From Schmidtea polychroa (lineage: Eukaryota): 64,000 nt of DNA. The stretch is from positions 12,774,001-12,838,000 of the forward strand of contig CM097885.1 in NCBI GenBank assembly GCA_044892525.1, given 5' to 3'. Position 1 is the stretch's first letter. The number at the start of each line of letters is the position of its first letter. The position numbers were made by a program, and so were the translations under genes. The notes under the pieces are model-generated. The model saw only the letters and a list, made by a program, of their open reading frames with translations. It had not been told where the DNA came from and ran no database searches. This document shows positions 1 through 64,000 of this stretch, in pieces.

Positions 1-2442
1 ACCATTGGTTACTTAATTTTAAATTTTGAAACCTTAATTTTCCTTAATTTATCCTTAATTTACCTAATTATTCTTTATTACTTAATTTTACACCATAATT
101 TACTTAACAACTAAATATAACCCTTATTTTCATATTTAACCAATAATTTCATGTGGTCATCTGGTTGTAAGTGTTTGGTATCTAGTTGACAGTGCTTAGT
201 ACTTGGTATCTAGTTGTTAGTACTTGGTTGATAATGCTTAGTTGTTGGTTGTTAGTACTTGGTAGGTGGTAGCTAGTTGTTAGCTGGTTGTAACTAGTTA
301 ATGGGTAGTTGGTTGTAGGTACTTAGTATCTAGTACCTAGTTGGTTGGTTGTTTTTGGTTGTTAGTAGTTGGTTGATAATGCTTAGTACCTTGTTGTTGT
401 TGGTTGTTAGTACTTGGTAGGTGGTTGTAGGTACTTAGTAGTTGGTAACTGGTTGTTAGTACTTGGTATCTAGTACCTAGTTAGCTGGTTGTAGCTAGTT
501 AATAGGTAGTTGTTAGCTGGTTGTAGCTAGTTAATGGGTAGGTGGCTGTAGGTACTTAGTAGTTGGTAACTGGTTGTTAGTAACTAGTTGTAAGTACTTG
601 GTAGCAAGTAACATGTTGTTAGTACTTAGTAGTTGGTTAATATTGCTTAGTACCTGGTTGTTGAAGGTTGTAAGTACTTGGTACCTAGTTGGTTGCTTGT
701 TTTTGGTTGTTAGTACATGTTAGGTGGTTGTAGGTACTTAGTATCAGGTAACTAGTTGTTAGTAACTAGTTGTAGGTACTTGGTATCTGGTAATTTGTTG
801 TAGGTACTTGGTTGTTTGAGAGTTATTTAGTACGTGGTATCTAGTTGTAAGTACTTGGTAGCAGGTAACTGGTTGTTAGTAACTAGTTGGAGGTACTTAG
901 TAGTTGGTAATTAAGGCTTAGTACCTGGTTGATGGTGGTTGTGAGTATTTGGTAGGTGGTAGTTAGTTGTTAGCTGGTTGTTGTGGGTTGATAGTACTTA
1001 GTAGCTAGTTAATGGGTTGTTAGTAACTAGTTGTAGGTATCTGGTTGTAAATACATGTTGGTACTAAGTTGTTTGTTTGTTGTTGAATTATTATTAAAAT
1101 TTGTCTTTGAAAAATATTTCATAAAAATTTCCATTAAAAATTATCTTAAAAATTTCCATCTAAAATTATCATTGAAAAATATTTCATAAAAATTTCCATT
1201 AAAAATTAACTTAAAAAAATTATTTCATAAAAATTTCCATTAAAAATTACCATTGAAAAATATTTTATTAAAATTTCTATTAAAATTACTTAAAAAATTA
1301 TTTCATAAAAATTTTCATTAAAAAATTTCAATTCTCAAACACCTTCTATTATTTCAACTTTTTGTTAATAAATTTTAAAATCTTACTTTAATTTACTTTA
1401 ATTTACTTATTTAAAAATTATTACTTTAATTTACTTATTTAACTTTAATTTAAAATTTTTGACCATTGATTTCTTAATTTTAAAATTTGGACCTTAATTA
1501 ACTTTAATTTAATTTTTAGAACCTTAATTTAGTTATTTGAGCCCATTCATTACTTTAATTTAAAAATTTGAACCATTATTTACTGTAATTTAATTTTTAG
1601 AACCTTAATTTACTTTAATTCAAAAATTTGGACCATAATTTACTTTAATTTAATTTTTAGAACCTTAATTTACTTTAATTTAAAAATTTGGACCATAATT
1701 TACTTTAATTGAAAAATCTGATCCCATTAATTACTTTAATTCGAAAATATGAACCTTAATTTACTTATTTAGACCATAATTTAATTTAATTTTTTAGAAC
1801 CATAATTTACTTTAATTGAAAAATTTGGACCATCATTTACTTTAATTTAAAAATTTGAGCCATAATTTACTGTAATTTAATTTTCAGACCCATAATTTAC
1901 TGTAATTTAATTTTTTAGGACCATTATTTACTTTAATTGAAAAAATTTACCACGTTTTTTAGTGTAGACCACCTTTTTGTATTGAAATTCTCAGGACCAA
2001 GGAGACCCACCTGAATTGACCTAGAAAATTCCATGCTTTTTTAGTGGTAGTCGGATTTTTGTATAGAAAAATTTTTTTTTGTATTGAAAATCCCAGGACC
2101 ATCGAGACCCCCTCATTATAGTGTGAAAAATCCTTGGCTTTTTTAGTGGTAGTCGGATTTTTGTATTGAAATAATTTTTTTGTATTGAAAATCCCAGGAC
2201 CATCGAGACCCCCTCACTATAGTCTGAAAATTCCATGCTTTTTTAGTGGTAGTCGGATTTTTGTATTGAAAAAAATTTTTTGTATTGAATATCCCAGGAC
2301 CATCTAGACCCCTCACTATAGTGTGATAAAAAAAAATTTGGACCAAAAATCCCTGAAAGCAAAAAATGTGAGTTGCAGCAATTGCGTAATCAAAAGTTGC
2401 AGAAAAAAAAAAGTTGCTGCAGTAAGCTACTAACTACCTACT
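1..2442. mobile_element. Right arm/terminus of a second, diverged Polinton-like giant-TIR element (continues beyond the left edge of the window)
   Basis: Collinear with 58530-61428: GT-rich GGTTGTTAGTAACTAGTT repeats, ~31-bp AATTTACTTTAATT repeats, then ~79-bp CCAGGACCATCGAGACCCCCTCACTATAG repeats. It ends in the same CTACCTACT at 2434-2442. The predicted 6-bp TSD is GTTGAG (2443-2448). Confidence 0.85.
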
Positions 2443-5400
2443 GTTGAGGATACCTATATAACAAATTTATAAATAAATAAATAAAATTACCTGGGGGAAG
2501 ATCGTCATGACAAACGGGATGATCTATGGGAACTCAGAAAAGAAAACGGAAGCAAAAAGAAATGAGAAATGAGAAAGAGGAATGAAACAAAAGAAATCAA
2601 ACTTTAAAACAAAAACAAAGGTCAGTACTATTTAATTAATACAAAAAGGAAAAGGAATTTCGAAATCTGGAAAATAGAAAAAACAACAATATTCTTATCT
2701 TGTCAAAGAATTGCCGGGAAAAGGCGGTTGAACAAAAAAGGAAAAGGAAAAATATCTTGACAGCAGTCAGAGATAAAATTGGAACAGTCGGGAAAGGCAG
2801 GAGAAAAAAAATGGAAAAACATTTGATTATATTGAGTGCCACAAATAAAGCAAGCTATATAAAGAGAAACTGGTAGACACAAAATGGACACAAAAGAAAG
2901 ACAAAGTTCGAGACAAAAAGTGAGAGACAAATTGACACAAAACTGAGACAAAATTAGATAGAACCGAGGCGACAAATTAGACAGAGTCGAACGAAACGTT
3001 ATTGAAAAAACGATTTGTGAAGAATAATTGTAAAGAAAATAATTGTGAAGAATAATTGTTGGAGAAGATTTGAAGAAAAGAATTAGTTGGAAAATTAAAC
3101 GAAAAGAAGTTACTTGAGTATTTGAATAAAGTTGTGAAGAAGGTCAAAGAAAACAACCAGCTCAAAGTCCCAGTTGATAAACCAATCAGTAGTTAGTGAT
3201 TTTTCAATTCGGTGTTATATACAAGTACTATTCCTCACTGAGTGTTGTAATAAGCATTGTATAGTCACCAAGCAGAGTGTTGAATTGATTGTCAGTGTAA
3301 AATGAAAGTTATTTGTGATTATCAATAAACATTTCTTTGTAAATTATCTTTGTAAATTATTGCATTCAAAATTTCATTACTTTTTCAAACTTCTCAGAAG
3401 ACGTCAATTCCTAAATAAATATGTTACATTAATTTTAAATTATTACTCTAATTTACATTAATTTACTTGCTTCTGATCGTCATGCTGCGGTGTTCGTATA
3501 TCTACCTTACTCTAGTTTTATTCTGGTTTTAAGGTTTAAAAAACCGGTTAATAGGTCAAAAATGATATTTAAATTACCAAAAATTCAATAAAACTTTATG
3601 AATTTTCTGAATATATTATCGATTGTATTTTTTGGATAACTAGATTAAAAGATTATAAACCAAACCTTTCTATTGTTGGGTATTTTGTGCAAGTCGGTAT
3701 TACTGTCTGACTCCTTTGTGTTCTTTTCAAAAAAAAATTAACGACCCAACACAAAGTCTTTATTTAAGACTGATACAGCTACACCTTAGTTACACTTTTT
3801 ATTAATTCAACCACACTTGATACAACCCTCTCTGGTCTGCACTTTTCAATACAACTACAAATCTCACGCATGGATAGATCTTCCAACGAGAGATGTCCCT
3901 TTCTGGTTCGTTCGATTTAAATTATTCAATTGCTAGTAACTTTAACTTTTTATTTGTCACTCTCGCTAAACTTCTTTTTTTAATTTTTTTCGACCAACTG
4001 GCAATTTTTTTTTCTTGCCAGTCGCTTTTATACCCATTTTGTAATTGACTTTACTTTGTCGAATTATTCTGGATCCAACTTCCCCCCAGGTTTCCTCTTG
4101 TAGCTCTAATTCGCTTTGACGAATTTGCCCGTCTCCTTTGATGGCTCGCTTCAATTTAATTTTAGTCGGCTAATTTAATTGCCTTTCATAATTTGATTGA
4201 TAATTCAGGTTCTCTCAAATCTCTAGGTTTTTCCATTGTCTCAGGTTTCCTATTAGCTCGAGTTCTCCATTAGCTCGGGTTCTCCATTAGTTAATTAATT
4301 TTTGTTTTTTGTAATTTATTCCTTCTAAGGATCCCCATTGATTTTATTTTATTATAGTTGAACTCGTCTCATTATTTAGCATCCGCCCAAACCAGTTTCC
4401 CCGGGAAAATATTTATTTTAATTTTTTTTTGATTTTTAATTAATATTTTGTACTTTAAATTTTTATTGTGAATTTGGTGTTTTTATTGATTTTTGACCTC
4501 ATTTTTGTGTCTCTCCTGTTGAACCGCAACACTATGTATAAAAACAGTTTAATTTAAAAAACATTGACTGCTTTATCATTGTTGGTTTTGCTTTCTATAT
4601 TTTTCTATTTCACTAAAAAATCAAAATTTAAAATATAAAAGATTACTTGATTGATTTATGTTCAATATTCAATTTTAATGGAGAAGGAAAATATTTACGT
4701 CCTAATTAGGTTTGTCAGTTTATTTTGTGACCAGGTGTGATGGAATATGGTTACATAGTTACATTTATTTAAATATTGAGTTTGAGGATTTAAAATTATT
4801 TGGTTTTTTCTTGCCCAAAATGATTTTGAGTAAGTATATCACATATCTACCAGACTGAATAAATTGTGGAATTAATTTGTACGTACGAAAGCTATATGTA
4901 AAATATGCAAAATCATATCTATTTTATAATGATGATGATCTAGCTGTTTACAACATCTAAGATCCAAAGCTTCTGAATATAGATACTTAGCATATATAGT
5001 TCATCGGAAAAGCAGGTAATCAAATTGAAGTGTTACAACTTGAAATATTTATTTTTGTTAATGCAGTTCGATTCTGTAAATCTAAATTTGATAACATCTT
5101 GAATGATTTAAATTTCATAATCTTCACTAAACTGAAAATTTATTAAATTAGTTTTAGAAGCCAAACAATTATTAATTGATATTTGAAATGAACTAAGCGC
5201 AAAAGTACGTGAAACTTCTTATTAATTAAAATTATTATAATATTTAAAGAAATTGCATTTTCCCATTATTATAAATAAAACTCATTAGATTTAATTTAAT
5301 TAATTTTGAAAATAGACGATCACTGCAATATCAGATACTCGGACGAAAATGCAAAGGATTTTTTTTATTGACATATTTTTTCAATAATTGATTTTCTTTA

Positions 5401-5979
5401 TTTGAATAATGTTCACACAGCCGCTTTCGGTATGCAATTTTAATGAGTTCTTGTGTTGTATTTTGATGATCTTTACTAATATGTGGAAAGGTATACTAAT
5501 CTTGTTGTTTCCAGTCTTTAGTATCCTGAGTTTATGAATAATAGAGATTGACACGAAGTTCATCGAAAATGTAGATACCAAGATTAGAACGTCACAATTT
5601 GAAAAGCTAAAATACTTGATAAACATTTGGGTGAATAAAATAAGAAAAAATTTCGTTCTTATCTTATAAATACATGAAAATCATAAATAATAAATGAAAT
5701 AAAACTTTACAAAAAGCTATATTATTACAAATATTATGTATATTAAACCAAGTTGTTTTTAACATTAATATCCGCGTATAAATCAAATTTAATTAATTAA
5801 TTTAACTTTTATTCTTATATAATTCTAATTTATACAATTTTGAAAATGTTAAATTTTATTTTTCCTCCTACTCTTTCGCAAAAAGAAATAAAACAAGATA
5901 TATTCGTAAATCCTTAACTTTTCCGATTACTTAAAAAATCAGTGGATCAGCCGTTGGATGCTTTGAAGTATCCAGGAGC

Positions 5980-7103
5980 CCACCGGTGATCTTTTTGGAA
6001 GCAGTTGGGAGCGTATGTTCACAAGGAATCTGTGTCACCGGCTACGATATTAATTTACAATTGGGTTCTATAACTTTAGTTCTTTATATTGTAACTGATA
6101 CATGTAAAGTTTGGAGTTATAAAGTTCGGTTTGTCCAAAAACTATCTATCCAAACACATCATCTTCTCATAAAGCATAACTACAATTCGATCAATTGCTT
6201 TGCCACATAATCTCAAATTTATACGTTTCTTCTAATTTTGGACAGTTTTATTCTTTAACTTATAATAATCTCCCTGAAATGGAACCATACTATCTGCGAT
6301 CATTTGGGTTATGTAATCCATATATCTTTGAAAATAACTACCTGCTTACAGCACAATTAACTGTTGAAACTCTTGCACAGTAACTCAATCATTCCGTCGA
6401 AACTCTACTATTAATCACATAATTATATAATATAACAGTTTTTCAAATTTATTACCAGGTAGATAGCAAAGTTCAGGAGCTATATATGAAACATCTAATT
6501 TATCATGTATACTATCAGGAATGACGATATTAACCTCCAGAACATATCCACGATCTCCTTAAGCAAGCGGTCGAGTTCTGGATGTTGACTAAGTTCTATT
6601 GGTTAAGTAAGCTGTTTAAGAGCAAAAGCCCAACTCAATCATGGGATAAAAGAAAATGGAGTGCCTCCAATCCATCTTCAACAAATGTTTTGTCTCTGAA
6701 AGCTTCAAAAGCATCAAATAACTGAAAACATCCAACTTAGGGTACACCAAAATATAATCAAAATTGTGTTATTGTCATATTTGAATAGCGTGTTAATATT
6801 CTGTCTCATTAGTTCCCGACCAAATTGGTTGTAACTCAGATATTGTTTGTAATACATCTATCCATGTAGCAATATCATAAGGGAATAAGATTTTACCAGT
6901 TATTATCTGCGAATTTAAAATCTTTGAAGTAAGTCAAAACTTGGTAAACCATATAATAATTTTGACAAGTTGCTTTTTAAAAATATATTATAAAATGTCA
7001 TATAACCGGTGCCATCCCCATCAATGGTTCTACAGGCAGTCATATTTAAAGGTGTTCCTTTTTGTACAGATAATAGCATGTGAGAAATATGACTAAATGA
7101 CAT
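5980..7103 (-). pseudogene. Decayed protein-primed family B DNA polymerase (Polinton/Maverick pPolB), with frameshifts, stops and deletions
   Basis: Manual minus-strand translation gives pPolB-like blocks in the expected order: GKILFPYDIATWIDVL (~6899-6852), LFDAFEAFRDKTFVEDGLEALHFL (~6722-6650), GYVLEVNIVIPDSIHDKLD..APE (~6549-6470), YFQRYMDY..GDYYKLKNK (~6336-6250), RKRINLRL-like (~6230-6205), and the catalytic motif NIVAGDTDSL (~6051-6022). Confidence 0.85.
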
Positions 7104-7948
7104 TATGCAAGACAGTTAGTGTAATTGACTATATTTTTAAAGTTTATTATTAACATATTAATGTTTTATTAGTACAAAAACACGTTTTAGATAAAGCAGA
7201 CTGCAAAAAGTATTAGATATCTACGACAAAATGTCTAAAGTTTAATAAAAAATGACGCTTAAAAAATTTGTATTTTGGTTTCTAAAATTGGGTGTTCTAG
7301 GCGGCTCTGAAGATAACCTTAAAAATAACTCGATTACTGACGATTTAAACCACGAGGTTAAAATATATTATACCCTATGTTATTAAGGTAGAAATAATAC
7401 GACAGGATTGCACGCTTGCCTTAACCATTCCCATTCCTACTGTATTGTAAAATGTAGTTTTTCTAAAAAAAAATCATAATAAATCACCAGATAAATGAAA
7501 ATTTTGATTTTGACTATTTTATAAAGGATACCACTAAAATTAGTTCACGGAGAATAAATTTTATTTTATAATTTTTTCATTTAATAATTTGTTTAAATTT
7601 TCGGGATTTCCTTAATTTTTTTCTGAATTAATTAATATTTAATATTTTAATTTGAAATTATATTTTTTTAAAATAAAATTGTGGTAAAAATTACATAATA
7701 CATATTTTGAATTATTTTTGCTATCGAATAAACTAGACTAAGCAGTATTAAGTAGATTAAAATCTTGCAATTATATAAAAACATCTATTAAAAGTTAATT
7801 AAAAATTAATTAAGCATTATAAAATCCGAAATCAATATTTTTCAGGAGGGAAGTGTAAAAATATAGCAAATAAACAGATAAGAAAGAATATAATAATTTT
7901 AAATTAATGAAAGCCCTTATGAACTATAATTTAAAATAATATAAAATA

Positions 7949-9810
7949 ATGGCTCCAACAATGTTATCTATTTTCATGTCAAGTTTAGAAAAGAAAATTT
8001 TACCATACAATTTAACTAAATCTTAGGTGATATTTTATTGTGTATAAACGATATGTTGATGATATTTTATTGGAGTTTGAGAATCTTGAGCATGTAAGGT
8101 CTTTCTTAGATTATATAAACGATTTGCACATGAATATTAAATTAATGTGTGAAAAAGAATAAATGTCTATGATACCATCTTCGGATCTGGTTATTCAACG
8201 GAAGGAAAAGGACTATCAGACTGAAATATACAGAAAAGCAACTGATACTGTCTTTATACTACTCCTGAGAGCTTTTGTGAAAATAAAAACAAGCGAAATA
8301 TGGCGAGAGGATTAGTCTTCGTGTATGGTCATCCACGTTTATTAATTCAGTGAAAAGTATTGCTTCTCTGGTTATGCTGCTTCTTAAAAATGGATATTCT
8401 AAATATTCTTTTGAACGCGTGAAAAAAAACAGTTGATAAATGTAGTTAATTGTAATCGAATCCATCACTGCCATCGTAGATTATCAATTCGATTCTGCTT
8501 TCAAGTAACACATCATAAAGTTCAGCTCCATTAGATCCATTCTTACAAGAAACATCATAAAGCATTTTGGAAGTATTATTAGTTTCGGCTGTCATATAAT
8601 TCTCTTCAGAGAACAACAAAGGTGAGAAAATAATTAAATCGTTATGTTCAATAATGTTTGATCGTTTCCAATCGTTAAAATCTTCATACTCCAAATTTCG
8701 TTTGATCATTTCCTTTTCAACAACTTCGAACAATTCAAAAACCACAAAATTTTCAAAAACCTTTAATTTCAAAAATACAACAAATCAATTTAAATAATAT
8801 CACCTTTTTAAACAACTCAAAAATATCCATATAATCAAAATCCAAAATTCGATAATATCCAAGAATAACTAAATTCCAAATCTCGAAATCAACTCAATTA
8901 ACATAAGTCCAAAATCGAAAATAAATTAAAAATCATAACTTACAAAAACCACATTGTTCGCGTCTGTGTGCTCACACATAAAACCCACAATTAAACCAAA
9001 GATTGACCAAAATGGATGTTGAATACTCATGATCTTTGTACAGCTTTATCTGAAAGTAATGATACTATTTTTGATGCTGAAGTTAATGTGTTGTCAGGTT
9101 TGGTAGGTGAAAAAGTCAGATCTAAGCACACTGATCAAAAATATGTGTTGATATTACCTTATTCTGAAGGTTTCAGAGAATTCTTGCATAAGATATTTAA
9201 ACATATAAGACTATATTTAGGATAGTTTCAACGTCTTGCAAGGATGGTAGCATGTTCACTAATAAGTCTCCAACTCCAGTTGGTCTGTGTTCAGAACTCG
9301 TGTATCAATTTTCATGTAATTTTCATTGCCGACGGAATGAATTGACCCACATTAGTGATCATATTATGAAGAGTACCATTAAAAAATAAGTATTTCTGAT
9401 TTTAAGATCTTGTCGAAGAGTTTGAGTAATTACTTGGATCGAGCAACGTGCGAGGCGTTGTTAATTATATCTTTAAATCTTATAATTAATTTTCAAAGTA
9501 CCCAGTCTACAAGGATTTTGAATGTATTTAAATAATGTAACGTGTTAAATTAAATTAATTTTTTAAAAAATTGTTTGTTGTATGAGAATGCTAATAATTT
9601 TGTGCATTTTTAAAATTAAAATAATTTTTATATGATTAAAAAATTGTCTTATAAAGTTTTATTAAAATATCTTTTAGTCTGATACAGATTGATAACGATA
9701 TTTAGTTGTTAAATTGTTTGAATATAATTATTTTCATTTAGTTGTGATTAATTCGATTCTTAGCCTGAAAAGGACTGTTAAAGAGTCGAAATATATAGCA
9801 TTGTTATATT
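7949..9810 (+). mobile_element. Degenerate Penelope-like retroelement (RT plus start of GIY-YIG endonuclease), interrupted by an unrelated segment at ~8440-9010
   Basis: Broken frames give APTMLSIFMSSLEKKIL (7952-), YKRYVDDIL (RT YxDD at 8052-8063), LDYINDLHMNIKL and TEIYRKATDT (PLE thumb motif), then LILPY (~9150) and LVYQFSCN (~9297, GIY-like). A hammerhead-like motif follows at 9765-9797. Confidence 0.75.
9761..9800 (+). ncRNA. Degenerate minimal hammerhead-ribozyme-like motif at the 3' end of the Penelope remnant
   Basis: CTGAAAA-G-GACT-gttaaag-AGTC-GAAA-TATATA: a CUGANGA-like box (G8>A), a 4-bp stem II, a GAAA box and a palindromic stem III, as in PLE minimal hammerheads. Stem I is only about 2 bp. 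Confidence 0.4.
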
Positions 9811-10252
9811 TTCAGATTGTCAGTAACGTACCGAAGTTGAAGAAATTAAGTAAGAATTAGATTTATATTATTAAAGCGAACAAACTCAGAGATAGATAAT
9901 CATAATAATTATTGAGCGTATAATCAACAAAGTACCCAAATTTTATCGAAAGAATATACTGAACATCTATGTTAAAGAAAATCAAATTTGTTATTCACTA
10001 ATCAATGCTGATAGTTGAATGTATAAATTGAAATTGTATTTTTGTGATCTGTGACTAGAACCGGTATTATTTATTTCCAATTTCCATAATTTCCATTTCT
10101 TTTCATTTTCTTAATTTCTAACACGAACTTTCGGCAAAGAATTTTCAAGTTTCATTCAATAATTATAGCATTTATTAAAACAAAATGTATTTTTAACATT
10201 TACAAACTTAAAAAAAAATTTTATTACAATGACATACAAAATTAACAATAAT

Positions 10253-10685
10253 TTATTGTTCTGTGATAATTAATTTAAAATTACCTCCACATAAACCACA
10301 AATTTCAAATAAAGGACTTAATAAACAATCACAACATGATCGAATAATGTTCTTGACGCATTGGACGTGCAACTTGAAGACCCTTATGGCTGGAGTACAC
10401 CACCAAATATGACAAAAAGCAATACAGGCATATAAACAACCCCAGTATAATGCACAACAAATTCCAAATAGCCCACTTAAACATATATAACAAAACTCTT
10501 GGCCTTTATTGAAGCATTTGAAAGCACTTCCCCAAACACAGTAGCAGGATCTGATGGTTCCCGGTTCTCCAATATTGTCATCCCATTCTGCCTAATAATC
10601 AACTAACATATTACAAATAATAATTATTTACAGTTATAAAGCTATTTAGATTCTTTGGATCTCTATTTTCATAGTCAATATTCAT
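10253..10685 (-). CDS. Caveolin-family protein, 130 aa, two exons (10685-10632 and 10591-10253)
   Basis: Spliced translation: MNIDYENRDPKNLNSFIT|AEWDDNIGEPGTIRSCYCVWGSAFKCFNKGQEFCYICLSGLFGICCALYWGCLYACIAFCHIWWCTPAIRVFKLHVQCVKNIIRSCCDCLLSPLFEICGLCGGNFKLIITEQ*. It has the caveolin NRDPK-LN motif, a FEDVIAEP-like signature, an intramembrane hairpin ending in HIW..P and the PLFE motif. The intron (10631-10592) is 40 nt, phase 0, GTAAAT...TTAG. Not in the supplied ORF track. Confidence 0.92.
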
Positions 10686-11053
10686 TATAAAAATAAGTTT
10701 TGTAAAAAAATATTTTGTTTTATGAAATTCAAATAGATGTGATCTGTATTTTATTTAGCATCAAATTTCATCTGTCTGAATACAGCAATAATAATAATAA
10801 TGTTATATATATTGTTTGATACAAATAAGAATATTTTTATACTCAATCTGATCACCACAGGCCGTGACTCACAGTTTGATTTTTAAAAAACTTATAAAAA
10901 TAATCTCTTATTTTTTTGTGAACTTTGATCTGTATTTTTTGATATTTAATTTATTTTCAATACAACAAATGATTGAAAACTAATCTTCATTGCTACACAA
11001 ATTAATTTTTGATCCTTTGTAATAATAAAAATAAATAAAATATCTAAATAATA

Positions 11054-11255
11054 TAATTCAATAATTTTCGTATTAATGTTTGTAAGACAATAGATCAAAA
11101 TAATATATAAGATATACGATATTTCGGCACAGTATTTATCAAGCCTTTACCAAATGTGCATTTCACTAGATAAAGATTGTGTCGAAATATCGTTTACGTT
11201 ATACATTGTTTATATCTATAGCCTTACAAATATTAATATAAAAATTATTGAATTA
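11054..11255. repeat. ~200-bp imperfect palindrome (foldback/MITE-like)
   Basis: TAATTCAATAATTTT..TATTAATGTTTGTAAG..ACGATATTTCGGCACA on the left is mirrored by TGTGTCGAAATATCGT..CTTACAAATATTAATA..AAAATTATTGAATTA on the right. Confidence 0.7.
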
Positions 11256-12354
11256 AAAAAAGATCAAAGGTGAAACCAAAAGATAAATAATTTCTGACTG
11301 ACTTGGCTTGAAACTTATTACATATAATAAAGTTTTAAATTATAAATTTCATATTAGTTAAATCTTTTATTTCTTTTTTGACACCTTTGATCTGTTTACT
11401 TTTTTTGATAATATTTCTATTAGTTATATTTAGTTATACAAAATGTCTCATTCTAATTCTATGCAATTTGTGTTGCATAAAATTAAATATTGCTTCATTT
11501 ACCACTTCATTAAAACAAAAGAAATGAACAGTTTATTACAATATAGTTACATCATTATTGCTCCATCGAGCTTGATAATAAATAATCAAAGAAATTAATT
11601 ACTTTTATAAAACCAATATTTGATGACATAATGTCATTTTCATGACCTTGAAATGTTACTGAGGTCAAATGAGTTGGAGTCTACACAACACAATTCTAAT
11701 ATGGGGTTCATAAAGATGCTCATCAAGTGAATAAATCTTTTAAGGCAAAGCTTAAATATCCATTAAATAATTGAATGATTAACCGGGTCTTAATCCCTAA
11801 TAAATTTAAGAAAATATAAAAATCATCACACCCTAAAATTTATCACTATAATATGGAACCTCGTTAAACGGTTAAATTCCATTGTGTATGAGATAAGTTA
11901 AAATAGAGATAAATTCATATTATGATTATTATAAATATATTTCTTGGAAGCAGCATTCATTAAATGTTAAACAATTAAATGACAATTTAAGCCTAAATAT
12001 ATATATATATATATATATAGCCTATGTTGCTCAAAGTGTGAACAGCTGTGGGAGGAACCTTTCATGTATTCACAATAACAAATATATGAACAATATTTAT
12101 CGTGATCCAATAGATTTGATTATAATAGCAAATATTTAATAAAACATAGAAAATTTTATTTATTAGATTGATTTTGAAAATAATCCGTAATCTTTGGACT
12201 TCTAGAACGCCTTTCTTTCCAAATCTCACTTTGATCACTCCCATATTAATGATAGTTTTCAGGAACAAACTCCAAAAAAAAGATTCAATTTTTTCAACAA
12301 AATGAAAAGCTTCGAATGAATTTATAGGTTCAGGTACAGAATTTTCATATGATT

Positions 12355-13617
12355 TCACCTCTGAGAATTTTCTTCTTTATTAGATAGATGTTCTTTAATA
12401 ATATAAATGAGCCTATTATCATCGTTTTCAGGAAGTATTTCATGTGTAGGAATATCGGAATCAAGTTCATTAATTTTTATATTTAGTGCTTGTTTGTTTT
12501 CATTCGACTTAACGTCTTCATTTGAATTATAGAAATTTTCAATGCGCTTTTTAAAACAATTTACGATCGTTTCATTGGTTATATTTTCCCAAGCTCTGCT
12601 GTCCAGAGAATTGCATCCAAAATAGTAATATTTTGTAAACATTTTTCAAAATTGATTTCAGAATCTTCTTCCATCCTTTATTTTACATCAGAAAGTAAAA
12701 ACATTTTAAATTTATCTTTAAAAACTTTAATGATATCTTTGAGGTAGTATTTGAAGGAAAAAGAGCAGTACGACTTTTGAAAACTCGAAATCCTTGGGGT
12801 GTACAGGGGCATTTTTCAATATTAATAATATCTTTCTGTTTTCTTTTTTCATTTGAGAATTTATTTCTTTTAACCAATCAGAAAATATTGTAGAATTCAT
12901 CCAGCTTTTATTATATGCCTCATATAATACTGGTAGTTTGAGTGTATTTTTTCCTTTAAAACATAGAGGATTTTTGATTTCCCAATTACAAGTGGCCTAA
13001 ATTTTCCCCCAGTTTCACTTACTGCAAACAATATTGTAATTCTTTCTTTGAAAAATTTGCCATTCGATTTATATGAATTCGAAAATGCATAAGTTTCTTT
13101 CGAAGACCCGTTTCATCACAATTAAATACATTTTCATCCTTATATTGAGACAATTTGTCTTTTAAAATATTTTTAAAATTCTCCAAAATATTAACGTCAA
13201 CTAAATTTCGCCTCCCCATTTATTCTTTTAGATTTTATGTTATTTCGTCTTAGAAATAAAGATAACCACCCAGTTGAGTCCTTGAAATCTGATACGCCTA
13301 ATTTATCAGCAATTTCAAGGGCTTTAGAAGATATTGTCATGTTTCTACTTCTCAATTCTTGAAACCACCTAAATAAAATAAGATCAATATCCTCTGTCTT
13401 CCTAAGTCTTACATTTCTAATCTTGTTATCATTTTCGTTGACCTGCAGATATTCTGAGTCTACATTTAAAAGCTTGTTAAACAACCCGACAGAAATTGAA
13501 TATTTATTTGCTAAAAATCGTTTTTTTTAAACTTTTTCATTCTTCTATGACATTTGTAGAGTATTTTTGTCAGCCAAAGTTAACTTGACACAATCTTTAG
13601 CAGGATTTTCTTTTCAT
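12355..13617 (-). pseudogene. pogo/Tigger-type (CENP-B HTH + DDE_1) transposase pseudogene
   Basis: ORF pieces LFRWFQELRSRNMTIS..FKDSTGWLSLFLRRNNI (CENP-B HTH), VFNCDETGL (first catalytic Asp) and AWENITNETIVNCFKK (Tigger C-terminal motif), split by frameshifts. Confidence 0.88.
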
Positions 13618-13846
13618 GATATATAAGAGTCAATTTTATTCGTTTGATATGGTTAAATGATTATTATAATCAATAAAAAATTTAAATTCAAAAATGTCAT
13701 ATTCACGATGCAAAGTTTAAATTTTTATGAACACAAGAATAAAAATCTTTTAATCCGTATCAGAAGTTCCAAAAATTCAAACTTTGTTCACAGTATAGTG
13801 CGTTCACGATAGACAACATAGACTGTATTTCATTTTATTCAATATA

Positions 13847-14750
13847 CAGCTGGGCAATAAGTCACGACCAAAGAATTACGTGAAGTGTGATGTGAAACAA
13901 TGTAAAATCAGCGATGTGAAATATCTTTTCCTTTCCTTGTGTATAAAATACATGTTCTTTTATAGAGTAATGAAAAATTGTTTGTACGTATCAGTTATTA
14001 TAACTGTCAAATTTAATTACAATCAAAGTTTTTTAAGTTATGATTTGCCTTTAAACATTTTATTTTGATTTTCAGATATGCCTTTAACAATTTGACGAAC
14101 GAGTTGAACAAATGTTCATGTCTGGTGCTGATGGCACTACCAATCGATCTGTTGCTAAGAAATTTAATGGACTTTATACTGATCGTGAGTCCGTCTCTCA
14201 CACGACAGTTGGACGTTTGATAATGAAAGTTCGTGAAACTGGTAGTGTCCTAGACAAACGACGAAGTGGCCCTCCAAGAGTGTCTGATAAAACCCGATTA
14301 CGTGTCATTGAAAAAGTTGAGAATAGTCCAAAGAAATCATTGTGATAATCGTCAAGTGAGCTCGGTGGCGCAAGAACAACCATGTGACGTATCATCAAAG
14401 CCGAACGATTTCATCCTTATAAACTGCAACACTTGAACAAGCAATACGAAGATGACCCAGACCGACGACTTCAGATGGTTACTTGGTTTAAAGATCAGCT
14501 GATTCAAAATCCAAATTTTGTGAACCATGATGTTTTGTTCAGCGATGAAGTTAACTTCGTTGTGAACGGCCAATTCAATAAACAGAACTGTCGTTATTGT
14601 TCGCGCGAAAACCCAAGTCCAAAAGTGGTAATGTTGTGCGGACTTTGGAGGAGTCAAGACGAGGTGTACTTGAAAATGCTACAAAATGATCTCATGCCAC
14701 ATTTGGAGCGCATCACAGCAAAAGGCTTATATTGTCATTTTATTGTTTAA
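13847..14750 (+). pseudogene. Tc1/mariner-superfamily transposase pseudogene with a probable left TIR (TA-CAGCTGGGCAATAA)
   Basis: TTVGRLIMKVRETGSVLDKRRSGPPR (HTH and GRPR-like linker), HPYKLQ, LFSDEVNF (first catalytic Asp) and NKQNCRY, with stops and a truncated 3' part. Confidence 0.85.
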
Positions 14751-15373
14751 TATTATAATAATTATAATAATGTTTGCAAAGATTTTAGTAGGAAACCAGA
14801 AGATTTGGCTGGAATTGCGAATAAGATTTAAAAAAATTATTATTTCTTGAAATGATTAATTTAGTTTTTATTCATTTAAATTAATTAATTTTGAATAATT
14901 AATTGTTATTATTTAAAGTGATTGGAAAAAGAGATAACCCCAGCTTATTCTATAAGAAAATCTAGAAATCAAATATGACAACCAAACAATAGAGTTCATA
15001 ATTTCAAAAATTTTATTCTAAACCTTAGGTAATATTTTTATTATTTTTACATTTCACATACTAAATAATTAACGCATTTCCCTATAGTTATGAGTCTATT
15101 ATATTTTAATTATTTTATTTCATATTAATAAATTTTTATCGTGTAATCCAGCGTTTCACGAAAGAAAATTGTATTTCGGGAGTCCATAATATAAACTAAG
15201 GATTTCATGATAAAATATTATATATGTTTCAGTTTTAAAATTAAAAATTTTCAAAATTTACATAATTTATATTATATCTGATTTATGATTTATTATAAGA
15301 ACTTTTTTCAATTTTCATAACTGATTTCATTTCAATTGACATTGTATTTATTAAAAGGCTTGAATATGAATCA

Positions 15374-15374
15374 A

Positions 15375-15405
<31 letters not shown>

Positions 15406-15426
15406 ATATATATATATATATATATA
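15374..15426. repeat. (AATA)n followed by (TA)n microsatellite
   Basis: Read directly from the sequence. Confidence 0.9.
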
Positions 15427-18400
15427 ATTGAAAATAAAAAATAAAAAAATAAAAATCTAAAAAATTTATAATATTTTCAAATACAAATGAATAAAATGTA
15501 AATTTATAACGCAATTTCAAAAAAAAATACTAATAAATCACATTCAAATAAAATTGTTCTGTAATAAATTTAAATTAGTAATTAATTGTGATTAATAGAT
15601 CTCTCAAAAATTTCATTTTGAAAATGCTCGATATTTGGAAAATTTTCCGGCTAATAAATCAGCAAATAATTGACTTGTAGCATGATACAGATTAGCCCAG
15701 AGAGGCCTTAAAATTTATAAAAATAAATTCAAAATTCAATCTAAATTAATATTTCCAAAGCAAATATCTATAAACTGCGAAAAAATTGTAATAATAACTT
15801 ATATATTTGTCTCATTTACTCAACCCAAAAAATGGTTTGTAGATATCGAAAAGGCCGCTAATGACATAAAAATAATAAGTGTATTATTGTTTGGTCACTA
15901 GAATTACTAACAGGGCAATCATTTTTATTACTCATTTACTTACTTGGGCACTTAACTTTATTTACCATGCAATTAACTGTCATGAGTTTGTAATATATTT
16001 CATATGTAACGTATGCAACGTATTGTAATTCAAATTAATAAATTACAATTACATTACAATTATTTATTTTAAGTGATCACGTCAGTAATTTAAGGTAAAA
16101 AATAATTATCCAAAATAATAGAAATTGGAATAAATGAAATTAATATAAAATATATCTATTTGTGAAAGGCGTGTTTATATTTTATAGTTTTTAAGTGTCA
16201 AATATCAAATTTTTCAAAAGAACTGATTTCAAAATACTAAAATACTAAATAATCAAAATACTAAATTTATAATTTTAAATTTGTTAACATTTAACATTTA
16301 AAATATTAATTTGAAAATACTATTTTAAAAATATTTTACATAATTAATCCTTAAACTTAATATTTTATTTTTGAATATATACTCCGGCCAGGGTCGTAGC
16401 GTGTTCGAAGTGTGCACTTTACACAGCAGCCGGCGCCGTAGATGCCATAAATGAAAATAAATTTTAAAAAATCGAATTTACAAAAGAATTTTTTTTAATT
16501 TAAAATTTTTTAAAAACAATCATTTCTTTTATTTTATAAATGAAAAGGCGCCTCCTAAACTGAGTCTTTTCCAGGAAAATGATTTAAATTTACTGGTGCT
16601 AAACATAATAATGACTCCTTTCTAGGTAATTCTAACATACGAGATTCAAAAGGAATTAAAAAATAGATGCCAGTGAACTTCAGCATAATAATTTCACTAA
16701 GTCAATAACTGAAGAAAATCAAGAAACAAGTAGCACTGAAAATATAGAATCCAAGATGCTGCAAAAAAGTTTACGCTTTTTAAAAACCAGGGAACTGGAA
16801 CTCCTATTTTTGAAAAGGTATACAACACGATTTTCAATGAAAACGAATGCGACGATTTTGTTTCATACCAATATTATTAATGTTACATATTTTTATTGAA
16901 AAATCGAAAAACCGGATTTACAAAATTTCAGATTAATACATTTTCTTGCAAAATTTAGTAACTTTATGGTAAGTGTTAGTAGACTCCCTAAATTCTCAAT
17001 TTTCATTTTTATTACATCAACTTTCTCATTGATAATTATTTTTTTTTAAATTTTACATTGTTAATGTAAAAATATTTCAAGATATTTCATCTTTCAATAA
17101 AATTTATAATTAAATTTTGTAATGATTATTTATTAAAATTAACTTCAGAATTTTCATCATGAATTACTTTAGAAATTTTACGGAAAAACATTACATATTT
17201 AATAATAAAATAAAATTACATAATATTTTTTTATTTAAAAAATTAATCTCCGAAATGAATAAATTTTTAAAATTAAAATCAATAAAATTCACAATTTTCG
17301 ATAATTTTTTCGTAAAAAACATTCATGTTTTGTTTCAAATTTTCAGAAATATCTGGAATAAAAATAAAAAAAAATTATTGTTAATATTGAATAATTAAAA
17401 TTAAATCTAAAATTTCTAAAATTTCTAAAAACAGATCATGCGCCATTTTATTGTTTAAATAATTGATTTAAATAAATATTTTTCAAATATTTGATTATAT
17501 AGGAATTTTGTTGGCGTGTTTAATTATTTTCTATCCATTTGTCTAAGAAATAATCACTGATTAGTATAATAAATTTTGTTTTATAATGAGTTTTAATAAA
17601 CTTTGGTTAACTTTGTTGGATTATTTTCATAGTTATATAGTGTTGATGAGAAATAACCTGTAGTACCCAGTAGAGTCACCTCTAAAAAAACAGCTGGTAT
17701 GATCGTATATGGTACATCAAATAATAACAATAATATTGATTAACACAACTTTTATTTAATTAAAATAAACTGTTTACATACCCATTTTCTTAAATTCATA
17801 ATTTATAATATTTTGTAATCCACAATTTTGCTTCCACAATCTAATTTTCAACTTTTCATTTCGTTTATTTGTAATTTTTTATAGTGATAATTTACTATAG
17901 TGAATTACACTATATAGTTTTTTTTTATTTTTTTAATATTTTGAACTTAATGATAACAAAAATAACAACACGCTACAAATTGTAGTTACAATTACATATA
18001 AAATGATAATAATAAAAATAACAATACACTACAGTTATAAACAATATAGTTATAGAAAATATGTCTTGTTTAAATGATGAAAATGATTTGTAAAAGATTT
18101 GTATTTAAATATATTATAAAGTCAGACCAATGAATAAATATTGCAATAATTTAAACAATTTGCAAATACATCCGGTTTTCTTCCAAATCTTTCTTTCATT
18201 AGGAACAATGAAAAAAAGTAAACCTAAAACTCATCACAAAATTTATTAATATTGACAAAAATATTTAATTTCATTTTGTTCTTTTATTTGCATGCTTGAT
18301 GTTTTATTTTTGTGAAATTTGATTATCTGTTATTTATACTATTTTTATATTTTTTGATTTTTGAAATATAAATATTTTGAATGAAATCAAATTCTGGAGA

Positions 18401-20754
18401 ATCTGAGTTTAAGTTTGAATTAATTTTTATTATTTTTAAAAATTAAAATAAGTGAAAAAATCATTTAATTTTCTAAATGCTCTTCTAGTGGAGACTCTTT
18501 GATACCCCATTGAATTTATTATAAAAGTGCTTTATGTAAGTCACATTAATTATTGCAAAATCCCGTGGTTGTTATGGTAACACTTAATGTAGGTCAGTTT
18601 AATATCAAAGGTTTGCCATATTCAAGGCCATATTCAATTAAAATAGAGTAGATAAATATAAAATTAAATAGGTCAAAATAAATTTTCAAACTTAAAGACT
18701 GTCAAATCTGTCCAATGAATTTAATAATAATATCTAGGTTAAATGAAAAGTACGCCATTTTCCTTTAAATGTTTAGAGAAATTTCGATTATAAATTTCAT
18801 AAATATAAAAAATAATCTAAATTTAAAATTACATTAATTAATCACACAAAATATCAAAAAGTGAGTCCCTGTTACGGTGGAAAAAACCATAATCTAAGTG
18901 ACGATATTTAAATTGTTATATTGTTTAAATATTCGGATTTTATATTAAATATATATTTGAAAATAGCGTGTTAGTTTTAATGATTATTAATGAAAATGTT
19001 ACTATCTATATGTAAATAAATTCCACAAAAACTATTTAAATCGAAATTTAGCAACGTTTGATTTATATAAAATAAATAGTTATTTTATCAAATTATTTTA
19101 TACAATAAAACTTTCATTTTTAATTCGTTTATTATTGAAACTTGTAAATCTTTTGTTTGTCGAAAAGTATTGAAATATATTAGTTTAAAACAAAAACAAT
19201 ATAGAAATAAACAGTATCAGTAAAACAAATTAGACAAATTAGACAAATGAATCTTAAATCAGATGAACCAGCGATGGAAAAATGCTTAAATATATAAAGC
19301 AAGAAACATAATTGCCACTTCAATAAACAACAGCAGATTTCCATCGGGTCTTATGTTAATGAACAAATAGCATGACAGATGTTCAGCAAATTTTTCCTTT
19401 TTTTTTATCAGCACTTGTTAATTAAACGGTTTTTCAGTGATTTTCCCCAAGATTTGTAATTACTAATTATGCCAAGGTCGTCAATTCGATAATTAAATTC
19501 TCCTGATCAAGTTATAAGCTGAATTAATTTCTTCAACATCTCCCGATTCCCAAGGAGGTTTAGTGAATCTTTGGTTTTTAATTTCTAAATATATTATTAA
19601 ATCTCTAGTTGATTGTATTTTTTTATATATTTCGGATTTTCATTTCAACAATAAATCTTTTATTATTTGTCAATTGATATTTTGTTTAAATTGATATATA
19701 ATCTAAAAGGAAATGAAGATGTAGCATAATAATATACTTTATATACTGATAAAAAAATGTTTTCTAAGAATTTATTTTTCAGTCGAATATAAATCGTTAT
19801 AAAAGGATATATATATTTTTCTCAATTTTCACCACTGATTTCTTTTCAATTGACACTGTATTTATTAAATAAATTCACTATGAATCAGTAATGATATCGA
19901 TCTTTTTTGATATTCACGAATTTTCGGAATAGTATTTTTCAATTGATTTTGATCATAATCTATGTTGAGTTATTGATTAGATAAATATTAAAGTTGGTGT
20001 TCTGTAAAAACAATTAAATAAACAACATTCTACATATATTTGTAATCAAATTCGTATAATCTAAAATTTACAAAACTCTGAATATCGCAAAAAAATGCCT
20101 ATTCTGACTTTTCAATAAGTCTCGATGTAACCGCTTTGGTTCTGCTCGTTCTTCAGCAATAATCATCTGTTTTCTTTAATACTGTGACGTAACTTGATTC
20201 TTATATTTTCCTTTCGGTAAATTTTATCTTCTGATTTTAATTTTCCTACTTGTCGTCTCGCTTTGACAATCTTTGCTCGCTGCCCTTTTCATCTTTTCTT
20301 TTTCAAAAGAAATGATTAATTGTCCCCACGTGCGTCTCCTTGTGATAATCTTTTTCCCATTTTCCCATTACTCATTCTGTCATTTACATCTGATCATTTT
20401 TCAAATTTTAATTCGCTGATTTCTTGATTTTGACTTTTCAATATTCTATTTTTAATTATTTGGAAATTTTAAATATAAGAACATCAACACATATATATGT
20501 ATGCATATTTTAGCAAGCATGAGATGATAATTAAATAGGGGTCATTGATACCCAAACATTTCATAAATATTTTATCTTTCTAGGTGTCAAACTTTCCATA
20601 ATTTAAATTGAAACTTATTTATGTGTTACTTTTTAATATTTATTATTATTATTTTATTAAAAATTTTAACATCCTTTTGAAATGAAAACGAAAGTTTTTT
20701 TAAGAGCCTTCTTTTATTACTTTAATTTTTTCTTCATCCATTTTTACTCTATTA

Positions 20755-21125
20755 TTGCTAATTATATGTGCCAAAGTCTTTATTGGGGTTTGAAAAACTA
20801 ATATTTAGACTGACTGGTCTTAAATCTCACTTGTTCTATTTTCTTTAAAACACTTTCGATATTTTTGTAGTACTTTTTTTAATTCTCTTGAAAATATAAG
20901 AATATCGTCCAAATACATCAAAAAAGCTCAAAACTAGTCTAGTCTCACCCAATACCGCATTCAATAATATTTGAAACGATGCTGAAGCTGTTTCTATCCC
21001 AAAAGCCAATCTATTAAAGCAATGCTATTTAATCTTAGTATAAAAATCTGTCTTTATCCTTGATTCTTTACTTAATAATATGCAAACCTATGATTGATCT
21101 GAGTCATTTTGCTCATCTAAGTGTA
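20755..21125 (-). pseudogene. Ty3/Gypsy reverse transcriptase remnant
   Basis: Minus strand gives ESRIKTDF, FNRLAFGIETASASFQ (cf. MPFGLxNAPATFQ), MYLDDILI (~20919-20896) and LAHIIS, in RT order and heavily broken. Confidence 0.75.
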
Positions 21126-21570
21126 TTCAATCACTCTTTTGTATTAAGGATTGGAAATTTTGATATTGTTTATAGAAATTTCGCGTGAGTGTGACATACA
21201 AATTTTTGCTTATTGCAAATTCAAACAAATTTTATTTCAATGCAAGTTAGAATTTGAAAAATTCAATTTTGTCATCTATCTTTGATATTAATATATAGAT
21301 GATAAGGACATTAATTAATTTTTTAGAAACCCCTCAAAAACTTATAATTTTATTTATTTAAATCAGTAATATTGTATACTTACCTGGCGCGCAGAGAAAT
21401 CTTCACGTTTCCTGCATAGTACTGATGAGTGCTAAAAACTCAAAACTAGTCTACTATTGGGATTTGCACTGGGTATCACAAAGTTTGTAATGTTTATATT
21501 ATTTTAATGTTAGACATCCGTAAAAAATATTTTACACCATTACAAGTTAAATATTATTGTTATTATATAA

Positions 21571-22739
21571 CAACGGTGGGCAAATGCGGCTCTTAGAGCC
21601 GCATGCGGCTCTTCGTTGAGTAAACTGCGGCTCATTGATAATTGAATTTAAAAACTTTTTAGAAGAATTAAGATTAAATGATGAAACAGATGAATTGCCC
21701 AATGATGTCTCCTTATGGTGTATTGTTAGATGGCTGTCAACTTACAATGTTTTGGACTGTTTTGTGGAACTCCTAAATCCTATCATAATATTTACCAAAG
21801 AAAAAGGAATAGCATACCCAGAATTAGAAAATGAAACTTGGCTTTCTGACTTAATGTTCCTTACAGACATTATGGAACATTTGCAAATATTAAATTTGGC
21901 TTTACAAGGAAAAGAAAAGATAATTATTGATTTGTCACAAACGTTATTTAGTTTTGAAGCTAAACTTCGGCTTTTTGTGAACGATCTTAGGTCGAAAATA
22001 TTTAATCATTTTCCACGAATAAAAGCTAATAAAATTGATATCACAGAAGAAAAAGTAAACGAATACAGTGAAAAATTGGAAGAATTGCAAGCGGATTTCA
22101 AATGTAGGTTTGAAGATTTGAAAAGTTTTAAATCTACATTTGCATTTTTTGTGAACCCATTTATTTGTGATATTATTGAAGATGGATTTAATTTCTGAAG
22201 TAATACTTGTTAAAAAAGCGGTTGGGGAATTGGAGTTATTAGATATGAAAGAGGACCAGGCTTTGCAAATGCACCATAAAGTTACTTCTATAATTGAATT
22301 TTGGAAACTCGTACCAGAGGCAAAATATCCACACTTAAAACAAGCTGCTTGCCGTCTAATTTCAATTTTTGGTACAACATATTGTTGTGAATCTTTGTAC
22401 TCCACAATGAAGTTCGTGAAATCGAAATATCGTTCACAGTTGACCAATCAGCATCTTACAGAATTGCTGCGAACAGCTTTAACAAAGTATACACCAAATT
22501 TCAAAGATTTGACCAAAAGTCTTCGTTAATTCAAGAAATTTTATTACTTTTTATTAATGGATTTTTATTATAATTTATGTTTGTTACTTAAATTTTGAAA
22601 TAATTGTTTTTAATAGCGTTTAAGTCTTTTTTAATCAAATTAATGAAATAAAAAAAAATATGTAGTTCACTATGGTGGCTCTTTAAAAAATAAATTTTCG
22701 GAAAATGTCTCTCATTGAACTCATGCGTGCCCACCCTTG
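21571..22739 (+). mobile_element. hAT (Buster/SPIN/GTF2IRD2-like) internally deleted DNA transposon
   Basis: TIRs CAACGGTGGGCA / TGCCCACCCTTG (11/12 match), 8-bp TSD TTATATAA (21563-21570 and 22740-22747), subterminal GCGGCTC repeats. Confidence 0.93.
21635..22529 (+). pseudogene. C-terminal half of a hAT transposase, frameshifted near 22190
   Basis: CIVRWLS, LNLALQG and dimerisation-domain FGTTYCCESLYSTMKFVKSKYRSQLT across two overlapping ORFs (21635-22198, 22167-22529). The N-terminus is missing. Confidence 0.9.
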
Positions 22740-22919
22740 TTATATAATATTGATTTTAAAAATATTGATTTTAAATTTATTCAATTTATACCAGAAGTTC
22801 TGTGGTTGACACATTTTCATATTAATTCTTCAAGTACCAAAAGTTAATAAATGTTTCTATATTAATTTCACAAAAAATAATATTTTTCTTTTAATTAAAA
22901 AATTAAATTCAGAATTTTA

Positions 22920-24115
22920 GGTAATACTTAAGTTTTGGGGGGGGGCTGAATTCAATTTTCCAATTACAATTAATTGATAAATATATCAAATCAGTAATAT
23001 TGACAGGAATTGTATTTTTAATAGTATTAAATAGTACATGAAACATTTAAAAGTACATTTAAACATAAAACACAATCCGGAATAATTTTAACTAAAGTAC
23101 GACTTTAACACATCAACAAATAAGGTAAATTGATCAAGCAAATGAACACTTCTAACACTTCGATTGTACATAAACGTACCGAGATATTCAAAAAGATGCT
23201 CCCTTTTTACTGGGCTGGGCAGAAAGGTTTTCAGAGACCTCCACGCACGTTCAATTGTTTGAGTATGAATAGACCGATCAACTGGATCAACAAAATAATA
23301 TTTGTGATTTACTGTGAAATGGACATATCCAAGTTCGTTCAAATGCCAGTACCCACGCCACATATCCGTTATAATCCGTGTACCCGGACGAATATTGTTG
23401 CGTATTATATCTTCTAAATTTTCACGGTTTCGACAAACAGTTAATTTCAAGAATACCTCGCCGGTTTCTCTGCAAATACCGCCTACTATCCACACCGACT
23501 GCATTGCTAATACCCGGCCAACATTATATTTCCTTTTTATTAGATGAGTTTCATTAATTTCAACAGTATATCCTTCACCGCCGATCAAATTCAATCTGTT
23601 GTCCATAATTTTAAGCGTTGCCGCTCTTCTGAAAATTTTGAACCATGAAATTGCGGTTAGTTCACTTATATGGCACTGAATCAACGCGAATCCAACACGA
23701 AAATTATGGGTGAAGAAATATGATAGTTGAAGCAATTGGGCGATTGAAATGTGAATACCATCAAAAATGGAATTCAGGAAGATGCTTCGTGACTGACGAC
23801 ACATTCTCCTTCCACATCGGAAGCGTCCATCTACTCCGTGGCGAGTTTTCCCCTTTTCAAAATTCATATTTGCGCCACAAATGTAACATGGTCTCTGAGC
23901 AATACTCAGCAATCCAAGCTCTATGGGTAATCCGAAAGCTTTTTCTGGAGAGGAGGTTTTTTCACCCAATTCGAAGATATTCATGGTTTTTTTTCTTTTT
24001 TCATGCTTTATTTCTTTTGGTTGTTAATGATTCAATATATTTGTATCAATATATTTATCAATTAATTGTAATTGGCAAATTGAATTCAGCCCCCCCCCAA
24101 AACTTAAGTATTACC
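22920..24115 (-). mobile_element. Full-length Merlin (IS1595/IS1016-like) DNA transposon, 1196 bp
   Basis: ~66-bp near-perfect TIRs (GGTAATACTTAAGTTTTGGGGGGGG... / ...AAAACTTAAGTATTACC), 8-bp TSD GAATTTTA (22912-22919 and 24116-24123), single transposase ORF. Confidence 0.95.
23088..23984 (-). CDS. Merlin/ISXO2-like transposase, 298 aa; the first catalytic Asp appears replaced by Asn
   Basis: Zinc ribbon CYIC..C..C, GGEGYTVEINETH (normally VEIDE), RKYNVGR, WIVGGICRET, IITDMWRGY, VNH..FVDP, HTQTIERAW. Confidence 0.92.
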   Translation of the reverse strand: MNIFELGEKTSSPEKAFGLPIELGLLSIAQRPCYICGANMNFEKGKTRHGVDGRFRCGRRMCRQSRSIFLNSIFDGIHISIAQLLQLSYFFTHNFRVGFALIQCHISELTAISWFKIFRRAATLKIMDNRLNLIGGEGYTVEINETHLIKRKYNVGRVLAMQSVWIVGGICRETGEVFLKLTVCRNRENLEDIIRNNIRPGTRIITDMWRGYWHLNELGYVHFTVNHKYYFVDPVDRSIHTQTIERAWRSLKTFLPSPVKREHLFEYLGTFMYNRSVRSVHLLDQFTLFVDVLKSYFS

Positions 24116-25118
24116 GAATTTTATTAAATCAGCTCAATTAATGTAAATTAATGGTTTTAAATAAATTGAATTTGTTTTGTATTATTACATATTCTGCAAC
24201 ATAGACAAATTTGTATGTAAATATTCATAAATAAGATTTTGAAATTTTACATTATAATTTTATAAACCATTTACTTTTATTTCTATTTCTAAAATTTGTT
24301 AATTTCCCAAATACAACATACAAAAAGAATATTTTTCAATTAAATCTTTAAATATATCTTTTAAAAAATTCCAAAACATTTTTATTAATTGCAAAGTTTG
24401 GGGATTCCGTTAGATTTTTTTAGGTAATAAATAGTAAATAAATAATCGAAATTAAAACAAGATATTTTCCCAAATAATTTATGTTAACAAACTGACAAAT
24501 GGATTTACATAAATTTTTAAATCAACAAATAAAAATAATTCGTATTCTTTATTGAATTTTACAAAATTAAAATTGAAAATCGATTAAAAAGTTTAAATTT
24601 TAAAATTCATCAATTATAAAAATGTTTTAACATGAATTTATGGAAGAATTTAATCAATAATTTCGATTTCCAATTTTCCCATTATTTGATTGGTCAGCAT
24701 TTTGAAATATTTCAATCAATCAGATATTATCGATTAAATAGTGCTACAAAAATTAAATGCAAATAATTTGATCTTTCATTCATTTTCCGTCATAGATTGA
24801 AATTATGATAAAATTTGATGTTGGAAACTTGACAGATGAATTCGTAAAAATGTCTTGATCCCTAAAGTTGCAACAATAAATTATTTTTAAAAATAAAATT
24901 TAATGAATAATGTTCCACAAACTAATTAAGATGTAATTGATTAATCTATACTTTAAATAATATTTACTGGAAACATTCGAATAATGCAGAATTATATTTA
25001 GAAAAATTTTAAAAAAAACTTTGAAAATTTAATGTTTTGAAATATTTCAAGTCTCGTTTTTCGAGGGTTGCATATATAAAAATAATAAGTACATACAAGT
25101 AGGTAGATAGTGGCGTAC

Positions 25119-25159
25119 GGGAACAATTACCCCCCGGGGGGGGGGGGTAAATTGTTCCC
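25119..25159. other. Subterminal hairpin GGGAACAATTA-Cn-Gn-TAAATTGTTCCC (mirror copy at ~61370-61407)
   Basis: Inverted repeat read directly, about 21 bp inside the terminus. Confidence 0.8.
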
Positions 25160-25229
25160 AACTTTTTATTACGCCATTGTTCCCAACTCATTTTTTTGCT
25201 TTCAGGGATTTTTGGTCCAAATTTTTTTT

Positions 25230-26290
25230 TATTAGACTATAGCGAGGGGGTCCTAGGATTTTCAATACAAAAAAAATTTTTTTAATAGAAAAGGTGGTCT
25301 CAATAAAAAAGCATGGAATTTTCACACTATAGTGATGGGGTCTCTATGGTCCTGGGATTTTCAATACAAAAAAATTTTTTCAATACAAAAACGATGGTCC
25401 TGGGATATACAATACAAAAATCCGACTACCAATAAAAAAGCGTGGATTTTTCACACTATAGTGAGGGGGTCTCGATGGTCCTGAGATTTTCATTACAAAA
25501 TCCGACTACCACTAAAAAAGCATGGAATTTTCACACTATAGTGAGGGGGTCTCGATGGTCCTGGGATTTTCAATACAAAAATCCGACTACCAGTAAAAAA
25601 AGCATGGTAATTTAAGGTCTCAGGATATTTTCAATACAAAAAGGTGGTCTTCAATAAAAAAGCATGGTAATTTAAAGTCTCAGGATATTTTCAATACAAA
25701 AATCCGACTATCACTAAAAAAGCATGGATTTTTCGAATTAAATTAAGGTGGGTCTCTTTGGTCCTGAGAAAAAGGTGGTCTACACTAAAAAACGTGGTAA
25801 ATTTTTCAATTAAAGTAAATTATGGTCAAAATTTTTGAATTACAGTAAATTATGGCTCAAATTTTTGAATTACAGTAAATAATGGTTCTTAAAAATTAAA
25901 TTAAAGTAAATAATGGTCCAAATTTATAAATTAAAGTAAATTATGGTTCTAAAAATTAAATTAAAGTAAATTATGGTTCTAAAAATTAAATTAAAGTAAA
26001 TAATGGTCCAAATTTTTGAATTACAGTAAATAATGGTCCAAATTTTTAAATTAAAGTAAATTATGGTCCTAAAAAATTAAATTAAAGTAAATAATGGTTC
26101 TAAAAAATTAAATTACAGTAAATTATGGCTCAAATTTTAAAATTAAAGTAAATTAAGGTTCTAAAAATTAAATTAAAGTAAATAATGGTCCAAATTTTAA
26201 AATTAAGTAATCAATGGTAAAAAAAATTTAAAATAAGTAAATTAAAGTAATAATTTTTAAATGAGTAAATTAAAGTAAATTAAAGTATGA
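25230..26290. repeat. Subterminal minisatellites: ~79-bp CACTATAGTG-containing units, then ~31-bp TAAATTAAAGTAAATTATGG units
   Basis: Imperfect tandem repeats with copy-number variation against the mirror block (~59870-61295) and against ~1390-2325. Confidence 0.85.
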
Positions 26291-27332
26291 TTTTAAAATT
26301 TATTAACAAAAAGTTGAAATAATAGAAGGTGTTTGAGAATTGAAATTTTTTAATGAAAATTTTAATGAAATAATTTTTTAAGTAATTTTTAATAGACATT
26401 TTTATGGAATAATTTTTTAAGTTCATTTTTAATGGAGATTTTTATGAAATATTTTTCAATGTTAATTTTAGATGGAAATTTTTAAGATAATTTTTAATGA
26501 AAATTTTTTTGAAATATTTTTTAAAGACAAATTTTAATAATAATTCAACAACAAAACAACAACTTAGTACCAACAACCAGTAACTTACGAACATGTATTA
26601 ACAACCAGATACCTACAACTAGTTACTAACAAATAGTTACCTGATAGCAACCAACTAGATACCAAGTACTAACAACCAACATCAACCAGATACCTACAAC
26701 TAGTTACTAACAACTAGTTACCTGCTACCAAGTACATACAACCAACATCAACCAGCTACTAAGCATTATCAACCAACTACTAAGTACCTACAACTAGTTA
26801 CTAACAACCAGTTACCAGATACCAAGTACATACAACTAGGTACTAAGCATTAATTACCAACTACTAAGTACCTACAACAGCCTACCAAGTACATACAACC
26901 AACTAACAACCAGACACTAAGCATTATCAACCAAGTACTAACAACCAAGTAACTTACCTATTACTAAGCACTGTCAACTAGATACCAAACACTTACAACC
27001 AGATGACCACATGAAATTATTGGTTAAATATAAAAATAAGGATTACATTTAGTTGTTAAGTAAATTATATTGTAAAATTAAGAAATAAAGAATAATTAGG
27101 TAAAATAAGGATAAATTAAGGAAAATTAAGGTTCAAAATTTAAAATTAAGTAACCAATGGTTTAAATTTTAAATTAAAGCTAAATGAGTAAATTAAAGTA
27201 ATAATTTTTAAATAAGTAATGTAATAAGTAAATTAAACTAAGATTTTTAAATTTATTATCAAAAGATTGAATAACCACCAACTTTTTTGAGAAATGTAAT
27301 TTATAATGAAAATTTAAATGGAAATTTTAATG

Positions 27333-27420
<88 letters not shown>

Positions 27421-30400
27421 TATAATTATAATAATAATTAAACAGTTACCAACAATCGGTTACTAAATATTTTTAACTAGGTGCTAACAAATACTTTCAA
27501 CATGATATCACGTACTAACTAACTCTCAAACAACCACATACTTACAAATTAACAAATATCAACCTACAACTATATAACAACAATCAGTAAACAACACTGT
27601 ACCAACTACCAAATACAAGATATCAACAACTAGATACCAAGTACCAACAATCAGTTAATAGCAATATAATAGCAAAATAATAACAATTAAATACAAAATA
27701 TTCTTCATCACATACACTATCTTCTTATCAAAATCGAAAAAGTCAACCAACTACTTACAACCTACAACTATGTACTAACAAATTGATCTTTAAAAGAAAA
27801 TGCTCTTCGCCTGAAAATATTGGATGAAAAATTAATTGAACTCAAGGCACTTTTAAGATTTACCAATAACTAGGTAAAAATTGATTAAATTTTTGTAAAA
27901 AAAATTAAATTATTCAAAATATACCAAATAATTATTATAAAAATGTAATTAATGGACAAGAAAAAAATCTAGTCATTAATCATCCAGTAAATAAAAAAAA
28001 ATATTTGATCATTCAAGTTGAATCAACTAAGATAATAAATGAATAAGATAAGATTTAGTAGATAATTGATTTAGATTGAATAAATTAATTGAAATAAAAT
28101 TAATTTTAATTATTTTTTTTAAAAGTAATACATGTACTCAAATTGATTGACTGATTGCTCCAAATATTCAAAAATCAGTATAAATTCATTAAAATTATCA
28201 ATGTCATCAATCTACAATAAAAATAATTATCATTAAATTCCTAAAGAGACTAGAAAACTAACAAACCAGTAAATTCATTTAAATGACAATAATTGGTATA
28301 TCCAAGTGAATTCTCCAATAAAATCATCTAAAATGCATCAAATTTCATATATTCATATATTCACCTCAAACTAATAAGATTCCTTAAAATCCCTTAAATG
28401 ACTATATTTCAACCCTTAATTCATATTATTACAAATATCATCTAAAAAGCATCAAATTTCCTTGAAATAACTCTATCTTTAAAGATTGATATTTTAATGA
28501 TAAATATCCTTAAAAGGTTATATATTTACCTCAGACTAATAAGATTGCTTAAAATCCCCTTTAAATTACTATAATTCTAACTTTAATTCCTATTATCACG
28601 AATATTTTCCTATAAAACATGTAAAATAATTTGGTCATTAACCCTAAAATAATTTATGAAATCTAATGATAAAACCGGTTATAATTAAATTTTTATTCTA
28701 AAAATAAATCACTCTATTTGAAATTTTAAATAAATATTACTACAATATAACTGACTAGGTCCCATTGAAAGATTAAATTTATCCATTCAATTAAATATAT
28801 TTCTTCAAATGATCATTTTTACCGATATTCAACCAATATATTTACTAATTAAAATCAATCGATAGATTTCTTCCAATAAAGATCAATTTTTTTTAGTCAA
28901 TGTTTTAAGTCCATATTTCTAAACTTTTGTCGTTGTCCGTCTAAATAAAGATAAAAATAATTTAAAGTTGATATCAATCCCAATTATCTGTAAAGTTTTC
29001 ATTGTCAAAACCAAGTAAATAGATCATTATCCCTACTTAATAAAACATTGTTCTAAGACATAAATCTAAATTAATTTACTGTGCATTAATCACAACCTAA
29101 TAAAACGATATAATTATTATTGATTCATAAGTGACTAATGTATTGCAATTTCCCTTAAAACATTGATATTTTACCAACATCACCCTTAAAAAATCATATA
29201 TTCCCATCTTAACCTATCCTTCATTAAATTCAATCGACTATATCTCCTTTACAATGATATATTCCTACCTTATCCGATCTCTCATTAAATCTAACCGACT
29301 ATATCTCCCTCAAAAGATCATATTTTCCCATCTTAACCGATCTCTCAGCAAATATTTCTACCCCTTTAAACATCTAGCCGAATATATCCATTAATTCTAC
29401 CCACTTGAATCCTCCTTTAATTCAGTCAATCCTCTTAAAATCATTAGAGAACTTCAAAAATATGACTTAATTGTTATAGACACCAGACATTCTTCCATTG
29501 AAATAATTTAGAAGCTAAATAATAAGAGTTCACTAAAAGATCAAAATTCACTAAAATTTTCTACAAATATTTACCATCAAATACCTAACTGGAAATGATA
29601 TATATTGTTTGATCATAATTCTTCAGCTATTCAACCAATCATTTTCAAGCAATAACAACAAACTAAATTTCTGTATATCCTACAATAATTATCAAGTAAA
29701 TTTAAAGTCCTTGATAAAGTTAACTGGTTTCTTAGCTTATGTTTTCTAAAGATCATCAATGTGTAAATATTCTTAGAAAATTATTTATTCAAATGCATTA
29801 CAAAGTCATCAAAAATTTATTCTATCACTTAATTATTAACCTAATTATCAATGAAATTAATTTTTATTTAAAAACTATTCAATAAAATACAACTAATTAT
29901 CAAGAAATTAATTAAATTTAATTAAATTTATCACCATTAAAACTTTTAATCAGTCAACATGAAATTCTTAGAAAATTGTTCAATATCCTCATAAAAATTT
30001 ATCCTATCACTTGATTATTGTACAAACTCTAATTATTAACCTCGTTGAAAATAATTTTTATTTAAAATTAAAAAACAAGTCAATAAAAATTCATCCAATT
30101 ATCAAGAAATTAATTAAATTTATCTTAGAACTAGCTTTAAATATTCATTCAATAAACATGAAATTTGCAAAAATGATAGATATCCACAAAAAATTACGGA
30201 AATTCATGAAAATATTAGAAATTCACAAAAAATGATGGAAATCCACAAAAAACGATAAAAATTCACAAAAATGATAGAAATTTACTTGAATATTTACTAA
30301 AACCATCAACTCTAAAAGTTATCAATGCCTTAAACAACAAATTTGCCTAAATAATCATTCAAATAAAAGCAATAAATACCTTTATGATCAGTACCCTTGC

Positions 30401-31888
30401 GACATGTTGAATGTGAGTAATACCCTTGTGAGCAATACCCATAGGGGGACAGAATATTTTGTCGGATAAACTCAGAGTATATATTAATTAACTCATTCAA
30501 ATTTATCATTGAATCAGTAAAATTATCATAATTTCGATAAAATTTCTAATGTGGTAAGCAATGTAAAATGAAAAGAGAAATATTCTTTAAACGTTGATAA
30601 AATTAACAATTAAGGGGGGTAAGAATCTTCATTTAAGTGAGGAAATTATTCATTACTCGATGATAAATTCAAATGGGTGAAAATAATTGGTAGAATAATT
30701 CATTAATGGATCATGGGAGGTAAATACTGAGAAGGGGCATAGATAAGATGAAGGTTGATAAGAATGGAAGTATATTAATTGAATTTATTTAAAATTATTT
30801 CATAAAATTCATAAATTTAATAAAAGAAAATCTTAAAACAAATATTTGTGGGGATGTTTTAAGTGAATAATTAATGGAAATTCGGGGGGGGGGGGGTGGG
30901 GGTTATAAGTGATTAAATAATGGAATATTTAAAAATTGGAGGCTATAAGTGAGGAGGATATTTTAAGCTAGTTTATTACATAACAAGCCGTGTCTATTTT
31001 ATTACATAACAAGCTGTGAAAGGTATTTTACCAACATTTTACCAAATTTTTACCTAGTATATAATTTTAATTATATTTTTAAATTGTATATATTTTGAAT
31101 ATCATTCTATTGTTTTATTCCAATAATAAGTTTAAAAAGTCTATAATGATTAATAAATTAATATATTGTTAACATTTATTTGAGAATTTTAAAAAACTTT
31201 ACTTAAATTTTGTAAAGTATTTAATTTTGATTTAATTTTTAAGACAAATATTTGGTTGATAATTTATGATAATTGCTTTTGAAATATTTTAGTGTAAAAT
31301 AGTAAAAGACTTTTTAAAAAAAAATTTACTTTCTATTACCTAATTCCATCACTAAGTTTAAAAAAGTCTAGACTGTTAATAAATCAATTTCTTATTAGTA
31401 GTATGATGTGAGCTCCCCAGAACATGAGCTCCCCGCGACACATATACCCCCTCCCCCCGGGAAAAACTTTTTTTTTAAATTTAATTTTTTGTTTTAATTA
31501 ATTGGTCCAGAGGGCTCACACTTTTTTTCATCCCAAAAATTAATGTTCCCACCAACGGATTTTATTGAACGATACCTCATCTTAAAGCTCAGTCCAAGAC
31601 CTTTCGAATGAGCTATAGGTATCTTATATATCTTTAATAGTTTTAATGTTATTAACAATTGATGACCACCATCTTTTCAATGTTAAATTATTATTATTTT
31701 CCAAAATATTATTAATTGGCCGGGCGGGCTCCTACTTTTTTTCATCCCAAAAGTTATCGTTCCCATTATCCGAATTTATTAATCGATAGCTTATTTTGAA
31801 GCTGAGTCTAAGACCTTTCGATTGAGCCATAGCAGGTATCATCATCATTAACATCGGCAAAGTTATTAATGTTTTCCCGAGACCATTT

Positions 31889-32085
31889 TCAAGGTCATTT
31901 ATTTTTTCAAAATATTATTTTTCAAGGTCACTTATTTTTTTTCAAGGTCATTTATTTTTTTCAAGGTCATTAATTTTTTCAAGGTAAAGGTCATTTTTTA
32001 ATTTAATTTTTTGTTTTAATTAAGTGATCATTTACTTTTTCAAGGTCATTTATTTTTTCAAGGTCATTTAATTTTTCAAGGTCAT
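31889..32085 (+). promoter_or_regulatory. Array of TCAAGGTCA motifs (NR5A/ERR-type monomeric nuclear-receptor site); copies at ~36855-37067, ~48592-48802, ~53594-53789
   Basis: Many exact TCAAGGTCA copies spaced by T-rich linkers. Regulatory function is inference. Confidence 0.5.
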
Positions 32086-34223
32086 ATTTTAAAATTTAAA
32101 TGTACAGAGTTCCCGCCAACAAATATTATTCAACGATAGCTCATTTTAAAGCTCGGTCCAAGACCTTTCGATTGATCCATAGAAGGTATCATCACCATTA
32201 ATATTGACAAAGTTATTAACATTTAACCAAAAATCATTTTCAATGTCATATAATTATTCAAAAATATTATTAAGTGGTCTGGCGGTGACCAGGTTTTCGT
32301 TTGCCCAAAAGTTATCGTTCCCATTATCCGAATTTATTAATTGATAGCTTATTTTGAAGCTTATTGCAAGATCTATCTACTGATGACAAATCTTTCAATG
32401 ATATTTTGCTAAATTACCTTATTATATTATTATTATTTTAATGACTAAATTAACCAATATTCATAAATTGATCGCACAAAATATCCATGTTTTGGTTACT
32501 CAAACATCTTAAATTTCTCGCAAATATATACTACGACCAATGATCATCTCATTAAATAAGCAAATAATTGTAACCCTATATTTCTAACTAATAAGCCCCT
32601 TAATTGGTTAAATGATAACCATGTTTCTATTATGACTCCTTTAATTATTTTTGCCTCAAACAAATTTACTCCAAATGATAAAGAATTTAAAATTATCAAT
32701 GAATATTGACCATGTTTTTTCTCATTTTTAACTATTGTAACGAACATTAGATGAATAAATTACCTTTTGCTTTAAATGACTACAAAGTTAACCAATAAAT
32801 TAGTCGCTCGACATAAGTGTAAATTTACATTTAAAATATTCACGAATTTCTGATCATCTCACTAAATTACCTAAGAATTTCTAACTGATTAATATTGCGA
32901 CATGTTGAATGTGAGTAGTACCCTTGCTAGCAATACCCATAGGGGGACAGAATATTTTGTCGGATAAACTCGGAGTATATGGTCTTTATTGATATATCAA
33001 AATACTGTTATTTATAAATTAACTAAAACATACTCAAAAATACTATATTATTTTACTGAAGGATACCTTAAATGTTTTTAATATACCTATGAAAATAGAA
33101 TTTTTTTGAACAAAAATTAGCGAAATTGAGAACAAGGTGATAACTGAACAAACGATTAGATGGCGATTAACTTCTGGCCACAACCCTAAAAACATGAAAA
33201 TTAAGATTTTAATTATTGAATTCGTTTTTTTCTGCCTGGAAATACTAACAGAATATTTTTTAATTCAAAGAATCTTCATTATAAATTTTTGAATTTAAAA
33301 AATTAAATGAAGGATATATTAAATTTACAATACATAATATTATAATATTATATAAAATTATACTATATAATAATGTTTAAATATGCTTAAATAACTAAAT
33401 TGTTTAAATATTTTTAAATAACTAAATTTAAATTATTTAAATAAACTTTTCATATAACTTTATTTCTTTCGATTTAGTATCCATAAAGTAAGTAAATAAA
33501 GAATTTATTATAATATTTTAATTATTTTACTTAGTAATGAAGAAAATGAATTATGAAGAAGATGAACCAGACAGAATGGTGAAACACTAAAGGACTTATG
33601 TTCTGGATTTAGAGATTTTTTATTAAAACATGAATTATTGGATTATGAAGAAGATGAACCAGACAAAATGGTGAAACACTAAAGGATTTATAGTTCCCGA
33701 TTTCTTAAATGAATTAGCTGATTGTGGGTGTCCTTCAACATGAATGTTTACTTAAATTATGTAAACTTTCTCTCAACGAATGTCAAGAAAAATTGGAAAA
33801 AACCGATGTTTTAGCAATTAAGTACTCGTCATACCTGAAGAATATTATTATTAATGTAAGACATGAATTAATTCTTTAAAATATATTATATTATATTTAG
33901 GTATCTGTGTTTTATGGTGGGAAATGATAAGAAAAAGTATACCACAAATAACAGTTGCCTAATAGTCAGACAGAATTTAATTTGTGATGATAAAATGCTA
34001 GATAATGTAAGTTAATTGCTTTTAAATCAATATAAATTTTAGCAATGATAGTTGACGCAGCATCAGAAACTAAGAAATGCGTCCAATTTGCAAGATGTAT
34101 TCCAAATGGCCCGATGGAGATGATAATTTTGATTACCAACAGAAGAGAGAGAAACCTTTTGTAAATTAAATATAATAGGGTTGGGTGGGTCCTCTTTATC
34201 CCTTAATTAATATATATTTACAA

Positions 34224-34578
34224 GCTGATCGTCGTGGTGGGCGGTTGTAATCCAACTAGTGGGAGGCCTCTGTAAATATATATTTGTGTTAGTGAAAACA
34301 TTAATTAATTTGGTTATAGTGCCAATGACGCATGTATTTTGAAATTATACGTTTCGAATGTGCTGGTAGTTGACTACCCATGCTAGGCGTAATGTTCCGT
34401 ACGGAAAGCTATAATGCCCAGGTTCTTCTGACCCCACTTGGGGGAGGCACAGACGACCCTTGTGGACGCGAACAAATATCCACCGTGTCTTTCAGGCACA
34501 GATATTTGGTCACTGCTCATTAGGCCTGGCAATACTAAATGCATAAACTTTGCCTTGTCCTCTCTTGTCTTGATTTTT
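34224..34578 (+). ncRNA. 7SL/SRP-RNA-like gene (~355 nt): Alu domain and helix 5 present, S domain non-canonical
   Basis: GCT-GATCGTC-gtggtg-GGCGGT-TGTAA-TCC-aactagtg-GGA-GGC matches the register of the metazoan Alu domain (helices 2-4, UGUNR motif). TTTGGTTATAGTGCCAATGACG and GTCACTGC..GCCTGGCAA resemble the two strands of 7SL helix 5. 34283-34294 can pair with 34533-34547. A T5 tract (34574-34578) could be a Pol III terminator. The segment is a GC-rich island in AT-rich DNA. Confidence 0.75.
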
Positions 34579-34885
34579 ATCGTTTAAATATTAAAGTGTG
34601 TGTTATAAGTTTTATTTACTAACCTTAATTAATATACCCTTGCGATATGTTGAATGTGACCAGTACCCTTGCTAGCAATACCCATAGGGGGACAGAATAT
34701 CTTGTCGGATAGACTATGAGTATATACACCCATGTTAAGCAAGGTATGTGTATATAGAATGTATGTATAAAATTATCGCTCCTTATTGACAACTTCCTGT
34801 AAAGGCAAACACAGAATACTGCAAACATACTCTACCCCATAACTTAGTGTGTAAAAATTATTTTAGGTTTTTGACTAATATTTGC

Positions 34886-34972
<87 letters not shown>

Positions 34973-35093
34973 GTTTAATGGATTGTGTATGTATGTAGAC
35001 AATTTTTTAGGTTTTCACTAATATTGATAATAATAATGGTTAATGGATTGTGTGTGTGTGTAAAAATATTTTATGTTTTTGACTAATATTTGC

Positions 35094-35151
<58 letters not shown>
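34886..35151. repeat. (AAT)n microsatellites inside ~100-bp GGATTGTGTATGTGTAGA..AGGTTTTCACTAAT repeats; further (AAT)n tracts at ~27335-27420, ~35894-35972, ~43977-44055 and mirror copies
   Basis: Read directly. The poly-Ile ORFs in the track come from such tracts. Confidence 0.9.
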
Positions 35152-35153
<2 letters not shown>

Positions 35154-35890
35154 GTTTAATGGATTGTGTATGTGTGTAGAAAATATTTTAGGTTTTCACT
35201 AATAATAATAATAGTAATAATAATAATAATAATAACTCCCGCGTGTGTTAATACTTTAAAAGAAAATATTGAAAATTCAAAAATTAATAATAATATTTAT
35301 GCAAAGCATGTGCAATAATTATGTCTTTGTTAAATAAGTCAACCTTAGCGTCAAAATAAGTTTTTAAAATATATTTAAAATACCGCAACGTAATATATTT
35401 TTGTCCTACCCCTTCATTGATTTAAGTTGGTCAGAATTTAATAATAATTTTAATAATAATACTTTGAAATTGTATTTGAAAATAATTTACGACATGTTGA
35501 ATGTGAGTAGTACCTATGTGACCAGTACCTTTATGACCATTACCCTTAGGGGACAGAATATCTTGTCAGATAGATTATATATGATATATGATAATAATAT
35601 TCCCCGCGCACGTAATAATAAATATTAATAATAATAGTAATAATAATAATAATAATAATAATACTTTGAACTTGTATTTGAAAATGTTATGAACTGTGGA
35701 GATGATGAATGTGTTAATAAATTTTAGTTTGAGTGTATATTTAAAGTATAATATTTAGAATTTCTTTGTTAAAGTTTTGTCTTGAATATTTTGATCAGTA
35801 CCTTTGTGAGCAATACCCATGTGACTTGTTGAGTGTGAGTAGTACCCATTGGGGGCAGAATATCTTGTCGGATAGACTAGGAGTATATAG

Positions 35891-35973
<83 letters not shown>

Positions 35974-35975
<2 letters not shown>

Positions 35976-36538
35976 GACCTTGAAAAAATAAATGACCTTG
36001 AAAAAATAAATGACCTTGAAAAAATTAAATGACCTTGAAAAATTAAATGACCTTGAAAAATTAAATGACCTTGAAAAAAAAGATCACTTAATTAAAACAA
36101 AAAATTAAATTAAAAAATGACCTTGACCTTGAAAAATAAATGACCGTGAAAAGTAAATGGCCTTGAAAAAGTAAATGACCTTGAAAAAAAATGATCACTT
36201 AATTAAAACAAAAAAATTAAATGAAAAAATGACCTTGGATGAGTCATCACTATGCGTCATATGACCTTGAGAATGACCTTGGATGAGTCATGCTACCTTG
36301 AAATGACCTTGAAAAAATAAATGACCTTGAAAAAATAAATGACCTTGAAAAAGTAAATGACCTTGAAAAAAAGATCACTTAATTAAAACAAAAAATTAAA
36401 TTAAAAAATGACCTTGACCTTGAAAATAAATGACCTTGATGAGTCATCACGGTGAGTCATATGACCTTGGGAATGACCTTGAAAAAAAATAAATGACCTT
36501 TAAAAAATAATATTTTGAAAAAATAAATGACCTTGAAA
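35974..36538 (-). promoter_or_regulatory. Dense TGACCTTGA array interleaved with AP-1-type TGAGTCA sites (mirror at ~49120-49682)
   Basis: Numerous TGACCTTG(A) copies; TGAGTCA at 36240, 36284, 36440 and 36453; TGCGTCA at 36253. Confidence 0.5.
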
Positions 36539-36575
36539 ATGGTCTCGGGAAAATGTTAATAATTTTGCAAATTAT

Positions 36576-39500
36576 TAAGCTTCAAAATAAGCTATCAATT
36601 AATAAATTCGGATAATGGGAACGATAACTTTTGGGCAAACGAAAACCTGGTCACCGCCAGACCACTTAATAATATTTTTGAATAATTATATGACATTGAA
36701 AATGATTTTTGGTTAAATGTTAATAACTTTGTCAATATTAATGGTGATGATACCTTCTATGGATCAATCGAAAGGTCTTGGACCGAGCTTTAAAATGAGC
36801 TATCGTTGAATAATATTTGTTGGCGGGAACTCTGTACATTTAAATTTTAAAATATGACCTTGAAAAATTAAATGACCTTGAAAAAATAAATGACCTTGAA
36901 AAAAAAGACCTTGAAAAAGTAAATGATCACTTAATTAAAACAAAAAATTAAATTAAAAAATGACCTTTACCTTGAAAAAATTAATGACCTTGAAAAAAAT
37001 AAATGACCTTGAAAAAAAATAAGTGACCTTGAAAAATAATATTTTGAAAAAATAAATGACCTTGAAAATGGTCTCGGGAAAACATTAATAACTTTGCCGA
37101 TGTTAATGATGATGATACCTGCTATGGCTCAATCGAAAGGTCTTAGACTCAGCTTCAAAATAAGCTATCGATTAATAAATTCGGATAATGGGAACGATAA
37201 CTTTTGGGATGAAAAAAAGTAGGAGCCCGCCCGGCCAATTAATAATATTTTGGAAAATAATAATAATTTAACATTGAAAAGATGGTGGTCATCAATTGTT
37301 AATAACATTAAAACTATTAAAGATATATAAGATACCTATAGCTCATTCGAAAGGTCTTGGACTGAGCTTTAAGATGAGGTATCGTTCAATAAAATCCGTT
37401 GGTGGGAACATTAATTTTTGGGATGAAAAAAAGTGTGAGCCCTCTGGACCAATTAATTAAAACAAAAAATTAAATTTAAAAAAAAAGTTTTTCCCGGGGG
37501 GAGGGGGTATATGTGTCGCGGGGAGCTCATGTTCTGGGGAGCTCACATCATACTACTAATAAGAAATTGATTTATTAACAGTCTAGACTTTTTTAAACTT
37601 AGTGATGGAATTAGGTAATAGAAAGTAAATTTTTTTTTAAAAAGTCTTTTACTATTTTACACTAAAATATTTCAAAAGCAATTATCATAAATTATCAACC
37701 AAATATTTGTCTTAAAAATTAAATCAAAATTAAATACTTTACAAAATTTAAGTAAAGTTTTTTAAAATTCTCAAATAAATGTTAACAATATATTAATTTA
37801 TTAATCATTATAGACTTTTTAAACTTATTATTGGAATAAAACAATAGAATGATATTCAAAATATATACAATTTAAAAATATAATTAAAATTATATACTAG
37901 GTAAAAATTTGGTAAAATGTTGGTAAAATACCTTTCACAGCTTGTTATGTAATAAAATAGACACGGCTTGTTATGTAATAAACTAGCTTAAAATATCCTC
38001 CTCACTTATAGCCTCCAATTTTTAAATATTCCATTATTTAATCACTTATAACCCCCACCCCCCCCCCGAATTTCCATTAATTATTCACTTAAAACATCCC
38101 CACAAATATTTGTTTTAAGATTTTCTTTTATTAAATTTATGAATTTTATGAAATAATTTTAAATAAATTCAATTAATATACTTCCATTCTTATCAACCTT
38201 CATCTTATCTATGCCCCTTCTCAGTATTTACCTCCCATGATCCATTAATGAATTATTCTACCAATTATTTTCACCCATTTGAATTTATCATCGAGTAATG
38301 AATAATTTCCTCACTTAAATGAAGATTCTTACCCCCCTTAATTGTTAATTTTATCAACGTTTAAAGAATATTTCTCTTTTCATTTTACATTGCTTACCAC
38401 ATTAGAAATTTTATCGAAATTATGATAATTTTACTGATTCAATGATAAATTTGAATGAGTTAATTAATATATACTCTGAGTTTATCCGACAAAATATTCT
38501 GTCCCCCTATGGGTATTGCTCACAAGGGTATTACTCACATTCAACATGTCGCAAGGGTACTGATCATAAAGGTATTTATTGCTTTTATTTGAATGATTAT
38601 TTAGGCAAATTTGTTGTTTAAGGCATTGATAACTTTTAGAGTTGATGGTTTTAGTAAATATTCAAGTAAATTTCTATCATTTTTGTGAATTTTTATCGTT
38701 TTTTGTGGATTTCCATCATTTTCATGAATTTCCATCATTTTTTGTGAATTTCTAATATTTTCATGAATTTCCGTAATTTTTTGTGGATATCTATCATTTT
38801 TGCAAATTTCATGTTTATTGAATGAATATTTAAAGCTAGTTCTAAGATAAATTTAATTAATTTCTTGATAATTGGATGAATTTTTATTGACTTGTTTTTT
38901 AATTTTAAATAAAAATTATTTTCAACGAGGTTAATAATTAGAGTTTGTACAATAATCAAGTGATAGGATAAATTTTTATGAGGATATTGAACAATTTTCT
39001 AAGAATTTCATGTTGACTGATTAAAAGTTTTAATGGTGATAAATTTAATTAAATTTAATTAATTTCTTGATAATTAGTTGTATTTTATTGAATAGTTTTT
39101 AAATAAAAATTAATTTCATTGATAATTAGGTTAATAATTAAGTGATAGAATAAATTTTTGATGACTTTGTAATGCATTTGAATAAATAATTTTCTAAGAA
39201 TATTTACACATTGATGATCTTTAGAAAACATAAGCTAAGAAACCAGTTAACTTTATCAAGGACTTTAAATTTACTTGATAATTATTGTAGGATATACAGA
39301 AATTTAGTTTGTTGTTATTGCTTGAAAATGATTGGTTGAATAGCTGAAGAATTATGATCAAACAATATATATCATTTCCAGTTAGGTATTTGATGGTAAA
39401 TATTTGTAGAAAATTTTAGTGAATTTTGATCTTTTAGTGAACTCTTATTATTTAGCTTCTAAATTATTTCAATGGAAGAATGTCTGGTGTCTATAACAAT

Positions 39501-41599
39501 TAAGTCATATTTTTGAAGTTCTCTAATGATTTTAAGAGGATTGACTGAATTAAAGGAGGATTCAAGTGGGTAGAATTAATGGATATATTCGGCTAGATGT
39601 TTAAAGGGGTAGAAATATTTGCTGAGAGATCGGTTAAGATGGGAAAATATGATCTTTTGAGGGAGATATAGTCGGTTAGATTTAATGAGAGATCGGATAA
39701 GGTAGGAATATATCATTGTAAAGGAGATATAGTCGATTGAATTTAATGAAGGATAGGTTAAGATGGGAATATATGATTTTTTAAGGGTGATGTTGGTAAA
39801 ATATCAATGTTTTAAGGGAAATTGCAATACATTAGTCACTTATGAATCAATAATAATTATATCGTTTTATTAGGTTGTGATTAATGCACAGTAAATTAAT
39901 TTAGATTTATGTCTTAGAACAATGTTTTATTAAGTAGGGATAATGATCTATTTACTTGGTTTTGACAATGAAAACTTTACAGATAATTGGGATTGATATC
40001 AACTTTAAATTATTTTTATCTTTATTTAGACGGACAACGACAAAAGTTTAGAAATATGGACTTAAAACATTGACTAAAAAAATTGATCTTTATTGGAAGA
40101 AATCTATCGATTGATTTTAATTAGTAAATATATTGGTTGAATATCGGTAAAAATGATCATTTGAAGAAATATATTTAATTGAATGGATAAATTTAATCTT
40201 TCAATGGGACCTAGTCAGTTATATTGTAGTAATATTTATTTAAAATTTCAAATAGAGTGATTTATTTTTAGAATAAAAATTTAATTATAACCGGTTTTAT
40301 CATTAGATTTCATAAATTATTTTAGGGTTAATGACCAAATTATTTTACATGTTTTATAGGAAAATATTCGTGATAATAGGAATTAAAGTTAGAATTATAG
40401 TAATTTAAAGGGGATTTTAAGCAATCTTATTAGTCTGAGGTAAATATATAACCTTTTAAGGATATTTATCATTAAAATATCAATCTTTAAAGATAGAGTT
40501 ATTTCAAGGAAATTTGATGCTTTTTAGATGATATTTGTAATAATATGAATTAAGGGTTGAAATATAGTCATTTAAGGGATTTTAAGGAATCTTATTAGTT
40601 TGAGGTGAATATATGATCTTTAACAAGTACTTATCGATAAGATACTAATCTTAAAAGATAGAGATATTTCAGGGAAATTTGATGCATTTTAGATGATTTT
40701 ATTGGAGAATTCACTTGGATATACCAATTATTGTCATTTAAATGAATTTACTGGTTTGTTAGTTTTCTAGTCTCTTTAGGAATTTAATGATAATTATTTT
40801 TATTGTAGATTGATGACATTGATAATTTTAATGAATTTATACTGATTTTTGAATATTTGGAGCAATCAGTCAATCAATTTGAGTACATGTATTACTTTTA
40901 AAAAAAATAATTAAAATTAATTTTATTTCAATTAATTTATTCAATCTAAATCAATTATCTACTAAATCTTATCTTATTCATTTATTATCTTAGTTGATTC
41001 AACTTGAATGATCAAATATTTTTTTTTATTTACTGGATGATTAATGACTAGATTTTTTTCTTGTCCATTAATTACATTTTTATAATAATTATTTGGTATA
41101 TTTTGAATAATTTAATTTTTTTTACAAAAATTTAATCAATTTTTACCTAGTTATTGGTAAATCTTAAAAGTGCCTTGAGTTCAATTAATTTTTCATCCAA
41201 TATTTTCAGGCGAAGAGCATTTTCTTTTAAAGATCAATTTGTTAGTACATAGTTGTAGGTTGTAAGTAGTTGGTTGACTTTTTCGATTTTGATAAGAAGA
41301 TAGTGTATGTGATGAAGAATATTTTGTATTTAATTGTTATTATTTTGCTATTATATTGCTATTAACTGATTGTTGGTACTTGGTATCTAGTTGTTGATAT
41401 CTTGTATTTGGTAGTTGGTACAGTGTTGTTTACTGATTGTTGTTATATAGTTGTAGGTTGATATTTGTTAATTTGTAAGTATGTGGTTGTTTGAGAGTTA
41501 GTTAGTACGTGATATCATGTTGAAAGTATTTGTTAGCACCTAGTTAAAAATATTTAGTAACCGATTGTTGGTAACTGTTTAATTATTATTATAATTATA

Positions 41600-41633
<34 letters not shown>

Positions 41634-42587
41634 CATTAAAATTTCCATTTAAATTTTCATTATAAATTACATTTCTCAAAAAAGTTGGTGGTTATTCAAT
41701 CTTTTGATAATAAATTTAAAAATCTTAGTTTAATTTACTTATTACATTACTTATTTAAAAATTATTACTTTAATTTACTCCTTTAGCTTTAATTTAAAAT
41801 TTAAACCATTGGTTACTTAATTTTAAATTTTGAACCTTAATTTTCCTTAATTTATCCTTATTTTACCTAATTATTCTTTATTTCTTAATTTTACAATATA
41901 ATTTACTTAACAACTAAATGTAATCCTTATTTTTATATTTAACCAATAATTTCATGTGGTCATCTGGTTGTAAGTGTTTGGTATCTAGTTGACAGTGCTT
42001 AGTAATAGGTAAGTTACTTGGTTGTTAGTACTTGGTTGATAATGCTTAGTGTCTGGTTGTTAGTTGGTTGTATGTACTTGGTAGGCTGTTGTAGGTACTT
42101 AGCAGTTGGTAATTAATGCTTAGTACCTAGTTGTATGTACTTGGTATCTGGTAACTGGTTGTTAGTAACTAGTTGTAGGTACTTAGTAGTTGGTTGATAA
42201 TGCTTAGTAGCTGGTTGATGTTGGTTGTATGTACTTGGTAGCAGGTAACTAGTTGTAGGTATCTGGTTGTATTTACTTGGTATCAGGTAACTGGTTGTTT
42301 GTAACTAGTTGTAGGTACTTGGTATCTGGTAATTGGTTGTAAGTATCTGGTTGTTTGAGAGTTAGTTAGTACGTGGTATCTAGTTGTAAGTACTTGGTAG
42401 CAGGTAACTGGTTGTTTGTAACTAGTTGTAGGTACTTGGTATCTGGTAATTGGTTGTAAGTATCTGGTTGTTTGAGAGTTAGTTAGTACGTGGTATCTAG
42501 TTGTAAGTACTTGGTAGCAGGTAACTGGTTGTTAGTAACTAGTTGTAGGTACTTGGTATCAGGTAATTGGTTGTTAGTAACTAGTTG
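36576..42587 (-). repeat. Arm R1 (inverted arm of unit 1, lacking its outer ~2.1 kb)
   Basis: Directly repeats 53315-59311 and stops at CTAGTTG (42587). Confidence 0.92.
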
Positions 42588-43974
42588 GTTCTAAAAATTA
42601 AATTAAAGTAAATTATGGTTCTAAAAATTAAATTAAAGTAAATAATGGTCCAAATTTTTGAATTACAGTAAATAATGGTCCAAATTTTTAAATTAAAGTA
42701 AATTATGGTCCTAAAAAATTAAATTAAAGTAAATAATGGTTCTAAAAAATTAAATTACAGTAAATTATGGCTCAAATTTTAAAATTAAAGTAAATTAAGG
42801 TTCTAAAAATTAAATTAAAGTAAATAATGGTCCAAATTTTAAAATTAAGTAATCAATGGTAAAAAAAATTTAAAATAAGTAAATTAAAGTAATAATTTTT
42901 AAATGAGTAAATTAAAGTAAATTAAAGTATGATTTTAAAATTTATTAACAAAAAGTTGAAATAATAGAAGGTGTTTGAGAATTGAAATTTTTTAATGAAA
43001 ATTTTAATGAAATAATTTTTTAAGTAATTTTTAATAGACATTTTTATGGAATAATTTTTTAAGTTCATTTTTAATGGAGATTTTTATGAAATATTTTTCA
43101 ATGTTAATTTTAGATGGAAATTTTTAAGATAATTTTTAATGAAAATTTTTTTGAAATATTTTTTAAAGACAAATTTTAATAATAATTCAACAACAAAACA
43201 ACAACTTAGTACCAACAACCAGTAACTTACGAACATGTATTAACAACCAGATACCTACAACTAGTTACTAACAAATAGTTACCTGATAGCAACCAACTAG
43301 ATACCAAGTACTAACAACCAACATCAACCAGATACCTACAACTAGTTACTAACAACTAGTTACCTGCTACCAAGTACATACAACCAACATCAACCAGCTA
43401 CTAAGCATTATCAACCAACTACTAAGTACCTACAACTAGTTACTAACAACCAGTTACCAGATACCAAGTACATACAACTAGGTACTAAGCATTAATTACC
43501 AACTACTATGTACCTACAACAGCCTACCAAGTAAATACAACCAACTAACAACCAGACACTAAGCATTATCAACCAAGTACTAACAACCAAGTAACTTACC
43601 TATTACTAAGCACTGTCAACTAGATACCAAACACTTACAACCAGATGACCACATGAAATTATTGGTTAAATATAAAAATAAGGATTACATTTAGTTGTTA
43701 AGTAAATTATATTGTAAAATTAAGAAATAAAGAATAATTAGGTAAAATAAGGATAAATTAAGGAAAATTAAGGTTCAAAATTTAAAATTAAGTAACCAAT
43801 GGTTTAAATTTTAAATTAAAGCTAAATGAGTAAATTAAAGTAATAATTTTTAAATAAGTAATGTAATAAGTAAATTAAACTAAGATTTTTAAATTTATTA
43901 TCAAAAGATTGAATAACCACCAACTTTTTTGAGAAATGTAATTTATAATGAAAATTTAAATGGAAATTTTAATG

Positions 43975-44056
<82 letters not shown>

Positions 44057-47000
44057 TATAATTATAATAATAATTAAACAGTTACCAACAATCGGTTACT
44101 AAATATTTTTAACTAGGTGCTAACAAATACTTTCAACATGATATCACGTACTAACTAACTCTCAAACAACCACATACTTACAAATTAACAAATATCAACC
44201 TACAACTATATAACAACAATCAGTAAACAACACTGTACCAACTACCAAATACAAGATATCAACAACTAGATACCAAGTACCAACAATCAGTTAATAGCAA
44301 TATAATAGCAAAATAATAACAATTAAATACAAAATATTCTTCATCACATACACTATCTTCTTATCAAAATCGAAAAAGTCAACCAACTACTTACAACCTA
44401 CAACTATGTACTAACAAATTGATCTTTAAAAGAAAATGCTCTTCGCCTGAAAATATTGGATGAAAAATTAATTGAACTCAAGGCACTTTTAAGATTTACC
44501 AATAACTAGGTAAAAATTGATTAAATTTTTGTAAAAAAAATTAAATTATTCAAAATATACCAAATAATTATTATAAAAATGTAATTAATGGACAAGAAAA
44601 AAATCTAGTCATTAATCATCCAGTAAATAAAAAAAAATATTTGATCATTCAAGTTGAATCAACTAAGATAATAAATGAATAAGATAAGATTTAGTAGATA
44701 GTTGATTTAGATTGAATAAATTAATTGAAATAAAATTAATTTTAATTATTTTTTTTAAAAGTAATACATGTACTCAAATTGATTGACTGATTGCTCCAAA
44801 TATTCAAAAATCAGTATAAATTCATTAAAATTATCAATGTCATCAATCTACAATAAAAATAATTATCATTAAATTCCTAAAGAGACTAGAAAACTAACAA
44901 ACCAGTAAATTCATTTAAATGACAATAATTGGTATATCCAAGTGAATTCTCCAATAAAATCATCTAAAATGCATCAAATTTCCCTGAAATATCTCTATCT
45001 TTTAAGATTAGTATCTTATCGATAAGTACTTGTTAAAGATCATATATTCACCTCAAACTAATAAGATTCCTTAAAATCCCTTAAATGACTATATTTCAAC
45101 CCTTAATTCATATTATTACAAATATCATCTAAAAAGCATCAAATTTCCTTGAAATAACTCTATCTTTAAAGATTGATATTTTAATGATAAATATCCTTAA
45201 AAGGTTATATATTTACCTCAGACTAATAAGATTGCTTAAAATCCCCTTTAAATTACTATAATTCTAACTTTAATTCCTATTATCACGAATATTTTCCTAT
45301 AAAACATGTAAAATAATTTGGTCATTAACCCTAAAATAATTTATGAAATCTAATGATAAAACCGGTTATAATTAAATTTTTATTCTAAAAATAAATCACT
45401 CTATTTGAAATTTTAAATAAATATTACTACAATATAACTGACTAGGTCCCATTGAAAGATTAAATTTATCCATTCAATTAAATATATTTCTTCAAATGAT
45501 CATTTTTACCGATATTCAACCAATATATTTACTAATTAAAATCAATCGATAGATTTCTTCCAATAAAGATCAATTTTTTTAGTCAATGTTTTAAGTCCAT
45601 ATTTCTAAACTTTTGTCGTTGTCCGTCTAAATAAAGATAAAAATAATTTAAAGTTGATATCAATCCCAATTATCTGTAAAGTTTTCATTGTCAAAACCAA
45701 GTAAATAGATCATTATCCCTACTTAATAAAACATTGTTCTAAGACATAAATCTAAATTAATTTACTGTGCATTAATCACAACCTAATAAAACGATATAAT
45801 TATTATTGATTCATAAGTGACTAATGTATTGCAATTTCCCTTAAAACATTGATATTTTACCAACATCACCCTTAAAAAATCATATATTCCCATCTTAACC
45901 TATCCTTCATTAAATTCAATCGACTATATCTCCTTTACAATGATATATTCCTACCTTATCCGATCTCTCATTAAATCTAACCGACTATATCTCCCTCAAA
46001 AGATCATATTTTCCCATCTTAACCGATCTCTCAGCAAATATTTCTACCCCTTTAAACATCTAGCCGAATATATCCATTAATTCTACCCACTTGAATCCTC
46101 CTTTAATTCAGTCAATCCTCTTAAAATCATTAGAGAACTTCAAAAATATGACTTAATTGTTATAGACACCAGACATTCTTCCATTGAAATAATTTAGAAG
46201 CTAAATAATAAGAGTTCACTAAAAGATCAAAATTCACTAAAATTTTCTACAAATATTTACCATCAAATACCTAACTGGAAATGATATATATTGTTTGATC
46301 ATAATTCTTCAGCTATTCAACCAATCATTTTCAAGCAATAACAACAAACTAAATTTCTGTATATCCTACAATAATTATCAAGTAAATTTAAAGTCCTTGA
46401 TAAAGTTAACTGGTTTCTTAGCTTATGTTTTCTAAAGATCATCAATGTGTAAATATTCTTAGAAAATTATTTATTCAAATGCATTACAAAGTCATCAAAA
46501 ATTTATTCTATCACTTAATTATTAACCTAATTATCAATGAAATTAATTTTTATTTAAAAACTATTCAATAAAATACAACTAATTATCAAGAAATTAATTA
46601 AATTTAATTAAATTTATCACCATTAAAACTTTTAATCAGTCAACATGAAATTCTTAGAAAATTGTTCAATATCCTCATAAAAATTTATCCTATCACTTGA
46701 TTATTGTACAAACTCTAATTATTAACCTCGTTGAAAATAATTTTTATTTAAAATTAAAAAACAAGTCAATAAAAATTCATCCAATTATCAAGAAATTAAT
46801 TAAATTTATCTTAGAACTAGCTTTAAATATTCATTCAATAAACATGAAATTTGCAAAAATGATAGATATCCACAAAAAATTACGGAAATTCATGAAAATA
46901 TTAGAAATTCACAAAAAATGATGGAAATTCATGAAAATGATGGAAATCCACAAAAAACGATAAAAATTCACAAAAATGATAGAAATTTACTTGAATATTT

Positions 47001-49081
47001 ACTAAAACCATCAACTCTAAAAGTTATCAATGCCTTAAACAACAAATTTGCCTAAATAATCATTCAAATAAAAGCAATAAATACCTTTATGATCAGTACC
47101 CTTGCGACATGTTGAATGTGAGTAATACCCTTGTGAGCAATACCCATAGGGGGACAGAATATTTTGTCGGATAAACTCAGAGTATATATTAATTAACTCA
47201 TTCAAATTTATCATTGAATCAGTAAAATTATCATAATTTCGATAAAATTTCTAATGTGGTAAGCAATGTAAAATGAAAAGAGAAATATTCTTTAAACGTT
47301 GATAAAATTAACAATTAAGGGGGGTAAGAATCTTCATTTAAGTGAGGAAATTATTCATTACTCGATGATAAATTCAAATGGGTGAAAATAATTGGTAGAA
47401 TAATTCATTAATGGATCATGGGAGGTAAATACTGAGAAGGGGCATAGATAAGATGAAGGTTGATAAGAATGGAAGTATATTAATTGAATTTATTTAAAAT
47501 TATTTCATAAAATTCATAAATTTAATAAAAGAAAATCTTAAAACAAATATTTGTGGGGATGTTTTAAGTGAATAATTAATGGAAATTCGGGGGGGGGGTG
47601 GGGGTTATAAGTGATTAAATAATGGAATATTTAAAAATTGGAGGCTATAAGTGAGGAGGATATTTTAAGCTAGTTTATTACATAACAAGCCGTGTCTATT
47701 TTATTACATAACAAGCTGTGAAAGGTATTTTACCAACATTTTACCAAATTTTTACCTAGTATATAATTTTAATTATATTTTTAAATTGTATATATTTTGA
47801 ATATCATTCTATTGTTTTATTCCAATAATAAGTTTAAAAAGTCTATAATGATTAATAAATTAATATATTGTTAACATTTATTTGAGAATTTTAAAAAACT
47901 TTACTTAAATTTTGTAAAGTATTTAATTTTGATTTAATTTTTAAGACAAATATTTGGTTGATAATTTATGATAATTGCTTTTGAAATATTTTAGTGTAAA
48001 ATAGTAAAAGACTTTTTAAAAAAAAATTTACTTTCTATTACCTAATTCCATCACTAAGTTTAAAAAAGTCTAGACTGTTAATAAATCAATTTCTTATTAG
48101 TAGTATGATGTGAGCTCCCCAGAACATGAGCTCCCCGCGACACATATACCCCCTCCCCCCCGGGAAAAACTTTTTTTTTAAATTTAATTTTTTGTTTTAA
48201 TTAATTGGTCCAGAGGGCTCACACTTTTTTTCATCCCAAAAATTAATGTTCCCACCAACGGATTTTATTGAACGATACCTCATCTTAAAGCTCAGTCCAA
48301 GACCTTTCGAATGAGCTATAGGTATCTTATATATCTTTAATAGTTTTAATGTTATTAACAATTGATGACCACCATCTTTTCAATGTTAAATTATTATTAT
48401 TTTCCAAAATATTATTATGTGGCCGGGCGGGCTCCTACTTTTTTTCATCCCAAAAGTTATCGTTCCCATTATCCGAATTTATTAATCGATAGCTTATTTT
48501 GAAGCTGAGTCTAAGACCTTTCGATTGAGCCATAGCAGGTATCATCATCATTAACATCGGCAAAGTTATTAATGTTTTCCCGAGACCATTTTCAAGGTCA
48601 TTTATTTTTTCAAAATATTATTTTTCAAGGTCACTTATTTTTTTTCAAGGTCATTTATTTTTTTCAAGGTCATTAATTTTTTCAAGGTAAAGGTCATTTT
48701 TTAATTTAATTTTTTGTTTTAATTAAGTGATCATTTACTTTTTCAAGGTCTTTTTTTTCAAGGTCATTTATTTTTTCAAGGTCATTTAATTTTTCAAGGT
48801 CATATTTTAAAATTTAAATGTACAGAGTTCCCGCCAACAAATATTATTCAACGATGGCTCATTTTAAAGCTCGGTCCAAGACCTTTCGATTGATCCATAG
48901 AAGGTATCATCACCATTAATATTGACAAAGTTATTAACATTTAACCAAAAATCATTTTCAATGTCATATAATTATTCAAAAATATTATTAAGTGGTCTGG
49001 CGGTGACCAGGTTTTCGTTTGCCCAAAAGTTATCGTTCCCATTATCCGAATTTATTAATTGATAGCTTATTTTGAAGCTTA
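42586..49081 (+). repeat. Arm L2 (left arm of unit 2, lacking its outer ~0.85 kb)
   Basis: Directly repeats 25944-32363, starting at TGGTTCTAAAAATT. Confidence 0.92.
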
Positions 49082-53314
<4,233 letters not shown>

Positions 53315-56300
53315 TAAGCTTCAAAATAAGCTATCAATTAATAAATTCGGATAATGGGAACGATAACTTTTGGGCAAACGAAAACCTGGTCACCGCCAGA
53401 CCACTTAATAATATTTTTGAATAATTATATGACATTGAAAATGATTTTTGGTTAAATGTTAATAACTTTGTCAATATTAATGGTGATGATACCTTCTATG
53501 GATCAATCGAAAGGTCTTGGACCGAGCTTTAAAATGAGCTATCGTTGAATAATATTTGTTGGCGGGAACTCTGTACATTTAAATTTTAAAATATGACCTT
53601 GAAAAATTAAATGACCTTGAAAAAATAAATGACCTTGAAAAAGTAAATGATCACTTAATTAAAACAAAAAATTAAATTAAAAAATGACCTTTACCTTGAA
53701 AAAATTAATGACCTTGAAAAAAATAAATGACCTTGAAAAAAAATAAGTGACCTTGAAAAATAATATTTTGAAAAAATAAATGACCTTGAAAATGGTCTCG
53801 GGAAAACATTAATAACTTTGCCGATGTTAATGATGATGATACCTGCTATGGCTCAATCGAAAGGTCTTAGACTCAGCTTCAAAATAAGCTATCGATTAAT
53901 AAATTCGGATAATGGGAACGATAACTTTTGGGATGAAAAAAAGTAGGAGCCCGCCCGGCCAATTAATAATATTTTGGAAAATAATAATAATTTAACATTG
54001 AAAAGATGGTGGTCATCAATTGTTAATAACATTAAAACTATTAAAGATATATAAGATACCTATAGCTCATTCGAAAGGTCTTGGACTGAGCTTTAAGATG
54101 AGGTATCGTTCAATAAAATCCGTTGGTGGGAACATTAATTTTTGGGATGAAAAAAAGTGTGAGCCCTCTGGACCAATTAATTAAAACAAAAAATTAAATT
54201 TAAAAAAAAAGTTTTTCCCGGGGGGAGGGGGTATATGTGTCGCGGGGAGCTCATGTTCTGGGGAGCTCACATCATACTACTAATAAGAAATTGATTTATT
54301 AACAGTCTAGACTTTTTTAAACTTAGTGATGGAATTAGGTAATAGAAAGTAAATTTTTTTTTAAAAAGTCTTTTACTATTTTACACTAAAATATTTCAAA
54401 AGCAATTATCATAAATTATCAACCAAATATTTGTCTTAAAAATTAAATCAAAATTAAATACTTTACAAAATTTAAGTAAAGTTTTTTAAAATTCTCAAAT
54501 AAATGTTAACAATATATTAATTTATTAATCATTATAGACTTTTTAAACTTATTATTGGAATAAAACAATAGAATGATATTCAAAATATATACAATTTAAA
54601 AATATAATTAAAATTATATACTAGGTAAAAATTTGGTAAAATGTTGGTAAAATACCTTTCACAGCTTGTTATGTAATAAAATAGACACGGCTTGTTATGT
54701 AATAAACTAGCTTAAAATATCCTCCTCACTTATAGCCTCCAATTTTTAAATATTCCATTATTTAATCACTTATAACCCCCACCCCCCCCCGAATTTCCAT
54801 TAATTATTCACTTAAAACATCCCCACAAATATTTGTTTTAAGATTTTCTTTTATTAAATTTATGAATTTTATGAAATAATTTTAAATAAATTCAATTAAT
54901 ATACTTCCATTCTTATCAACCTTCATCTTATCTATGCCCCTTCTCAGTATTTACCTCCCATGATCCATTAATGAATTATTCTACCAATTATTTTCACCCA
55001 TTTGAATTTATCATCGAGTAATGAATAATTTCCTCACTTAAATGAAGATTCTTACCCCCCTTAATTGTTAATTTTATCAACGTTTAAAGAATATTTCTCT
55101 TTTCATTTTACATTGCTTACCACATTAGAAATTTTATCGAAATTATGATAATTTTACTGATTCAATGATAAATTTGAATGAGTTAATTAATATATACTCT
55201 GAGTTTATCCGACAAAATATTCTGTCCCCCTATGGGTATTGCTCACAAGGGTATTACTCACATTCAACATGTCGCAAGGGTACTGATCATAAAGGTATTT
55301 ATTGCTTTTATTTGAATGATTATTTAGGCAAATTTGTTGTTTAAGGCATTGATAACTTTTAGAGTTGATGGTTTTAGTAAATATTCAAGTAAATTTCTAT
55401 CATTTTTGTGAATTTTTATCGTTTTTTGTGGATTTCCATCATTTTCATGAATTTCCATCATTTTTTGTGAATTTCTAATATTTTCATGAATTTCCGTAAT
55501 TTTTTGTGGATATCTATCATTTTTGCAAATTTCATGTTTATTGAATGAATATTTAAAGCTAGTTCTAAGATAAATTTAATTAATTTCTTGATAATTGGAT
55601 GAATTTTTATTGACTTGTTTTTTAATTTTAAATAAAAATTATTTTCAACGAGGTTAATAATTAGAGTTTGTACAATAATCAAGTGATAGGATAAATTTTT
55701 ATGAGGATATTGAACAATTTTCTAAGAATTTCATGTTGACTGATTAAAAGTTTTAATGGTGATAAATTTAATTAAATTTAATTAATTTCTTGATAATTAG
55801 TTGTATTTTATTGAATAGTTTTTAAATAAAAATTAATTTCATTGATAATTAGGTTAATAATTAAGTGATAGAATAAATTTTTGATGACTTTGTAATGCAT
55901 TTGAATAAATAATTTTCTAAGAATATTTACACATTGATGATCTTTAGAAAACATAAGCTAAGAAACCAGTTAACTTTATCAAGGACTTTAAATTTACTTG
56001 ATAATTATTGTAGGATATACAGAAATTTAGTTTGTTGTTATTGCTTGAAAATGATTGGTTGAATAGCTGAAGAATTATGATCAAACAATATATATCATTT
56101 CCAGTTAGGTATTTGATGGTAAATATTTGTAGAAAATTTTAGTGAATTTTGATCTTTTAGTGAACTCTTATTATTTAGCTTCTAAATTATTTCAATGGAA
56201 GAATGTCTGGTGTCTATAACAATTAAGTCATATTTTTGAAGTTCTCTAATGATTTTAAGAGGATTGACTGAATTAAAGGAGGATTCAAGTGGGTAGAATT

Positions 56301-58323
56301 AATGGATATATTCGGCTAGATGTTTAAAGGGGTAGAAATATTTGCTGAGAGATCGGTTAAGATGGGAAAATATGATCTTTTGAGGGAGATATAGTCGGTT
56401 AGATTTAATGAGAGATCGGATAAGGTAGGAATATATCATTGTAAAGGAGATATAGTCGATTGAATTTAATGAAGGATAGGTTAAGATGGGAATATATGAT
56501 TTTTTAAGGGTGATGTTGGTAAAATATCAATGTTTTAAGGGAAATTGCAATACATTAGTCACTTATGAATCAATAATAATTATATCGTTTTATTAGGTTG
56601 TGATTAATGCACAGTAAATTAATTTAGATTTATGTCTTAGAACAATGTTTTATTAAGTAGGGATAATGATCTATTTACTTGGTTTTGACAATGAAAACTT
56701 TACAGATAATTGGGATTGATATCAACTTTAAATTATTTTTATCTTTATTTAGACGGACAACGACAAAAGTTTAGAAATATGGACTTAAAACATTGACTAA
56801 AAAAAATTGATCTTTATTGGAAGAAATCTATCGATTGATTTTAATTAGTAAATATATTGGTTGAATATCGGTAAAAATGATCATTCGAAGAAATATATTT
56901 AATTGAATGGATAAATTTAATCTTTCAATGGGACCTAGTCAGTTATATTGTAGTAATATTTATTTAAAATTTCAAATAGAGTGATTTATTTTTAGAATAA
57001 AAATTTAATTATAACCGGTTTTATCATTAGATTTCATAAATTATTTTAGGGTTAATGACCAAATTATTTTACATGTTTTATAGGAAAATATTCGTGATAA
57101 TAGGAATTAAAGTTAGAATTATAGTAATTTAAAGGGGATTTTAAGCAATCTTATTAGTCTGAGGTAAATATATAACCTTTTAAGGATATTTATCATTAAA
57201 ATATCAATCTTTAAAGATAGAGTTATTTCAAGGAAATTTGATGCTTTTTAGATGATATTTGTAATAATATGAATTAAGGGTTGAAATATAGTCATTTAAG
57301 GGATTTTAAGGAATCTTATTAGTTTGAGGTGAATATATGATCTTTAACAAGTACTTATCGATAAGATACTAATCTTAAAAGATAGAGATATTTCAGGGAA
57401 ATTTGATGCATTTTAGATGATTTTATTGGAGAATTCACTTGGATATACCAATTATTGTCATTTAAATGAATTTACTGGTTTGTTAGTTTTCTAGTCTCTT
57501 TAGGAATTTAATGATAATTATTTTTATTGTAGATTGATGACATTGATAATTTTAATGAATTTATACTGATTTTTGAATATTTGGAGCAATCAGTCAATCA
57601 ATTTGAGTACATGTATTACTTTTAAAAAAAATAATTAAAATTAATTTTATTTCAATTAATTTATTCAATCTAAATCAATTATCTACTAAATCTTATCTTA
57701 TTCATTTATTATCTTAGTTGATTCAACTTGAATGATCAAATATTTTTTTTTATTTACTGGATGATTAATGACTAGATTTTTTTCTTGTCCATTAATTACA
57801 TTTTTATAATAATTATTTGGTATATTTTGAATAATTTAATTTTTTTTACAAAAATTTAATCAATTTTTACCTAGTTATTGGTAAATCTTAAAAGTGCCTT
57901 GAGTTCAATTAATTTTTCATCCAATATTTTCAGGCGAAGAGCATTTTCTTTTAAAGATCAATTTGTTAGTACATAGTTGTAGGTTGTAAGTAGTTGGTTG
58001 ACTTTTTCGATTTTGATAAGAAGATAGTGTATGTGATGAAGAATATTTTGTATTTAATTGTTATTATTTTGCTATTATATTGCTATTAACTGATTGTTGG
58101 TACTTGGTATCTAGTTGTTGATATCTTGTATTTGGTAGTTGGTACAGTGTTGTTTACTGATTGTTGTTATATAGTTGTAGGTTGATATTTGTTAATTTGT
58201 AAGTATGTGGTTGTTTGAGAGTTAGTTAGTACGTGATATCATGTTGAAAGTATTTGTTAGCACCTAGTTAAAAATATTTAGTAACCGATTGTTGGTAACT
58301 GTTTAATTATTATTATAATTATA

Positions 58324-58357
<34 letters not shown>

Positions 58358-61300
58358 CATTAAAATTTCCATTTAAATTTTCATTATAAATTACATTTCT
58401 CAAAAAAGTTGGTGGTTATTCAATCTTTTGATAATAAATTTAAAAATCTTAGTTTAATTTACTTATTACATTACTTATTTAAAAATTATTACTTTAATTT
58501 ACTCCTTTAGCTTTAATTTAAAATTTAAACCATTGGTTACTTAATTTTAAATTTTGAACCTTAATTTTCCTTAATTTATCCTTATTTTACCTAATTATTC
58601 TTTATTTCTTAATTTTACAATATAATTTACTTAACAACTAAATGTAATCCTTATTTTTATATTTAACCAATAATTTCATGTGGTCATCTGGTTGTAAGTG
58701 TTTGGTATCTAGTTGACAGTGCTTAGTAATAGGTAAGTTACTTGGTTGTTAGTACTTGGTTGATAATGCTTAGTGTCTGGTTGTTAGTTGGTTGTATGTA
58801 CTTGGTAGGCTGTTGTAGGTACTTAGCAGTTGGTAATTAATGCTTAGTACCTAGTTGTATGTACTTGGTATCTGGTAACTGGTTGTTAGTAACTAGTTGT
58901 AGGTACTTAGTAGTTGGTTGATAATGCTTAGTAGCTGGTTGATGTTGGTTGTATGTACTTGGTAGCAGGTAACTAGTTGTAGGTATCTGGTTGTATTTAC
59001 TTGGTATCAGGTAACTGGTTGTTTGTAACTAGTTGTAGGTACTTGGTATCTGGTAATTGGTTGTAAGTATCTGGTTGTTTGAGAGTTAGTTAGTACGTGG
59101 TATCTAGTTGTAAGTACTTGGTAGCAGGTAACTGGTTGTTTGTAACTAGTTGTAGGTACTTGGTATCTGGTAATTGGTTGTAAGTATCTGGTTGTTTGAG
59201 AGTTAGTTAGTACGTGGTATCTAGTTGTAAGTACTTGGTAGCAGGTAACTGGTTGTTAGTAACTAGTTGTAGGTACTTGGTATCAGGTAATTGGTTGTTA
59301 GTAACTAGTTGTAAGTATTTGGTATCAGGTAACTGGTTGGTTGGTTGTTTTTGGTTGTTAGTATCTAGTTGTAGGTACTTGGTATCAGGTAACTGGTTAA
59401 TTGGTAGGTGGTAGCTAGTTGGTTGTAGGTACTTAGTAGCAGGTAACTGGTTGTTAGTAACTAGTTGTAGGTATCTGGTTGTTGGCGGTTGTTAGTACTT
59501 GGTATCTAGTTGGTTGCTATCAGGTAACTAGTTGTTAGTAACTAGTTGTAGGTATCTGGTTGTTAATACATGTTCGTAAGTTACTGGTTGTTGGTACTAA
59601 GTTGTTGGTTTGTTGTTGAATTATTATTAAAATTTGTCTTTAAAAAATATTTCAAAAAAATTTTCATTAAAAATTATCTTAAAAATTTCCATCTAAAATT
59701 AACATTGAAAAATATTTCATAAAAATCTCCATTAAAAATTAACTTAAAAAATTATTCCATAAAAATTTCTATTAAAAATTACTTAAAAAATTATTTCATT
59801 AAAATTTTCATTAAAAAATTTCAATTCTCAAACACCTATTATTTCAACTTTTTGTTAATAAATTTTAAAATCTTACTTTAATTTACTTTAATTTACTTAT
59901 TTAAAAATTATTACTTTAAATTTTTTTTACCATTGATTACTTAATTTTAAAATTTGGACCATTATTTACTGTAATTTAATTTTTAAGAACCTTAATTTAC
60001 TTTAATTTAATTTTTAGAACCTTAATATACTTTAATTTTAAAATTTGAGCCATAATTTACTGTAATTTAATTTTTTAGAACCATTATTTACTTTAATTTA
60101 ATTTTTTAGGACCATAATTTACTTTAATTTTAAAATTTGAGCCATAATTTACTGTAATTTAATTTTTTAGAACCATTATTTACTTTAATTTAATTTTTTA
60201 GGACCATAATTTACTTTAATTGAAAAATTTTGACCATTAATTACTTTATTTCGAAAATATGAACCTTAATTTACTTATTTTGACCATAATTTACTTTAAT
60301 TTAATTTTTTAGGACCATTATTTACTTTAATTTAAAAATTTGGACCATTATTTACTGTAATTCAAAAATTTGGACCATTATTTACATTAATTTAATTTTT
60401 AGAACCATAATTTACTTTAATTTAATTTTTAGAACCATAATTTACTTTAATTTAAAAATTTGGACCATTATTTACTTTAATTTAATTTTTAAGAACCATT
60501 ATTTACTGTAATTCAAAAATTTGAGCCATAATTTACTGTAATTCAAAAATTTTGACCATAATTTACTTTAATTGAAAAATTTACCACGTTTTTTAGTGTA
60601 GACCACCTTTTTCTCAGGACCAAGGAGACCCACCTTAATTTAATTCGAAAAATCCATGCTTTTTTAGTGATAGTCGGATTTTTGTATTGAAAATATCCTG
60701 AGACCTTAAATTACCATGCTTTTTTACTGGTAGTCGGATTTTTGTATTGAAAATATCCTGAGACCTTAAATTACCATGCTTTTTTATTGAAGACCACCTT
60801 TTTGTATTGAAAATATCCTGAGACCTTAAATTACCATGCTTTTTTACTGGTAGTCGGATTTTTGTATTGAAAATCCCAGGACCATCGAGACCCCCTCACT
60901 ATAGTGTGAAAATTCCATGCTTTTTTAGTGGTAGTCGGATTTTGTATTGAAAATCCCAGGACCATCGAGACCCCCTCACTATAGTGTGAAAATTCCATGC
61001 TTTTTTAGTGGTAGTCGGATTTTGTAATGAAAATCCCAGGACCATCGAGACCCCCTCACTATAGTGTGAAAAATCCACGCTTTTTTATTGGTAGTCGGAT
61101 TTTTGTATTGAAAATCCCAGGACCATCGTTTTTGTATTGAAAAAATTTTTTTGTATTGAAAATCCCAGGACCATAGAGACCCCATCACTATAGTGTGAAA
61201 ATTCCATGCTTCTTTATTGAGACCACCTTTTTCTATTGAAAAAATTTTTTTTGTATTGAAAATCCCAGGACCATCGAGACCCCCTCACTATAGTCTAATA

Positions 61301-61428
61301 AAAAAAATTTGGACCAAAAATCCCTGAAAGCAAAAAAATGAGTTGGGAACAATTGCGTAATAAAAAGTTGGGAACAATTTACCCCCCCCCGGGGGGTAAT
61401 TGTTCCCTTACGCCACTATCTACCTACT
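53315..61428 (-). repeat. Arm R2 (8.1-kb right terminal inverted repeat)
   Basis: Reverse complement of L1 with longer GT-rich and 31-bp repeat blocks; ends CTACCTACT. Confidence 0.92.
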
Positions 61429-61689
61429 CATACACAATTTATCCATATACTCTAAAATTTTAATTATATTTTTAATTATTATTATTAATTGTTGTTGAAC
61501 TATTGTTAAAAAATAACTTTTTTACAATTTTATATTTTTTAACAAAATTTAAAAAAAAAGAAAATTATTGAAACTGGGCCCAATATATTTTTAAATGTTG
61601 ATAATATTAATTTAATTATCTAATAAATTTAAAAATTTGAAATAACTTAGATTTTTATGAATGGAATTAAAATAGAATACACATGGATA

Positions 61690-62460
61690 AGGGTCTACGA
61701 CAAAAGGCTGAAAACCAAAAGGCCGACGAGGACAAATAGCCGACAGACAAATGGCCAACAGAGATAAAGGCTGACAAAGTACTTTTATGTCTCTTCCATG
61801 TTGTCCTCTGTCACCTAATACTTAATAATGAACTTTGAACAATTAATTTCTACTCATGCATACTTTGAATTACTTATAAAAGTTGATATTTGATTTTGTT
61901 ATTTATTATGGATAGAAATATTATGGTATAGGTAGATAGGATAAATAAACAATTAAAATAACATCATTTATTTAAAGAAAAAAAATGCAGAAAAATAAAT
62001 AATACATTAATAATCTAAAAACTTAAATTATACGCTATTCCCCGTAAAGATTTTAAAGATGCTCTATTATGTTGTTCATTTTCAAATCGTTGCTAATCTT
62101 TGGTCCTTCTCTACATATGTTTTTTGCGTTTAGGGTATGGTTGCCCCAGAATTATGGATTCCATTTCACCTGAAGTGTTGTCTTGTTCTTGTCGTAACAG
62201 CTTAATTAGGTAGAATATTCCAGGATGATTTTTTCCAACCAATATTTGACAACCCTCTACTTTCATTTGAAGTTCTTGGTATGCCGTTTATTTTGTTGTC
62301 ATATACAGACCAAAGTTGAGGCTGAAAAAGTGGTGGGACTCTCACTTCTCTTCGATTTATGTTCCTTTATCGGCCATTCACATAATTTTCTTCTAACTAC
62401 GTCTAAACGCTTCCGGAATTTTTGCAATAGGCAGAAACGCTAGTGCCGCAATTTTTCTCA
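61690..62460 (-). pseudogene. MULE (Mutator-like) transposase C-terminal remnant with subterminal GACAAA-GGCCGAC repeats (61700-61777)
   Basis: Minus strand gives KIAALAFLPIAKIPEAF, PLFQPQLWSVYDNK..GIPRTSN, HPGIFYLIKLLRQEQ and LRGIAYNL, motifs typical of invertebrate MULE transposases. Confidence 0.8.
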
Positions 62461-63079
62461 TTAAAAGATAGACGTTTTCATTTTGTCCATATAATCAGAC
62501 AATAATTTAAAAAGTGAGTTTTCAAAGTTTTCATTAAAAATCTGAAAAATAATTTGTTAGTAGTAATTATTCATTTTTTAGGAGTAAATTATGTCAAAAC
62601 ACTTTATAAACCTTTTACATTTTGTAAAGCGGTGTACAAAATTGAAGGTGTAACTGTTAATCACTTTTTAGAACAAAGGTGAATATGTATGTTTCTTATA
62701 ATATCATTTATCGATTATTTTTTTTATTATATTATAAACTGAAAGTTAATAACAAATAATATAATTGTAATAATTAAAAGATCGACATTTTTTCTTTGCT
62801 TTCCTATTGGACCAGGCTTTCTCGTTTACGATCACCTGACCAAAAAAGACAAGGACAACTTCAGCGCAATAGAAAAAGCTTTAACATATGTCTTTTCGAT
62901 TGCCATGAAATGAAGAGCCATCTATGTATACCTTATGGACCTACAATGATTGACCACATTGTCTTGGAAAAATGATGATGGGCTCCTCAAGAGAAGGTTT
63001 ATAGTCGACCTCCAATCAATGATCTCCCATAAGCTTAAAGCTTCAATAAGGATCTTCAAAATGATTCTTTCAGAAGTTC

Positions 63080-63975
63080 TTTGACATGTTGAAGCACTAA
63101 TATCCGAACAAACCAGCTCTGCTAATGGCAATGAAAGAAAGTTGTTTTGGTTTATTATCCGTTTGCAAGGTGGCTTAGAGTGGCTTGCAGTTTTATCAAG
63201 AAAGTTAAGATGGCACAAATTGGATGATCTCCTCGGATTAGATTGAAATGATGAGTAACATCGAACTGGATCTGGTTTATAAACATCAGTAAGTACTAAT
63301 TGTATGAAACAATGCTAGTAGTTTAGCAATGAGAGTCGCATTGGTAATAAATGGATGCAATTTGGCTTAAGAAAAGTAATGACCATCCACATATAAACCT
63401 CACTGAGCTCGATGCAGTTCTTATAGGTGTAAACTTAGCAATAAAATCGGGCGTTAACAACTCAAACTGATGATGGACTCGGCCATGGTGGTAGGCTGGC
63501 TGAGAACATTTCTTAACAATGAAGGTAGGATTCGTGTCCATGGGATTTCAGAAACTCTAATTTGACGTCGCTTATGAATAATAATAGACATTACCGAAAA
63601 TGACAGAATCTCCATTTGTATACAATTGGTTAAATCAGAGAAAAACCGAGCAGATATACTGACGCGCGTTACAAATAGATAGTTAAAGTTTAAAGCATAT
63701 TTAAACTGTCTGGGCTTATCGTCAGAAGAAGATAAGAACTGTGACAGCAATAACCATTTGGACCATGGAATACCATGGCTTGTAGCAAACATTCGAGTTT
63801 TGACAAATCAATCGAATCCAGCGATCTTGAATATAAATTTGAAGATAATCACGTTGACGTCAGAAATCCAGAAAAGAGTGAGAAAAATTAACATTTGGCT
63901 CTCACCTGAACGAAGCCTTCCTATTTTGATCAGTACGCATTGGATTTGTCCTATTGATCACCGGGGAATGGGATA
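63080..63975 (+). pseudogene. LTR-retrotransposon pol remnant (RT connection, RNase H, start of integrase)
   Basis: Broken frames give YYPFARWLRVACSFIKK, NASSLAMRVAL (DAS-like), HINLTELDAVLIGVNLAIK, MDSAMVVGWL and VKSEKNRADILTRV. Confidence 0.8.
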
Positions 63976-64000
63976 ATTAAATTAAATCACATTCAATTAA

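What the first reader, a model, noticed from the sequence alone, without database searches (positions are those of the whole stretch)
34224..34578. 7SL/SRP-like RNA with intact Alu domain but no canonical SRP54 helix as the cargo of the element
Seen: the most GC-rich extended island in the core folds as an SRP Alu domain: helix 2 GCU/GGC, helix 3 GAUCGUC/GGCGGUU, UGUAA, helix 4 UCC/GGA, and complementary loops UGGU/ACUA. Known (recalled human 7SL): GCC-GGGCGCG-GUGGCG-CGUGCC-UGUAG-UCCC-AGCUACUC-GGGA-GGC has the same register with loops UGGC/GCUA, so the differences look compensatory. Both helix-5 strands are also recognisable. The middle, however, lacks the GNRA-capped helices 6 and 8 and the CAGG..GNRA..AGCAG SRP54 motif; it has other hairpins instead (34366-34379, 34395-34406, 34431-34442, 34473-34508). 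Inference: a virus-like DNA element carrying a 7SL-derived RNA that could bind SRP9/14 without SRP54, like BC200/Alu RNAs, and might modulate translation in the way adenoviral VA RNAs do. I am not aware of a description of this in Polinton-like elements.
Basis: partly seen in the sequence, partly recalled or inferred. Interest (0 to 1): 0.9.

Follow-up and report, generated by a model that had tools for sequence, protein, structure and literature searches.

The report
Conserved 7SL-like unit in Maverick derivative
A stretch of about 430 bases whose start copies the front end of the cell's signal-recognition-particle RNA sits, unusually well preserved, in about 2,000 copies inside a gene-less hitch-hiker of Maverick/Polinton virus-like transposons of an animal genome, which points to a small RNA gene of the hitch-hiker's own, although no RNA has yet been seen.

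Summary
Rfam's Metazoa_SRP model matches 34224-34322 (29.6 bits, below the 70-bit cut-off; E 7e-6 locally, 2e-4 over the 18.5-kb unit). Against the host's own 7SL head, 13 of 14 pairs hold and three helix-3 pairs changed on both sides. No S domain is detectable. The claimed helix 5 is not confirmed.

The host has about 300 canonical 7SL genes elsewhere, so this is not its SRP RNA. The carrier is one 36.3-kb palindromic, ORF-free insertion (25098-61428). It has a 6-bp duplication and the termini of 17-kb polymerase-bearing Mavericks. The one such Maverick examined lacks the unit.

New here: the stretch 34158-~34589 runs from 66 bases upstream of the Alu 5' end to just past a T5 run. It differs 1.5% between copies, while its flanks differ 8-10%. 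That fits a polymerase-III-type gene kept by selection.

Expression, SRP9/14 binding and any function remain untested; the public runs were uninformative.

This scan noted the same 7SL head before, on another window of this genome (e1-7879908).

The parts
25092..25097 (.). left target-site duplication CATACA
   Evidence: the same six bases at 61429-61434
25098..61428 (.). one 36,331-bp gene-less Maverick/Polinton-type insertion, a giant palindrome made of two 18-kb halves
   Evidence: ends 94% inverted; only two terminus motifs in the window; the halves are 99.6% reverse-complementary; no ORF over 100 aa in the standard code and no Pfam hit to a Maverick protein family
25098..26545 (+). terminal region with tandem repeats; the only part shared with a 17.1-kb polymerase-bearing Maverick
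   Evidence: 74-91% identity to both ends of L072/L073; terminal 32-mer has 1028 genome matches
26615..32363 (.). left inverted arm of the first half (partner 36576-42354)
32364..36575 (+). unique core of the first half; reverse-complemented at 49082-53314 in the second half
34158..34589 (+). block under constraint (candidate gene unit: upstream region, RNA, terminator)
   Evidence: 0 differences in 434 bases in 5 copies whose flanks differ 5-10%; 1.5% against 7.9% and 9.5% substitutions in 13 copies chosen by a flank motif
34158..34223 (+). 66-base upstream region, the best conserved part (0.6%); G-rich box 34178-34194 and TA-rich run 34203-34217
   Evidence: sequence; no likeness to the upstream regions of the host's U6 or 7SL genes
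34224..34268 (+). 7SL Alu 5' domain (helices 2, 3, 4 and UGUAAU)
   Evidence: 2023 genome matches at 3 mismatches or fewer
34269..34322 (+). AU-rich hairpin that the Rfam model reads as a shortened helix 5
   Evidence: low posterior probability; z 0.14
34337..34340 (+). internal T4 run, a possible weak polymerase III stop giving an RNA of about 117 nt
34341..34573 (+). body without recognisable SRP S domain; holds hairpins at 34366-34379, 34395-34406 and 34431-34442
34469..34512 (+). the only hairpin clearly more stable than shuffles
   Evidence: -13.2 kcal/mol, z -3.65
34574..34578 (+). T5 run, the likely terminator; constraint ends about 11 bases behind it
51100..51454 (-). second, identical copy of the unit in the other half of the element
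   Evidence: head at 51410-51454 on the minus strand
61429..61434 (.). right target-site duplication CATACA

Best explanation
The stretch 34158-~34589 is a small-RNA gene of the polymerase III kind. It is carried by a gene-less, palindromic parasite of Maverick/Polinton elements. It consists of a 66-base upstream control region and a transcribed part that starts at 34224. The first 45 bases fold as the Alu 5' domain of 7SL RNA, followed by an AU-rich hairpin and a roughly 230-base body of no known family. It ends at a T5 terminator at 34574-34578, and an internal T4 may also give a product of about 117 nt.

The head descends from a 7SL RNA. The parts that bind SRP19 and SRP54 are gone, so the RNA cannot work in protein targeting. 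At most it could bind SRP9/14, as Alu, B1 and BC200 RNAs do.

Shown: 7SL ancestry and the kept pairing of the head; strong sequence constraint on exactly this span; absence from the one polymerase-bearing Maverick examined; about 2,000 copies.

Inferred: transcription, the polymerase used, the RNA ends, SRP9/14 binding, and any benefit to the element (for instance dampening translation or stress responses, in the way adenoviral VA RNA serves its virus).
For: (1) Head homology and structure.

(2) Constraint. In 5 copies taken from the best matches, 34158-34591 has 0 substitutions, while the flanks carry 5-10% plus indels. A sample free of that bias was drawn: 20 copies chosen by a flank motif 700 bases upstream (1767 genome matches; fetched). 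Of these, 16 hold the head and 13 hold the full unit. The 13 differ from the window at 86 of 5731 aligned sites in the block, against 620 of 7874 upstream and 111 of 1164 downstream. The odds ratio is 0.17 and the nominal p is 4e-77; the copies are related and two look like duplicates.

(3) The edges of the constrained span match a gene. The left edge is 66 bases before the Alu 5' end. The right edge is about 11 bases after the T5 run. The upstream 66 bases are the most conserved part at 0.6%.

(4) It is not a GC effect: 34640-34740 is as GC-rich (0.43) and is not conserved.

(5) The signals used by the Maverick machinery should be shared with the helper. Yet the only shared DNA is the terminal 1.4 kb, and the 17.1-kb polymerase-bearing copy has no core and no block.

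(6) Of 10 differences from the host head, 6 form three double changes that keep pairs and 1 keeps a wobble pair.

(7) Contigs of a run labelled as another organism carry 34158-34578 without a difference, while its flank contigs differ (records 24-29).

(8) The host's own 7SL also ends in T5 and has no internal T4.
Against: - No RNA evidence at all.
- The upstream 66 bases resemble neither the host U6 nor the host 7SL upstream regions. The TA-rich run lies at -21 to -7, not at the -28 to -20 seen at U6.
- The internal T4 at +114 to +117 could stop polymerase III early.
- The fold is no more stable than shuffles, and helix 5 does not form with the Alu fold.
- One loop base expected (by recall) to make a tertiary pair is changed.
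- A subfamily with G14>A and a 17-base deletion (34436-34452) still made up 5 of the 20 sampled copies, so an unaltered RNA is not strictly needed for spread.
- The double changes in helix 3 could have arisen in a foreign host's real 7SL gene before capture.
- The changes seen inside the body are not compensatory.
- 'Absent from the helper' rests on 1 of 1 copies examined. In addition, no exact head or flank motif was listed inside 11 terminus pairs on the first 33 Mb of C1; copies with mismatches are not in those lists.
Confidence: 0.5

Rival explanations
1. The block is a DNA-level signal of the element rather than a gene for a working RNA. It could be a site for host factors (a TFIIIC or polymerase III site acting as a chromatin barrier that keeps the element from being silenced), or a site used in replication or packaging. 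The 7SL head would be kept only for its internal promoter boxes.
For: The constraint is seen on DNA and includes 66 untranscribed bases, which are the best conserved part. There is no RNA evidence. The body shows no compensatory change and no unusual stability. The unit lies near the middle of the unique core.
Against: The polymerase-bearing partner shares only the terminal 1.4 kb and lacks the block, so this is not a signal read by the shared Maverick machinery. A barrier would need only short boxes, yet 430 bases are kept and the constraint stops just after T5. The pair-keeping double changes in helix 3 point to selection on RNA pairing at some stage.
Confidence: 0.2
2. The unit is a neutral relic. 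A 7SL-derived piece was captured once, and its low divergence comes from homogenisation between copies (gene conversion, perhaps GC-biased) or from chance in the history of the master copies, not from function.
For: About 2,000 near-identical copies give ample templates. The block is the GC-richer part. A subfamily with a damaged head loop and a 17-base deletion still spread.
Against: The sharp five-fold drop in divergence has edges at -66 and just after T5. An equally GC-rich flank (34640-34740) is not homogenised. The same contrast holds in copies of several subfamilies and in contigs labelled as a second organism.
Confidence: 0.12
3. The unit is the fossil of a 7SL-derived SINE or retropseudogene that inserted into the ancestor of this element family. 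On this reading it is an Alu/B1-like retroposon and not cargo in any functional sense.
For: The Rfam model aligns 34224-34322 end to end with 201 central positions skipped, the layout of Alu/B1 monomers. A 14-base direct repeat, CCTTAATTAATATA, lies on both sides at 34201-34214 and 34623-34636. A preprint reports automatic 'SINE/7SL' calls in Dugesia planarians (passages seen).
Against: Nine bases separate the left repeat from the Alu 5' end, and there is no A-rich or LINE-type tail. The constrained block starts 43 bases to the left of the repeat. Heads (2023) are about as many as the core flank motif (1767), and 16 of 20 flank-chosen copies hold one, so there is no large population of solo copies. 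The central skip is a local-alignment device with low posterior probability. This reading would explain origin, not the constraint.
Confidence: 0.1

Closest known systems
Alu, B1, scAlu, 4.5S and BC200 RNAs (7SL-derived polymerase III RNAs of mammals) and hagfish SINE1
   Same: A 7SL-derived Alu 5' domain at the 5' end without the S domain, in high copy number. The head is followed by a part unrelated to 7SL, as in BC200 and composite SINEs (literature: listings and abstracts of PMC7245038 and PMC13023118; the rest recalled).
   Different: It is spread as part of a DNA element with inverted ends and a 6-bp duplication, not by retroposition. It has no A-rich or LINE-derived tail. It has a conserved 66-base upstream region. 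The host is a non-vertebrate. By those abstracts, 7SL-derived SINEs are known only from supraprimates, hagfish and shrew mole.
Adenovirus VA RNAs (and herpesvirus EBERs): polymerase III RNAs carried by DNA viruses
   Same: A short, structured RNA unit of polymerase III type inside a DNA element of the adenovirus/Polinton kinship, with no protein product. This is a working analogy (recalled).
   Different: There is no sequence or fold likeness. The carrier has no virus genes, and the one polymerase-bearing Maverick examined lacks the unit. Transcription and the PKR-type function are untested.
Metazoan SRP (7SL) RNA, Rfam RF00017
   Same: Positions 1-44 align fully. UGUAAU and helix 4 are identical to the host's gene.
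   Different: It scores 29.6 bits against a cut-off of 70. Helices 6 and 8 are missing. The host has its own canonical array.
Non-autonomous Maverick/Polinton derivatives and snap-back (palindromic) defective genomes of protein-primed DNA viruses
   Same: It has the termini and 6-bp duplication of the local Maverick family, no genes, and a giant inverted-dimer build. Hallmarks of Mavericks as in the passages of PMC8097293.
   Different: The interior (arms and core, about 33 kb of 36 kb) has no likeness to the helper. It holds a conserved RNA-gene-like unit. The defective-genome comparison is recalled, not tested.

Membership tests
Metazoan SRP RNA (Rfam RF00017) | covariance-model score at or above the gathering cut-off (70 bits) | tested here: not met
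   29.6 bits; nothing at gathering; the host genes score 235-241 bits
Metazoan SRP RNA (Rfam RF00017) | Alu 5' domain: helices 2, 3, 4 and the UGUAAU turn | tested here: met
   model positions 1-44 aligned at top posterior probability; 13 of 14 pairs standard
Metazoan SRP RNA (Rfam RF00017) | S domain: helix 8 with GNAR loop and AGCA-type loops (SRP54 site), helix 6 with GNAR loop (SRP19 site) | tested here: not met
   201 central model positions skipped, and no other SRP-clan match at E<=10. Only an 18-base collinear similarity at E 0.11. The host has both helices.
Metazoan SRP RNA (Rfam RF00017) | helix 5 joining the 5' and 3' ends | tested here: inconclusive
   local low-confidence pairing; pairing of the 3' end conflicts with the Alu fold
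Metazoan SRP RNA (Rfam RF00017) | loop-loop tertiary pairs of the Alu domain and SRP9/14 binding | not testable with these tools
   One loop base differs from the host (C to G); its role is recalled. The six-frame search for SRP9 and SRP14 found nothing and is uninformative.
7SL-derived SINE (Alu/B1/SINE1 kind) | 7SL-derived head | tested here: met
7SL-derived SINE (Alu/B1/SINE1 kind) | dispersed solo copies made by retroposition, each with its own target duplication and an A-rich or LINE-derived tail | tested here: not met
   No A-rich tail. 2023 heads against 1767 core-flank motifs. 16 of 20 flank-chosen copies hold the head in the same place.
7SL-derived SINE (Alu/B1/SINE1 kind) | [quoted passage not shown] | not testable with these tools
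   no usable RNA run
Maverick/Polinton element (non-autonomous derivative) | 6-bp target-site duplication | tested here: met
   CATACA on both sides. The comparator copy has TTAGTT. Hallmark as in PMC8097293 passages.
Maverick/Polinton element (non-autonomous derivative) | terminal inverted repeats with AG.../...CT type ends, shared with polymerase-bearing copies | tested here: met
   AGTAGG...CCTACT, 94% inverted. 1028 matches of the terminal 32-mer, typically in pairs 16-18 kb apart. PF03175 matches lie inside 5 listed pairs and beside 4 single termini.
Maverick/Polinton element (non-autonomous derivative) | protein-primed polymerase, integrase and capsid genes | tested here: not met
   No ORF over 100 aa in 25098-61428 and no Pfam hit to a Maverick protein family among 57 ORFs. 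Hence it is non-autonomous. The 17.1-kb comparator has ORFs of 1433, 408, 344 and 338 aa.
Virus-encoded polymerase III RNA (VA RNA kind) | polymerase III transcript made from a virus genome that acts on the host's translation or defence | not testable with these tools
   No RNA data. The carrier has no virus genes, and the polymerase-bearing copy examined lacks the unit.

The most novel reading that the evidence does not exclude
A gene-less parasite of Maverick/Polinton elements expresses, from about 2,000 loci, its own polymerase III RNA. The RNA is built from a 7SL Alu domain and a new body. It binds SRP9/14 and tunes host translation or stress responses to the element's advantage. This would be a transposon counterpart of adenoviral VA RNA and an independent, DNA-borne invention of an Alu-like RNA outside vertebrates.
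Probability: 0.2. Interest if true: 0.85.

Novelty: new variant of a known kind. Interest (0 to 1): 0.6.

Why it matters
By the abstracts seen, 7SL-derived repeated RNAs are known only as retroposed SINEs of a few vertebrate lineages. Small polymerase III RNAs are known from DNA viruses, but none turned up for Mavericks/Polintons in the four literature searches made here.

A 7SL-headed, selectively kept unit carried by a DNA element would link the two themes. It would show that even a gene-less hitch-hiker of a virus-like transposon can own a product. It would also give planarian-type genomes, where RNA interference is routine, a directly testable case: one northern blot or one total-RNA library decides it.

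If the unit is not expressed, it is still a clean example of strong constraint on a non-coding block inside a parasite of a parasite.

Tried and rejected
- RNA runs. No RNA holder is listed. Four runs were laid as contigs only. The depth of the block in the two runs guessed to be RNA fits collapsed high-copy DNA as well as RNA. One 603-base contig runs from about 190 bases upstream of the Alu 5' end to 34597. Nothing can be said about expression, ends or strand.
- SRP9 (PF05486) and SRP14 (PF02290) six-frame searches of the genome found no match. The controls did not ring either, so this is uninformative.
- Promoter by likeness. The upstream regions of the host's U6 array and 7SL array show no shared motif with 34158-34223.
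- Covariation across copies is not possible. The block is nearly invariant, and the few changes are private or subfamily changes that do not compensate.
- Relatives elsewhere. There were 0 matches of a head motif in viral contigs and 0 matches of a body motif and of a head motif in metagenome contigs. Nothing was found by sequence in this scan's notes.
- A diverged family inside this genome. The motif after 34471 with another base gave 2 matches. The loop variant of the 34485-34499 hairpin gave 10 matches. Three of those were fetched: two are old copies (93%), and one (L076) shares only about 75 bases of the body at 75-78% with no Rfam match.
- Ciliate code. It gives many ORFs in this AT-rich DNA. 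It was dropped because the genome is a metazoan's with standard-code transposase and polymerase ORFs.
- Coding role of the block. The longest open frame in it is 66 aa on the minus strand. Not pursued.
- The flip-flop idea for the core was rejected as a need. The second half is simply the reverse complement of the first.
- The test for an 'empty site' of the 14-base repeat was not run.

Full report
WHAT WAS CLAIMED. It described an intact Alu domain, both strands of helix 5 and no SRP54-binding helix. It read this as the cargo of a Polinton-like element that might act like Alu/BC200 or adenoviral VA RNA.

THE GENOME AND ITS OWN SRP RNA. The window lies on contig C1 of a 781-Mb assembly. Most of the matches listed across the genome searches lie on contigs C1 to C4. 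The window is about 25% G+C. The genome is a metazoan's: Rfam's Metazoa_SRP model finds canonical genes of 235-241 bits in a tandem array with a 593-base period on C2, plus one on C178. A motif of the canonical type matches 318 times, nearly all in that array. One of these genes aligns to the model over its full length, with helix 6 (GGAG loop) and helix 8 (GAAA loop, GCAGG) in place. The window's sequence is therefore not the host's SRP RNA. From size, base composition and the spread of matches over those contigs I suspect a planarian. That is inference only and nothing rests on it.

THE ALU DOMAIN IS REAL.
- At the gathering cut-off Rfam reports nothing in the window.
- With E-value thresholds, Metazoa_SRP matches 34224-34322 with 29.6 bits. 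E is 7.2e-6 on 601 bases and 2.2e-4 on the whole 18.5-kb unit, where it is the only match under E 0.1.
- Model positions 1-44 align at top posterior probability. The 201 central positions are skipped. A short AU-rich hairpin (34269-34322) is read as a stump of helix 5 at low posterior probability.
- The head differs from the host's at 10 of 45 positions. Six of these form three double changes in helix 3 that keep the pair (G-C to A-U, A-U to U-G, A-U to C-G). One keeps a wobble pair in helix 2. Three lie in loops.
- 13 of 14 pairs are standard in both sequences. With the partners slid by 1-3 columns no double change is seen. With two rows the shuffle control is weak (65 of 500).
- One loop change (host C36 to G) hits a base that, by my recollection of the human Alu-domain structure, makes a tertiary pair. 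'Intact' therefore holds for the secondary structure only.

WHAT IS NOT THERE.
- No SRP-clan model matches 34323-34578 at E<=10.
- The host 7SL against the unit gives the head (E 2.8e-7) and one collinear 18-base similarity around CCCAGGTT (E 0.11), which is no more than a hint.
The free fold pairs the pyrimidine-rich 3' end with the GGGAGG that the Alu fold needs. With the Alu fold enforced, no terminal helix forms.
- The fold energy is ordinary: z -1.16 for the 355 nt and +0.49 for the head. Of the hairpins only 34469-34512 stands out, with z -3.65.
- There is a T4 run at 34337-34340 and a T5 run at 34574-34578. The host 7SL gene ends in T5 and has no internal T4.

THE CARRIER.
- Repeats show two 18-kb halves that are reverse complements of each other (28353-41632 against 57340-44024, 99.6%). 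Each half has inverted arms (26615-32363 and 36576-42354) around a unique 4.2-kb core, 32364-36575.
- The unit lies in the core. Its twin is at 51100-51454 on the minus strand.
- The outer ends are at 25098 and 61428. They are 94% inverted, start AGTAGG and end CCTACT. They are flanked by a perfect 6-base duplication, CATACA.
- The window holds only these two termini. All 36,331 bases are therefore one insertion.
- In the standard code it has no ORF over 100 aa. None of the 57 ORFs scanned hits a Maverick protein family.
- Six-base duplications, inverted ends and (AGT)2//(ACT)2-type end motifs are the stated marks of Mavericks (passages of PMC8097293).
- The terminal 32-mer has 1028 genome matches at 3 mismatches or fewer, typically as plus/minus pairs 16-18 kb apart.
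- Matches to the protein-primed polymerase family PF03175, in open frames of up to 1484 aa, lie inside five of the listed pairs and beside four single termini on C1.
- One such copy was fetched (17.1 kb). It has its own 6-base duplication (TTAGTT) and ORFs of 1433, 408, 344 and 338 aa. It is like the window's element only over 25097-26545, at 74-91% identity.
- So the element is a gene-less derivative that borrows the ends of the local Maverick family. Its interior, unit included, is foreign to the one helper copy examined.

COPY NUMBER AND PLACE. The 45-base head has 2023 genome matches at 3 mismatches or fewer. A 35-base motif of the core 700 bases upstream has 1767. The reversed-pattern controls give 0. 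Heads mostly come as minus/plus pairs 5-8 kb apart, where the core itself is part of the inverted arms. There is thus no large population of solo, SINE-like copies.

THE NEW RESULT: THE WHOLE UNIT IS UNDER CONSTRAINT.
- In five copies of other subfamilies the core is 5-10% different from the window's and full of indels. Yet 34158-34591 has no substitution at all: one copy has a 1-base deletion and two differ at 34592.
- Those copies came from the best matches to the block itself. I therefore drew 20 further copies by the flank motif alone.
- Four of these lose homology before the unit. Three are cut or deleted inside it. Thirteen hold it whole.
- In these 13 the block 34158-34603 differs from the window at 1.5% of aligned sites (86 of 5731). 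The figures are 7.9% upstream (620 of 7874) and 9.5% downstream (111 of 1164). The 66 bases before the Alu 5' end are the best kept (0.6%). The rate rises again between 34579 and 34603 (5.2%, with indels).
- The nominal Fisher p of 4e-77 overstates the case, because the copies are related and two look like duplicates of each other.
- An equally GC-rich flank (34640-34740) is not spared.
- Contigs of a run labelled as another organism carry 34158-34578 without a difference, next to diverged flanks.
- The constrained span thus runs from -66 to just past the T5 run, which is the outline of a small gene with an upstream promoter and a polymerase III terminator.

WHAT SPEAKS AGAINST A WORKING RNA.
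- No RNA was seen. The runs on offer were contigs of unrecorded library type.
- The upstream region is unlike those of the host's U6 and 7SL genes.
- The T4 run may stop transcription early.
- A subfamily with G14 to A in the head loop and a 17-base deletion in the body made up 5 of the 20 sampled copies.
- The changes inside the body do not compensate.
- The double changes in helix 3 may predate capture, if the head came from another host's 7SL.

READING. Best (0.5): a polymerase-III-type gene for a chimeric RNA with a 7SL Alu head and a new body, owned by a parasite of Mavericks and kept by selection. Binding of SRP9/14 and any effect on translation are inference by analogy with Alu, B1 and BC200 RNAs.

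Rivals:
- A DNA-level signal such as a TFIIIC-type chromatin barrier (0.2).
- A neutral relic homogenised by conversion (0.12).
- The fossil of a retroposed 7SL SINE (0.1). This is suggested by a 14-base direct repeat at 34201-34214 and 34623-34636. It is weakened by the 9-base gap to the Alu start, the missing tail, and a block that begins 43 bases left of the repeat.

NOVELTY. Four full-text searches found no paper linking 7SL or polymerase III RNAs with Mavericks/Polintons. By the abstracts listed, 7SL-derived SINEs are known from supraprimates, hagfish and shrew mole. This scan had already noted the 44-base head in this genome (e1-7879908). The present work agrees on head, copy number and carrier. 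It adds the constraint on the full unit, its edges, the host array, the element's ends and the absence from the one helper copy examined.

Noticed in passing
window 25098-61428: The carrier is a single 36.3-kb insertion built as a palindrome of two 18-kb halves, each itself arm-core-arm. The core has opposite orientation in the two halves. The centre (42586-44982) repeats the subterminal region 25944-28346 directly but lacks the terminal 850 bases. This looks like an inverted dimer (snap-back) of a defective genome.
   Followed up: partly
L002-L008 (G000:C2:31.93-31.99 Mb) and L071 (C2:142.94 Mb): The host's canonical 7SL genes form a tandem array with a 593-base period (about 300 copies by a motif count). 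Its U6 genes form an array with a 793-base period.
   Followed up: partly
window 34436-34452 and 34237, seen in L050-L054: A subfamily of the element carries G14 to A in the Alu loop, a 17-base deletion that removes the CCCC/GGGG hairpin, and five shared substitutions. It still made up 5 of 20 copies sampled.
   Followed up: partly
window 34438-34471 (run X6): In a run labelled as another organism, contigs about 50 times deeper than the unit share only these 34 bases and run on into different but related sequence on both sides. This is a diverged sister family of the unit that this genome lacks (2 and 10 pattern matches).
   Followed up: partly
L076:385-460 (G000:C4:38.51 Mb): A lone locus shares only about 75 bases of the body (34431-34503) at 75-78% identity. 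It has no Alu head nearby and no Rfam match. The inner stem of the 34485-34499 hairpin is kept, and the outer stem differs but can still pair.
   Followed up: partly
window 34201-34214 and 34623-34636: An exact 14-base direct repeat, CCTTAATTAATATA, lies on both sides of the unit. It could be an old target duplication or chance in AT-rich DNA.
   Followed up: no
window 25131-25148 and 61384-61400: Each terminus holds a C-run directly followed by a G-run about 35 bases from the end. The run lengths vary between ends and copies.
   Followed up: no
window 23088-23984 (-): An open 298-aa ORF with an ISXO2/IS1595-type DDE transposase domain (PF12762, E 6e-13) lies just outside the element.
   Followed up: partly
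window 10253-10591 (-), 12727-13526 (-), 22155-22529 (+): There is a caveolin exon (PF01146, E 2e-23), remnants of a Tc5/pogo-type transposase (DDE_1, HTH_Tnp_Tc5) and a hAT dimerisation domain remnant.
   Followed up: no
window 32624-32705: This is a second, shorter invariant stretch (82 bases) of the core among six copies of different subfamilies. Its meaning is unknown.
   Followed up: no
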